From assembly GCA_016839265.1 (NCBI GenBank), contig JAEOUO010000004.1, forward strand, positions 223-32,222: a stretch of 32,000 nucleotides of DNA. The letters run 5' to 3'. Shown here in pieces: positions 1 to 32,000 of this stretch. The stretch comes from Candidatus Odinarchaeota archaeon. GTDB taxonomy: Archaea > Asgardarchaeota > Odinarchaeia > Odinarchaeales > Odinarchaeaceae. The notes under the pieces were generated by a model that was given only the letters and a program-made list of their open reading frames with translations, had not been told where the DNA came from and did not search any database. Numbering within the stretch: the first letter of the stretch is position 1; each line of letters opens with the position of its first letter. The translations under genes were made by a program, and so were the position numbers.

Positions 1-2
1 GA

Positions 3-671
3 ATAGGGTTAGGCTACTTGCTTGGTTTAAACCCGGTGCTGGTCGCGATTCCCTTCAGCTTAGCCGCTTCTATTAGCGTAGGTGTGATAGGGAGAAGAAC
101 AAGGGTAAGCGAGGATGTCTCTATTGGTATACTGTGGGCTGTCGGTATGGCTGCCGGTATAATATTTGTGAATTTAGCTCCAGGCTACGCGCCGGATCTT
201 TTCAGCTATCTTTTTGGGAGTATTCTCACTGTTCCTGTTTTCGATTTAATGATCATGTTCATCTTGAACATGGTTATTTTAACGTTATTCCTTCTCTTTC
301 ATAAAGAATTTTATGCTATGTCATTCGACGAAGAATTCGCAACCGCCTCCGGGGTTCCTGTGAAACCGCTATATTACACGCTGCTAGCTATGATAGGTCT
401 CAGTGTAGTGATACTTATCCGCGTGGTAGGGATTATTCTCGTAATCGCTCTTTTAACAATTCCCACTGTGATTAGCATGAAATTCACTAATGGAATGAAA
501 AAATTAAGTTTCACATCCTCTATTATAGGTTTAATATGCACGGTTACAGGGCTATTTCTCTCATATATTTTTAATCTAACGTCCGGCGCTACTATCGTCA
601 TGGTTTTAGCAACTGCTTTTCTAATCTCCACGTTAATTAAACGTTTAAAAATTTTTAAAAAAAAGAGTTGA
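3..671 (+). CDS. Metal (Zn/Mn) ABC transporter permease, ZnuB/ABC-3 family; 5'-truncated by the window edge
   Basis: The frame is open from base 3 (ATA GGG TTA GGC TAC TTG...). The protein is highly hydrophobic, with family motifs DLFSYLFGSIL, SFDEEFATASG and VVGIILVIALLTIP. Confidence 0.9.
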   Translation: MGLGYLLGLNPVLVAIPFSLAASISVGVIGRRTRVSEDVSIGILWAVGMAAGIIFVNLAPGYAPDLFSYLFGSILTVPVFDLMIMFILNMVILTLFLLFHKEFYAMSFDEEFATASGVPVKPLYYTLLAMIGLSVVILIRVVGIILVIALLTIPTVISMKFTNGMKKLSFTSSIIGLICTVTGLFLSYIFNLTSGATIVMVLATAFLISTLIKRLKIFKKKS

Positions 672-750
672 AATTAATAAAGCTTATAAAACCTTTCTTC
701 TATTTAATTCTGCTAATTAACACTTATTTTCACTATTTGAGGGTTCACTC

Positions 751-2667
751 TTGTCTAATGAGGAGGCTTCTCTTAAAAGAGAGATCGGCTGGTACGGTTC
801 CTTCGCTATGGGCTACGCGGATGTCGGCGCTGACATCTACGTGGCTTTAGGTCTTGTAGCGTTCTACGCTGCAGGAGGATCCCCCCTCGCCTTCGCAATA
901 GCCGCCACCACCTACGTGTGCACTGGTTTAGCTTACGCTGAGCTAGCTACAGCTTACCCTTATGCTGGTGGAGCTCACGTTTACGCTATGAAAGCGTCAA
1001 ACGATCTGTTAGGATTCATAGCAGGATGGGCTGTGATGCTAGATTATACTGTGAATATAGCGCTTTTCTCTTTAGCGACATCCGGCTACCTGACTTTCTT
1101 CTTCCCTTATCTGAGAACTCTTTCACTGGATCTTAGCATGATAGGGTTACCGTTCTCTATACCCTATCTAGGATTAATATCTTTCAGTATTGTAATCGGC
1201 CTTATAATAATCAACGTTATAGGAATTAAGGAATCATCCGCGCTTAACGTGATCCTAGTAACATTGAATATTCTAGTTTTATCTATGATTGTTTTAATGG
1301 GGTTAATATTCGCCTTTAATATAGGTAACTTATTGAATCAAATATTCGTTTTAGGTCACCCTGTTCCATTACCGAATGTATCATATATTTTCAGCTCAGA
1401 TTATCAGTTTCAAAACTTTCTTTACGGTATAACGATCGCGATGTCCTCTTTCATCGGGATAGAATCGATAGCTCAAGCCGCTGAAGAAACGAAGAAACCT
1501 TATAAATGGATTCCCCGAGCTAACAAGCTTTCCATACTCGCTGTTATTGTGTTCGCTCTGGGGCTTTCAACGATTGGAATGGGGATTATTCCATGGAATG
1601 TTTTAGGATACTCTAAAGCTGATCCTATGGCTACACTCGCCTCCGCTATCCCTGTTATCGGCCAATTCATGGCGCCTATAGTCGCGGTCACAGGCTTCGC
1701 GATATGCCTTGTGTCAACTAATACCGGTGTTATAGGAGTGTCTAGAGTAGTCTACTCTATGAGCCGCTTCAGCCTGTTACCTAAATGGTTTTACACCACT
1801 CATAAAAATTTTAAAACACCTTACAGAACTATTATCGTTTTCAGTTTAATCGGTGGTTTTCTAACTATGACTGGTACACTTGAGTTAATCGCCGACTTAT
1901 ATAATTTCGGCGCGCTTCTATCCTATTTAATAGTAAATATTTCTCTTATAATGCTTAGAAACCAGGATCCAAGCGCGTACAGGTCTTGGAAGATTCCAGG
2001 AGAGTTGAAAATTAATTGGCATGGTAGAAAAATTATTATTCCAGCTGTAAGCCTTTTCGGCGCTTTTATGTGTACGATTATCTGGAGTCTCATCATTTTA
2101 TATCATCCAGAGGGTCGCCTTCTAGGCTCCATCTGGATTCTCATCGGTGTGATAGGTTACACTGTTTACCGTATTAAAATAAAAAAGCCTATTCTATCTA
2201 AGGAGACAGGTAAAACAATTAAACCAAGCGGTTATAACATGAACGCGGTGATTCTTCTTCGAACACCTGAAGAAGAGGATAAAATCGTGAATATGATTAG
2301 AACAGGCTTAGATAAACGATTTTCATTAACGCTTTTAACAATCCTTGACCCTGAAAACTATGGTTTACCTCCTGATAAAGTTGAATCTATTACTGAAATG
2401 AAAAAATTAGAGGACGAAGTGTTCTCTGAACTTTCATCTATCGCAGCTCAACTTCAAAAACTAGGTTACCAGGTGAATGTTAAAATTAGAATAGGCTCGT
2501 TAAACTCTATTATTATCAGTGAACTTGAATCCGAAGATAACGATATACTGGTTTTCGTTAAAAGAAAACTATTTAAAAAAGACTTTAAAAAAGACTTTGA
2601 TGACTCGACTATTTTATATGTGACGAGTAAATATCCTGGTAAAGTAATGGTTTTAAGGAGAGATTGA
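751..2667 (+). CDS. APC-family amino acid permease with a C-terminal USP-like cytoplasmic domain
   Basis: About 12 hydrophobic segments, TM1 motif GYADVGADIY, and the motifs FIGIESIAQAAEE and HKNFKTPYRTI. A soluble ~150 aa tail has a USP-like alpha/beta pattern. Confidence 0.85.
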   Translation: MSNEEASLKREIGWYGSFAMGYADVGADIYVALGLVAFYAAGGSPLAFAIAATTYVCTGLAYAELATAYPYAGGAHVYAMKASNDLLGFIAGWAVMLDYTVNIALFSLATSGYLTFFFPYLRTLSLDLSMIGLPFSIPYLGLISFSIVIGLIIINVIGIKESSALNVILVTLNILVLSMIVLMGLIFAFNIGNLLNQIFVLGHPVPLPNVSYIFSSDYQFQNFLYGITIAMSSFIGIESIAQAAEETKKPYKWIPRANKLSILAVIVFALGLSTIGMGIIPWNVLGYSKADPMATLASAIPVIGQFMAPIVAVTGFAICLVSTNTGVIGVSRVVYSMSRFSLLPKWFYTTHKNFKTPYRTIIVFSLIGGFLTMTGTLELIADLYNFGALLSYLIVNISLIMLRNQDPSAYRSWKIPGELKINWHGRKIIIPAVSLFGAFMCTIIWSLIILYHPEGRLLGSIWILIGVIGYTVYRIKIKKPILSKETGKTIKPSGYNMNAVILLRTPEEEDKIVNMIRTGLDKRFSLTLLTILDPENYGLPPDKVESITEMKKLEDEVFSELSSIAAQLQKLGYQVNVKIRIGSLNSIIISELESEDNDILVFVKRKLFKKDFKKDFDDSTILYVTSKYPGKVMVLRRD

Positions 2668-2668
2668 A

Positions 2669-2935
2669 ATGTCTATTGAAGTTATTATAAACGTATATGT
2701 TGTATCTGAGAAAATGGACTATGTGGTTGATAAACTTAAACCTCTACCTGAAGTAGTCGATTTATACGAGGTTACAGGGGAATCAGATATAATTCTGATG
2801 GTTAAAACCGAGGATATAAGTGAGTTCCGCGATTTTCTGAAAAATAAATTGATGAAAATCGACGGGGTTAGAAGCACCGTAACCTCCGTAGTGCTACATA
2901 GACATAAACGTGAAGGTGTTATTATAGAGGTATGA
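2669..2935 (+). CDS. Stand-alone Lrp/AsnC ligand-binding (RAM) domain protein
   Basis: Motif LPEVVDLYEVTGESDIILMV...IDGVRSTVTSVV. No N-terminal HTH. Confidence 0.85.
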   Translation: MSIEVIINVYVVSEKMDYVVDKLKPLPEVVDLYEVTGESDIILMVKTEDISEFRDFLKNKLMKIDGVRSTVTSVVLHRHKREGVIIEV

Positions 2936-2940
2936 GTTAA

Positions 2941-3396
2941 ATGAGCCGGGTTAAAAAGACTAAGGTTCTTCTACCTATCACTCTGAAAGTTAACAGAGAA
3001 CTATTACTGAAAGGGTTTGAAATATTAAAAGGTTTAAAAAACCCTGATTTAACAGTTTTCCATGTATTAGAGCTTCCTGTAACTGCTTCTCTAGATATTT
3101 CAGAGCATGATAAAAAAATTAAAGAATTAAAACAGCAGTTAATCCCTACTATTAAATGGATTGAAGAGCAGACATTTAAAATAAATAGTAAAATTGTTGT
3201 AGCCCGTCACATCTCGGAAGCAATAGTGGAGGAAGCTAACAGCGGGGACTATGATCTTGTAATTTTATCGAAAAGAGCACCTCCTAAAGGTTTAAAAAGA
3301 ATATTTCATAGAAGCCACTCAGATTATGTTACCGGTAAAATCAACTGTCCAGCGCTTATTCTCGTAGATAAGAAACCAAAATCTTCAAGACTTTGA
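2941..3396 (+). CDS. Universal stress protein (USP)
   Basis: Motifs KVLLPIT, LTVFHVLE, EAIVEEANSGDYDLVILSKR and SDYVTGKINCPALIL. Confidence 0.85.
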   Translation: MSRVKKTKVLLPITLKVNRELLLKGFEILKGLKNPDLTVFHVLELPVTASLDISEHDKKIKELKQQLIPTIKWIEEQTFKINSKIVVARHISEAIVEEANSGDYDLVILSKRAPPKGLKRIFHRSHSDYVTGKINCPALILVDKKPKSSRL

Positions 3397-4782
3397 TAAA
3401 CTTATGAAAGGCGCAGGTATACGTCCACCGCGTTGAATCAGTTTCGAAGATTTAAATCTGCTAACCGTCATTACAGGCGCAGCTCCGAGTAAACCCCCGT
3501 AGTCCACCCAATCCCCGGGTTTCTTACCGTAGACAGGTATAAGACGGGCGCCGACTGTTTTGCGGTTAATCACTCCAAGCGCGATTATATCACCTATTAG
3601 CGCAGCAATCGTCTCCGGGCTGGTATCCCATGGGAGGGGGATCATATCAAGACCTGTAGAGCATACACCGCTCATAGCTTTTAAATGATCTATTGTTAAA
3701 GCGCCTTCACTAACCGCTTTAGCGATAATATCATCTTCTAACACTGGTATGAAAACTCCGCTCTGTCCTCCTACATATTTTGAAGCCATGCTTCCCCCTT
3801 TCTTCAACGCATCTGTGATAATGGCGATAGCTAAAACACTTCCAGGCGCTCCGAACCTTTCCAATCCTATACTCTCCACTATGCCTCCTACACTGTTACC
3901 ACCTTCAGGTGAAGGGGCTAGTGAAAGATCCACACCACCGAAGTCCACTTTCATCTCTTCTGCTATCCTTCTTCCGATAAGCTCCCCAGCTCTGGTTACT
4001 TTAAAACTAGTTGACTTAATCGCTTCAACAACATCCCCAAGCGAAGCTTTATCCTCTAAATTATTTAAAACCGCGTGAACAACACCAGGTCCGCTTATAC
4101 CAACAGTTAACGAGACATCACTGTCCCCTATACTGTGAAACGCGCCTGGTAGAAACGGTGTTCCCTCAGCCGCGTTAGCCATCACCATAAGCTTCGCGCA
4201 GCCTACACTGTTTTCATTTTTCGTATTATAAGCGATATCTTTAATCACATACCCTATTCGCTTAACCATATCCATGTTTATACCGCTCTCGGTAGAAGCA
4301 ACGTTTATAAACGAGAAAACTCTCTTCGTGGTGGATAACACTGTAGGTAAGCTTTCTATAAGTTTTTCATCCGCTTCAGATGCACCTCGGTGTACAAAAC
4401 ACGAGTAACCGCCGATGTAGTCCACCCCTGCGTCAACTACAGCTTTCTCAAGGGTTTCCGCGATTTTTAAACAGATTTTACTTTTATCAGAGTCGCTTTG
4501 ATTCCTTAAAAGGCTTCCAAGAATTATTGAGATAGGTGTAACCGCGATACGCTTATTAACTATTGGAACCCCGTAAGATCTCTGAACCTCTTTGCAGCTT
4601 TCATCAAATTGTTTAGAATAAGACATTATCTTATAATATATTTTATCACATGTCTCTTCAACGCTTCCCCCGATACAGTCTAGGAGGCTGATACCTAAAG
4701 TAGCTGCTCTAATATTCAGCTTCTGTAATGTAATCATTCTAATAGTTTCAATTATCTCCTCTGTATCTAGTAGCGCAGGCAT
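3385..4782 (-). CDS. DUF711 / UPF0210 (PFL-like) family protein
   Basis: N-terminal EIIETIRMI, then TLGISLLDC, VNKRIAVTPIS, PFLPGAFH, VGISGPGVV and CSTGLDMIPLP. Paired with an ACT protein, as is typical for the family. Confidence 0.9.
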   Translation of the reverse strand: MPALLDTEEIIETIRMITLQKLNIRAATLGISLLDCIGGSVEETCDKIYYKIMSYSKQFDESCKEVQRSYGVPIVNKRIAVTPISIILGSLLRNQSDSDKSKICLKIAETLEKAVVDAGVDYIGGYSCFVHRGASEADEKLIESLPTVLSTTKRVFSFINVASTESGINMDMVKRIGYVIKDIAYNTKNENSVGCAKLMVMANAAEGTPFLPGAFHSIGDSDVSLTVGISGPGVVHAVLNNLEDKASLGDVVEAIKSTSFKVTRAGELIGRRIAEEMKVDFGGVDLSLAPSPEGGNSVGGIVESIGLERFGAPGSVLAIAIITDALKKGGSMASKYVGGQSGVFIPVLEDDIIAKAVSEGALTIDHLKAMSGVCSTGLDMIPLPWDTSPETIAALIGDIIALGVINRKTVGARLIPVYGKKPGDWVDYGGLLGAAPVMTVSRFKSSKLIQRGGRIPAPFISLSKS

Positions 4783-4796
4783 TTATTCTAAGCCCC

Positions 4797-5093
4797 CTAA
4801 ACTCTATGAAGGAATTTAAAAATCTCCTCTTTAAGCGCGATTAATGTGACTCCTGTTTCCTCCTCCTTCTTTTTAAGAATATTTTTAAGCTCATCATAGC
4901 TGATCTTCGCTTCACTCATATCAGCGATCATAATCATAGTGAATACAGGTGTCCCTGATTGAAGAATAGTTGAACGCATATCCTCTATGTTAATATTATT
5001 CTCAGCTAGTATATTCGCCACCATCGCCACTATCCCAGGTCGGTCAACTCCGACAACAGTTATCACAATTTTCTTCTCATCCATTAACCTCAC
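4797..5093 (-). CDS. ACT-domain protein (UPF0237 family)
   Basis: Motifs VITVVGVDRPGIVAMVANILAENNINIED and EEIFKFLHRV. Lies directly upstream of DUF711. The true start may be the second Met (MDEKK). Confidence 0.9.
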   Translation of the reverse strand: MRLMDEKKIVITVVGVDRPGIVAMVANILAENNINIEDMRSTILQSGTPVFTMIMIADMSEAKISYDELKNILKKKEEETGVTLIALKEEIFKFLHRV

Positions 5094-5123
5094 CGGTAAA
5101 CCAGTCAGTTAACTCATTAACTG

Positions 5124-5139
5124 TTTAAATATATAAAAA
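5124..5139. promoter_or_regulatory. Probable bidirectional TATA element between the ACT gene and rbcL
   Basis: TTTAAATATATAAAAA lies in an 87-bp divergent intergenic region. SD-like AGGTGG precedes the rbcL ATG. Confidence 0.5.
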
Positions 5140-5180
5140 TATTTTAATAATCGATTAATCTATAGTTTCAAGGTGGTTTA

Positions 5181-6422
5181 ATGTCTTATATTAATCTAAA
5201 CCTTCAAGTGGATCCTGAAAGATACGTTATAGCTGATTACACTCTTGAAAGCGATCTACCTTTAGAGATTGCAGCTGAGAAACTTGCAGCTGAGGAAAGC
5301 ACTGGAACATGGACGGAGATCTCTACAACTAATACTAGAATAGTTGAGGAGCTTGGAGCTAAAGTCTTCTATATTGATAAATCGAAAAATTTTGTTAGAG
5401 TAGCCTACCCGCTTGACGACTTCAGCTGGGATATAGGTGGAATTCCTCAATTTTTAAGCGTAGTAGCTGGTAACTTTTTCGGTTTAGAGCAGTTGAAAAA
5501 CGCTAGACTACTCGATGTACACTTGCCGAATCAGGTTATAAAATTATTTAAGGGGCCGAAATTCGGTTTACACGGTGTTAAAAAACTCATGAACTGTGAG
5601 CATATGCCTTCTATAGGGGGTACAGTTAAACCGAAAATAGGGTTACCAGCTAGAAAATACGGTGAACTAGTGTATCTTTTCGGTTTAGGTGGTTTAACAG
5701 CAGGGAAAGATGATGAAACCCTTGTAAACCAGAAATTCTGCCCGCTTATAGACCGAGTTATAGCAGTCAGAGAAGCGATAGATAAAGTTAAAGATGAAAC
5801 AGGTCAAAGCATGCTTTACTCTGTAAACGTGACTACGAGAACAGATCAAATACTAGAAGTAGCTGATAAAGCTATCAGTCATGGGGCTAACCAGCTTTTA
5901 GTCGACTTGATAGTAGCAGGGTTCAGCGCGGTTCAAACATTAGCTGAAGACCCTAGTATAAATGTTCCCATCCACTGTCATAGAGCTATGCACGCTGCTT
6001 TCACGCGAAATCCTAAACACGGAATATCCATGAAAGTGGTTGGTAAAATATGCCGCCTAGTAGGCGGGGATATCTTACATGTGGGAACATGGGGTGTAGG
6101 TAAAATGCACGGTGAAGCTGATGAAACCCAGCTATACGCGGATGCAATAACACAGCTTATGGGCCACTTGAAACCTATGCTGCCTATGGCTAGCGGTGGA
6201 TTACACCCCGGCTCAGTTGAGCTTCTCGTTAAGAGAGCTGGAATAAATATTCAAATACAAGCAGGCGGCGGGATTGCAGGTCACCCTGATGGTGTACTAG
6301 CCGGAGCTAAAGCTTTACGTCAAGCTGTAGACGCAGTGGTGCAAGGGATCCAGGTTGAAGAATACGCGAAAACACATAGTGAGCTTAAAAAAGCTATAGA
6401 ACACTGGGGTGTAGTTCGCTAA
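5181..6422 (+). CDS. rbcL: RuBisCO large subunit, archaeal form III-type
   Basis: All canonical catalytic positions are present (form I numbering): E60/T65/W66 (AEESTGTW), N123 (VAGNFFG), K175/K177 (TVKPKIG), K201-D-D-E204, H294/R295/H298 (HCHRAMH), H327/K334 (HVGTWGVGKM), SGG and GGG. AMP phosphorylase and R15P isomerase are nearby. Confidence 0.92.
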   Translation: MSYINLNLQVDPERYVIADYTLESDLPLEIAAEKLAAEESTGTWTEISTTNTRIVEELGAKVFYIDKSKNFVRVAYPLDDFSWDIGGIPQFLSVVAGNFFGLEQLKNARLLDVHLPNQVIKLFKGPKFGLHGVKKLMNCEHMPSIGGTVKPKIGLPARKYGELVYLFGLGGLTAGKDDETLVNQKFCPLIDRVIAVREAIDKVKDETGQSMLYSVNVTTRTDQILEVADKAISHGANQLLVDLIVAGFSAVQTLAEDPSINVPIHCHRAMHAAFTRNPKHGISMKVVGKICRLVGGDILHVGTWGVGKMHGEADETQLYADAITQLMGHLKPMLPMASGGLHPGSVELLVKRAGINIQIQAGGGIAGHPDGVLAGAKALRQAVDAVVQGIQVEEYAKTHSELKKAIEHWGVVR

Positions 6423-6452
6423 ACATTTTATTTTAAAATTTATAATCGGTAG

Positions 6453-7430
6453 CTAAATTATTTCGTAGTCTTCTATAATCTGGTTTTCAAAACTTTTTCT
6501 AAAACCGGTTTTACTATAGAAAACATCTTTATTCATTACTATAAGAGGGTGATCGAACATGTCACCGCAGAAATCTAAGTCATCAACCGGAGGTTTCACT
6601 AAAATTATCTTTCTATTAAATATTAACTGTTCAATTTTCTCAACCATATAGTTTTCCATTTCTTCGAATCCGCGCAGTAACATGTTTAAAGGTGTATCTA
6701 GAAATAAAGGTCTTAATTTCACAACTGTTCTAGACGCTTTCCGCCTTCTAAGATCATTTTTTTCAACCAATATCTTAATATCTCCTTTACTATCCACAGG
6801 AGGTGCTATGAACGCCATCTCCCCGCTTCCACTATTAAAGTCTTCGCGTAAAACAAGCTTATCATACTCTCCTAAAATATTATCTAATTCTTTAAGCGAT
6901 TTCAGAAAATCCTCTCTACTGCAAGTTTTCCTGTGAACCGAAAAAAACTCACCGCCGGTTTTAATAAGAGCTTGAACATCTCCGTTTAACACCATATAAC
7001 TCGCTTCGTTTAGATTTAAGGAGTTAACCTTATTTACAGTGAAGCCTGCGTTTAAAATACTTTCTAAATTTATTTCTCTATTAAACTTTAAAACCCAACT
7101 ATCCCGTTTAAAATATGATTCCCTTAGAATATTTAACGGAGCGTAAACTTTACACTTCTCTTTTAAACCGATCTCTCTTAAAGCGAATACTCTATGAGTT
7201 CCATCCGCTATAACATAATCCGCTCCTAGCTCTGTGACAAGTATCGGATGAAGGAACCCTTCTGAACTGAAACTTTCAATCAACCTGTCTATAACAGTTT
7301 TATCTGAAACAGTCTTTTCATGTTCAACAATATGGTTAATCTCCGATAAACCGAATTCAACTATAAAATCACCGTTTAAATTCGAGAATTTAACTTTCCA
7401 AGAGTGTTCACCGAAATTAAATGTTATCAT
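6453..7430 (-). CDS. ParB/Sulfiredoxin-fold protein resembling ADP-dependent serine kinase SerK / SbnI
   Basis: Motifs VEHE, HPILV, YVIADGTHR, SW and APPVDSKGDIKILVEKNDLRRRKASRTVV occur in the same order as in SerK-family proteins (recalled consensus PHE, KPML, YLIVDGHHR, TW, APTKEEVMEL..G..FSPKTTRHV). Confidence 0.65.
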   Translation of the reverse strand: MITFNFGEHSWKVKFSNLNGDFIVEFGLSEINHIVEHEKTVSDKTVIDRLIESFSSEGFLHPILVTELGADYVIADGTHRVFALREIGLKEKCKVYAPLNILRESYFKRDSWVLKFNREINLESILNAGFTVNKVNSLNLNEASYMVLNGDVQALIKTGGEFFSVHRKTCSREDFLKSLKELDNILGEYDKLVLREDFNSGSGEMAFIAPPVDSKGDIKILVEKNDLRRRKASRTVVKLRPLFLDTPLNMLLRGFEEMENYMVEKIEQLIFNRKIILVKPPVDDLDFCGDMFDHPLIVMNKDVFYSKTGFRKSFENQIIEDYEII

Positions 7431-7650
7431 AACCTCACCTAGAATATCTTCTATAAATCTTAAATTTTACATATAAAACATTAATTGTCTACTAGATTCA
7501 GCCTATTTCATAGAGGATTACAACTTAAACATAGTTAAATTTTATTCTTTAAAAATAAGAATTTTAAGAGATATAGTAAATTTCTGATTTAATAAATTGT
7601 TTAATATGTTTTTATATAACGCCTGTTTAATATTTTTCACAGTGATATTT

Positions 7651-8574
7651 ATGGAGATTGTTGAAAAAACAGCCGCTGACATTAAAAACTTGAGGATTCA
7701 AGGAGCCACTAATATCGCGGTTAAAGCTTTAACAGCTATAACTGACCAGATTAAGAGTTTAAACCCTAAAACAATTCAAGAAGCGCTTTCGCAACTTCAT
7801 AAAATGAAGGAAACACTGTTTCAAAGCAGGCCTACTGAGCCTACTATGAGAACCGGAGTTAAATATATACTCTATAATTTACAGCGAAACCTCCCTGACC
7901 CTGTTAACATAAGTGACGTGATATCTTCTTTAGCCTCCCAGTATATTACACTTCTTAAAGAAGCTAAAGCTAGAATTCAGGTGATCGGCGCTAATAGAAT
8001 AGTAGACGGAATGACTATAATGACACACTGTCACAGTTCTATTGTGAGCGGGATTATTATTAAAGCATTTCAGGATGGTAAAAAATTTGATGTAGTGTGT
8101 ACGGAGACAAGACCTCTATATCAAGGGCATATAACTGCTAGAGAGCTAAGTGAGAAAGGGGTTAAAACCACGCTTATCGTTGATTCTGCGATGAGATGGG
8201 CTGTTCAACAGAAAGAAGTGGATTTAATTCTCGTCGGCGCTGACGCGATTACATCTGAAGGTGTTGTTTTAAATAAGATAGGGACAAGATTACTCGCCTT
8301 AGCCGCTGAAGAATATAATGTCCCCTTTTACGTAGCCACTCCATCTTTTAAATTCTCACCTGAAACAGTTATAGGTAACCTTGAGAAAATAGAGTTAAGG
8401 GATCCAGGAGAGGTTTGGGATTCGCCTCCTGAAAATCTTAGAATAGATAATCCTGCTTTCGAAACCGTGGCTAGAAAATATATTCACGGAATAATCACAG
8501 AGCTGGGGATACTGCCTCCAGGATACCTTTACGGCGCGATTGTTGAGAAGTATCCTTTTATATTCTCGGATTAA
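7651..8574 (+). CDS. Ribose-1,5-bisphosphate isomerase (eIF-2B alpha/beta/delta family)
   Basis: Motifs RIQGA, SRPT, MTHCHSS (catalytic Cys), ETRP, GADAIT (catalytic Asp) and NKIGT. Sits immediately upstream of AMP phosphorylase. I chose ATG 7651 (AGTGAT SD-like upstream) over the ORF-track start at 7597. Confidence 0.9.
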   Translation: MEIVEKTAADIKNLRIQGATNIAVKALTAITDQIKSLNPKTIQEALSQLHKMKETLFQSRPTEPTMRTGVKYILYNLQRNLPDPVNISDVISSLASQYITLLKEAKARIQVIGANRIVDGMTIMTHCHSSIVSGIIIKAFQDGKKFDVVCTETRPLYQGHITARELSEKGVKTTLIVDSAMRWAVQQKEVDLILVGADAITSEGVVLNKIGTRLLALAAEEYNVPFYVATPSFKFSPETVIGNLEKIELRDPGEVWDSPPENLRIDNPAFETVARKYIHGIITELGILPPGYLYGAIVEKYPFIFSD

Positions 8575-8596
8575 AGTTATTTTAAAGGTGTGAAAA

Positions 8597-10117
8597 ATGG
8601 TTGAGTTAACGGTTAAACTAGTTGATGTAATATGTAACTATAATCAGGTTATATTAAACGATAAAGACGCTAAGAATATGAAGGTTACCAGTCGCGATCG
8701 CGTTCAAGTTAAATCAATTAATAAATCTTTCACAGCGGTTTTACTGACAACTAAAAGTCTTTTACGTGAGGGAGAGATCGGGTTAAACGAGACTCTTATG
8801 AGTAATCTTCAGGCTAAAGAAGGTGGAACGGTTGAAGTTACCCCAGCGAAAACACCTCTCTCCCTGTCATTTATTAAGAAAAAATTAAGCGGAGATTCTT
8901 TAAGCCATGCTGAAATGTCTCAGATCGTAGAGGATATTGTTTCTATGACTTTAACACCTGTTGAGATGGCCGCTTTCATATTAGCTCAACACTACCAGGA
9001 TCTGTCTATGGCTGAAGTTGAATATTTGACTAGAGCTATGGCGGAGACCGGTGTCACAATCGACTTCGAGGAGCCTGTCTACGATAAGCACTCCATTGGC
9101 GGTGTTCCGGGTAACAAAGTCTCTCTTCTAATTGTTCCTATAATCGCTTCTATGGGGCTTTTAATACCTAAAACGAGCAGTAGAGCTATAACCTCTCCTT
9201 CAGGAACCGCGGATACATTTGAAGTTTTAGCTCCCGTTAACTTTTCAGTTGAAGAGATTAAATCACTTGTTAAAAAAACACGTGGCTGCCTTGTATGGGG
9301 GGGAACCCTTAACATTGCACCTGCAGATGATATTTTAATCGAAACCGTGGAGTATCCTTTGAGCATAGATCCGACAAGTCAGATGTTAGCTTCAATAATG
9401 TCTAAGAAATTAGCTATAGGAGTGGATTCTCTTGTATTAGATGTCCCTGTAGGTTTTAACGCTAAAGTTAAAACTAAAGAGGAGGCGGTTACGCTTTCAA
9501 GAAAATTTGTTGAATTAGGTGAAAGATTAAAGATAAGGGTTGAAGTCGGTTTAACATACGGTGATCAACCTGTAGGTCACGCTGTCGGGCCGGCTTTAGA
9601 GGCGAAGGAGGCTCTTGAAGCTTTAATGGGTGTAGGTGCTTCCACCTCACTTGTAGAGAAATCTACAGCTTTAGCGGGTATATTATTAGAAATGGCTGGG
9701 CTTGCAAGCAGGGGAAGCGGCCAACAGCTCGCTTTAGAGTGTGTCAACAACGGTAAAGCTCTTAAAAAAATGATGGAGATTATTGAAAACCAGGGCGGGG
9801 ACCCTAATATTAAACTAGAAGATATTCCTTTAGGTGAGGAGTCTGAGAATATACTTGCTCCATTCTCCGGTTATATTGTCGAAGTGGATAATAAAGCTGT
9901 TAACGCAATCGCTAGAGCCGCAGGCGCTCCAGAACATAAAGGTGCAGGAGTATACTTATATAAGAAGAGAGGCGGCTATGTGAAGAAGGGGGATCCGATT
10001 CTGAAAATCTACGCCGAGAAATCTTCTAAGCTCAGTGAAGCTATATCTGTAGCGAATAAATCTAACCCTGTAACTATTGAGGGGATGCTTCTTAAACATG
10101 TATCAGCGTTATACTAG
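8597..10117 (+). CDS. deoA: AMP phosphorylase (archaeal NMP phosphorylase)
   Basis: Has the N-terminal extra beta domain of AMP phosphorylases, plus DKHSIGGVPGNK, KTSSRAITSPSGTAD, IMSKKLA and GAPEHKGAG. 506 aa. Confidence 0.95.
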   Translation: MVELTVKLVDVICNYNQVILNDKDAKNMKVTSRDRVQVKSINKSFTAVLLTTKSLLREGEIGLNETLMSNLQAKEGGTVEVTPAKTPLSLSFIKKKLSGDSLSHAEMSQIVEDIVSMTLTPVEMAAFILAQHYQDLSMAEVEYLTRAMAETGVTIDFEEPVYDKHSIGGVPGNKVSLLIVPIIASMGLLIPKTSSRAITSPSGTADTFEVLAPVNFSVEEIKSLVKKTRGCLVWGGTLNIAPADDILIETVEYPLSIDPTSQMLASIMSKKLAIGVDSLVLDVPVGFNAKVKTKEEAVTLSRKFVELGERLKIRVEVGLTYGDQPVGHAVGPALEAKEALEALMGVGASTSLVEKSTALAGILLEMAGLASRGSGQQLALECVNNGKALKKMMEIIENQGGDPNIKLEDIPLGEESENILAPFSGYIVEVDNKAVNAIARAAGAPEHKGAGVYLYKKRGGYVKKGDPILKIYAEKSSKLSEAISVANKSNPVTIEGMLLKHVSALY

Positions 10118-10143
10118 AACCTGTTAAACAAGAGTGGTTTAAT

Positions 10144-10515
10144 ATGATTGATTTATTAATCACTGTTTTAGCGATTATAACATCCGCGTTGATTTTAACA
10201 TGTTATTTTCTTATTAAAAAGAATCAGAAATTAACAAGAGAGATTAGAGAAATGGAAACCCAGCAGAAGAGTCTTTCAACAGTTTACGGTCGGATAAGCG
10301 AGCAATGGTTTCCTTTAATGAAAGAGTACCCTTATAACCCTCAAAACTTCCGTTTCATCGGTTCACCTGTAGACGGAATCCAGTTTGAAGAAGATAAAAT
10401 TATTTTCTGCGAATTTAAAGTACATAAATCACAGCTTAACGAGAATCAGAAAAGAATCCGGGATCTGGTTAAAAATAGGAAAGTTGACTGGGAGGAATTC
10501 CACTTCAATATATAA
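10144..10515 (+). CDS. Membrane-anchored PD-(D/E)XK endonuclease related to archaeal Holliday-junction resolvases (Endonuc_Holl/COG4741-like)
   Basis: N-terminal TM helix and a short coiled coil, then RFIGSPVDGIQF...IIFCEFK...SQLNENQKRIRDLV...V.W. Confidence 0.8.
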   Translation: MIDLLITVLAIITSALILTCYFLIKKNQKLTREIREMETQQKSLSTVYGRISEQWFPLMKEYPYNPQNFRFIGSPVDGIQFEEDKIIFCEFKVHKSQLNENQKRIRDLVKNRKVDWEEFHFNI

Positions 10516-10516
10516 T

Positions 10517-11716
10517 CTACTCGAATTCAACAGTCGCAGGCGGTTTCTGTGTTATATCATAGTAGACAGCTGCAATATTACCACTCTCAGCTGTTATCTC
10601 AGAAGCTAGTTCAGCTAAAACACTAGGCGGAATATCCGCTACAGACGCTGTCATAAAATCTCTGGTAGTGACCGCTCTAACCGCGATTAAATAATCTCCT
10701 GTTCTCTTACCTGATATTAAATATAATATTCTAGTGAATTCAGGGTTTTTAGCTACAAGATTGACGTGTAGTTTAACTAACTCTCTCACAGGTGGAATGT
10801 AAACATCCCTGTTTTTGAAAACTTCTAAAGCGGCTATATGACCATAAGCGCGGACATCTCCTTTAACACCCGTCGCCTTATTTCTGAGAATTTGAACGTT
10901 CACATTTAAACCGTTGACTTGGAGAGCCTCCTCTACTTCCAACCTCATTTTATCTATTTTATCACGCATAACCTCATTTATATTAGAATTATCAAGAATC
11001 GCAGCGAAATACTGTTGTGTATTAAACTGGGAGAGTTTCCCTTCAGTTAACTGTGTGGCTTTCTTTAAAATTCTTATTTTCTCCTCGTTAAATCTACCTA
11101 CTAATCTAACCAGCAACCCGGGGCCTGGGAAAGGCTGCCGCTCAGATAAAACTTGAGGGATTTGAAGATACCTAGCTACTCTCCTAACCTGATCCTTATA
11201 GAGATACATTAAAGGTTCAATAACCTGGAAACCGTATTTTTCAACAGGGTTTATGCCAATTTGTGTTAAAATATTATGCTGGCTTTTAATACCGCCACGG
11301 GTTTCAATCCAATCAGGGGCGATTGTACCTTGAATTAAAAACCTGCAATTCTCTTCTTTAGCTATAGCCCCTAGTATCTTATAAAATGTTTCCCTGAATG
11401 CTTTTCTCTTCTCCTCCGCATCCTCTAAACCTTTAAGCGCGTTATAAAACTGCTCCGCGCCCTCATAAATTCTCATAGGAAGATTTAAAGGTGGCTTAGA
11501 TAAAAGCGCTGCAACCCACTGCGGTTCACCTATTCTCATGAAACCTGTATCTATTATTACACAGATTAAATTATCACCTAAAGCTTTATGAGCTAACACT
11601 CCGCAGGTGGTGCTGTCAACACCGCCTGAAACAGCGATTAACGCTTTCTCACCAGCTAAAACTCTTCTAAGCTCTTCAATCTGTGTTTTAACAAATTTTT
11701 CCTCGTTGAATACCAT
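10517..11716 (-). CDS. guaAB: GMP synthase ATP-pyrophosphatase subunit B
   Basis: PP-loop SGGVDS, plus IKSQHN, EPLMYLYKDQVR, RQPFPGPGL, RDFMTA and C-terminal YDITQKPPATVEFE. Confidence 0.95.
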   Translation of the reverse strand: MVFNEEKFVKTQIEELRRVLAGEKALIAVSGGVDSTTCGVLAHKALGDNLICVIIDTGFMRIGEPQWVAALLSKPPLNLPMRIYEGAEQFYNALKGLEDAEEKRKAFRETFYKILGAIAKEENCRFLIQGTIAPDWIETRGGIKSQHNILTQIGINPVEKYGFQVIEPLMYLYKDQVRRVARYLQIPQVLSERQPFPGPGLLVRLVGRFNEEKIRILKKATQLTEGKLSQFNTQQYFAAILDNSNINEVMRDKIDKMRLEVEEALQVNGLNVNVQILRNKATGVKGDVRAYGHIAALEVFKNRDVYIPPVRELVKLHVNLVAKNPEFTRILYLISGKRTGDYLIAVRAVTTRDFMTASVADIPPSVLAELASEITAESGNIAAVYYDITQKPPATVEFE

Positions 11717-11831
11717 TAAATATCACGCTACCGGTTGAACTCTTACTTAAATCTAAGTTAAATATTAATATAACACCCACCTAAAATAAAATATCCAACT
11801 ATATATAATATTAACTAGCCGGGTGGAATAG

Positions 11832-13082
11832 TTGAAATTAATGGTTTACGAGCATGCTTCAGGCGGAGGCTACTGTGATAGAAAGCTAACACCATCCCTT
11901 TTCAGTGAAGGATATGCGATGCTTAACGCGTCTGTTCAGGATTTTCAACGGATTGAAAGCAAAGTTTACACTACACTTGACTATCGAATCGCGAATTTCA
12001 CTCCGCCTTTAAACGTTGAGGTGGTTACAATTCTACGGCCACCCCAGAAAATATTAAATGTATTCGATAAAGTCTGTAAGGAAATAGATCAAATAATGAT
12101 TATCGCACCGGAGAACGCTGACACGCTTTATAATCTAACTAAAATAGCTGAGAGAAACCAGCTTATCGTTTTAGGCTCCACTTCTGAAGCTGTGAAGGTT
12201 TTATCTAATAAATGGAATGTTAAAAAAATAGCTGAAAACCTCGGCTTAAATGTTCCCCACCTTGAAAAAATATCTTTCAACGCTTCTCTTAAAGAAGTTA
12301 AAGAAATATTAGATAACATCGGTTACCCTGCTGTTTTAAGAAATCTTGACTCAGTCGGCGGTGAAGGTATAATCTCAGTCACTTCGAAAAGTGATTTAAA
12401 CACGGCGATTACAACACTTAAATCAACTACAACCCACCATGAGTTTATAGCGCATAAATATATTAAAGGGATTCCAGCTAGTGTCAGCCTTTTATCTAAC
12501 GGAGTGACTGCGATTCCTATAAGCTTAAACGCTCAAGCTGTTAACTTCGATCAGCAGACCGGTTTATTAGATTATCTCGGCGGCTACACTCCGCTTAAAT
12601 ATAAAGTATCTGTGCAAGTTAAGAAAACAGCTTTAAAATTAGTTGAGTACATGTCTGGTGTAAGAGGATACATTGGAGTCGACTTTGTAATAGATGAATC
12701 AGATCAACCGTTCATTCTTGAAGTTAACCCGCGTTTAACCACAAGCTACATAGCTATTCGACGTGTAACGGATATCAACTTAATGGAGGCTATACGTAAA
12801 GCTGTCGTGGATGGTTCACTGCCTGAAAAAATAAATTTGGAAGGTTCAGCTTTCTTCTCTAAAGTTAGAATTAAAGTAACCGGCGGGTTAACAGTAACTA
12901 AAATGCATCAACTAGCTCAAATCAGCGGAGTTATCACCCCCCCCTTCCCAACAGGTTTAAACTACTCTGAAGCTATGATCGTAGCTGAAGGAGGTACTTT
13001 AAGAGAAGCTCAGAATGCTTTCCAATATATGAAAAAAAACTTAGAGTCACTGGGTGAAGTAGCATCTGAGGGTATTACATGA
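11832..13082 (+). CDS. mfnD: ATP-grasp ligase, tyramine--L-glutamate ligase (methanofuran biosynthesis) type
   Basis: Motifs MVYEHASGGG, SEGYAML, IIAPE, GIPASVS, GYIGVDFV and LEVNPRLTTSY. Translationally coupled (ATGA overlap) to mfnF. Confidence 0.8.
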   Translation: MKLMVYEHASGGGYCDRKLTPSLFSEGYAMLNASVQDFQRIESKVYTTLDYRIANFTPPLNVEVVTILRPPQKILNVFDKVCKEIDQIMIIAPENADTLYNLTKIAERNQLIVLGSTSEAVKVLSNKWNVKKIAENLGLNVPHLEKISFNASLKEVKEILDNIGYPAVLRNLDSVGGEGIISVTSKSDLNTAITTLKSTTTHHEFIAHKYIKGIPASVSLLSNGVTAIPISLNAQAVNFDQQTGLLDYLGGYTPLKYKVSVQVKKTALKLVEYMSGVRGYIGVDFVIDESDQPFILEVNPRLTTSYIAIRRVTDINLMEAIRKAVVDGSLPEKINLEGSAFFSKVRIKVTGGLTVTKMHQLAQISGVITPPFPTGLNYSEAMIVAEGGTLREAQNAFQYMKKNLESLGEVASEGIT

Positions 13083-14125
13083 CTGTTATCGCTGGCGTTG
13101 ACGTGGGTGGAGCTAACACTAAAATCTCTATCATAAACTCTGATTATAAAACGCAAAGCGTAAGCTTTTATTTCCCTTTCTGGAAACGTAAGCTCACTGA
13201 TTATCCTAAGATTTTCTTAAGTTATTTAAAAAAACTGTCACCTATAAATAGAATAGGTTTTTTCACTATTACGATGACCGCTGAACTCTGCGATATATTT
13301 AAAACTAAACGTGAAGGGGTTTTAAAAATAATAGAGCTGTTCTCATCTATTCTACCGGTTGACAAACTCTTCTTCTACACTGTTGACGGTAACTATGTTA
13401 ACGTTTCTAAAGCTGTGCAGAACCCTGTAAAATTAGCCGCCTCTAACTGGGTGGCTACAGGCGCCTTCTTTTCAGAGCTTCTCCCAGACAGTCTTATCAT
13501 AGATATGGGCAGTACGACAACTGATTTAATAATAGTGAAAGATAGAGTAGTATACAGTAAAGGTTCTACTGATTTGAAAAGGCTTTTAAACGGTGAACTC
13601 TACTATACTGGGCTTCTTCGAACACCTTTATGCGCTTTAACCAATCGACTCTCCTTCAATAATAAGGAATACAGTTTAGCCGCTGAATTATTCGCGATCA
13701 CAGCTGATGTTCATTTAATTTTAGGCAACATCAATCAAAACCAGTATACATGTGACACACCGGATAACGGTGAAAAAACAATTGAAGCCTCCTATCGGAG
13801 GCTCAGCCGCATGTTATGTTCAGATGTAGAGGAACTTTCAAAACAGGATTTATTTAAAATCGCGAAGGTTTTTGAAAGAATTCAGTTTAACACGGTTAAG
13901 AGAGGCGTAAATAAATTATTAAACACTCATCTTCAGCTTCAAAATAAACCTGTTATCTTGACAGGGATCGGCCGCAAATGGCTTTATAAAATGTTTAAAG
14001 CCAGCCGGTTAAATTTAAGCTTTAAACTATCAGATGAGTTAATTAAAAAAGATGTCAGCGACTTAACACCCGCTTACGCTATCGCATACCTGTTTAATAA
14101 AAAACTGAGGGATATTGTTGAGTGA
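13079..14125 (+). CDS. mfnF: Hydantoinase/oxoprolinase-family H4MPT-linked C1 protein, MfnF type
   Basis: Motifs GVDVGGANTK, TMTAELCDIF, ASNW, IDMGSTTTD, GELYYTGLLRTP and AELFAITADVH. Confidence 0.85.
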   Translation: MTVIAGVDVGGANTKISIINSDYKTQSVSFYFPFWKRKLTDYPKIFLSYLKKLSPINRIGFFTITMTAELCDIFKTKREGVLKIIELFSSILPVDKLFFYTVDGNYVNVSKAVQNPVKLAASNWVATGAFFSELLPDSLIIDMGSTTTDLIIVKDRVVYSKGSTDLKRLLNGELYYTGLLRTPLCALTNRLSFNNKEYSLAAELFAITADVHLILGNINQNQYTCDTPDNGEKTIEASYRRLSRMLCSDVEELSKQDLFKIAKVFERIQFNTVKRGVNKLLNTHLQLQNKPVILTGIGRKWLYKMFKASRLNLSFKLSDELIKKDVSDLTPAYAIAYLFNKKLRDIVE

Positions 14126-14792
14126 GTTAGACGCGGTTATTAAAATCGGCGGCGAGCTTATATTAGATGAGGAAACATGCCGCTCACTGTTAAAAGAGCT
14201 TTATAAAAATATTCTTACAGGTAGAAGACTGCTAGTTATCAGCGGTGGCGGTGTGTTAAGCGATCATATACGTGAACTTTATCGTAAACGTGTTATATCA
14301 GATGAAGCTGCTCACTGGATGGCTGTTCTCTCCATGGATCAATCAGCTCACATACTAGCTGAAAAAGATTTAAATATTAAACTCGTCCGCAATCCTATTG
14401 AAGCTGAACAAGCAGCTGAGTCAAGGCATCTCCCGGTTATGTTAGTTTATAATTATCTTAGATTAAACGATAACCTGCCTCATAATTGGAGTGTAACCTC
14501 AGATTCTATTGCAGCCTATATTGCTTTCAAAACTAAGACTCGATTTCTAATACTGGTTAAAAACGTTGACGGGCTCTACCCGACCCCTGAAATCAGGGAG
14601 GATAATCTTATACCTGCTATTAAAGCATCCTTTCTTAACCCGGATAAACATAAAATAGTAGACAGTTATCTACGTGAAATCCTCTGTTTAAAACCGGATT
14701 ATAAATGCTGGCTTATCAATGCTTACCACCCTGAGCGGTTAACAGAATTACTGAAAACCGGTGTAACCTTTGGAACTGAGATAATTATTTAA
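14115..14792 (+). CDS. mfnE: Amino-acid-kinase-family protein, 5-(aminomethyl)-3-furanmethanol phosphate kinase type
   Basis: Motifs VIKIGG, GGG..SD..R, AHWMAVLSMDQ, LPHNWSVTSDSIA and K.VDG. Overlaps mfnF. Confidence 0.85.
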   Translation: MLSELDAVIKIGGELILDEETCRSLLKELYKNILTGRRLLVISGGGVLSDHIRELYRKRVISDEAAHWMAVLSMDQSAHILAEKDLNIKLVRNPIEAEQAAESRHLPVMLVYNYLRLNDNLPHNWSVTSDSIAAYIAFKTKTRFLILVKNVDGLYPTPEIREDNLIPAIKASFLNPDKHKIVDSYLREILCLKPDYKCWLINAYHPERLTELLKTGVTFGTEIII

Positions 14793-14832
14793 TATAGTTT
14801 AAATATTTAATTATATCACGCGGTGAGTAAAT

Positions 14833-15342
14833 TTGAATAGACCTAGTAAGGATGAATACTATTTGAATATCGCTAAAGCTGTCTCAGCCCGCTCCACATG
14901 TCTTAGAAGAAAATTCGGAGCTGTAATAGTTAAAGATGATGTTATTGTAAGCACCGGATATAATGGTCCGGCTAGAGGAGTGGTTAACTGTCAGGAAGTC
15001 GGCTGTCTTAAAAACCAGCTTAACATACCCGCCTATACAGGTTACGATTATTGTATAGCAGTGCACGCGGAGGAGAACTCTATTATAAACGCAGCGCGTC
15101 ACGGCGCTGAAGTGAAAGGCGCTACATTATATTTATACGGGGAGACTGTTGAGGATAGTAAAATCACAGAGGCTGATCCGTGTAAAAGATGCAGGCGAGC
15201 TATAATCAATGCGGGTATTATTCGGGTGGTGACTAGGAAAAGCGAAACTGAAATAAAAGAGTTTAATGTTTCAGACTGGGTTAAAGAGGATACAGAATAC
15301 TATTTAAACGAGTTTAAAAAAGCACTGAAAAAGAATTGTTAA
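14833..15342 (+). CDS. dCMP deaminase (ComEB/DCTD family)
   Basis: Motifs RSTCLRRKFGAVIV, STGYNG, HAEEN and PCKRC (Zn ligands). Confidence 0.9.
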   Translation: MNRPSKDEYYLNIAKAVSARSTCLRRKFGAVIVKDDVIVSTGYNGPARGVVNCQEVGCLKNQLNIPAYTGYDYCIAVHAEENSIINAARHGAEVKGATLYLYGETVEDSKITEADPCKRCRRAIINAGIIRVVTRKSETEIKEFNVSDWVKEDTEYYLNEFKKALKKNC

Positions 15343-16061
15343 TCTAGCATTCTCTTCAAAACTCTTATTCTATCCGCGCTCACCTTACCGTTAACTCTAT
15401 CACCGTTCTCACAGACCAAGCTGCGTACACCTAGAATATCGCAGCCTATTTTTTTAACAGTACGCAGATGCGCTAATCTCACTCCACCTGCAAGCGCTGT
15501 TTGAAAACCTTTACTTTTACACTTCTCAGTGAATTCTTCAAGCTCTTCAACACTCATAAAGTCGAAGGTGCTTTTCCCATTTTTAATAAAAGTATCTATC
15601 ATCAATACGCTTACATCTAAGTCTTCAACTAAATCCGGTAAACGCATCGGATTCACGGATCCTATTCTACTCCAATCAGAGTAACCGGCTGTAACTATTC
15701 TACCAGGAAACCCGAATTCTTTTTTAACTTTACACAACATTTTAAGAAACTCTCTAATCGCCTGCTCTGAAACAGGTTTATATAAGCCGATTTTCGCGTA
15801 ATCCACACCAAGACTTAAAACACCTAGCAACGCCTGAGTGATTAATCCAGGTTTATCTAAACTATCACACACAGCCGCGCTGACCTCCATACTAGGAGGC
15901 GTTAGCTTCTTCACTTCTCTAATAATCCATGGATATTGACCGCCTAAAGAACCCTCCAACGGGTTTTTAACATCTATAATATCAACACCGCTTTCAATAA
16001 CTGTTTCAGCTTCTTCAACGTTTTTAGGGCTTACTAAAAGCTTCGTGAAGCACCCCTCCAT
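15339..16061 (-). CDS. mfnB: (5-formylfuran-3-yl)methyl phosphate synthase (4-HFC-P synthase, DUF556)
   Basis: Motifs KLLVSP..VEEA, DIIDVKNPLEGSLG, YAKIGL, MIDTFIKNGKS, ALAGG and DILGVRS. Confidence 0.92.
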   Translation of the reverse strand: MEGCFTKLLVSPKNVEEAETVIESGVDIIDVKNPLEGSLGGQYPWIIREVKKLTPPSMEVSAAVCDSLDKPGLITQALLGVLSLGVDYAKIGLYKPVSEQAIREFLKMLCKVKKEFGFPGRIVTAGYSDWSRIGSVNPMRLPDLVEDLDVSVLMIDTFIKNGKSTFDFMSVEELEEFTEKCKSKGFQTALAGGVRLAHLRTVKKIGCDILGVRSLVCENGDRVNGKVSADRIRVLKRMLD

Positions 16062-16087
16062 ATCCGTTAAAACCTGAAACTAAAATC

Positions 16088-17026
16088 CTATGATAGAAGA
16101 GTTTTATTTATCTCCTCTTTTAACTGTGCATCTAACCTCTCATCCAACGGTTTACTTCTAAGCTCTCTTATAAAACCTAGTATATAGTTTATCCTCTCAT
16201 CGAATTTATTCGTGTTCTTCAAATTATATAATAAATCTAAAAGCGCATCATACACACGCTCGTTTACAGCCCCCCCTTCTAAGGTTTCTCTAAGCTTTTC
16301 TAAAGCGTCTTCAACACATGTTACACGTTTCACACCGATATTCTCCAAGTCTTTTCTAATATTATTTTCAATAAGCTTTAAACCGTAAATGAAACTCTCC
16401 TCAGATGATTCGATTACAGCTCTAAGATCTATAACAGTGCTAACTATTTTTTTAACAGCATTCTTTAAGTCACCGGTCTCAGACTCTCCTATAACGCTTT
16501 GTTTTTCTAGAATACTTGTTAAACCCTCCTCTATTTTATTCAATTTCTCTAGAACATTATTTAATTCAGTACCGGTTTCACCGCCAGGTTTAATAGTTGA
16601 AAGCTTCTCGTTAACAGAATCTAATCCCTCTTGAACTGTTTGAGTTAACTGTTCAATATTAGCTTGAAGATTTTCAAGCCGGTTAACAACTTCATTAAAT
16701 GTAACACGACTCTCCCCTGTCTCTGAAACATCTCCCTTCACCTCGCTTAATAACTGTTTTAACTCTTCAAAACCTGCTTTAATATTCTGCTCTAGATTAC
16801 TTGCTTGAAGCTTACCCACCTCTTCTGTTAAAGCTGTGATAACACTTGTTAACCCTTCAACATCCACTCCAGCTCCAGCCGCCGGTGTAAGACCCCCAGA
16901 CTTAAGCTTCTCTATAAGCTCGTCAACCGAAACCTTCAAGCTGCCAACCTGTCTTATAATATAACGGCGACCCTCAACCATCTCCTCCATCTTCTTATTT
17001 ATCTCTTCTAAAACGTTTTGACTCAA
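16088..17026 (-). CDS. Hypothetical all-helical coiled-coil protein with repeated Gly/Glu/Thr linkers
   Basis: Heptad-rich ORF with host-like codon usage. I place the start at TTG 17026, behind a GAGGGGT SD; the ORF track starts at 17044. Confidence 0.75.
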   Translation of the reverse strand: MSQNVLEEINKKMEEMVEGRRYIIRQVGSLKVSVDELIEKLKSGGLTPAAGAGVDVEGLTSVITALTEEVGKLQASNLEQNIKAGFEELKQLLSEVKGDVSETGESRVTFNEVVNRLENLQANIEQLTQTVQEGLDSVNEKLSTIKPGGETGTELNNVLEKLNKIEEGLTSILEKQSVIGESETGDLKNAVKKIVSTVIDLRAVIESSEESFIYGLKLIENNIRKDLENIGVKRVTCVEDALEKLRETLEGGAVNERVYDALLDLLYNLKNTNKFDERINYILGFIRELRSKPLDERLDAQLKEEINKTLLS

Positions 17027-17132
17027 CTCAGCTACCCCTCGCAAATTACTTATCTATAAATTAATGTTTTAGCTTAATTAATATTACCTTTAATTTAAAT
17101 AATACTTTAACTTTAAACTCCGAGGGTTTTCA

Positions 17133-17594
17133 TTGATTATCAGGCGAGCTGATAAATCTGATTTAAATAAAGTATACTTGATAGAGAAGGATAGCTTCCA
17201 GGAGCCTTGGAGTAGAAGATTCTTCGAGTATTTTATAGATTCAGATAACACGGTTTTCCTAATCGCTGTAGAGGAGGATGTCCTCGGATACATCATCTGG
17301 CAGCTTGAATCAACTAGTAAACTTAAAAATTTTGAAGACTTGAACACCGGGCATCTGCTGAATTTAGCTGTAGGAAGAGAACACCGGAGGAGGAAAGTCG
17401 CCTCCAGCTTACTTGAAAGATTATTCATGGAAATCGATAAATATAAACCGGTGGCTACTTATCTTGAAGTCGCCTGCTCTAATCAAACTGCTGTGAATCT
17501 ATACCTTAAATTTAATTTTCAAATTTTATCTTTAATACCGAAATATTATAGATTAGGCGGTGACGCTTACCTTATGGTTAAAGTCTTGTTTTAA
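17133..17594 (+). CDS. rimI: RimI/Ard1-type protein N-acetyltransferase (GNAT)
   Basis: Motifs IEKDSFQEPWS, HLLNLAV...HRRRKVAS.LL, YLEV..SN..A..LY.K.NF and IPKYY..GGDAYLM. Confidence 0.9.
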   Translation: MIIRRADKSDLNKVYLIEKDSFQEPWSRRFFEYFIDSDNTVFLIAVEEDVLGYIIWQLESTSKLKNFEDLNTGHLLNLAVGREHRRRKVASSLLERLFMEIDKYKPVATYLEVACSNQTAVNLYLKFNFQILSLIPKYYRLGGDAYLMVKVLF

Positions 17595-18109
17595 ATTAAA
17601 CTCTTCAACTCTTTTAAAACCATTTGTTTAACGTTCACCCAGTTACCTCGAGTTAACGTGTAAACTTTCGTATCAGCCCGCTTTTTCACACTCTCCGTGA
17701 AAGCGTTATCGTAGAGCATAATCGAGCCGAAAACTCGACCGGAATCCAAGCTAGCTGTTATAAAATCTCTGAAAACCTTAGATGATAACTCCATTCTCCC
17801 TATTTCATCAACCACTATTAAATCGTAGCCGCCGGTTTTAACCTCCTCCTCTAAAGCTTTCACAACAGTTTCAAGGTTATCTAAGAAAACACCGTATTTA
17901 CCTATGAATACACTGCTCTGCTTATTATCAACTGAAGCTAGCATACTCTCTAAGCCGGAGAATGTTCTAATCTTAAACCCTACGCGTCTACCCTGCTTTA
18001 AAACCTCTTCTGTTATGAAGCCTACAGTTTTTTTACCGAGCTCTTCAACCACGCTTTTAATCAACGTGGTTTTACCGGTTCTAGGCGCTCCGGTAACTAG
18101 AATATTCAT
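17591..18109 (-). CDS. THEP1-type NTPase (NTPase_1, COG1618)
   Basis: Walker A GAPRTGKTT, then GFITEEV, GRRVGF, GKYGV and VDEIGRMEL. Confidence 0.92.
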   Translation of the reverse strand: MNILVTGAPRTGKTTLIKSVVEELGKKTVGFITEEVLKQGRRVGFKIRTFSGLESMLASVDNKQSSVFIGKYGVFLDNLETVVKALEEEVKTGGYDLIVVDEIGRMELSSKVFRDFITASLDSGRVFGSIMLYDNAFTESVKKRADTKVYTLTRGNWVNVKQMVLKELKSLI

Positions 18110-18124
18110 CTCATAAACCCCTTG

Positions 18125-19576
18125 TTAAGCTGCAAGCTTCTTCAGAAACTTAGCGCATAAAGCAGCTTCATCCAGTGTCTTCTTCAACTCTCCCTCTTTT
18201 AATTCATAATCTTCTACTGTGAGCTCGCCGATTTCTTTTTTAGCTTTCAACAATTCTAATTCTTTTTTCAAAACATCGCTTAAACTATTTAAATCCGTAA
18301 GCTGCTTCTCCACGAATTTTTTAAATAACACGTTTTTCTCTTCAAGACGGGCTAGTTTCTCAGAATACTCTTTTTTTACTTGAAGGTAGGCGCTTTCACT
18401 AATCTTGCCTTCTCTTCTACGCTCCTCTAATACTTTAAGTCTTTTTTCTAATGTAAGCGTTTCTTGAACAGCACCCTCCCCTGGTAGCCTCTTATACTCT
18501 GAGTTTAAATCCCGCTCTAATTTATTTAATTCATCTATCTCGTTTTTAATTTTCTGAAGTTCAACTCTTAATTGTTTTAGATCTCCTCCAGCGTCTATTT
18601 TTAAAAGAATCCCATCTAGTATCTTCTCATATTTTCTTTTAGTAGCCTTCAATCTTTCAAGATGCTCTCTTAACAATACCTGTTTTTTTAAAACGTTAAA
18701 TGAGACCTCTTCTTCTTTAAGCTCTTCAATTATTAAGCGTGGTTTGATTTCAACCAGCCGCCGACCCTCCTCTACTATGCTTTTCAACCCGGTTCTCGGC
18801 GTGGCTCCTAAATCTTTTATTCTTAAAACTCTAGCTTTAATCCGTTTCACTTCTCCTTTTGAATAGAAAATAAACTCTTTATTCAAATTCATCAAATTAT
18901 TTTCATCTAAGCCGAGATTTCTAATATATGTGTTTAACGCGTTTAAATCCGCAGGCTCCTGGTGTCGTCCGAAAAACCTTATATTACACTGGCTGATAAC
19001 CTTCTTACTGATATCCGCCGGTCTCTGAGTAACCCATATAGAGTGCAACCCCCTCTTTCGACCTCTCTTCGCTACCTCCATAGAAAGATCTAAGAGTCTA
19101 CTATACCCCCCTCTCTCCGGGGCGATTATATGAGCTTCCTCCACTGCTAAAACACACGGCTTTTTCTCTAAACTAGCTGTTTTAAAAACGGCTTCAAGAA
19201 TCAGTGAATGTGTTTGAATCTGCTCGGAGGAGAGCAAATCCGAGGTGTCGAATAATAGGATTTGAAACTCCCCGCTGTAAACGCGCTTCACTATTTGAAT
19301 AGCGGATTCAAGGTTAAATCCTTCAAAGGATAGGTCTCCGCGGTTACCGCCTATAATAAGAGAAGAATACCAGTCTTTAAAAGCAGTATACTCCCCTTCA
19401 GGGTCTATTACAATAATAGGTATTTTTAAATCAGCTAATTCTTCTAAGATCACCTTAGCAAGATAGCTTTTCCCGCTACCAGACTGACCTGTGATGAAAA
19501 CTCGGAGCCCCTCCTCCTCATAACTGTTTAAATCAATCTGACAGTTTACACCGATATTTAAAATCAATAAAACCAT
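18125..19576 (-). CDS. HerA/FtsK-like ATPase (DUF87) lacking a HAS barrel, fused to a C-terminal coiled-coil (CdvA-like) region
   Basis: Motifs FITGQSGSGKS, IDPEGEY, Walker B LAVEEAH, arginine finger GRKRG, VTQRPA and SQC. The C-terminal ~200 aa are coiled coil with two G(K/E)(I/L)xxxxY motifs. Confidence 0.85.
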   Translation of the reverse strand: MVLLILNIGVNCQIDLNSYEEEGLRVFITGQSGSGKSYLAKVILEELADLKIPIIVIDPEGEYTAFKDWYSSLIIGGNRGDLSFEGFNLESAIQIVKRVYSGEFQILLFDTSDLLSSEQIQTHSLILEAVFKTASLEKKPCVLAVEEAHIIAPERGGYSRLLDLSMEVAKRGRKRGLHSIWVTQRPADISKKVISQCNIRFFGRHQEPADLNALNTYIRNLGLDENNLMNLNKEFIFYSKGEVKRIKARVLRIKDLGATPRTGLKSIVEEGRRLVEIKPRLIIEELKEEEVSFNVLKKQVLLREHLERLKATKRKYEKILDGILLKIDAGGDLKQLRVELQKIKNEIDELNKLERDLNSEYKRLPGEGAVQETLTLEKRLKVLEERRREGKISESAYLQVKKEYSEKLARLEEKNVLFKKFVEKQLTDLNSLSDVLKKELELLKAKKEIGELTVEDYELKEGELKKTLDEAALCAKFLKKLAA

Positions 19577-19660
19577 CTCAGAATGCTAATCTGAAAATAA
19601 ATATTTTTTTGTTGAAATAATAGTTTTCACGTTTAAATTAATCTTTCTAAACGATAAAAT

Positions 19661-20323
19661 TCAACACGATTTTAATCTTTTAACTAAGTTTAAAACACGT
19701 CGCTGAAAATCATTTAAATCTTTCACCGTGAACCTACCGGCTTTAACACCATCCCTGTCTAAATAATAGGATTTAACCCCCAGCTTTCTAGGAATCAAAT
19801 AATCTTGAATCCAGTTATCCCCTACATGCGCAACCTTATTCGCATCCACCTTCAACTCCATGCATACACGTTTAAAAACCCCTGGATCACTCTTCGTTGA
19901 ATTAAAATCAGTTGAAGCTGAGAACACCCTCCTAAAATATTTTCTAATACGCTTAGTAGTTCGCTCCAAAAACTCCACAGCGGAGTTCGAGACAATAATC
20001 AAATCAAATCTCTCAGCTAAACCCTCTAAAACCCTCTCAACCTCAGGGTAATAGGAGATAACACCCTCATACTTATTTAAAACCTCCTCGTAACCTGTTA
20101 AACCGAATCTATCAAACCAGTAACTTATCTGATACCATTCTACGCGTTGATCCCCAACCTTCTCATACTCCCCTATAATAAACTTCTTAGCCTCCTCGAA
20201 GCTAACCCCTTTTTTATCAGCATACAAGCAGGGAATCGCCTCCTCCCAGATTAAATCAGCATATCTTCTAGTCGCTAAAGTCCCGTCCACGTCAAAAGAT
20301 AAAACCTTCACCATAACATCCAA
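19661..20323 (-). CDS. HAD-superfamily hydrolase
   Basis: Motif I FDVDGTL, motif II VSNS, motif III K, motif IV HVGDN...D. Confidence 0.92.
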   Translation of the reverse strand: MDVMVKVLSFDVDGTLATRRYADLIWEEAIPCLYADKKGVSFEEAKKFIIGEYEKVGDQRVEWYQISYWFDRFGLTGYEEVLNKYEGVISYYPEVERVLEGLAERFDLIIVSNSAVEFLERTTKRIRKYFRRVFSASTDFNSTKSDPGVFKRVCMELKVDANKVAHVGDNWIQDYLIPRKLGVKSYYLDRDGVKAGRFTVKDLNDFQRRVLNLVKRLKSC

Positions 20324-20410
20324 CCACTAATAGTTTTCTATAAACCCGGCTTATAATATAAACCCCATAAGCGAAAATAGAGCATAAACACTTATAAAAT
20401 CTTAGACTAC

Positions 20411-20445
20411 AAAAAACAATTATAAAAAATTAAAAAATAAAAGTT
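20411..20445 (-). terminator. Probable oligo-U archaeal terminator after the Lrp-RAM gene
   Basis: The minus strand reads AACTTTTATTTTTTAATTTTTTATAATTGTTTTTT directly after the stop codon. Confidence 0.45.
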
Positions 20446-20676
20446 TTAGAACGGCAGAGTAATAGAACTTAACGTTCGAGTAACACCTGGAATCCCCTGA
20501 ATCTTCTCAATAATACCCTTAATACCCTCCATGTCATCCGCAGCAATCCTGACAATAATATCATACGGCCCTGTAATAGCGTAATACTCTTTAACACCGT
20601 CAATACCCTTCAACTTCTCTAAAACATCATGAATCTTACCAGTCTCAACCTCAACCAACATAAAAACAATCGCCAT
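20446..20676 (-). CDS. Stand-alone Lrp/AsnC ligand-binding (RAM) domain protein
   Basis: Motif IDGVKEYYAITGPYDIIVRI...IQGIPGVTRTLSSI. GGTGAG SD upstream. No HTH. Confidence 0.9.
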   Translation of the reverse strand: MAIVFMLVEVETGKIHDVLEKLKGIDGVKEYYAITGPYDIIVRIAADDMEGIKGIIEKIQGIPGVTRTLSSITLPF

Positions 20677-20705
20677 AAAAGATCACTCACCAAACATCAT
20701 TTTCA

Positions 20706-20760
20706 ACTCTCAAAGTGTGAGAACTCAAACAATAACCTCGAAATCTCACACTCCAAGAGC
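20706..20760 (-). other. Long hairpin / inverted repeat upstream of the Lrp-RAM gene
   Basis: Perfect 9-bp inverted repeat AGTGTGAGA (20714-20722) / TCTCACACT (20744-20752). On the minus-strand RNA it extends to a 17-bp stem with four G-U pairs. Confidence 0.55.
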
Positions 20761-20978
20761 GAAAAACTTTATACTATAATAACAATAATTAGCAATATAA
20801 TCTTATCGTTACCTATGTTCATAATTTCTCATTCAATTTTTAAACCAATTATATAAAAATGCTTTTATTCCAGACATAAAATTTGAATTATAAGAATGTG
20901 CAATTTCCCTAAAACGTGAAGATAGATTTTAGCGAGTTAAAACGTATTGAAATTTTAGTAATATAGAATTATTTTAAA

Positions 20979-22109
20979 TTATTTGCTTTTTCCTTTTACT
21001 GGTTCAAGATAGTTTTTTATCAAGTAGTTCCAGATCCGTTTTTCTTTCACCTCGATAAGTGTCACCTGCTTTCCCAATATTTTGATTATTTTCTTATCCG
21101 CTTTTCGAGGCCATTCCTCATACCATCTATACTTAACGTTTATTTGATGAGCGTAAGTTACGCTCTTCGATTTATTATAATAGTACTTAGATTCTTTAGT
21201 CACTTCAGCTATCCCTAAAACTCTGCACGCCGAATAAATAATGAAAACATCTCCCTCCGAGATTTGATTTTTGAAATTCCAGAGCTGATCGGTGGTATAT
21301 TTTATTTTAGTCTTTTCACCCCAAACTCTTTTAGCCTGTCGAGCAACTTCCCGTTTAAGTTCACTATATGAACTGAAACGTTTGAGGTCTCCCACTTCAT
21401 TCCATCCAATAGCTACGAATCCATCACCATTATCTTTAATAAATTGGAGCCATTCACTTTTCCAATATCGCGCCTTCTTGCCAGGGGAGATTTTCCAAAT
21501 TTTTTTAGGCTGGGGGCTTATTAATTTCTCTTTTATTTGAACAGGTGATGGCAAAGTATCTTCTTCACCCTTTATTTTAGAAGCTCTCTCGCTTATTTTG
21601 TTAGTTGCACTTGTATATTTTTTAACATCATCTTGAGTTAGATCTGGAGCCGTGTCAAAATAAAATTTGAAAAATTTTTCTGCATCTTTTAGAAATTCAT
21701 TGTTTTTCTCTTCTATTTTTACTAGTACATTTGCTTCCGCATTTTTACTCTGCGCAGCCTTAGTGAGGTTTGAAGAGCCGACCACTATAAATATCGACTC
21801 TCCATAGATTATGAACAGTTTTGGGTGAAAACCACGATTATCCCATCTTCTTATAGTGACCCCTTTTTTAGTTGAAAGCGTTAATAGAGTTTCCGCAGCC
21901 TCTTTATCTGTAATTCCAAGTTTACTAGATAAACCAAACACTATTCTTAGTTAACCACCTCTTTTAATCAACGAGTTAAAGCTTTCCATCAGCGCTTGTA
22001 ACCCGCTTTCTTTTACATAGGCTATTGCAACATCTACTCTAGTTGATTGACTAATTAATTTCGGTAGTTCCTCAGCCAGTGAAGGTCCGTCAAGAAATTT
22101 TATCTCCAT
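20979..22109 (-). pseudogene. PLD (HKD)-nuclease fused to an EVE/PUA-like domain, interrupted by one in-frame TAA; candidate Type IV restriction enzyme
   Basis: ATG 22109 (GGGGGT SD) encodes MEIKFLDGPS...VDVAIAYVKESGL...KRGG. TAA at 21953-21951 is followed in frame by LRIVFGLSS...HPKLFI...GSSNLT...NAEAN. The C-terminal domain has WKISPG, VAIGWN..GDL, GDVFIIYS..VLGIAEV. Confidence 0.8.
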
Positions 22110-22249
22110 AAAAACCCCCATCTTTATCTTTTACTATAATTTAAATTTATAACTTTTAAATAATTTTTATAGTTTCAAAATCCTTGATGATTTTTATAAA
22201 GAAGACCGCTAATTGTCTCATAGAAATTTATTGATTTATGTGGAATATT

Positions 22250-23302
22250 CTATTTAACTTCTAAAGTTAAATCGTTTTCTTGATATCCAAATAATGTCAG
22301 AATCTTTTTTGAAAGTTTAACAATAGCATTAGCACTAAGATTAGTTTCTACGTAAATATCTGTATTACTTATTTTTTCTGGGTGCCTTAACTCATTAGAA
22401 TTTTTAGAAAAATACGGTCTCTTTTTTCCTACCAAATTCAATACCATCCCAAATTGGTTTCTATGAGACAAAAACATGATTTCACATATCTTAATCAACA
22501 TTCCTACCCACGATTTTACTGGATATTTTTCACTCCTAAAAGTAAACGAGATAATCGACTTTCCCGTGTATTCTTCTTTTTCAGAAATTATAGGGGGGGC
22601 TGCCACTTTTGTTTTTGATGGTTTTACTAGTGTGGGGGTAGTAATAGTTTTTAAAAACTGTGCAATTGCTTCGCTATCTGGTTTATAACCGCATATTTTT
22701 TCTGTTGTAACAGACAAAAGTTCAACTAAAATCTCATCCTGCTCTTTTATGATCTTTTCCCAAGCTTTAGGAATACTTTCTTCAATTAATTCCTGTTTTC
22801 GTCGGTTTTTATAGATATTTTCAGCATTTTCTACAGCTTTACTAGAAATTATATTTTGCTTTGCAAGAAACATTTCAAATTTCTCTGCTATGTCTTTCGC
22901 GTCTTGTTCGCATAAATCAATGTTATAAAATTTTCTCTGCTCCCAACTTCCTTCAGTTAAAGGTAGATAAAACCACCAGCTGATCCCATTAGTGAGGATT
23001 GCAAGCTTAACCCCTTCTTTAAATGAATATTTTAAAAGCTGATCTTGATGTTTTTCTAAATCTTCACCAGGCTTCTTGACTTCAATAAAAACCTTGTTTT
23101 TATCACCACACCTGAGAGCGTAATCCACTTTACCGGCTTCAATAGGATATTCAGGATAAACCTCGTCTATATTATAAAAATTCCAACCCAAACAATCTAA
23201 AATTTTCAAAACCACAGCCTGCTTAACAGCCGCCTCATCAAAAAAACTAAGTCTACTATCTTGTTGAAAACTATTTATTAAATCAAATAACCTTTCATTC
23301 AT
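22250..23302 (-). CDS. HsdR-N-type PD-(D/E)XK nuclease with a SeqA-like C-terminal domain
   Basis: N-terminal EAAVKQAVVLKILDCLGW, VYPEY, VDYAL, FIEVKK, QLLKY, AILTNG.SW.FY. C-terminal LVGKKRPYF...HPEKISNTDIYVETNLSA. Confidence 0.8.
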   Translation of the reverse strand: MNERLFDLINSFQQDSRLSFFDEAAVKQAVVLKILDCLGWNFYNIDEVYPEYPIEAGKVDYALRCGDKNKVFIEVKKPGEDLEKHQDQLLKYSFKEGVKLAILTNGISWWFYLPLTEGSWEQRKFYNIDLCEQDAKDIAEKFEMFLAKQNIISSKAVENAENIYKNRRKQELIEESIPKAWEKIIKEQDEILVELLSVTTEKICGYKPDSEAIAQFLKTITTPTLVKPSKTKVAAPPIISEKEEYTGKSIISFTFRSEKYPVKSWVGMLIKICEIMFLSHRNQFGMVLNLVGKKRPYFSKNSNELRHPEKISNTDIYVETNLSANAIVKLSKKILTLFGYQENDLTLEVK

Positions 23303-23616
23303 CCTATCAAATCCTTAACTCTGTATGTCTTTTAAATATATACTTTTAAAATTATTTATATAAAATTTCTATGATTTCTATTTTATTAAACTGATTAATT
23401 TAATTTGCGCTATTACTTAGTTATAAACTTTTATAAATAAAATATTAATACTCCCAGCTAATAATTTTAATCAAATCTATTAAATTTTTAAATCTTAACT
23501 GTTACTTAGCGTTTGATAAAAAACTATTTTTATAGAATATAAGTTAAGTATGATCCTTTACCATGTTAATAAAAAATTATTTAATGTTGAAGAACTCTTT
23601 TATTAATGGGGATTAA
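23303..23616. promoter_or_regulatory. Very AT-rich divergent promoter region; candidate unwinding element
   Basis: Hand count gives 29 G+C in 180 nt (23341-23520, ~16%). Contains several TTTATA/TTTAAATATA boxes. Confidence 0.5.
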
Positions 23617-26600
23617 ATGACATTTACGCTGACAGAACCTACGGCGGCTTCTGAAATTAAGGAGCTTATTAATCAGATTATTCAGGAGGAGAATTTACCT
23701 TTAGACTCAGCAAAAGTGGAGTTAATGGATTCTAGAGGGCATAGACCCGACATAATTATATTCGATCGATTAAATAAACCAATATGCGCTATAGAAGTAA
23801 AACGTCCTTTTATATCCCCGTATCAAATTGAATTATTTGAACAAGCATTACAATACGCTAACACTGAAGGAATCCGTTTCTTCGCAACTTTTAATTTTAA
23901 CACTCTCGTATTATGGGAGACATTTAAAGAAGGGGTTCCAATTAGGGATAGACGATATAAAGAATATTTTACCGCTGATATAATTGATTTACACGATCTT
24001 CTACAGCTCTCAGTCAAGAATAATATCAAAAAGGGTCTTAGAGAATTTTTACAAGACTTAGTAAAACTTCAAGTGGCTAAAAAGACCGAGGAGATTCTGC
24101 CGACTCTTGAATTTGATAAAATCTTCATTGACTATCTTCATTCCCTTTTGAACTCAATGAAAATCCCTTTAGTTACTGAACTCAATAAAAAACTTGATAT
24201 TGATCCTGTTTTTAAAAATAAACTCTTAGAATGGTTAACTACACAAGGATGGGATTCTACATATATAGATGTTAAGGGCGTAATAGATGTTGTAGCCCGC
24301 CAGTATATTTTACTTCTCTTAAATAAGATAATGTTTTATAAAATTTTAAGCTCACGTTATAAAGAGATAAGACCACCTAATTACAAGCTTTTAAGTCTCC
24401 CAGATGAGTTACCTACATTGAAAATACCTGAAGATATCACTGATGGTGGTAATTTACAGCGCATTTTAAAGAGTTTTTTTGAAAAAGTTCTGCTCATAGA
24501 CTATGAAACAATCTACGAATCCGATTTCCTGGATGAGATTAAACTACCAGACCCCCTTGTGTCACCTATAAGAATACTTGTAAATGAATTTGATAAATAT
24601 GATTTCACCAAGATTGACTATGAGGTGCTCGGGAATATTTTCGAACGGCTAATACCTGAAAAAGATCGTCATCTACTAGGCCAATACTTCACAAGATCGG
24701 ATGTGGTTGACCTAATTGTTGCCAGCTGCGTTAAAAATAAAAATGATGTTATTCTCGATCCTGCTTGCGGGGCAGGGACATTTTTAATCCGCGCCTATTC
24801 CCGCTTAAAATATCTTGGTGCTGAAGGTCCTCACAGTAGTTTTCTAAATAAATTATGGGGTATAGATATAGCTAAATTCCCAGCCCACTTAACCACAATT
24901 AATCTTGCTATAAAAGATTTATCGGAAAGAAATAATTATCCAAGAGTGATCTGCTCAGATTTCTTCAAAGTTTCACCAGGGACCAAGATTTACTCACCTT
25001 ATTTTATAACTGAAGGATTAGATAAAAAAAATTCCCGGCATGAACTCCCCTCGTTTAATGTAGTTATGACCAATCCCCCTTATACACGGCAGGAGGAGAT
25101 GGAGGAGAAACTTGAAGAAGGATATAAGAATACCGTAATAGAATTAATAGCAAAAGAAACTGGGATGACACTAGGTAAAAGAAGCAGTATTTACGCTTAC
25201 TTTTTCCTGCATGGAAGCGTTTTTCTAGGCGATGGAGGTAGGCTTGGTTTAATCACATCAAACTCTTGGCTTGATGTAGACTACGGTAAATATTTACAAG
25301 AATTTTTCTTAAAGAATTTTAAAATAAAATATATAATCGACTCTAAAGTAGAAAGATTTTTCGAAGACGCAGATATTAACACAGCGATAACAATCCTTGA
25401 GAAATGCAGAAATCAAGAGGAGCGCGATAATAATATTGTGAAATTTGTAGAGTTGAGAAAGAAGTTGCCTGAAGTTCTCTCATATTTTGGTGACCACGAC
25501 ACTGAATACGAGAAATGGACGGATAAAGAAAGATGGGCGGCTGTAGATAAATTTTTAGCATACCTCGATAAAATAAGCGGCATCACTATAAATGAAGAAA
25601 TAGGAGTAAGAGTCTACCCTAAAAATCAGAGAGAATTATATGAAGAAGGCCTTGAAGAGGGAAAATATGCCGGCTCAAAATGGGGTAAATATATTAAAGC
25701 CCCAGATATCTTCTTTAAAATATTAGAAAAAGGAAAAGACTTATTTATTCCTCTAAAAGATATTGCGGATATTACAGGAGGAATTATAACAGGTAAAAAT
25801 AATTTTTTCTATCTTAGAGAGAGTCAGATAAGAAACTTTGGAATAGAAGAAAAATTCTTGATTCCAGTGATTAAAACTCCTAAGGAATTAGGAAAAATTT
25901 ATTTTACTAAAAAAGATCTGAAATACAAGTTGTTCTTTGTTACGGAGGAAAGAAATAATATTAAAGGAACTAATGCATTAAAATATATTGAATATGGTGA
26001 AAAACAAGGATTCAACACTAACCCAACATTCAAAGCGCGAAAACATTGGTACCAAATACCAGAATTGAAACAAGCTGAACTATTATGGATTGATTTAAGA
26101 GGGGAAAAACATATTTGCCATTTGAACGTCGATAATGTACCATTTGAACATAATTTCTATGGTATAAATCCAAAAAAAATAAATAAAGAACTCTTATGCG
26201 CCTATCTAAACAGCACTCTTTCTTGGTTATTTATAGAAGTACTTGGTAGAAGCAGTTTAGGAGAGGGTGCAATAAGGTTGGTTGGACAGGATCTTAAAAA
26301 TTTTCCTACAATATTGCTTAAAGAGGGGGTGCCCGACTCTTTAAAGATTCAAAAGATTTTTGATAAACTAAAACACAGGGAGATTGAAAGCGTGTTTAAA
26401 GAAGTCGGCGCGAATAAACCCGAAGAAGTTTCCTTAGAAAAAGTTAACCAAGATGTAAGGGAACTTGATAAGGTAATAATTGGTGAAATTTTAGGTTTAA
26501 CTGATGAAGAACAATTAGAGGTTTACAGGGCGGTTGTTGACCTTGTTAAGTCGAGGATAGAAAAAGCCAAGAGCGTTGAGAGAAAAAGCAATAAAGAAGA

Positions 26601-27030
26601 GTTTTCCACGAACATAGACCAGATAAAAGACATAGTTTTGCATGGAATAGACAAGACAATAGTAGATGATGTGAAAAAGTTTATTCCAGAAAATTATGAT
26701 AATAGAGTGATTGAAATTAAAGCTTCGAAGAGTATTGAGGTTAAAGTTGATTTGCACGGTAAATTTAAGTTGGTAAGTGGTGAAGAAGAAGTTGAATTCT
26801 CTACTTTAGAGGAGGCTGAATATGCTAGATATATGTTGATGAGAGGTAAAGAGAGGATGGTAATTCCAAGAGATACGCAAATTTTACGTGATGTTCTTGT
26901 TAAGTTTAAGAAATTGGATAAGGCGATTAAAAATAGGATCAATGAATATTTGAAACAATTAGTGAGTAAGGAGAAAAAACGGAAATTAATAGAAGCTGAA
27001 TTATATAGGAAGATCTGGGCTGCTTTATAG
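23617..27030 (+). CDS. Type IIG fused restriction-modification enzyme (REase + N6-adenine MTase + TRD, Eco57I-like)
   Basis: N-terminal nuclease RPDIII...AIEVKRP...QALQYA, then GQYFT, motif I ILDPACGAGTFL, GIDI and motif IV NPPY. The C-terminal target-recognition region includes LCAYLNSTLSWLFIEVLGR. Confidence 0.88.
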   Translation: MTFTLTEPTAASEIKELINQIIQEENLPLDSAKVELMDSRGHRPDIIIFDRLNKPICAIEVKRPFISPYQIELFEQALQYANTEGIRFFATFNFNTLVLWETFKEGVPIRDRRYKEYFTADIIDLHDLLQLSVKNNIKKGLREFLQDLVKLQVAKKTEEILPTLEFDKIFIDYLHSLLNSMKIPLVTELNKKLDIDPVFKNKLLEWLTTQGWDSTYIDVKGVIDVVARQYILLLLNKIMFYKILSSRYKEIRPPNYKLLSLPDELPTLKIPEDITDGGNLQRILKSFFEKVLLIDYETIYESDFLDEIKLPDPLVSPIRILVNEFDKYDFTKIDYEVLGNIFERLIPEKDRHLLGQYFTRSDVVDLIVASCVKNKNDVILDPACGAGTFLIRAYSRLKYLGAEGPHSSFLNKLWGIDIAKFPAHLTTINLAIKDLSERNNYPRVICSDFFKVSPGTKIYSPYFITEGLDKKNSRHELPSFNVVMTNPPYTRQEEMEEKLEEGYKNTVIELIAKETGMTLGKRSSIYAYFFLHGSVFLGDGGRLGLITSNSWLDVDYGKYLQEFFLKNFKIKYIIDSKVERFFEDADINTAITILEKCRNQEERDNNIVKFVELRKKLPEVLSYFGDHDTEYEKWTDKERWAAVDKFLAYLDKISGITINEEIGVRVYPKNQRELYEEGLEEGKYAGSKWGKYIKAPDIFFKILEKGKDLFIPLKDIADITGGIITGKNNFFYLRESQIRNFGIEEKFLIPVIKTPKELGKIYFTKKDLKYKLFFVTEERNNIKGTNALKYIEYGEKQGFNTNPTFKARKHWYQIPELKQAELLWIDLRGEKHICHLNVDNVPFEHNFYGINPKKINKELLCAYLNSTLSWLFIEVLGRSSLGEGAIRLVGQDLKNFPTILLKEGVPDSLKIQKIFDKLKHREIESVFKEVGANKPEEVSLEKVNQDVRELDKVIIGEILGLTDEEQLEVYRAVVDLVKSRIEKAKSVERKSNKEEFSTNIDQIKDIVLHGIDKTIVDDVKKFIPENYDNRVIEIKASKSIEVKVDLHGKFKLVSGEEEVEFSTLEEAEYARYMLMRGKERMVIPRDTQILRDVLVKFKKLDKAIKNRINEYLKQLVSKEKKRKLIEAELYRKIWAAL

Positions 27031-27921
27031 TATTTTGTTTAGTGCTTGTTTTAGTGTGTTTGTTTGTTGTGTGATGTTTTTCCAGGGGTTTGGTGTGTTT
27101 TGTAGGTGTTGGAATATGTTGTTTATGTTGTAGGTTTTAGCGTTTAGGTTTTTGTTTTCTAAGTCTTTCCATGTTATGGGTGTTGCGATGGGCGCTGTTT
27201 TTTTAGCGCGTAGGGAGTATGGTGCGACTGAGGTTTGAGCGTATGCGTTTCTGGTTGTGTCTATGAAGAGTCTGTTTTTTCTTTTTTCTTTTCGTTGTTC
27301 GACGGTGATTTTATCCGGGTTGTTTTTAGCTATGTTTTTAGCGATTTTCTGGGCGAATAGTCGTGTTTGCTCGAAGGTGTGTTCTCTTTCTATTGGGATG
27401 ATTACGTGGACTCCTTTGGATCCGGTTGTCATAATAAAAGTGTTTAGTTCTAGCTTATCTAAGGTTTCTTTGATTAGGAGGGCGGTTTGCCGGACTGATT
27501 CGAAGTCTTCTGGTGTAGCTGGGTCTAGGTCGAATACTATTTTATCAGGGTGGTTTGGTTTATCGTATTTGGCGAGCCATATGTGGGGTGTGATGCAGGC
27601 TTGCTCGGTGATGTATAGGAGGGTTTCCTTGTTTTGGCATAACAGGTATGTGGTGTCTCCTCCTGTTTTATTATCTAGCTTGATTTTTTCTATCCATGGG
27701 GGGAAGTATTCCGGAACTTCTTTTTGGAAGAAGCCTTCTTTGCTTATTCCATCGGGGAAGCGGTGCATTGTTAATGGTCGATCTTTTAAGTATGGTAGCA
27801 TTAGATTCGCTATTTTTTCATAGTATTGTATTACTTGGAGTTTGGTGATTTTATCGTCCGGGTATAGTATTTTATCAGGGTTGCTGACTTGGATGACTTG
27901 TTTTCCTGCTTTAATCTGCAT
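27025..27921 (-). CDS. ligD: LigD-type primase-polymerase (NHEJ polymerase domain), stand-alone
   Basis: Motifs SNPDKILYP, RPLTMHRFPDGI, FFQK, VFDLDP, TTGSKGVHV, FIDTTRN and VAPYSLRA. Confidence 0.93.
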   Translation of the reverse strand: MQIKAGKQVIQVSNPDKILYPDDKITKLQVIQYYEKIANLMLPYLKDRPLTMHRFPDGISKEGFFQKEVPEYFPPWIEKIKLDNKTGGDTTYLLCQNKETLLYITEQACITPHIWLAKYDKPNHPDKIVFDLDPATPEDFESVRQTALLIKETLDKLELNTFIMTTGSKGVHVIIPIEREHTFEQTRLFAQKIAKNIAKNNPDKITVEQRKEKRKNRLFIDTTRNAYAQTSVAPYSLRAKKTAPIATPITWKDLENKNLNAKTYNINNIFQHLQNTPNPWKNITQQTNTLKQALNKIL

Positions 27922-27923
27922 TT

Positions 27924-28928
27924 TTAAGCCTCTGGGATTTCTTTTACTACTGTGCGGGGGTCTTTGTCTCTTCTAACTCCGAGTAGACGTGGATGGCGTA
28001 GTTTACCGGTTTTAGTCCACTCTGTGAAGCCTACTTCTACTACGATTTCAGGTTTCACCCAGGTGACGTTTTTCTCCCCTGTTTTATCATCGGTGGCGGG
28101 GGTGTTTTGTTTTAATGCTTCCAGTTGCCTGGTTAACTGGATTAAGAGCGTGCGGTTGAATCCTGTTCCGACTTTTCCAGCGTAGATGAGTCTATCTTTA
28201 TCATAGTATCCTACTAGTATCGCGCCTAATCCGATGCGTGAGCCTTTAGGCGGAGTGTAGCCGATGATCACGAACTCCTGTTCGTTAACGCATTTGAATT
28301 TCAACCAGTCTGTTGATCTTTTATGCTGATATTCGCTGTCAGCTCTTTTAGCGATTACTCCCTCCCATCCTTTTCTACAGGCTTCCTTATAGTATTTTAC
28401 GCCTTCCTTCCATATATGCTCGGTGTATCTTAACGGATCTTGGTAGGTTAAATGTTTTCTTAATAATTCTTTTCTTAATGTTAATGGGAGTTTTTCGATA
28501 AGATAGTTTTCAATGTATATTAGGTCGAAGATGTAGTAGTAGACTTTTATCTTTGATTTTAAAGCTTCCTCCCTGTTTTTTATTCCGATTCTTTCCTGTA
28601 GTTTGGAGAAACTGGTGTTGTCGCCTTGGAAGGCTACGATTTCACCGTCTATGATGAAGTCGGGGGTTTTCTGTTTTTCTAAGGCTTCAACGATCTCCGG
28701 GTAGGTGTCGCTGATGTCTTTTCTATTTCTGGATAATAGTTTGACGTGACCGTTTTTCTTAAATGCTAAGCATCGCTCTCCGTCTAGTTTACGCTCATAT
28801 ATCCAGTTTTCATCCGAGAACCGTTTACTGGTTAGGGTTGCTAGCATGGGGTCAACCCAGTCTGGTACGCTTGTTTTCACGAGTAGATTCCTGTATTTCT
28901 GGTCTACTTCGTCTAGGATGGTGTTCAT
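27924..28928 (-). CDS. ligD: LigD/LigC-type ATP-dependent DNA ligase (catalytic core + OB domain), stand-alone
   Basis: Motifs PMLAT, ERKLDGER (KxDG), IDGEIV, FDLIY, EGVIAK, WLKFK, GKVGTGF and LRHPRLLGVR.DK. Confidence 0.93.
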   Translation of the reverse strand: MNTILDEVDQKYRNLLVKTSVPDWVDPMLATLTSKRFSDENWIYERKLDGERCLAFKKNGHVKLLSRNRKDISDTYPEIVEALEKQKTPDFIIDGEIVAFQGDNTSFSKLQERIGIKNREEALKSKIKVYYYIFDLIYIENYLIEKLPLTLRKELLRKHLTYQDPLRYTEHIWKEGVKYYKEACRKGWEGVIAKRADSEYQHKRSTDWLKFKCVNEQEFVIIGYTPPKGSRIGLGAILVGYYDKDRLIYAGKVGTGFNRTLLIQLTRQLEALKQNTPATDDKTGEKNVTWVKPEIVVEVGFTEWTKTGKLRHPRLLGVRRDKDPRTVVKEIPEA

Positions 28929-29085
28929 TTAACCACTATTTTTATTTAATTAATTATTTGATTAATAATAATGTTTATATATTTTCCGTTTAATAAACTT
29001 CTATTGTAAGATGAGCCTATTAATATTTTTAATTTTTAAAATATAATAGGCTTCTAAATAAAAAACTCTATCGGTGATGTTAAAA

Positions 29086-29271
29086 ATGGTTGTTGATCCT
29101 GTTTGCGGAATGGAGTTCTCTGAAAAGGATGCGAAGTTGAAGTACACTTACGGTGACAAAGTGTACTATTTCTGTTGTGAGATGTGTATGGAGAAATTCG
29201 TGAAGAACCCGGAAAAATACGGTGCCTCTAAACCTGTTAAACGCGGCGGATGCGGTTGCTGTAGTTTTTAA
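29086..29271 (+). CDS. YHS/TRASH-domain metal-binding protein
   Basis: DPVCGM...[22 protein letters not shown] at 29073 favours ATG 29086; the ORF track starts at 29074. Confidence 0.88.
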
Positions 29272-29867
29272 ACTCTGAGACTCATTTTCCGGTAATAATA
29301 CTCTTCTCCATTTATTTTTATAATTCTCGATTTAATATTTTCGAACCCTTTATTTATATAAAACTTTAATGCTAAACTATTCTTTTCTTCGACTTCTAGC
29401 ATTATTCTATTACAGTTTGTTTTAGCAGCTTCCATTCTAGCGTATTCTAATAGTTTCGAGCCTATTTTTCTCCCCTGATATTCTGGGTGAACGGCTAGAA
29501 AACATATGTAGTAATCTGTTTTCTTTAACGGTCCGAAGAAAAAGGCTAGTTTTATTATGTTATGGTTCGGAATAATTTTATTTCTGATGTAGTGTTTTAC
29601 TATTTTTACAGCTGTTTTTAACTGGTTTTTCAAGTGTAGGCTTCCCGGATAACTTAGCATCATCCCTACTGGTTTACCGTTTACTTGCGCGTATTTGACG
29701 TTTATATGGCTGAAGCTGTTATCTTGGTTTAAATATAGCTGGGTTAAGATGTTTTCTGTGTCAGGTTTGAAAGCATTTTTTAGAAAGCTCTCGCCGGTGG
29801 AGAGGGCTAGTTGAATGTAGTCTTTTACTTGTTCTTTTCTAGCCGCTGTTATTTTTATTTTAACCAT
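29268..29867 (-). CDS. GNAT-family N-acetyltransferase
   Basis: Motifs [22 protein letters not shown] and [14 protein letters not shown]...GF. Confidence 0.88.
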
Positions 29868-29901
29868 TTGAGATACCCTTTAATATTCAATAGTTTAATG
29901 C

Positions 29902-29914
29902 TTTTTATATAAAA
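29902..29914. promoter_or_regulatory. Probable bidirectional TATA box between the GNAT and membrane-protein genes
   Basis: TTTTTATATAAAA lies about 24-35 bp from both divergent starts. Confidence 0.5.
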
Positions 29915-29937
29915 TACAATTATAGGAGTGTTTGTTT

Positions 29938-30144
29938 ATGTCTGATATTGGTGAGAGTCTTAATAAGCTTGGTTTGAAGGTGCCTGAGCTTGTTTTAGCT
30001 ATTTTAGCGATTATCTTTGGTGTGCTTATTATCGTATATCCGTTTTTGATCGCTTGGTTTATTGGATTGTTTTTGATTATTATGGGTGTGCTGCTTTTGA
30101 TTAGGTATTTGGAGCGTGAGTTGAAATCCGGCGGCTCTAGTTGA
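29938..30144 (+). CDS. Small two-helix membrane protein (DUF3096-like)
   Basis: LAILAIIFGVLIIVYPFLIAWFIGLFLIIMGVLLL. AGGAGTG SD before ATG 29938. Confidence 0.75.
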   Translation: MSDIGESLNKLGLKVPELVLAILAIIFGVLIIVYPFLIAWFIGLFLIIMGVLLLIRYLERELKSGGSS

Positions 30145-30179
30145 TTTATCTTTTTTTCTTTTTGTTTTTTATATTTTTT
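30145..30179 (+). terminator. Probable oligo-U terminator
   Basis: TTTATCTTTTTTTCTTTTTGTTTTTTATATTTTTT follows the stop codon directly. Confidence 0.5.
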
Positions 30180-30214
30180 AATAATGTTTTTATAGTTGAA
30201 TATAACATTGTTAT

Positions 30215-30460
30215 ATGATGATTATGCGTGAAGATAAATCCACCCTTAAAATCGACTGCACTGGTTTATATTGTCCTCAACCTGTTTTCATAACTAGAAC
30301 AACTTTGGATGAAATGGCTTCCGGGGAGATTCTAGAAGTGTTAGCTGATGATCCTGCAGCTGAATCCGATATTAAAGCCTTAGTTGAAGCTTTAGGCCAT
30401 GAGCTTTTATCTTTTAGTAAAGAGGGTGGTGTTTTAAAGTTTCTTATTCGAAAGAGGTGA
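30215..30460 (+). CDS. tusA: TusA/SirA-family sulfur carrier
   Basis: IDCTGLYCPQPV (CPxP), GEILEVLADDP and DI. Confidence 0.92.
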   Translation: MMIMREDKSTLKIDCTGLYCPQPVFITRTTLDEMASGEILEVLADDPAAESDIKALVEALGHELLSFSKEGGVLKFLIRKR

Positions 30461-30467
30461 TTGAACT

Positions 30468-30836
30468 ATGAGTGGTGTTAAACATATTTTATACGTGCAG
30501 ACGAGTGGACCTGAAAATCCTGAGCGTCTTTACGCTCCGTTTATTTTAGCGTCAACTGCTAGAGCTATGGGTTATAACGCTACCATCTATTTTCTGATTA
30601 AAGGAGTTGAAACTGTTAAGAAAGGTGTAGCTGAGAGAATTAAGCTGGGGAGTTTTCCATCTCTTAGAGAAGTCATGGATCAAGCTATTAAACTAGGGGT
30701 TAAAATTCAAGTCTGCGAGCAATCTTGTGCTCTTTTAGGTATTCCTAGAGGTGAATTTATACCTGAAGCGGAGATTGTGGGCGCTGCTACTTTGAATAAG
30801 CTTTGCTTGGAGGCTGATGCAGCGCTGTATTTCTAA
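30468..30836 (+). CDS. DsrE/TusD-like sulfur-relay protein
   Basis: Motifs TSGPENPERLYAPFILASTARAMG, IYFLIKGV, VCEQSC and IVGAAT. Confidence 0.85.
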   Translation: MSGVKHILYVQTSGPENPERLYAPFILASTARAMGYNATIYFLIKGVETVKKGVAERIKLGSFPSLREVMDQAIKLGVKIQVCEQSCALLGIPRGEFIPEAEIVGAATLNKLCLEADAALYF

Positions 30837-30857
30837 AAATATATATTGTTGATTTAT

Positions 30858-32000
30858 ATGAGTAGGGTTTACTTAGATTACGCTGGAGCCTGTCCTGTAG
30901 ATGAACGGGTTTTAGAAGCTATGAAGCCTTTTATTCTTAAACCAGGGAATCCTTTAGCCCTCCATGAGGAGGGGCAGATTGCTAAGCGTGGAATTGAGGA
31001 AGCCCGTCAGTATATCGCTCATCTTATTAACGCGGATAACCCGGATGGTGTGGTTTTCACTAGCGGGGCGACTGAATCTAATAATCTGGCGATTATAGGT
31101 ATGGGTGAGCGTTTAAAAAGTAAAGGCAATCATATTATCACCTCTAACATCGAGCATATCTCGGTTATTAACTCTTTGAAGAAACTTGAGAAAAACGGGT
31201 TCGAAGTAACAAGGATACCGGTAGACGGAGACGGGGTTATTCGACTTGATTTACTTGAGGAAGCTGTTAGAAATGATACCGTGTTGATTACGATTCAAGC
31301 AGCTAACTCGGAGATCGGCGTTATTCAGCCTTTAGAAAAGATAGGTGAAATAGCTCGGAGGCATGGGGTGGTTTTTCACTGTGATGCGACGGCTGGTTTA
31401 GGTCAAATGACTATAGACGTGAAGAAAGCGAATATAAGCTTGCTTACGATGTCTGCTAACAGTATTTATGGTCCTCAAGGAGTTGGTGCTTTATACTTAG
31501 CCTCTAATATCCGTCCGATTCCATTGATTTTAGGCGGAGGCCAGCAGCGGGGTTTCAGATCTGGAACGGAGAATGTGGCAGGTATTATCGGTATGGGAGA
31601 GGCAGCTCGCCTAGCAGCGGTTGAGATGAGAGATGACTGGAAGCGGCTTAAAGTTTTCAGAGATCGTGTAATAAAGGAGATTCCTGAAAGAGTTAGAGAT
31701 GTTCATCTTAACGGGCATCCTGTTAAAAGGACGCCTAACAACGTGAATTTTCGAATAGATTATGTGGAAGGGGAGTCGATTGTTTTAAGCTTGGATATTT
31801 TGGCAGGTATAGCTGTTTCAACCGGCGCCTCCTGTGCGAGTCTCACCTTGGAGCCTAGCCATGTTATTTTAGCTTTAGGTGTTCCACCTGAGAAAGCTCA
31901 GGGTCTTCTCCAGGTTACGATGGGTCGGTTTACTCGTGAGGAGGATGTGAACCGGCTTTTAGACGCTCTTCCAGGTGTTGTGGAGAGGCTTAGAAGAATG
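30858..32000 (+). CDS. iscS: IscS/NifS-family cysteine desulfurase homologue lacking the PLP-binding lysine; 3'-truncated by the window edge and absent from the ORF track
   Basis: My translation from ATG 30858 is open to the window end: VYLDYA, GNP..LH, FTSGATESNN, IEH, ANSEIGVIQP, FHCDAT, MSANSIYGPQGVGALY, GGGQQRGFRSGTEN, AVSTGASCAS (catalytic Cys) and PSHV. Confidence 0.93.
   Translation, partial: MSRVYLDYAGACPVDERVLEAMKPFILKPGNPLALHEEGQIAKRGIEEARQYIAHLINADNPDGVVFTSGATESNNLAIIGMGERLKSKGNHIITSNIEHISVINSLKKLEKNGFEVTRIPVDGDGVIRLDLLEEAVRNDTVLITIQAANSEIGVIQPLEKIGEIARRHGVVFHCDATAGLGQMTIDVKKANISLLTMSANSIYGPQGVGALYLASNIRPIPLILGGGQQRGFRSGTENVAGIIGMGEAARLAAVEMRDDWKRLKVFRDRVIKEIPERVRDVHLNGHPVKRTPNNVNFRIDYVEGESIVLSLDILAGIAVSTGASCASLTLEPSHVILALGVPPEKAQGLLQVTMGRFTREEDVNRLLDALPGVVERLRRM

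What the first reader, a model, noticed from the sequence alone, without database searches (positions are those of the whole stretch)
6453..7430. SerK-like ParB/Srx kinase embedded in the RuBisCO/AMP-phosphorylase cluster: possible new entry point to the pathway
Seen: the gene lies between rbcL and the R15P isomerase, sharing a divergent promoter with the latter. It carries HE, PIL, DGTHR, SW and AP...K.SR motifs in SerK order, plus a C-terminal extension of roughly 80 aa. Established: SerK of Thermococcus phosphorylates free serine with ADP and releases AMP, AMP is the substrate of AMP phosphorylase, and 3-PGA is the phosphoserine precursor. Inference, two options: (a) an ADP-dependent kinase whose AMP by-product is recycled by this cluster, linking serine/cysteine metabolism to RuBisCO; or (b) since DGHHR/KTTRH appear changed to DGTHR/KASRT, a re-purposed kinase for a sugar phosphate such as ribose-1-phosphate, making R15P by a non-ribokinase fold. 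Neither link is described as far as I know.
Basis: partly seen in the sequence, partly recalled or inferred. Interest (0 to 1): 0.75.

Follow-up and report, generated by a model that had tools for sequence, protein, structure and literature searches.

The report
Divergent SerK-like kinase beside RuBisCO genes
An Odinarchaeial gene between RuBisCO and ribose-1,5-bisphosphate isomerase encodes a real but very divergent relative of the free-serine kinases, with extra arginines beside its active-site motifs; what it phosphorylates, and whether it serves the RuBisCO pathway, is still open.

Summary
ORF 6453-7430(-) encodes a 325-aa protein lying between type III RuBisCO and the R15P isomerase-AMP phosphorylase pair in an Odinarchaeial genome.

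- **Fold.** The AF2 model (pLDDT 92) matches only the two-domain free serine kinases over its full length: SbnI Z 18.4, SerK Z 15.2. ParB and sulfiredoxin match about 83 residues.
- **Not a SerK orthologue.** It scores 38.6 bits against a cut-off of 380. It belongs to a small Asgard clade of about 19 sequence clusters (SH-aLRT 100).
- **Signature.** The clade keeps the catalytic core: HE, DGxHR, W, K-x-S/T-R. It replaces residues that are hydrophobic or small in about 60 ordinary SerK-like proteins, and in SerK and SbnI, with R109, R172, D213, R228 and R229, and it has H235T. The DGHHR-to-DGTHR change itself is not diagnostic.
- **Linkage to the pathway is partial.** The divergent pairing with R15P isomerase recurs in the Odinarchaeum genus and in one other lineage. 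It is absent in at least four others. Two relatives have the whole pathway without this gene.
- **Context cutting both ways.** The genome has SepRS and CysK, which use phosphoserine, and also a ribokinase-type R1P-kinase candidate.

My reading is a competent kinase with a remodelled acceptor pocket. A pentose phosphate is the acceptor with odds of about 0.3 and serine about 0.3. First-stage readers of this scan had already noted the same stretch, the surrounding cluster, and a look-alike gene in another genome.

The parts
6453..7430 (-). Gene for the 325-aa SerK/SbnI-fold kinase-like protein of the 'RR' subfamily (P0001). The stop codon is 6453-6455.
   Evidence: ORF; SerK/SbnI sequence matches; model pLDDT 92, SbnI Z 18.4, SerK Z 15.2; separate clade, SH-aLRT 100.
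7365..7430 (-). N-terminal beta-hairpin, residues 1-22, with near-invariant W11. It is specific to the clade.
   Evidence: DSSP strands 2-6 and 9-15. W11 is present in 17 of 18 clade members, and the column is a gap in 61 of 65 other SerK-like proteins.
7317..7322 (-). H37-E38. This is the counterpart of SerK H29-E30; E30 is the residue changed in the E30A/E30Q SerK entries.
   Evidence: Alignments to 5x0b and 5x0j. Invariant in A1 and in 63 of 65 other superfamily members.
7191..7205 (-). D76-G-T-H-R80. This is the Box II / P-motif (GxxR) phosphate-binding loop of the ParB/Srx fold.
   Evidence: Invariant in the clade. It aligns to DGHHR of SerK and DGVHR of SbnI. The role of GxxR is taken from PMC12704722.
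7095..7106 (-). R109-D-S-W112. W112 is universal in the superfamily. R109 is clade-specific and lies about 30 residues after GxxR, where ParB has Box III; that placement is inferred.
   Evidence: R109 is R in 18 of 18 clade members, against V/L/I in 60 of 65 others. W112 is W in 62 of 65 others.
6726..6749 (-). R228-R-R-K231-A-S233-R234-T235. This is the second-domain loop that corresponds to Y-S-P-K-T-T-R-H of SerK.
   Evidence: Alignments. K231, S/T233 and R234 are universal. R228 and R229 replace F/L/Y and P/A, and T235 replaces H.
6456..6674 (-). C-terminal region beyond the end of TkSerK, residues 253-325, with the conserved LDFCGDxFDH block.
   Evidence: SerK alignments end at residue 249-252. 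The SbnI alignment runs to residue 287. Conservation is shown.
7431..7650 (.). Divergent intergenic region shared with the R15P isomerase gene. It is A+T-rich with TATA-like boxes.
   Evidence: Alignment A2. The sigma-70 and terminator scans are not informative for an archaeon.
7597..8574 (+). IF-2B-family ribose-1,5-bisphosphate isomerase-like gene. Its likely true start is ATG 7651.
   Evidence: PF01008 E 1e-71. TIGR00511 is the best model at 270 bits, below its cut-off of 314. Start codon.
8597..10117 (+). AMP phosphorylase.
   Evidence: TIGR03327 at 688 bits, above the cut-off of 535.
5181..6422 (+). RuBisCO large chain, type III-like, convergent with the kinase-like gene.
   Evidence: PF00016 and PF02788. 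TIGR03326 is the best model at 399 bits, cut-off 497.

Best explanation
The gene encodes a catalytically competent, monomer-sized small-molecule kinase of the SerK/SbnI (ParB/Srx-fold) superfamily. It belongs to a separate, Asgard-restricted subfamily that I call the RR family.

**Proposed mechanism, by homology.**
- A nucleotide donor (ATP, ADP or CTP; not decidable here) binds the N-domain, with its phosphates on the D76-G-T-H-R80 loop.
- The second domain closes over the acceptor with the K231-x-S233-R234 loop.
- E38 deprotonates a hydroxyl of the acceptor for in-line phosphoryl transfer.

**What differs from serine kinases.** The pocket-flanking positions have been rebuilt with three to four arginines (R109, R228, R229, perhaps R172) and H235T. 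From this I infer an acceptor that carries more negative charge than serine.

**Most likely acceptor.** The one context signal is the long-kept divergent pairing with R15P isomerase. I therefore favour a pentose phosphate: ribose-5-P or ribose-1-P giving R15P, or ribulose-5-P giving RuBP. That would make the enzyme a facultative entry point into the pentose-bisphosphate/RuBisCO route.

**Odds.**
- SerK/SbnI-fold kinase: about 0.85.
- Acceptor other than plain serine: about 0.5-0.6.
- Acceptor a pentose phosphate feeding the isomerase or RuBisCO: about 0.3.

The confidence given below is for the whole chain of claims.
For: **Shown.**
- Two-domain fold match to SbnI (Z 18.4, 238 residues aligned) and SerK (Z 15.2, 211 residues). 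The next hit is Srx at Z 6.8. Foldseek's top nine hits are all SerK or SbnI, E 3e-13 to 3.5e-11.
- The catalytic core is invariant in 18 clade members and near-universal in 65 other SerK-like proteins: H37, E38, P62, D76, G77, H79, R80, W112, K231, S/T233, R234 and R240.
- The clade is one long branch (SH-aLRT 100, stem 1.34). Its 11-position signature is met at 9 or more positions by every member and at 3 or fewer by every other SerK-like protein except P0027, an intermediate (7/11) that the tree places inside the clade.
- The proven serine kinases TkSerK and SbnI have V/I at position 109, Y/V at 228 and S/P at 229.
- The divergent pair with an R15P-isomerase-type gene is kept in five Odinarchaeum-type loci (window, L001, L002, L008, L009). 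It is also kept in L006, where the kinase is 36% and the isomerase 56% identical and where neither RuBisCO nor AMP phosphorylase lies within 7 kb.
- In the tree L006 groups with the G298 lineage, so the pairing spans the whole Odin-level clade.
- Ordinary SerK-like proteins associate with SerA instead. There is a SerA-like fusion in Chloroflexota (row 5) and a SerA-like gene directly upstream in L036. The RR family shows no such link.
- No PRK homologue was found in this 97%-complete genome.

**Precedent.** Haloarchaea keep an R1P kinase in an operon with R15P isomerase (PMC9700705).

**Inferred.** That the new arginines face the acceptor site, and that the acceptor is a sugar phosphate.
Against: - No assay exists and no coordinates were available, so the position of R109, R172, D213, R228 and R229 relative to the active site is not shown. 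They could form salt bridges with the clade-specific N- and C-terminal additions.
- Every member of the superfamily that the papers read here describe as characterised is an L-serine kinase.
- Linkage is absent in most lineages:
  - G298/L005 lies between ThyX and HflX.
  - L007/L078 lies between a methyltransferase and an MrfA-like helicase.
  - L014, L070, L072, L010, L011 and L013 show no pathway gene.
- G299 (91% complete) and G300 (82% complete) have all three pathway genes but no orthologue. The pathway therefore does not need this gene.
- The genome already has a ribokinase-family candidate for R1P kinase. It scores 125 and 115 bits to the two R1P-kinase models and sits next to a HAD hydrolase, as in haloarchaea.
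- The genome needs O-phosphoserine (SepRS 521 bits, CysK 457 bits), and this is its only SerK-like gene.
Confidence: 0.3

Rival explanations
1. It is simply a fast-evolving L-serine kinase. Serine is phosphorylated to O-phosphoserine, which feeds SepRS/SepCysS and a CysK-type sulfhydrylase. Through a phosphoserine aminotransferase and a SerA-like dehydrogenase it also reaches 3-phosphoglycerate, as in Thermococcus. Its place beside RuBisCO is either accidental or reflects the shared 3-PGA node, or serine recovered from 2-phosphoglycolate.
For: - The characterised relatives named in the papers read here are free-serine kinases: SerK and SbnI, with DUF1015 proposed.
- The catalytic core and the K-x-S/T-R loop are kept.
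- The genome has SepRS (521 bits, cut-off 381), CysK (457 bits, cut-off 351), a short SerA-like dehydrogenase (345 bits to PGDH) and a class V aminotransferase.
- P0001 is the only SerK-like gene in the genome.
- No Asgard genome of the 400 searched showed two separate SerK-like genes; the three double matches lie on one open frame.
- SerK already has a place in a Rubisco-linked salvage scheme (PMC11032457).
Against: - The score is 38.6 bits against a cut-off of 380 for the SerK equivalog, and there is no hit to Pfam SerK_C.
- All of the clade-specific changes replace residues that are conserved in proven and putative serine kinases.
- No SerA or SerC neighbour appears in any of about 12 contexts, while ordinary SerK-likes show a fusion or adjacency.
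- A SerA/SerC route to phosphoserine appears to be present already.
Confidence: 0.3
2. It is a kinase for some other small molecule that is unrelated to the pentose-bisphosphate route. Candidates include another hydroxy acid, an amino alcohol or a nucleoside. The pairing with the isomerase would then be inherited gene order without functional meaning.
For: - Most contexts of the family show no pathway gene.
- The G298 orthologue is divergent from ThyX. A different SerK-like group sits in an operon with ThyX in one Asgard genus. This hints at nucleotide or one-carbon links rather than RuBisCO.
- The pathway exists without the gene in G299 and G300.
Against: - The pair with the isomerase survives in L006 although every other neighbour differs and AMP phosphorylase has moved away. 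That is unlikely by chance for one gene among roughly 1,500.
- ThyX is absent from the window's own genome.
Confidence: 0.2
3. It is mainly a nucleotide- or metabolite-sensing regulator of the divergently transcribed isomerase-AMP phosphorylase operon, in the way SbnI regulates the sbn genes. Catalysis would be secondary or lost.
For: - A divergent position next to a metabolic operon is typical of regulators.
- The best structural match is SbnI, which PDB entry 6nr6 names a bifunctional transcriptional regulator and O-phospho-L-serine synthase.
- ParB-fold proteins act as nucleotide switches.
Against: - There is no HTH or other DNA-binding domain. ParB and Noc align over only about 83 residues.
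- P0001 is acidic (pI 5.5), and the family's pI ranges from 5 to 9.5 with no consistent basic character.
- Invariance is concentrated on the catalytic residues.
- The gene occurs in many contexts without such an operon.
Confidence: 0.1
4. It is a ParB-like partition or nuclease protein, or a sulfiredoxin.
For: - A weak Pfam ParB_N hit (E 0.01) and a TIGR00180 hit (E 9e-5).
- Public annotation as a 'ParB N-terminal domain-containing protein'.
Against: - Only the N-domain matches ParB or Srx, at Z 6.8 or lower.
- No HTH or dimerisation domain is present.
- There is no Cys in the GxxR loop; the residue there is T78.
- The protein has the SerK/SbnI second domain.
Confidence: 0.03

Closest known systems
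SerK, the ADP-dependent free L-serine kinase of Thermococcus kodakarensis (TK0378; PDB 5X0B/5X0E/5X0J; P. furiosus 1VK1)
   Same: - Two-domain ParB/Srx-fold architecture (Z 15.2, 211 residues aligned).
- The catalytic H-E pair.
- The D-G-x-H-R phosphate loop.
- The conserved W.
- The K-x-S/T-R loop of the second domain.
   Different: - About 20-24% identity, and 38.6 bits against the 380-bit cut-off.
- Adds an N-terminal hairpin and about 73 C-terminal residues.
- R109 for V, R228-R229 for Y-S, and T235 for H.
- Donor and acceptor are unknown.
- No SerA or SerC neighbourhood.
SbnI, the ATP-dependent serine kinase and regulator of staphyloferrin B synthesis (PDB 5UJD, 5UJE, 6NR6)
   Same: - Best structural match (Z 18.4, 238 residues, model residues 1-287).
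- The family profile hits its N-domain at E 9e-12.
- It has H-E, DGVHR, W and T-R.
   Different: - SbnI is bacterial, belongs to a siderophore operon, and is named a transcriptional regulator as well as a kinase.
- It lacks the clade's arginines, having I, V-P and F at positions 109, 228-229 and 235.
- About 17-19% identity.
Ordinary SerK-like proteins of Asgard archaea and Chloroflexota (246-aa DGHHR/KTTRH type and 280-300-aa DGMHR/KTTRH type), uncharacterised
   Same: - Nearest sequence relatives outside the clade (E 1e-9 to 1e-4; hhalign probability 97-99%).
- The 280-aa type shares the C-terminal region.
   Different: - They match TkSerK far better (E about 1e-18).
- They keep KTTRH and the hydrophobic positions.
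- They show SerA fusion or adjacency, or a ThyX operon.
Ribose-1-phosphate kinases of the pentose bisphosphate pathway (TK2029 ADP-dependent; Pcal_0041 and Halxa_1682 ATP-dependent)
   Same: - Only the proposed role and the gene-order precedent are shared: a kinase encoded with R15P isomerase (PMC9700705).
   Different: - Those enzymes have the PfkB/ribokinase fold, which is unrelated.
- The Odin genome has its own PfkB candidate.

Membership tests
SerK (NCBIfam NF053625 equivalog; Pfam SerK_C PF18231) | Score above the curated family threshold | tested here: not met
   38.6 bits against a cut-off of 380. No PF18231 hit even at E up to 10.
SerK/SbnI superfamily (two-domain ParB/Srx-fold small-molecule kinases) | N-terminal ParB/Srx-like domain plus the SerK-type second domain, in one chain | tested here: met
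   VIA-align gives SbnI Z 18.4 (238 residues aligned) and SerK Z 15.2 (211 aligned). Foldseek gives E 3e-13 over 244-266 columns.
SerK/SbnI superfamily | Catalytic Glu after a His (SerK E30) and the D-G-x-H-R phosphate loop | tested here: met
   H37-E38 and D76-G-T-H-R80 are aligned and invariant.
SerK/SbnI superfamily | Second-domain S/T-R loop (KTTRH in SerK, VTRF in SbnI) | tested here: met
   K231-A-S233-R234 is aligned. K, S/T and R are near-universal. The following H is replaced by T.
Free L-serine kinase (functional class) | Phosphorylates free L-serine | not testable with these tools
   Only indirect evidence. A phosphoserine demand is present. The residues flanking the pocket differ from all proven serine kinases.
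Free L-serine kinase (functional class) | Genomic association with serA, serC or cysK, as seen for serK in Desulfurococcales (PMC5120207) | tested here: not met
   None of about 12 RR-family contexts has such a neighbour. The ordinary group does have them.
Canonical ParB (CTP-dependent DNA clamp) | HTH DNA-binding domain and C-terminal dimerisation domain after the CTPase fold | tested here: not met
   ParB, Noc and KorB align over only about 83 N-domain residues. The rest of the protein is the SerK-type domain. No HTH_ParB hit.
Sulfiredoxin | Single roughly 100-aa domain with a catalytic Cys in the G-C-H-R loop | tested here: not met
   The loop is G-T-H-R. The protein is 325 aa with a second domain.
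Ribose-1-phosphate kinase (PfkB family) | Ribokinase/PfkB fold | tested here: not met
   No PfkB hit for P0001. The genome's PfkB genes lie elsewhere. Any R15P-forming role would be by analogy, not by membership.
Pentose bisphosphate pathway gene set | Conserved co-location or co-occurrence with R15P isomerase, AMP phosphorylase and RuBisCO | tested here: inconclusive
   Paired with the isomerase in the Odinarchaeum genus and in L006. Unlinked in at least four other lineages. Absent from G299 and G300, which have the pathway.

The most novel reading that the evidence does not exclude
The RR family is a SerK-fold pentose-phosphate kinase. It would make ribose-1,5-bisphosphate from ribose-5-phosphate or ribose-1-phosphate, or ribulose-1,5-bisphosphate from ribulose-5-phosphate as a non-homologous stand-in for phosphoribulokinase, which this genome lacks. 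That would give Odinarchaeia a nucleotide-independent way to feed type III RuBisCO.
Probability: 0.25. Interest if true: 0.85.

Novelty: new variant of a known kind. Interest (0 to 1): 0.55.

Why it matters
How carbon enters the archaeal RuBisCO route, apart from AMP and the ribokinase-type R1P kinase, is an open point, above all in Asgard archaea, where no enzyme of the route has been tested.

This clade shows that the free-serine-kinase fold has produced a sharply distinct subfamily. The changes are charged and sit next to the active-site motifs. In two lineages the gene sits head-to-head with R15P isomerase.

- If the acceptor is a pentose phosphate, this is a new enzyme activity on the ParB/Srx fold and a new entry into the RuBisCO pathway.
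- If the acceptor is serine, it extends serine kinases to Asgard archaea and ties phosphoserine supply for SepRS to the 3-PGA node.

Either outcome can be reached with a simple set of kinase assays. It also warns against annotating such genes as 'ParB'.

Tried and rejected
- **Pfam.** P0001 gives only a sub-threshold ParB_N hit, E 0.01.
- **Fused forms.** A search for longer proteins (656-2000 aa) with the family profile found none. This is weak evidence. Shorter forms were not searched.
- **Genome and metagenome scans.** Scans with a back-translated ADGTHR pattern added only two Odin loci and three short contigs.
- **L006 record.** The 153-kb record behind L006 could not be searched for RuBisCO or AMP phosphorylase, because it is not held.
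- **RNA evidence.** No RNA holder is listed for the locus. The DNA holders are oil-field and hydrocarbon metagenomes.
- **Promoters.** The sigma-70 and terminator scan is not meaningful for an archaeon. The intergenic alignment shows only TATA-like boxes and the conserved isomerase start.
- **DNA-binding regulator idea.** Checked through pI: 5.5 for P0001, with no consistent basic character in the family.
- **Thymidylate-kinase replacement idea.** Prompted by the ThyX neighbours. Dropped because Tmk is present and ThyX is absent in this genome.
- **Conserved ~330-aa neighbour.** The protein that follows the 287-aa SerK-likes is not a paralogue of the family.
- **Papers not held.** The structural papers on SerK (PMID 28358477), SbnI (PMC5912478) and the S. 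marinus enzyme (PMC8297531) are not held. The published serine-binding residues could therefore not be compared.
- **Model coordinates.** They are not exposed, so distances of the clade-specific residues to the active site could not be measured.
Full report
**What is there.** The window comes from an Odinarchaeial genome of 1.35 Mb in 6 contigs, 97% complete. The product of the gene is 73% identical to a protein of Ca. Odinarchaeum yellowstonii. ORF 6453-7430(-) gives a 325-aa protein, P0001. It is convergent with a RuBisCO large-chain gene at 5181-6422(+), whose best model is type III. It is divergent from an IF-2B-family gene whose best model is ribose-1,5-bisphosphate isomerase (TIGR00511, 270 bits, below the 314 cut-off). 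That gene is followed by a clear AMP phosphorylase (688 bits, cut-off 535). A conserved ATGGAG in the alignment of relatives places the isomerase start at 7651 rather than 7597.

**Is it SerK-like?** Yes.
- Pfam gives only a sub-threshold ParB_N hit.
- The NCBIfam SerK model aligns over 230 of its 244 positions, at E 6.4e-10.
- PDB SerK and 1VK1 align end to end.
- A profile of 17 family members hits SbnI at 9e-12 and 1VK1 at 2.6e-11.
- The AF2 model is confident, with pLDDT 92 and pTM 0.87.
- Foldseek's nine best PDB hits are all SerK or SbnI, at E 3e-13 to 3.5e-11 over 244-266 columns. ParB, Noc, KorB and sulfiredoxin align over only about 83 residues.
- An independent aligner gives SbnI Z 18.4, SerK Z 15.2 and the next hit Z 6.8.

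**Is it a SerK?** No. The score is 38.6 bits against a 380-bit equivalog cut-off, and SerK_C is not detected. A search of 1.8 billion representative proteins finds only 15 clusters at E up to 1e-10. The profile search of 5.8 billion proteins adds a few more. The named sources are Odinarchaeia and MAGs labelled Ranarchaeia and Hodarchaeota.

A tree of 80 superfamily members puts these 19 sequences on one side of a long branch (stem 1.34, SH-aLRT 100). Other Asgard SerK-like proteins, of a 246-aa type and a 287-aa type, match TkSerK at about 1e-18 and keep DGHHR or DGMHR and KTTRH.

**The signature.** Column statistics are.
- The core is shared by the clade and about 65 other SerK-like proteins: H37, E38, P62, D76, G77, H79, R80, W112, P211, K231, S/T233, R234 and R240.
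- Eleven positions separate the clade cleanly. Every member matches 9 or more of the 11, and every non-member matches 3 or fewer. One intermediate, P0027 (7 of 11), falls inside the clade in the tree.
- The clade-specific residues are W11, A75, T78, R109, R172, L176, D213, R228, R229, S233 and T235.
- In the others, positions 109, 172, 213 and 228 are hydrophobic, 229 is P or A, and 235 is H.
- The proven kinases TkSerK and SbnI follow the ordinary pattern.
- R228-R229 directly precede the K-x-S-R loop.
- R109 lies about 30 residues after GxxR, where ParB has its phosphate-binding Box III. That mapping is an inference based on the motif roles in PMC12704722.
That position varies freely, and SbnI has V there.

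I could not measure distances in the model because coordinates are not exposed. That the new arginines face the acceptor site therefore remains an inference.

**Linkage.**
- In the Odinarchaeum genus the whole region is syntenic (L001, L002, L008, L009). Those loci count as one observation.
- L006 is independent. Its kinase homologue is 36% identical and its isomerase 56% identical. It has the same head-to-head arrangement (133 bp apart) but different neighbours, namely ABC transporter genes and an Arf-like GTPase. No RuBisCO or AMP phosphorylase lies within 7 kb.
- In the tree L006 groups with the G298 lineage and is sister to the Odinarchaeum clade. The pairing is therefore either ancestral and long retained, or it arose twice.
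- In G298 the orthologue lies between ThyX and HflX, on a different contig from the isomerase-AMP phosphorylase pair.
- The contexts labelled Ranarchaeia (L007, L078), as well as L014 and the distant subclade (L010, L011, L013, L070, L072, L073), show no pathway gene.
- All seven genomes of the order have the isomerase, AMP phosphorylase and RuBisCO. G299 (91% complete) and G300 (82% complete) lack the orthologue.

The pathway does not depend on this gene. At most the gene is an accessory entry point.

**Metabolic context in the genome.**
- P0001 is the only SerK-like gene.
- O-phosphoserine users are present: SepRS at 521 bits and CysK at 457 bits.
- A short SerA-like dehydrogenase (345 bits to PGDH), a glyoxylate reductase and a class V aminotransferase are present.
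- There are two PfkB kinases. One is ribokinase-like, scores 125 and 115 bits to the two R1P-kinase models, and is flanked by a HAD hydrolase and a Lyase_1 gene.
- There is one PNP/UDP-type phosphorylase.
- No PRK was found, and no ADP_PFK_GK kinase.

**What ordinary relatives do.** The fold search of the ESM Atlas finds a Chloroflexota cluster in which a SerA-type dehydrogenase is fused to a SerK-like domain (row 5). L036 has a SerA-like gene directly upstream of a 265-aa SerK-like gene. In Desulfurococcales serK lies next to a 3-PG dehydrogenase homologue (PMC5120207). DUF1015 is a further remote relative, also proposed to be a serine kinase (PMC13759103). These links support serine kinase as the default function of the superfamily. 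They are exactly what the RR clade lacks.

**Reading.**
- I am confident, at about 0.85, that this is a competent small-molecule kinase of the SerK/SbnI fold. It would use E38 as the base, with the GxxR and K-x-S-R loops around the transferred phosphate.
- The acceptor is open.
- The coordinated gain of arginines beside the active-site motifs, the absence of any serA or serC link, and the retained pairing with R15P isomerase all point one way. So does the haloarchaeal precedent of a kinase-isomerase operon (PMC9700705). Together they make a phosphorylated pentose the most specific hypothesis, at about 0.3.
- The homology prior and the genome's need for phosphoserine keep plain serine kinase about equally likely, at about 0.3. 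SerK has also already been drawn into a Rubisco-linked 2-phosphoglycolate salvage scheme (PMC11032457).
- An unrelated acceptor has odds of about 0.2. An SbnI-like regulatory role has about 0.1 and is disfavoured by the lack of any DNA-binding domain and by a pI of 5.5.
- The nucleotide donor cannot be predicted. An archaeal SerK-like protein was even reported to bind CTP (PMC12704722).

**Verdict.** This is a new variant of a known kind: a sharply distinct, Asgard-restricted subfamily of the serine-kinase fold. The functional claim, a new entry point to the RuBisCO pathway, is plausible but unproven, and the comparative evidence for it is thin. Simple enzyme assays would settle it.

Noticed in passing
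L038:627-2844, L040, L047, L035 (one Asgard genus, g21): An operon-like array of a CbiQ-type transporter component, a 246-aa SerK-like gene (DGHHR, KTTRH; E 6e-18 to TkSerK) and ThyX. The RR-family orthologue of G298 is also divergent from ThyX. This is a recurrent but unexplained SerK-like/ThyX association.
   Followed up: partly
ESM Atlas cluster (row 5); L036:23-2313: A 617-aa Chloroflexota fusion of a SerA-type 2-hydroxyacid dehydrogenase with a SerK-like domain. In an Asgard genome, a SerA-like gene sits directly upstream of a 265-aa SerK-like gene.
   Followed up: partly
L024:2459-3466, L029:2329-3273, L030:515-1480, L036:2321-3334: A conserved protein of about 315-337 aa with no Pfam match follows the 265-290-aa SerK-like genes in three Asgard families. 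It is not related to the kinase family.
   Followed up: partly
window 7597-7660: The R15P isomerase most likely starts at ATG 7651, giving a 307-aa product as in Ca. O. yellowstonii, and not at the upstream TTG 7597.
   Followed up: yes
window 11832-16061: Methanofuran-type biosynthesis genes in an Asgard genome:
- an MfnD-like ATP-grasp gene (11832-13082);
- an MfnF-like / H4MPT-linked C1 protein (13079-14125);
- 4-HFC-P synthase MfnB (15339-16061, minus strand).

Between them lie an amino-acid-kinase-family gene (14115-14792) and a dCMP deaminase (14833-15342).
   Followed up: no
window 3385-5093: A DUF711 (UPF0210) gene paired with a small ACT-domain gene, upstream of and divergent from RuBisCO. 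The pair is conserved in all Odinarchaeum loci examined.
   Followed up: no
window 23617-27030: An 1137-aa Eco57I/MmeI-type restriction-modification enzyme, in a region of low G+C (0.30-0.34) with a strong GC-skew change.
   Followed up: no
G000:C2:123405-126880 (L016): A HAD-type hydrolase, a ribokinase-like PfkB gene and a Lyase_1 gene lie in a row. The HAD/RbsK pairing recalls the haloarchaeal non-carboxylating pentose bisphosphate operon and marks this PfkB as the likelier R1P kinase.
   Followed up: partly
G298:C13:22555-28261: A relative of the same order carries two RuBisCO large-chain genes about 4 kb apart (266 and 183 bits).
   Followed up: no

Follow-up and report, generated by a model that had tools for sequence, protein, structure and literature searches.

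A compact HerA/FtsK-superfamily ATPase carrying a CdvA-like tail in Odinarchaeia

Introduction

A single open reading frame of a Candidatus Odinarchaeota archaeon joins a HerA/FtsK-type ATPase to a coiled coil reminiscent of CdvA, which raises the question whether a DNA pump has here been coupled to ESCRT-based cell division. The sequence-only reading of this gene had suggested as much, proposing an archaeal functional analogue of FtsK that is targeted to Cdv/ESCRT structures. The window, i.e. the whole stretch of DNA that was analysed, comprises 32,000 nucleotides and lies on contig C4 of the genome under study (G000), whose nearest genome is that of Ca. Odinarchaeum yellowstonii LCB_4 (G001). 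Three additional host sequences are referred to as P0003 (ERZ4756918), P0004 (MHA1409365.1) and P0005 (GCA_054387235.1).

The fusion gene and its genomic setting

The reading frame is uninterrupted (Table 1), and the true start is probably the TTG codon at position 19567, where the database copy and the homologues begin, giving a product of 480 amino acids. In the AlphaFold model, the ATPase is followed by a disordered linker (residues 259-280), a coiled-coil hairpin (293-360) and three helices (367-482). Contigs of oil-field/hydrocarbon metagenome runs show no indel within positions 18125-19576, and no RNA run is listed among the sequencing runs containing this stretch. The gene is flanked by those for a HAD hydrolase and a THEP1-type NTPase, in keeping with the earlier observation that nurA, mre11 and rad50 are not adjacent; the nurA-herA-mre11-rad50 operon of the genome is situated apart from the fusion, on contig C2.

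Elsewhere in the window, a 318 amino acid soluble coiled-coil protein with glycine-rich hinges (16088-17044) has no family match above cut-off, and the order of genes around it is preserved in both LCB_4 and the P0003 host. A 6.3-kb defence island (20812-27108), encoding a PLD-EVE protein, an HsdR_N-SeqA-like protein and a 1137 amino acid restriction-methylase fusion, is missing from the same site in these two hosts, and other oil-field populations part from the window sequence at position 20811.

Table 1 Positions of the fusion gene, its domains and motifs and its neighbours in the window, with examples of giant HerA genes at other Asgard loci
Feature	Residues	Positions	Strand	Basis or remark
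Fusion gene	483 aa	18125..19576	(-)	ORF with zero internal stops; AlphaFold mean pLDDT 88.6
Compact HerA/FtsK-superfamily ATPase	1-258	18803..19576	(-)	Pfam DUF87 above cut-off
Walker A, GQSGSGKS	30-37	19466..19489	(-)	Invariant in alignment A1
Walker B, ending EEAH	141-149	19130..19156	(-)	E146, E147, A148 and H149 invariant
KRGRKRG	170-176	19049..19069	(-)	Invariant; G172, R173 and G176 also invariant in the wider family
TQRP, conserved glutamine (sensor) motif	183-186	19019..19030	(-)	Alignment
Variable linker, holding the fusion junction	259-290	18707..18802	(-)	pLDDT <50 at 259-280; length varies among homologues
Coiled-coil hairpin	helices 293-328, 333-360	18497..18700	(-)	Came with the rest of the tail from the zinc-ribbon family
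CdvA-like three-helix domain	helices 367-388, 394-448, 454-482	18128..18490	(-)	Two tandem steadiness-box-like hairpins
Hairpin motif 1, LEERRREGKISESAY	starts at 383; G390	18386..18430	(-)	
Hairpin motif 2, LKAKKEIGELTVEDY	starts at 443; G450	18206..18250	(-)	
THEP1-type NTPase, downstream neighbour		17591..18109	(-)	Pfam NTPase_1, 128 bits
HAD hydrolase, upstream neighbour		19661..20323	(-)	Marker of the syntenic site
Giant HerA examples		L180:5635-8295, L183:7242-10283, L184:1402-4125		Three Asgard families

A compact ATPase head of the FtsK/HerA superfamily

Residues 1-258 score 48.1 bits against the Pfam DUF87/HerA model (cut-off 23.2), and the Walker A, Walker B (EEAH), KRGRKRG and TQRP motifs are kept in every full-length homologue in the alignment. 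The KRGRKRG site occupies what we take to be the arginine-finger motif position of the superfamily. The best structural match is HerA of S. solfataricus (4d2i; VIA Z 26.3), with Z values of 20.4 for the STIV2 packaging ATPase B204 (4kfr) and 16.4 for bacterial FtsK (2ius); the target-normalised TM score to B204 is about 0.8, with most of this compact protein covered. With both Walker motifs, the arginine-finger motif, the conserved glutamine and the fold present, the fusion protein belongs to the FtsK/HerA superfamily. The Walker A and B motifs are separated by about 115-116 amino acids, compared to about 255 in canonical HerA, and because of this spacing (116 vs about 255) the large helical insert can be said to be missing. 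The description of a minimal HerA motor of ~260 amino acids without a HAS barrel holds, with the ATPase beginning at about residue 5. A PHROG 'terminase large subunit' match was dropped, as only the ATPase was covered and no virion gene occurs among the scanned neighbours.

A CdvA-like double hairpin in the tail

The two tail motifs had been described as having their glycines 60 amino acids apart, and G390 and G450 are separated by exactly this distance. A pattern derived from LEERRREGKISESAY and LKAKKEIGELTVEDY occurs twice in one of the 2861 ORFs of the genome, namely the fusion alone, and in 0/10,000 shuffles of the tail, a control that flatters the motifs, as they were the source of the pattern. 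According to hhalign, the hairpins are homologous repeats of each other (E 1.3e-5). The tail aligns with positions 1-96 of the PF18822 model at 16.8 bits, where the cut-off is 30, while the fusion profile finds the solved CdvA chain 9s9g by sequence (E 0.0012). The tail can be superposed on 9s9g over 120 residues at 1.7 Å with a VIA Z of 12.9, where values of 12.4-12.9 border on those attained by helical bundles without homology. When the model of a zinc-ribbon paralog (see below) is ranked by fold, CdvA is placed at the top and the Vps23 steadiness boxes next; Foldseek returned no match below E 0.001 for this model, with CdvA chains the sole long, low-rmsd matches. Given the PF18822 alignment, the E value of 0.0012 to CdvA chains and the ranking of the paralog model, the tail is accepted as homologous to the CdvA three-helix domain, the borderline Z notwithstanding. 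The earlier suggestion that it is CdvA-like, rather than a generic coiled coil or SHOCT domain, is thus supported by PF18822 and by both the sequence and structure of 9s9g, and SHOCT and GvpG were rejected as tail identities because either covers one hairpin only.

The chain terminates with the last helix at residue 482, and no E3B-like extension is present. A search for longer proteins (539-2000 amino acids) carrying the tail found none, which constitutes weak evidence. A 560 amino acid protein encoded elsewhere in the genome (C1:714266-715948; L033:4267-5949) begins with a signal-peptide-like segment and carries a double hairpin at its C-terminus (E 5e-5). It may be of the ribophorin-I/OST1 type, since PDB entry 8whn also matched the tail profile.

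Origins of the tail and the head

The full 200 amino acid tail matches a 231 amino acid standalone protein of the same genome (C1:174342-175037; L003:8343-9038; E 1e-41), which is built as a zinc ribbon, a coiled coil and a CdvA-like domain. Proteins of this family were matched in 100/151 Asgard genomes, and arCOG03733 shows the same architecture (Makarova et al. 2024, PMC10936438), the agreement being one of architecture only. In the tree, the fusion tails are placed among the zinc-ribbon proteins of Odinarchaeales and separate from their counterparts in other Asgard archaea (89/98), with the tail in this genus on a long branch. The tail descends from the zinc-ribbon/coiled-coil/CdvA-like family, not from CdvA. 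The zinc-ribbon cysteine motif is not found in the linker of any of the four fusions examined. Alignment A3 comprises 29 rows, one of which (L024) was taken from the wrong end and retained. The zinc-ribbon gene usually adjoins a conserved gene of about 100 amino acids and, in many cases, a tRNA endonuclease gene as well, and in the Asgard loci examined it adjoins neither ESCRT-III nor Vps4. A complex prediction combining the fusion tail and the tail of the zinc-ribbon paralog scored 0.26, where the mark was 0.32, and does not enter the argument.

The ATPases of all five fusions fall into one clade (100/100). Its sister consists of DUF87-coiled-coil proteins of 450-610 amino acids ending in a winged-helix-like domain, calls that rest on weak Pfam matches; no paper characterising these compact proteins was found. 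Several sister-family genes adjoin a tyrosine integrase and a methylase and others occur on orphan-rich, virus-like contigs, while some of the nearest ATPase relatives are located close to restriction/CRISPR-type genes. The donor of the ATPase head is likely a mobile element, although a viral donor stays unproven because a search of viral contigs yielded only distant ATPases (23-31 % identity). Both the winged helix of the donor and the zinc ribbon of the recipient were dropped in the swap, with winged-helix matches confined to the sister family and this DNA-reading domain absent from the fusion. A 560 amino acid HerA encoded near the zinc-ribbon gene in family f12 was rejected as donor, as it belongs to a separate ATPase clade. 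A HerA-coiled-coil protein of 555-570 amino acids (e.g. L173:7755-9422), present in 38/68 genomes of the Asgard family f9, likewise forms a clade separate from the fusion.

Distribution, loss and selection

Fusions are encoded by five hosts (G000, G001 and P0003-P0005), which are Odinarchaeia where named; five copies are full-length and one is partial. Two of the 301 phylum genomes searched contain the fusion. The related-locus search of genome contigs gave no match, metagenome contigs yielded no further fusion, and the ESM Atlas yielded no usable match, whether queried by features or by fold. Two genomic locations can be distinguished. In the P0004 and P0005 hosts (both Odinarchaeia) the fusion takes the locus that the zinc-ribbon gene occupies in G000, G001 and G004, between a tRNA endonuclease and 98 amino acid gene on one side and a 124 amino acid gene on the other, and its tail is well conserved, with 45 % identity to the G000 zinc-ribbon paralog. 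In G000, G001 and the P0003 host, the fusion is found at an AsnC-HAD-NTPase site and an intact zinc-ribbon gene is kept elsewhere; in the P0003 host a single contig carries both genes. This two-locus pattern would follow either from a duplication and differential loss or from transfer out of a lineage with the in-place fusion. The window also encodes a 76 amino acid AsnC-like protein (20446-20676), a paralog of which (about 70 % identical) is encoded near the zinc-ribbon locus (C1:181024-181260); this pair is a possible trace of a duplication joining the two loci.

In a congener (G002) the HAD and NTPase genes are 145 bp apart with no fusion remnant, and this absence represents a loss, because the more distant P0003 host has the fusion at that site. 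A further genome (G003) carries no information on this point, since its assembly did not yield the flanking genes. The clean loss in the congener shows the fusion to be dispensable. The LCB_4 orthologue is one base short in an A-run (L007:988-1010) and truncated at 426 amino acids, with the sequence beyond the run still conserved in another frame; this frameshift is either an assembly error or a recent break. Rough pairwise estimates on short segments of G000 and G001 give dN/dS values of about 0.25 (ATPase), about 0.5-0.6 (tail) and 0.14 (zinc-ribbon paralog). The ATPase head is under purifying selection and the tail under weaker selection. Since selection on the tail is weaker than on the zinc-ribbon paralog and its branch is long, the tail may be losing specific partners in this genus.

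These patterns bear on the alternative that the protein is a weakly selected, domesticated ATPase of a mobile element or defence system, in which the tail serves as a generic oligomerisation handle replacing the donor stalk and has no link to ESCRT or a scaffold. The integrase, methylase, virus-like and restriction/CRISPR-type surroundings of its nearest ATPase relatives are consistent with such an origin, as are the clean loss in G002, the frameshift of one base seen in the G001 assembly and the relaxed tail. However, no integrase, nuclease or partner gene accompanies the fusion, which is flanked by ordinary host genes in conserved order even across hosts that are about 60 % identical, and two hosts hold it, with a well conserved tail, at the locus of a gene widely kept among the Asgard archaea. 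Domestication is considered a somewhat unlikely account.

Relation to ESCRT and cell division

The ubiquitin-ESCRT cluster of the genome encodes UEV-Vps23, Vps28, ESCRT-II, Vps4 and two ESCRT-III proteins, with the ESCRT-III and Vps4 genes at about 957-963 kb on contig C1 and the fusion on C4. Three FtsZ/tubulin-family genes are all located away from the fusion. Neither a PRC barrel (PF05239) nor an above-threshold CdvA was found in the 97%-complete genome. Co-occurrence with ESCRT had been put forward as a check, and every fusion host examined encodes ESCRT. The CdvA coiled coil had also been described as the recruiter of CdvB, which is not borne out: CdvA binds CdvB via its C-terminal E3B peptide, while in CdvA filaments the lateral contacts involve the PRC domain and the coiled coil makes head-to-tail contacts (bioRxiv 10.1101/2025.09.15.676241).

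An archaeal counterpart of FtsK that keeps the Cdv/ESCRT division site free of chromosomal DNA would accord with the HerA/FtsK fold, the intact motifs and the genuine CdvA-like domain, and the compact fold is compatible with DNA pumping, the packaging ATPase B204 being equally compact. However, the fusion is devoid of a PRC barrel, an E3B tail and a transmembrane segment (the top 19-residue hydropathy, 1.57, falls within a core strand), and it no longer has the winged helix, the donor domain that most resembles FtsK gamma. CdvA was not found in the genome, where FtsZ/tubulin-family genes are present, and the fusion occurs in only 2/301 of the phylum genomes searched and is lost in a congener. 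Targeting of an FtsK-like motor to Cdv/ESCRT structures is thus weakly supported, given the missing PRC barrel, E3B peptide, winged helix and membrane anchor, the lack of a true CdvA among the genome matches, the loss in a congener and the LCB_4 frameshift, and an essential role of this kind is contradicted by the clean loss in G002, the relaxed tail, the missing anchor and the location of the ESCRT genes elsewhere. An essential FtsK analogue is therefore unlikely, and the FtsK-like reading is the least probable of those considered here.

A different connection to ESCRT is suggested by a giant HerA of 870-1013 amino acids, which is encoded directly behind ESCRT-III in a sister family (G004-G006) and two other Asgard families. 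It was not found in four genomes of the Odinarchaeum genus, including the single-contig LCB_4, and in this genus the two ESCRT-III genes are adjacent where the giant HerA is missing. The fusion could represent a non-orthologous replacement of this protein, reaching ESCRT via steadiness-box-like contacts. Such a replacement would fit the presence of the giant HerA in three families and its absence from the four genomes, and the UEV-Vps23 of the genome carries the same hairpin motif (E 8e-5). Yet the two ATPases belong to separate clades with unlike Walker spacing, and the fusion gene never adjoins ESCRT genes. Furthermore, G002 is without both proteins, so that neither is required, and a single lineage amounts to one event, which may be coincidence. 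The replacement is regarded as very unlikely. No steadiness-box tail was detected on the giant HerA with the hairpin profiles. A broader conjecture, in which the fusion serves as a HerA-type motor that uses its double steadiness-box tail to dock on Asgard ESCRT-I/CdvA-like scaffolds and takes over from the missing giant HerA, is also judged unlikely. If true, a HerA motor would have joined the Asgard ESCRT system twice independently, by gene neighbourhood and by fusion, and the movement of DNA or protein would be coupled to membrane scission.

Proposed role of the fusion

The explanation that is tentatively preferred, at somewhat short of even confidence, is that the fusion is a chimeric, lineage-restricted accessory ATPase that arose by domain swap, with a tail that oligomerises or docks on zinc-ribbon/CdvA-like or steadiness-box proteins. 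The conservation of its arginine-finger and sensor motifs leads to the prediction that the ATPase head forms a ring; the tail, by analogy with the same fold in CdvA and the ESCRT-I steadiness boxes, may act as an oligomerisation and docking stalk. The motor would replace the zinc ribbon as the working end of the scaffold, and would be recruited to assemblies formed by the zinc-ribbon/CdvA-like protein or by other steadiness-box proteins. Judging from the nearest solved relatives (HerA, B204 and DndH), the threaded substrate would somewhat more likely be DNA than protein. The role of the fusion would be accessory, rather than a required step of division.

The importance of the fusion is limited because the gene is rare and dispensable. 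It nevertheless provides an unusually traceable domain swap, in which the donor family, recipient locus, relocation and loss are all visible, and a soluble entry point to an Asgard-wide CdvA-like protein that is as yet uncharacterised. Should the tail dock on ESCRT-I-like proteins, it would furnish evidence of a physical link between HerA-type motors and Asgard ESCRT, for which there are elsewhere only hints from gene order.

Comparison with known systems

By their defining features, the fusion protein is not CdvA, a HerA-NurA helicase or FtsK. The core ATPase fold is common to the HerA of HerA-NurA (4d2i, 9x1l), but the HAS barrel, large helical insert and nurA partner of the latter are all missing. 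Bacterial FtsK (2ius) shares the superfamily fold and differs in its membrane anchor and gamma winged helix, while B204 (4kfr) also shares this fold, with no capsid genes occurring near the fusion. The giant HerA, which is placed in a clade separate from the fusion ATPase, is distinguished by its length, a Walker spacing of about 260 and a gene directly behind ESCRT-III, none of which applies to the fusion. The closest counterparts of the head are the DUF87-coiled coil-winged helix proteins (P0101-P0108, P0007-P0010), with a 34-41 % identical ATPase and equal Walker spacing, but these end in a winged helix where the fusion ends in a CdvA-like domain.

Sulfolobales CdvA (9s9g/9s9i, PF18822) and the fusion share the three-helix double hairpin and the paired G-x-(I/L)...Y turn motifs. 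CdvA has a PRC barrel, an E3B peptide and a cdvB/cdvC operon, all three of which the fusion lacks, whereas the fusion includes an additional coiled-coil hairpin and the ATPase head. The zinc-ribbon family, e.g. OdinLCB4_001365 (WEU40609.1), has the coiled coil and CdvA-like domain in common with the fusion tail, with the HerA ATPase taking the place of its N-terminal zinc ribbon. Steadiness boxes of ESCRT-I are known from yeast Vps23 (2p22/2f66/2caz) and human (6vme) structures and from Asgard UEV-Vps23 (bioRxiv 10.1101/2023.07.25.550441). Each hairpin of the paralog model superposes on this box (Z 9.5-10.1), and the turn motif of the fusion hairpins recurs in the UEV-Vps23 of the genome; the fusion differs in its two tandem hairpins, the absence of a UEV domain and the location of its gene outside the ESCRT cluster. 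Multidomain steadiness-box proteins are patchily distributed among the Asgard archaea, and docking on ESCRT-I has been proposed for them (Makarova et al. 2024, PMC10936438). As in the fusion, a steadiness-box-like hairpin is there combined with an unrelated domain and a patchy spread. The literature search brought up no account of a HerA/FtsK ATPase joined to a CdvA/steadiness-box domain, and the architecture looks new among these patchy Asgard steadiness-box fusions.

Follow-up and report, generated by a model that had tools for sequence, protein, structure and literature searches.

The gene at positions 22250..23302 (minus strand) of the window, the 32,000-nt stretch of DNA analysed here, encodes a protein in which a PD-(D/E)XK nuclease domain is joined to a domain resembling the C-terminal domain of SeqA. 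On balance, this protein is probably a solitary, homodimeric, modification-dependent (type IV-like) restriction endonuclease, with N6-methyladenine (m6A) as the mark that it most likely reads, and its family most likely cuts modified foreign DNA. The gene is an intact ORF of 350 aa with an ATG start, a TAA stop codon (22250-22252, minus strand) and no internal stops, as established from the ORF list and its translation. From the N to the C terminus the protein consists of the nuclease domain, a helical region, a disordered linker and the SeqA-C-like domain. This architecture had been proposed in a first-pass annotation, made from the letters of the DNA alone, and domain searches and the fold bear it out. 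All peptide strings quoted there occur in the translation; the linker TITTPTLVKPSKTKVAAPP, for instance, spans residues 219-237, and SWVGMLIKICEIMF...LFGY forms the C-terminal block. The E. coli SeqA segment given there is the true sequence from NC_000913.3.

Nuclease head, helical region and SeqA-like domain

Residues 1-130 (22913..23302, minus strand) form a nuclease domain of the HsdR-N/type IIG-head type, recognized by Pfam (HSDR_N, 8.2e-9; HSDR_N_2, 5e-4), by PHROG 4225 'endonuclease' (2e-23) and by Foldseek matches to DrdV, the HsdR fragment 3h1t and BpuSI. In PADLOC-DB v2 no system model covered the whole protein, and the nuclease head alone matched, with the type IIG model REase_MTase_IIG aligning to residues 5-160 at 4.7e-7. 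The translation and an alignment of homologues place the catalytic core at D60 ... E74-V-K76 (DYALRCGDKNKVFIEVK; 23075..23125, minus strand), and all 58 homologues compared keep D60, E74 and K76 unchanged. The same holds for Q88 and Y92 of the Q88-x-x-x-Y92 motif (QLLKY in the translation; 23027..23041, minus strand), a RecB-family/HsdR accessory nuclease motif described for EcoR124I HsdR (PMC2475608). The domain keeps intact catalytic residues and is predicted to be active.

The nuclease head is followed by a helical middle region (residues 131-221), for which AlphaFold2 (AF2) predicted helices at residues 155-186, 190-204 and 210-219. Prediction of two copies of the protein placed a symmetric homodimer interface within this region, at residues 169-220 (22643..22798, minus strand), with an ipSAE of 0.49 against 0.00 for the best control. 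Of 30 proteins solved as one-chain pairs, 20 reached this value, as did 1 of 23 whose solved structure is a single chain. The runs for the present protein shared at least 70% of their contacts, with a partner pLDDT of at least 82, and P178, W181, E201, C204, G205, P208 and F216 of the helical region are invariant in the family. The model thus supports a homodimer formed through the helical region. Residues 222-242 (22577..22639, minus strand) make up a Pro/Thr/Lys-rich linker that is predicted to be disordered (pLDDT < 50) and differs in length and sequence between homologues.

The remaining residues, 243-350 (22253..22576, minus strand), form a beta-hairpin followed by a SeqA-like core. The AF2 model of this isolated domain has a pLDDT of 96, and in a Foldseek search with it the sole confident matches were SeqA chains (prob 1.00, TM 0.62-0.67), the next match having a prob of 0.06. 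VIA-align likewise placed SeqA at the top, with 3fmt at Z 11.0 (rmsd 2.1 Å, 94 aligned) and 3sk7 at Z 10.4 (rmsd 2.2 Å, 90 aligned), followed by the Scml2 SLED domain at Z 7.0 (rmsd 3.4 Å, 91 aligned). By both searches the fold is SeqA-like, not the RAMA or wHTH fold that the first-pass annotation had named as the outcome speaking against its proposal.

At the sequence level the resemblance is remote and becomes visible with profiles. A single-sequence phmmer search of the PDB with the whole protein returned chance matches only, such as beta-amylase at E 0.13, and a family profile was required for SeqA to surface, upon which V. cholerae SeqA came first (E 0.0026). The Pfam SeqA model (PF03925) matched the whole protein at E 3.9e-4 (20.9 bits) and the isolated domain at E 5.5e-5 (23.6 bits), both below its gathering cut-off of 25.5 bits; it matched 55 of 58 homologous C-terminal domains at E <= 0.01 (best 1.7e-7), and three relatives of the same family exceed the cut-off (P0121, 64.2 bits; P0128, 40.2 bits; P0122, 34.9 bits). 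The NCBIfam SeqA model (NF008389) matched residues 239-343 only, at E 1e-4 and 22.2 bits against a cut-off of 185. Comparison of the family profile with the single E. coli SeqA sequence by hhalign gave moderate support (prob 58%, E 1e-4, 57 columns); the 120 SeqA homologues listed are all at least 82% identical and therefore unsuitable as a diverse alignment for profile-profile comparison. A feature search of the ESM Atlas with the reader domain gave one cluster named after SeqA (0.85) among others without a name, which serves as a lead only, and nothing in PHROGs matched this domain. The sequence likeness to SeqA goes beyond chance, and the C-terminal domain is SeqA-C-like in both sequence and fold.

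The alignment with SeqA claimed in the first-pass annotation was reproduced by HMMER and hhalign, which pair SeqA L113/G115/R118/Y120/F121 with L290/G292/R295/Y297/F298, and P137/V140/T143/V147/T149/N150 with P308/I311/T314/V318/T320/N321; SeqA T151-N152-T153 corresponds to L322-S323-A324. Two segments stand out. The first, G292-K-K-R-P-Y-F298 (22409..22429, minus strand), aligns with SeqA G115-R116-T117-R118-V-Y120-F121, which we take to be the phosphate-contact segment of SeqA. Its G, Y and F are invariant among the 58 homologues, R occupies position 293 in 51 of them and position 295 in 56, K occupies position 294 in 56, and the block is kept across 182 domain copies from 150 representative proteins. 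The second, E319-T-N-L-S-A-N325 (22328..22348, minus strand), aligns by hhalign with the base-contacting loop of SeqA, I148-T-N150-T-N152-T-G, in which N150 and N152 are key DNA-loop residues (PMC2691817). N321 takes the place of N150 (N in 47 of 58 homologues) and S323 that of N152 (S in 51 of 58), equivalences drawn from sequence alignment and not from the structure of a complex, and E319 at the I148 position is invariant in all 58. Because N152 is replaced by Ser, giving TNLSAN instead of TNTNTG, neither GATC specificity nor recognition of the methyl group is to be assumed.

Spread, island and neighbours

Homology searches returned 1430 homologues at E <= 1e-3, the best 120 of which are 56-64% identical to the protein and nearly all full-length. 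Homologues with 40-62% identity occur in Thermotogota, Aquificae, Omnitrophota, Chloroflexota, Planctomycetota, Cloacimonadota, Methanococcales, Methanobacteriota, Nanoarchaeota and others, a phyletic spread typical of horizontal gene transfer. To call the nuclease new, as the first-pass annotation did, is an overstatement given more than 1400 close full-length homologues, many of them with both PF04313 and PF03925 in public precomputed annotation. The precomputed annotation also assigns PF28130 to some homologues; a Pfam scan of one of these (P0058) gave no PF28130. Plasmid and phage collections held distant matches only, mostly to the nuclease head. The host is indeed an archaeon, with archaeal SSU and LSU rRNA models scoring best in their clans, and the gene is accessory: a full-length match was found in none of 40 related genomes (three of the same genus, 93-98% complete, and 37 further relatives).

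The gene lies in a 6.3-kb island (20812..27108) of three genes, together with an interrupted PLD-EVE gene (20979-22130) and a type IIG R-M gene encoding an m6A methylase-nuclease (23617..27030). The head-to-head position of the nuclease-SeqA gene and this m6A methylase gene was correctly recognized in the first-pass annotation; the two are separated by a shared, AT-rich divergent intergenic region of 314 bp (23303..23616, from the sequence and ORF coordinates). The insertion occupies a variable chromosomal spot. In the complete same-genus genome G001, the counterparts of positions 14014-20811 and 27109-32000 of the window are separated by 148 bp, and genome G002 carries an amino-acid permease there. 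GC content is lower across the island (0.29-0.36 in 1-kb steps from 21001 to 27000), and a search for att-like direct repeats flanking it returned AT-rich chance matches only. This is a small, recently inserted defence island, and the true type I system of the host is on another contig. A recent paralogous origin of the island's two nuclease heads was considered and rejected, as they are only remotely alike (BLASTP E 0.12). Between them there is also a 17-nt perfect inverted repeat that encodes a shared FKEGV peptide, which we take as coincidence.

No conserved partner gene emerged from all-versus-all clustering of 914 ORFs at 80 loci or from a Pfam scan of 139 adjacent ORFs, in which 153 Pfam families were each seen at most three times. 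A DNA methylase was the immediate neighbour in 3 of the 139 adjacent ORFs, an N6_N4 methylase cluster lay within 8 kb at 4 of the 80 loci, no type IIG cluster recurred among the 80, and integrases lay within 8 kb at 9. Since no neighbour is conserved across these loci, the adjoining type IIG methylase is incidental, and methylase adjacency, to which the first-pass annotation had given weight, is not a feature of the family. These counts bear directly on a partnership with the type IIG enzyme, by which the nuclease would read the m6A that this enzyme places on one strand and either spare self DNA or cut abnormally methylated DNA. Such a partnership would suit two divergent genes that have an intergenic region in common, came in the same insertion and both encode a nuclease head of the HsdR-N type. 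The pairing is not conserved, the two heads resemble each other only remotely, and a nuclease guided to the mark of its own host would kill that host; we regard the partnership as quite improbable.

The island setting also bears on a housekeeping role like that of SeqA or MutH, in which the protein would sequester an origin, track new DNA or nick for strand discrimination in repair. In favour of such a role, the layout of dimerisation module, linker and SeqA-like reader echoes SeqA, and the gene, which the first-pass annotation placed at a possible origin, sits at a local strand-skew switch. The sister genome that lacks the insertion nevertheless has the same skew switch at its empty junction, the orc1/cdc6 genes are located elsewhere in the genome, and the polarity of the switch is opposite to that at the main orc1/cdc6 locus. 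The absence of the gene from all 40 relatives and its horizontal pattern of occurrence further argue against housekeeping. SeqA orthology itself was rejected: the match to NF008389 falls far short of its cut-off (22.2 bits versus 185), the gene is not core, the host has no Dam, and the N-terminal oligomerisation domain of SeqA (PF17206) gave no match in the protein, the HSDR_N nuclease standing in its place, whereas true SeqA homologues carry PF17206 together with PF03925. We give a replication or repair role very little credence.

The mark that the protein may read

Of the three roles offered in the first-pass annotation, type IV-like restriction thus fits best, because the protein is solitary, patchily distributed, horizontally moved and located in a defence island, and because its reader is shuffled among nucleases and NTPases; the repair nickase and the replication-linked factor are unlikely for a gene absent from 40 relatives. 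Intact nuclease residues are combined with a domain of a type that includes established readers of modified DNA, such reading being predicted here, and no cognate protective methylase accompanies the gene, the pairing with the adjoining type IIG gene not being conserved at 80 loci.

The shuffling of the reader is extensive. The SeqA-like domain is carried by 2067 clusters (50% identity), in which it is fused to HSDR_N (one to three copies), Mrr_cat, an SF1 helicase with an MTES_1575 REase, KAP/AAA_16 NTPases, or DUF7226 with DpnI_C, and it is also found standalone and in tandem arrays. A defence-system source for the SeqA fold, as suggested in the first-pass annotation, is plausible because the module occurs in a wide range of phyla, bacterial as well as archaeal, and in many architectures. 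The same survey can be read in another way, namely that the SeqA-like domain is a methylation-indifferent DNA-binding or targeting domain and the protein another kind of nuclease, which could be an R component with an unlinked methylase, a mobile-element competition or homing-type nuclease, or an otherwise controlled effector. The Scml2 SLED domain, next after SeqA in the structural comparison (Z 7.0), indicates that the fold is not tied to methyl reading, which is itself a prediction for the SeqA-like domain; standalone and tandem-array domains exist without a nuclease, and relatives of the nuclease head are encoded by phages. Against this, a solitary active nuclease with no linked protective methylase at 80 loci would be toxic unless its target were absent from the host, and a module shuffled among effectors of the Mrr_cat, MTES_1575 and NTPase kinds behaves as modification sensors do. 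We therefore consider a methylation-indifferent nuclease unlikely and favour the modification-dependent one.

As to the mark, the 97%-complete host genome contains no match to a Dam-family methylase (PF02086), which speaks for the restriction reading. Several other m6A methylases are encoded in it, among them a type I system and the type IIG gene, so that an m6A-dependent nuclease would need a sequence context that those enzymes do not create. Among genomes carrying the family, 21 of 50 have a strong, near full-length match to a D12/Dam-family methylase. This lack of avoidance argues against a simple rule of cutting G-m6A-TC, and, since the D12 class is not solely GATC-specific, the co-occurrence leaves the target unsettled. 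The observed/expected ratio of GATC in the host genome is 0.76, the second lowest of the 16 palindromic tetramers, a depletion that is mild and uninformative. That Dam-family methylases are not avoided would also suit the same fusion reading a mark other than m6A (5mC or 4mC, a hypermodified base or a backbone modification), or marks that differ by subfamily. Further points for such a mark are the loop, which departs from that of SeqA (S323 for N152, invariant E319 for I148), and the variability of its positions in the wider family (T 63%, N 65%, S 62% and N 43% in 182 domain copies). The sole characterised relative of the fold reads m6A, and the fusion partners include DpnI_C, from an enzyme whose wH domain is a known m6A reader (PMC11037411); a different mark is accordingly a minor possibility, and m6A the preferred candidate.

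In the mechanism that we propose for m6A-dependent restriction, two subunits would pair through the helical region (residues ~169-220), each bearing a SeqA-like domain tethered by a flexible linker of ~20 residues. This domain would dock on duplex DNA via the conserved G-[RK]-K-R-P-Y-F segment, and its E-T-N-L-S-A-N loop would read bases in the major groove, the mark most likely being m6A in a short context not made by the host. Binding of the mark would bring the two PD-(D/E)XK heads (D60/E74/K76, QxxxY) onto nearby DNA, which would then be cut. As a more speculative extension, which we hold to be doubtful, the module may retain the defining property of SeqA and bind adenine-methylated sites only when one strand is methylated, making the protein a hemimethylation-dependent restriction nuclease and SeqA a domesticated offshoot. 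It would then be directed against foreign DNA, either while this replicates in a cell whose methylation regime differs or after it has come from such a cell, or against DNA that type IIL/IIG enzymes have marked on one of its strands, and gamma-proteobacterial SeqA would descend from an older, pan-prokaryotic defence sensor.

Comparison with known systems

In structure and by profile, residues 1-160 match best the nuclease domains at the N terminus of type I HsdR and type IIG/IIL enzymes (EcoR124I HsdR; BpuSI, 3S1S; DrdV, 7LO5), with which the protein has the D...ExK core and QxxxY in common. Unlike these enzymes, it lacks helicase/translocase, methylase and specificity domains in its 350 aa, which makes misnomers of 'type I restriction endonuclease' and 'subunit R', the names used in databases; identity as a type I R subunit was rejected for want of an SF2 helicase domain. 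The present assignment corrects these misleading names, together with 'negative regulator of replication initiation'.

SeqA is found in the gamma-proteobacteria. Its C-terminal domain (PF03925; E. coli, V. cholerae; PDB 1LRR, 1IU3, 3FMT, 3SK7) has the same fold and a remote but consistent sequence homology, and its residues G115/R118/Y120/F121, P137, T149 and N150 are kept here. In both proteins the reader domain is set on a flexible linker apart from a dimerising module (the dimer here being predicted). Unlike SeqA, the archaeal protein has an extra N-terminal beta-hairpin on its reader domain, a fused nuclease, no PF17206, and Ser in place of N152 (loop ETNLSAN versus ITNTNTG); its family occurs in archaea and many bacterial phyla, and its gene is accessory, not core, in a host without Dam. 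If the proposed reading is true, SeqA, so far a lineage-restricted replication factor, would have its evolutionary origin in defence modules.

R-M-type fusions with SeqA domains are mentioned in the 2016 paper of Iyer, Zhang and Aravind (PMC4738411), where the SeqA-type domain of RAMA-SeqA and other fusions is likewise a fused DNA-binding or m6A-reading module in an R-M context; the main text of that paper mentions the SeqA-RAMA fusion, and we did not find the HSDR_N-SeqA architecture in it. In the literature we found no experimental work on the activity, binding or methyl dependence of any SeqA-domain nuclease, and no characterised modification-dependent enzyme with a SeqA-type sensor. Interest is tempered by the size of the family, by the visibility of both Pfam domains in public annotation and by a mark that computation does not settle.

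The known sensors of modification-dependent restriction enzymes are winged-helix, SRA and PUA/EVE/YTH domains and a few others. The reader-nuclease type IV and type IIM enzymes (DpnI and wH-fusion m6A-dependent enzymes, PMC11037411; PUA/EVE/SRA-nuclease fusions, PMC6765204, PMC7897488) resemble the present protein in combining a PD-(D/E)XK nuclease with a separate candidate sensor in a single polypeptide, with no cognate methylase, a place in defence islands and a patchy, horizontally transferred distribution. It differs from them in its SeqA-fold sensor, its HsdR-N/type IIG head and its domain order of nuclease, dimeriser, linker and reader, and its modification dependence is predicted. Should the domain read m6A, and above all should it distinguish hemimethylated sites from fully methylated ones, it would represent a new sensor class for type IV restriction, and the family could supply enzymes for mapping adenine methylation states.

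Domain architecture and fold of the putative reader-nuclease

The studied gene (window 22250..23302, minus strand) is an intact ORF of 350 codons with an ATG start (ORF list, translation), and its translation contains all peptide strings quoted in the first-pass annotation. That annotation had proposed an HsdR-N PD-(D/E)XK nuclease, which is upheld by Pfam, Foldseek, the PADLOC type IIG model and invariant catalytic residues. HSDR_N was matched at residues 58-115 (E 8.2e-9) together with HSDR_N_2, the Foldseek matches of the head were DrdV, the Vibrio HsdR fragment 3h1t and BpuSI, and the PADLOC model covered residues 5-160 (4.7e-7); PHROG 4225 'endonuclease' was also matched (2e-23). D60, E74 and K76 are invariant in 58/58 aligned homologues, as is Q88xxxY92, the RecB-family QxxxY motif whose importance was shown in EcoR124I HsdR (PMC2475608). 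Residues 1-~160 are thus an HsdR-N/type IIG-type PD-(D/E)XK head.

AlphaFold2 modelled the whole protein with pLDDT 85 and the isolated C-terminal domain with pLDDT 96; helices fill residues ~131-221, followed by a disordered stretch at 222-242 (pLDDT < 50). Prediction of a two-copy complex gave an ipSAE of 0.49 against 0.00 for the best control, a value attained by 20/30 proteins solved as one-chain pairs and 1/23 solved as single chains, with contact agreement between runs of at least 70% and partner pLDDT of at least 82. The predicted interface is symmetric, spans residues 169-220 and includes the invariant P178, W181, E201, C204, G205, P208 and F216. The model supports, rather than shows, a homodimer, and the resulting layout of nuclease, dimeriser, flexible tether and reader would echo the dimeriser-tether-reader logic of SeqA.

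Both its fold and remote sequence homology mark the C-terminal domain as SeqA-like. In a Pfam scan of the whole protein, PF03925 (SeqA C-terminal domain) matched residues 263-343 at E 3.9e-4 and 20.9 bits, under the 25.5 cut-off, and the NCBIfam SeqA model matched residues 239-343 at 1e-4, far under its full-length cut-off. A collection of 5.8 billion proteins held 1430 homologues at E <= 1e-3, the best 120 of which show 56-64% identity and are nearly all full-length; among the matches listed, many already carry PF03925+PF04313 in their precomputed annotation. When 58 family C-domains (residues 243-350 of the query) were scanned singly, 55 matched Pfam SeqA at E <= 0.01 (best 1.7e-7) and no other Pfam family recurred. 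The profile of their alignment, searched against all PDB sequences, ranked Vibrio cholerae SeqA (3sk7) first (E 0.0026) and E. coli SeqA third (E 1.2), and hhalign aligned it to E. coli SeqA over 57 columns (prob 58%, E 1e-4). Foldseek comparison of the domain model with the PDB returned five SeqA chains (3fmt, 3sk7, 1lrr, 1iu3) at prob 1.00 (TM 0.62-0.67, rmsd 1.9-2.8 A), with no non-SeqA chain above prob 0.06. In VIA-align, a search of 48,161 representative chains independent of Foldseek, SeqA scored Z 11.0 (rmsd 2.1 A, 94 aligned) and Z 10.4 (rmsd 2.2 A, 90 aligned), followed by the Scml2 SLED domain (Z 7.0, rmsd 3.4 A, 91 aligned). SeqA chains therefore top both structural searches, and a RAMA or wHTH fold, named beforehand as the contrary outcome, was not seen.

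The DNA-contact segments and spread of the reader domain

The E. coli SeqA segment quoted in the first-pass annotation is correct (seqA translated from NC_000913.3). In the HMMER and hhalign alignments, SeqA G115-R116-T117-R118-V-Y120-F121 corresponds to G292-K293-K294-R295-P-Y297-F298, P137 to P308, and I148-T149-N150-T151-N152-T153-G154 to E319-T320-N321-L322-S323-A324-N325. N150 and N152 are the key residues of the SeqA DNA-binding loop (Chung et al., PMC2691817); the equivalent of the first, N321, is retained (N in 47/58 homologues) and that of the second, S323, is serine (S in 51/58), next to an invariant E319. The signatures G-[RK]-K-R-P-Y-F-S and [YF]-V-E-T-N-L-S-A are kept in 182 domain copies from a diverse set of 150 representative proteins, so that the DNA-docking surface looks conserved, whereas the putative base-reading loop is the reader family's own. 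The GATC specificity and methyl recognition of SeqA cannot be transferred to this protein.

When 1.84 billion representative proteins were searched with the profile, the reader domain turned up in 2067 clusters, 939 of them at E <= 1e-10. Pfam scans of 20 representatives revealed HSDR_N followed by 1-3 reader copies, Mrr_cat fusions (homologues P0140 and P0160), AAA_16/KAP NTPase fusions (P0184, P0191 and P0168) and free-standing domains of 110-160 aa. Three relatives are unusual: P0180, a 2028-aa protein with SF1 helicase, MTES_1575 REase and DUF3320 that ends in one reader copy; P0122 (1147 aa), largely 5-6 tandem copies; and P0128 (1107 aa), which combines DUF7226, DpnI_C, a TFIIB repeat and two reader copies with no recognised nuclease. 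Exchange of this kind between nuclease and NTPase effectors matches the behaviour of conflict-system sensor domains. Since DpnI is known to read m6A through its wH domain (PMC11037411), the presence of DpnI_C beside the reader points to a setting of adenine methylation. In the precomputed annotation of at least four homologues (P0058, P0085, P0105 and P0120), some from Methanococcales, PF28130 stands in place of PF03925. This family, absent from our Pfam scan of P0058, may be a newer model for the SeqA-like domain itself or for the helical region.

A solitary gene on a recently inserted island

The host is archaeal, with archaeal SSU and LSU models best in their clans, and its assembly (1.35 Mb, 6 contigs) is 97% complete. 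No full-length match to the studied gene was found in 40 related genomes, including 3 of the same genus at 93-98% completeness; four weak matches covered the nuclease head alone, in frames of ~740-900 aa. DNA comparison revealed that window 14014-20811 and 27109-32000 are separated by 148 bp in the complete same-genus genome G001 (G001:C1:1174418-1174566), which makes window ~20812-27108 an insertion of 6.3 kb that carries three genes: a PLD-EVE reader-nuclease, the studied gene and a type IIG enzyme (1137 aa; HSDR_N_2, N6_Mtase/Eco57I and TaqI_C in Pfam). Its GC is below that of the flanks, and no flanking direct repeats were found. The spot, between AsnC-like and LigD primase-polymerase genes, varies within the genus: 148 bp in G001, a 556-aa amino-acid permease in a second congener, G002, and the island in the host. 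Two separate genes, for a LigD primase-polymerase and an ATP-dependent ligase (27025-28928, minus strand), abut the island and, being conserved in same-genus genomes, are not part of it. Because homology to G001 starts again at 27109, the LigD-Pol gene ends in ~28 codons (27025-27108) that are specific to the host genome and have a 6-bp overlap with the type IIG stop.

The PLD-EVE gene (20979-22130, minus strand) carries a single in-frame TAA at 21951-21953, where a 59-codon frame (…VDVAIAYVKESG…LIKRGG) leads directly into a 323-codon frame with the remaining PLD and EVE domains; Pfam PLDc_2 is matched in this downstream frame from profile position 50 onward only. It is probably a nonsense-mutated pseudogene, and possibly a split gene restarting at GTG 21941. 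A perfect 17-nt inverted repeat (23009-23025 / 23921-23937) joins the studied gene and the divergent type IIG gene and encodes F-K-E-G-V in both. Apart from the repeat, the two nuclease heads share only remote similarity (BLASTP E 0.12), and the repeat is probably a coincidence.

The first-pass annotation had given weight to the head-to-head m6A methyltransferase, a pairing that is not kept across the family. Scanning a single genome for each GTDB species yielded 80 loci at 37-62% identity, spread over Thermotogota, Aquificae, Deferribacter, Omnitrophota, Chloroflexota, Planctomycetota, Cloacimonadota, Acidobacteriota, Bacteroidota, Methanococcales, Methanobacteriota, Methanomethylicales, Nanoarchaeota and others. 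Clustering of 914 ORFs gave no neighbour in more than 9/80 loci besides the family itself; the largest cluster was tyrosine integrases (9/80), and an N6_N4 methylase cluster occurred in 4/80. Likewise, the 139 flanking ORFs matched 153 Pfam families, each at most 3 times. With no conserved neighbour, the gene is solitary, and the methylase adjacency in the window is not a family trait.

The first-pass annotation had placed the gene at a possible origin. The local strand-skew switch is real (window 20000-28000; GC skew ~ -0.4 at 20-21 kb and +0.4 at 26.5-27.5 kb, both extremes over minus-strand genes), and its equal presence at the empty G001 junction makes it a feature of the chromosome, not of the island. 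Polarity and cdc6 positions speak against the origin reading: cumulative GC skew on host contig 1 peaks at ~500 kb beside the best cdc6 match, with polarity opposite to the window's switch, and that contig carries the three host orc1/cdc6 genes, at 392, 490 and 511 kb. In G001 they lie at 503-625 kb, and the insertion site, at 1174.5 kb, is roughly opposite them on the 1.4-Mb chromosome. A terminus-like or local compositional feature fits better than an origin, and in either case a gene that sister species lack is no conserved origin factor.

Candidate mark and relation to known systems

Were the enzyme a cutter of G-m6A-TC, carrier genomes should avoid Dam. This was not seen: 21/50 carriers encode a strong, near full-length D12-class methylase, although D12 enzymes are not all GATC-specific and the test is therefore blunt. 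A simple Dam-site target gains no support from it. The host genome lacks a Dam-family methylase, and its GATC sites are only mildly depleted (observed/expected 0.76). Besides the type IIG gene next door, it encodes an N6_N4 methylase, a further N6_Mtase and, on a different contig, a type I system.

On balance we lean towards a solitary nuclease, encoded on a recently inserted defence island, that would act as a dimer and depend on DNA modification, its SeqA-like sensor probably reading m6A. From the initial interpretation this keeps the reader-nuclease architecture and fold and drops the methylase pairing and the replication context. A SeqA orthologue was ruled out by the missing PF17206 domain, the non-core status of the gene and a host without Dam, and a type I R subunit by the absence of a helicase. 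Among the PADLOC models none covers the whole protein, and the literature searched yielded no characterised enzyme with a SeqA-like sensor fold; the architecture is already catalogued but uncharacterised. Iyer, Zhang and Aravind (PMC4738411) name the SeqA domain as a RAMA-domain fusion partner in R-M contexts, so that SeqA-type readers in restriction-related proteins are not a new idea. By analogy, the protein would work like the reader-nuclease type IV/IIM enzymes, among them DpnI and wH fusions and the PUA/EVE/SRA fusions.

Follow-up and report, generated by a model that had tools for sequence, protein, structure and literature searches.

The closest known system to the one described here is the IscS2-IscU pair of Archaeoglobus fulgidus (PDB 4EB5, 4EB7, 4HVK; D199K variant 4R5F). 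Its IscS has Asp at the position of the Schiff-base lysine, holds PMP, lacks desulfurase activity and provides its loop Cys as a ligand of the [2Fe-2S] cluster on IscU (PMC8918507; PMC7585200). The published model for this pair draws on free sulfide and does not mention carriers, and the assembly of [2Fe-2S] on IscS-IscU without desulfurase activity is stated there as an open question (PMC8918507). The MIS machinery (MisS-MisU), described as the least studied Fe-S system (PMC13066941), also pairs a type I IscS-like protein with a single-domain IscU in an operon without hscAB, iscA and fdx, and MisS is defined as a cysteine desulfurase. In the E. coli relay (PDB 3LVJ) an active IscS passes sulfur to the CPxP-Cys protein TusA and from there to TusD of the DsrE-fold TusBCD triad, the genes being unlinked; no carrier other than TusA is known to dock at the loop Cys of IscS (PMC2854127), and TusA competes with IscU for IscS (PMC11302665). 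In Metallosphaera cuprina and other sHdr systems a DsrE3A protein (PDB 3MC3) lies beside TusA, both with a conserved carrier Cys, and the sink is the sHdr sulfur-oxidising complex. DsrE3A, 3B and 3C give sulfur to TusA and hardly accept it back (PMC4175335, PMC11094781), and polysulfide can serve as the direct source of sulfur for TusA and DsrE3B/C (PMC11094781, PMC4175335). A Lys-less IscS adjoining iscU has also been reported in Methanosarcina acetivorans (IscS1, MA0808; PMC7585200); no match to this type of locus was found among 20 further loci sampled.

We compared these systems with a locus at the end of a 32,000-nucleotide stretch of DNA from a Candidatus Odinarchaeota archaeon (the window), where a TusA, a DsrE and an IscS-family protein (IscS* hereafter) are encoded on the same strand with gaps of 7 nt (tusA-dsrE) and 21 nt (dsrE-iscS*). 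The features of the locus are as follows.

30215..30460, + strand: tusA, sulfur carrier of 81 aa with a CPQP motif (PF01206, E 7e-24)
30468..30836, + strand: dsrE, DsrE3A-like sulfur carrier of 122 aa (PF02635, E 9e-18)
30858..32000, + strand: iscS*, pseudo-desulfurase, residues 1-381 of 394 (best sequence and fold match A. fulgidus IscS2)
31155..31157, + strand: His100 (E. coli His104, which stacks on the B6 ring), kept, as in 120/120 Lys-less homologues
31383..31394, + strand: DATA motif, residues 176-179, with Asp176 kept and Ala179 as the Gln183 equivalent
31458..31463, + strand: Asn201-Ser202 replacing His205-Lys206 (E. coli numbering), no Schiff-base lysine
31833..31835, + strand: Cys326 (TGT), mobile-loop cysteine in STGASCAS, kept; candidate persulfide carrier or cluster ligand
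31911..31913, + strand: Gln352 replacing the substrate-carboxylate Arg354, a second active-site lesion by alignment to canonical IscS
G000:C5:48-437, + strand, outside the window: iscU with a probable ATT start (NifU_N E 4e-51; TIGR03419 above cut-off)

The gene iscS* starts at the ATG at 30858 and encodes 394 aa in total, the last 13 codons and the stop lying on the next contig (C5:3-44), as the window ends with contig C4; the full-length gene is represented by P0001 / L114. The gene iscU begins 3 nt past the stop, and its product is complete, with its three Cys as well as the ligands Asp and His. A Logan contig assembled independently (L114, SRR26201534) matches the operon and the C4/C5 break with 100% identity, and holds tusA-dsrE-iscS(394 aa)-iscU uninterrupted. 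The two last genes are contiguous in L003, L004 and L115 as well, and C4 and C5 follow each other in the order seen in two same-genus genomes; the full operon reads tusA-dsrE-iscS*-iscU. C4 opens with a copy, one mismatch apart, of the final ~120 bases of C1, and the three contigs are probably joined as C1-C4-C5. The probable ATT start of iscU lies 7-8 nt after a GGAGG in the genome holding the window (G000), in G002 and in the genome of L115, with ATG at the same codon in G001, and gene callers place the start at a later GTG, losing a conserved N-terminal S-K-T-Y-S (G000:C5:35-50, L001, L004, L115). Another Asgard iscU (L023, G034:C91:526-939) diverges after its first Cys into an intein-like (Hint) segment.

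Elsewhere in the window, a split LigD-type end-joining system, comprising a gene for a primase-polymerase domain and one for an ATP-dependent ligase, lies at 27025-28928 on the - strand and is also present in L115. It is preceded at 20979-27030 by a restriction-modification-like stretch with the following genes.

23617-27030, + strand: Eco57I-type/N6 methylase fusion
22250-23302, - strand: HsdR_N protein
20979-21941, - strand: PLD-domain nuclease-like protein

The replacement of the lysine by Ser202 (AGT, 31461-31463, within S-A-N-S-I-Y-G-P-Q-G), the DATA motif at residues 176-179 in place of DAxQ and the intact loop Cys326 (TGT at 31833), all noted in the initial annotation, stand on re-examination, as does its assignment of tusA-dsrE-iscS to one operon, by Pfam matches, shared strand and the directly upstream position of the carrier genes. 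At 31461, where a Lys codon (AAA or AAG) in the reads would have contradicted the annotation, the identical independent contig has a Ser codon. Ser202 is also kept, as AGC or AGT, in two same-genus genomes and one 76%-identical relative. Values of dN/dS for iscS* were 0.056 and 0.072 against the two same-genus genomes, which shows purifying selection. As the independent contig is identical, the Ser codons in relatives are synonymous and dN/dS is low, iscS* is neither a sequencing error nor a decaying gene. The predicted fold is full and confident (pLDDT 90), with the mobile Cys loop at low confidence in the model.

A. fulgidus IscS2 was both the best PDB sequence match of IscS* (E 4e-122) and its best fold match (TM 0.91-0.92, 50-52% identity). 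The two proteins share the lack of the Schiff-base Lys, the preceding Asn, the DATA motif (DATAS in AfIscS), the loss of the substrate Arg, the retained loop Cys and an adjacent iscU; the A. fulgidus-type pseudo-desulfurase with a retained loop Cys that had been proposed for this gene is thus what sequence and fold matches return. The Schiff-base Lys is absent from all 120 best homologues (Asp in 110, Ser in 4, Gln in 3 and Glu in 3), and His100, Asp176 and Cys326 are present in all of them. The nearest named homologue comes from Odinarchaeia, which with the phylum neighbours suggests an Asgard host of the Odinarchaeum type. IscS* differs from A. fulgidus IscS2 in having Ser rather than Asp at the Lys position, with Gln in the sister group. 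In the phylogenetic tree it is nested in a 46-row SSND clade with Ferroglobus P0027/L112 (support 99, and 93 once the trait columns were removed); the Ser group lies within the AfIscS2-type clade and the Gln forms are its sister. From these alignments Ser is a local variant of the clade-wide Asp. The Lys-to-Ser change on which the initial annotation centred is therefore real as regards Ser, but the loss of Lys is clade-wide (Asp in 110/120) and Ser only local. IscS* is a real and conserved AfIscS2-type pseudo-desulfurase with a local Asp-to-Ser change, a type that was already known.

The lesions extend well past the lysine. When compared with 79 canonical IscS, Thr13, Gln183, His205 and Arg354 (E. 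coli numbering) are all replaced in the Lys-less set. Arg354, which binds the cysteine carboxylate in the published desulfurase mechanism, is found in 79/79 canonical and 0/120 Lys-less proteins; the Gln of DAxQ is likewise present in 79/79 canonical proteins and is Ala179 in IscS*. With the Lys and these four residues lost, IscS* is very likely inactive as a cysteine desulfurase, and as Arg354, Gln183, His205 and Thr13 would still be missing, an S202K revertant, earlier proposed as a check, should remain dead and is unlikely to be informative. The protein retains the aminotransferase class V fold, the type I SxGSAC loop Cys (Cys326), Thr72 and Asn150, and as the ring-binding His100 and Asp176 are kept it may, by analogy with A. 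fulgidus, hold PMP and ligate [2Fe-2S] through its Cys. Its residues 1-381 fall under the NCBIfam equivalog cut-offs (415 vs 531 for TIGR03402 and 390 vs 643 for TIGR02006). Unlike MisS, IscS* has lost catalytic residues and gained carrier genes, and the operon differs from the published A. fulgidus model in including tusA and dsrE.

The TusA of the operon has the features of its family, namely the CPxP carrier Cys (Cys20, 30272-30274), a DD motif and the Pfam TusA domain, and scores below the enterobacterial TusA equivalog cut-off (65 vs 78). Aligned to E. coli TusA (1DCJ/3LVJ_C), it keeps the equivalents of Cys19, Arg27, Asp45 and Asp51. In DsrE, Cys83 (30714-30716) is invariant in 12 operon orthologues and Cys87 is not conserved. 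The best solved relative of DsrE is DsrE3A SSO1125 (3MC3, E 3e-17), whose first Cys is aligned and second (Cys101) unmatched; the DsrE3A subgroup assignment rests on this one best PDB match. The protein is DsrE3A-like rather than a member of a TusBCD triad as in E. coli, and its neighbours are IscS* and IscU rather than the sHdr complex of M. cuprina. For the IscS-TusA interface we compared W45/E49/D52/R220 of IscS and M24/R27/R31/F58 of TusA. The docking residues of E. coli are partly kept: R27, D52 (as E), R55 and R237 have equivalents here, W45, R220, R31 and F58 have none, and the Arg patch is reduced. An apparent charge swap in the genus (IscS E49 to R, TusA R31 to D) was considered as coevolution and set aside, as no covariation was seen across 40+ pairs. 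Prediction of a complex of the IscS* dimer with TusA, folded without alignments, gave a score of 0.00 and is not evidence either way.

To place the operon in a wider context, loci were sampled from Asgard, Bathyarchaeia, Halobacteriota, Actinomycetota and Thermodesulfobacteria, counting as neighbours genes on the same strand within 1 kb. By this measure tusA accompanies 79/87 IscS genes lacking both Lys and Arg and 1/123 canonical ones, and is near none of 20 further canonical methanogen-type iscS copies. It is missing within 1 kb at the remaining 8/87 Lys-less loci; iscU lies within 1 kb at 76/87, and dsrE in roughly half, many loci being without it. The linkage to tusA is seen in Asgard, Bathyarchaeia, Archaeoglobi-like, Actinomycetota and Thermodesulfobacteria genomes, and Ferroglobus placidus has tusA-iscS(Asp)-iscU. 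The proposed coupling of the pseudo-desulfurase to TusA/DsrE carriers is thus supported by the operon itself and by tusA at 79/87 such loci. The contrast with IscU drawn in the initial annotation ("rather than only IscU") does not hold, with iscU 3 nt downstream here and within 1 kb at 76/87 Lys-less, Arg-less loci.

A Thermodesulfobacteria group (L049, L146-L153) has Leu, Gln or Ser in place of the Lys, has lost Arg354 and carries tusA at 9/9 loci. In this group iscS always directly follows a distinct TusA (CPIH/CPMH) and usually precedes iscU. It branches apart in free trees, which suggested an independent loss of Lys; we do not claim such a loss, since the AU test fails to reject one common Lys-less clade (p = 0.57). 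Its sister in the tree is L124 (G028:C79), a Lys-intact iscS-iscU-tusA-dsrE2-like locus. L124 was the only canonical IscS found with carriers. Hence the tusA-iscS* counts are not independent and the linkage may represent one to three events; it could predate the loss of Lys. What the counts do show is long retention of the linkage.

A second degenerate IscS group keeps Lys and lacks Arg354 (23 loci). Here tusA-dsrE is present at 5/23 loci and an adjacent SufS at 10/23; 3 more have an intact SufS within 3 kb, and neither occurs within 4 kb of at least 3 others. Archaeal members adjoining iscU (L129-L134, L166-L178, L181, L025, L027-L029) have also lost Gln183, and many His104. These proteins are probably another dead type, one that a screen on Lys alone misses as Lys is retained with Arg354 and Gln183 lost. 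The recurrence of either TusA or SufS suggests that a dead IscS may depend on some other donor of sulfur.

Taken together, we read the locus as a four-gene Fe-S assembly operon, a variant of MIS/IscSU in which IscS would no longer be a source of sulfur but a conduit and scaffold partner, with sulfur flowing from DsrE by way of TusA and the Cys loop of IscS* to IscU. We consider this the best model and somewhat better than an even bet (probability roughly 0.55). In this relay the DsrE3A-like protein would pick up sulfane sulfur and hand it to TusA, in the direction that DsrE3/TusA pairs favour; TusA would load it onto Cys326, and the Cys326 loop would swing it to IscU, the reverse of the IscS-to-TusA flow in E. 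coli. Inward flow is the simplest reading, as a dead IscS has no sulfur to send and TusA docks at the IscS loop Cys. Transfer from DsrE to TusA, and not the reverse, is suggested by analogy with the closest solved relative, DsrE3A, which gives to TusA and hardly accepts from it. At least for Archaeoglobi the upstream donor would be an inorganic one (polysulfide or sulfide-derived), and in this organism it could also be an unlinked intact SufS. Against the model stand the E. coli TusA-docking residues, which are only partly kept without consistent charge covariation, and the possibility that TusA may serve ThiI/SepCysS, encoded upstream of tusA in two Archaeoglobi-like genomes. The competition of TusA with IscU for E. 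coli IscS, the many loci without dsrE, the 8/87 without tusA and a linkage of perhaps one to three events also speak against it. No report of transfer from TusA to an IscS Cys was found in the literature searched. More tentatively, and at somewhat below even odds, the same genes may represent a widespread undescribed route (Asgard, Bathyarchaeia, Archaeoglobi and some bacteria) by which DsrE3-TusA would bring inorganic sulfane sulfur to a dead IscS and on to IscU without cysteine.

The same gene order could be explained if IscS* were a scaffold only, giving a Cys ligand to an IscU that uses free sulfide, while TusA/DsrE buffer reactive sulfur or feed other enzymes. This is the published proposal for A. 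fulgidus (PMC8918507), and it agrees with the Lys-less loci without tusA, with a docking surface only partly conserved and with a linkage that may derive from one ancestral operon. However, tusA is retained by iscS* in about 90% of loci in several phyla, even after transfer into bacteria; other neighbours change while tusA stays, and canonical IscS almost never has it. We therefore regard a scaffold-only role as rather unlikely.

An alternative differing from the relay only in the source of sulfur is that an unlinked SufS persulfidates TusA or DsrE, which pass the sulfur to IscS*-IscU. The host here differs from A. fulgidus in possessing both an intact SufS and an SMS scaffold: the SufS-type desulfurase is encoded at C1:469993-471288 (SGHK, RAGYHC), unlinked to the operon, and is present in G001 as well. 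In G017 and G027, and beside many Arg-less IscS, an intact sufS directly adjoins the genes, next to tusA-dsrE-iscS* in the two named genomes. On the other hand, IscS* is the only desulfurase-like gene in three single-contig Archaeoglobi-like genomes (G203, G221, G229) that carry tusA-iscS*-iscU, their other class V matches being SepCysS, serine-pyruvate-type aminotransferases or weak matches, and SepRS and SepCysS of G000 make cysteine on tRNA from non-cysteine sulfur. A cysteine-fed relay in trans is rather unlikely. The cysteine-independent supply suggested by the initial annotation is plausible for the family, but this organism has an intact SufS. Besides SepRS and SepCysS, G000 encodes SufB/SufC (SMS), CysRS, ThiI, a TtuA-like PP-loop enzyme and rhodaneses, and judged by gene content both cysteine-derived and inorganic sulfur routes are available to it. 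A second pseudo-desulfurase of SufS type lies at G000:C1:486689-487906, without Lys (FSSCIG) and with the catalytic-type Cys kept (RSGMQC); its counterpart in G001 (L281) is 82% identical. A second carrier island at G000:C1:1034188-1036080 has tusA and a dsrE2-like gene directly adjoining a dsrE/F/H (TusBCD-like) triad.

The sink originally proposed, tRNA thiolation or cofactor synthesis fed by outward export via TusA/DsrE, is clearly unlikely. E. coli TusA carries sulfur for tRNA and Moco (PMC2854127), in G221 and G229 thiI and sepCysS share a cluster with tusA-iscS*-iscU, and ThiI and the TtuA-like enzyme of G000 are possible recipients. Yet a dead IscS would produce no sulfur that could be exported, TusA does not pass sulfur on to proteins of DsrE3 type, and the second, unlinked tusA-dsrE2-dsrEFH cluster could supply such sinks. 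As the constant neighbour is iscU and not thiI, Fe-S assembly is the best-supported sink. The complete cluster in G221 and G229 (L294, L302) reads tauE-sepCysS-DUF169-thiI-tusA-iscS*-iscU with a divergent sulfite-reductase-like gene, and suggests a role for DUF169 in sulfur assimilation.

Residual or altered catalysis, in which PMP and 3-mercaptopyruvate enter at the ketimine step and no Lys is needed, is very improbable. AfIscS does hold PMP, in the published mechanism it is His and Cys rather than Lys that act in persulfide formation, and His100, Asp176, Thr72 and Asn150 are kept; against this, none of the 120 Lys-less proteins has kept the substrate-carboxylate Arg, nor has the Thermodesulfobacteria group. 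The conserved Arg/Lys 357 corresponds to E. coli R359 and not to the lost R354, and the PMP/3-mercaptopyruvate cycle was largely rejected. The idea that IscS* is one half of a heterodimer with an active IscS encoded just downstream fails for this genome, as iscU rather than a second iscS comes next, and neither G000 (97% complete) nor the single-contig G001 yielded a further type I IscS; several other Asgard genomes do have an unlinked canonical IscS beside the dead one, but AfIscS is homodimeric in its complex with IscU, and we hold such pairing to be highly improbable. Sequencing error or a decaying pseudogene, for which the position at a contig end could speak, has a negligible chance in view of the identical independent contig, Ser in relatives, dN/dS of about 0.06-0.07 and pLDDT of 90.

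The dead IscS of AfIscS2 type is itself not new, but no precedent for its linkage to carriers or for the inward-relay model was found in the literature searched, where no link between TusA/DsrE and Lys-less IscS appeared, most subscription papers lying outside the search. If true, a DsrE3-TusA relay would explain how an IscS-IscU pair of the A. fulgidus type is supplied with sulfur. The conserved tusA(-dsrE) neighbours offer a concrete answer in four proteins that could be reconstituted, and would show IscS as a sulfur acceptor. The label 'cysteine desulfurase' is probably wrong for many of the archaeal genes that bear it, among them that of the only IscSU pair in this Asgard genus, and this affects counts of MIS and inferences on the sulfur source in the archaeal relatives of eukaryotes.
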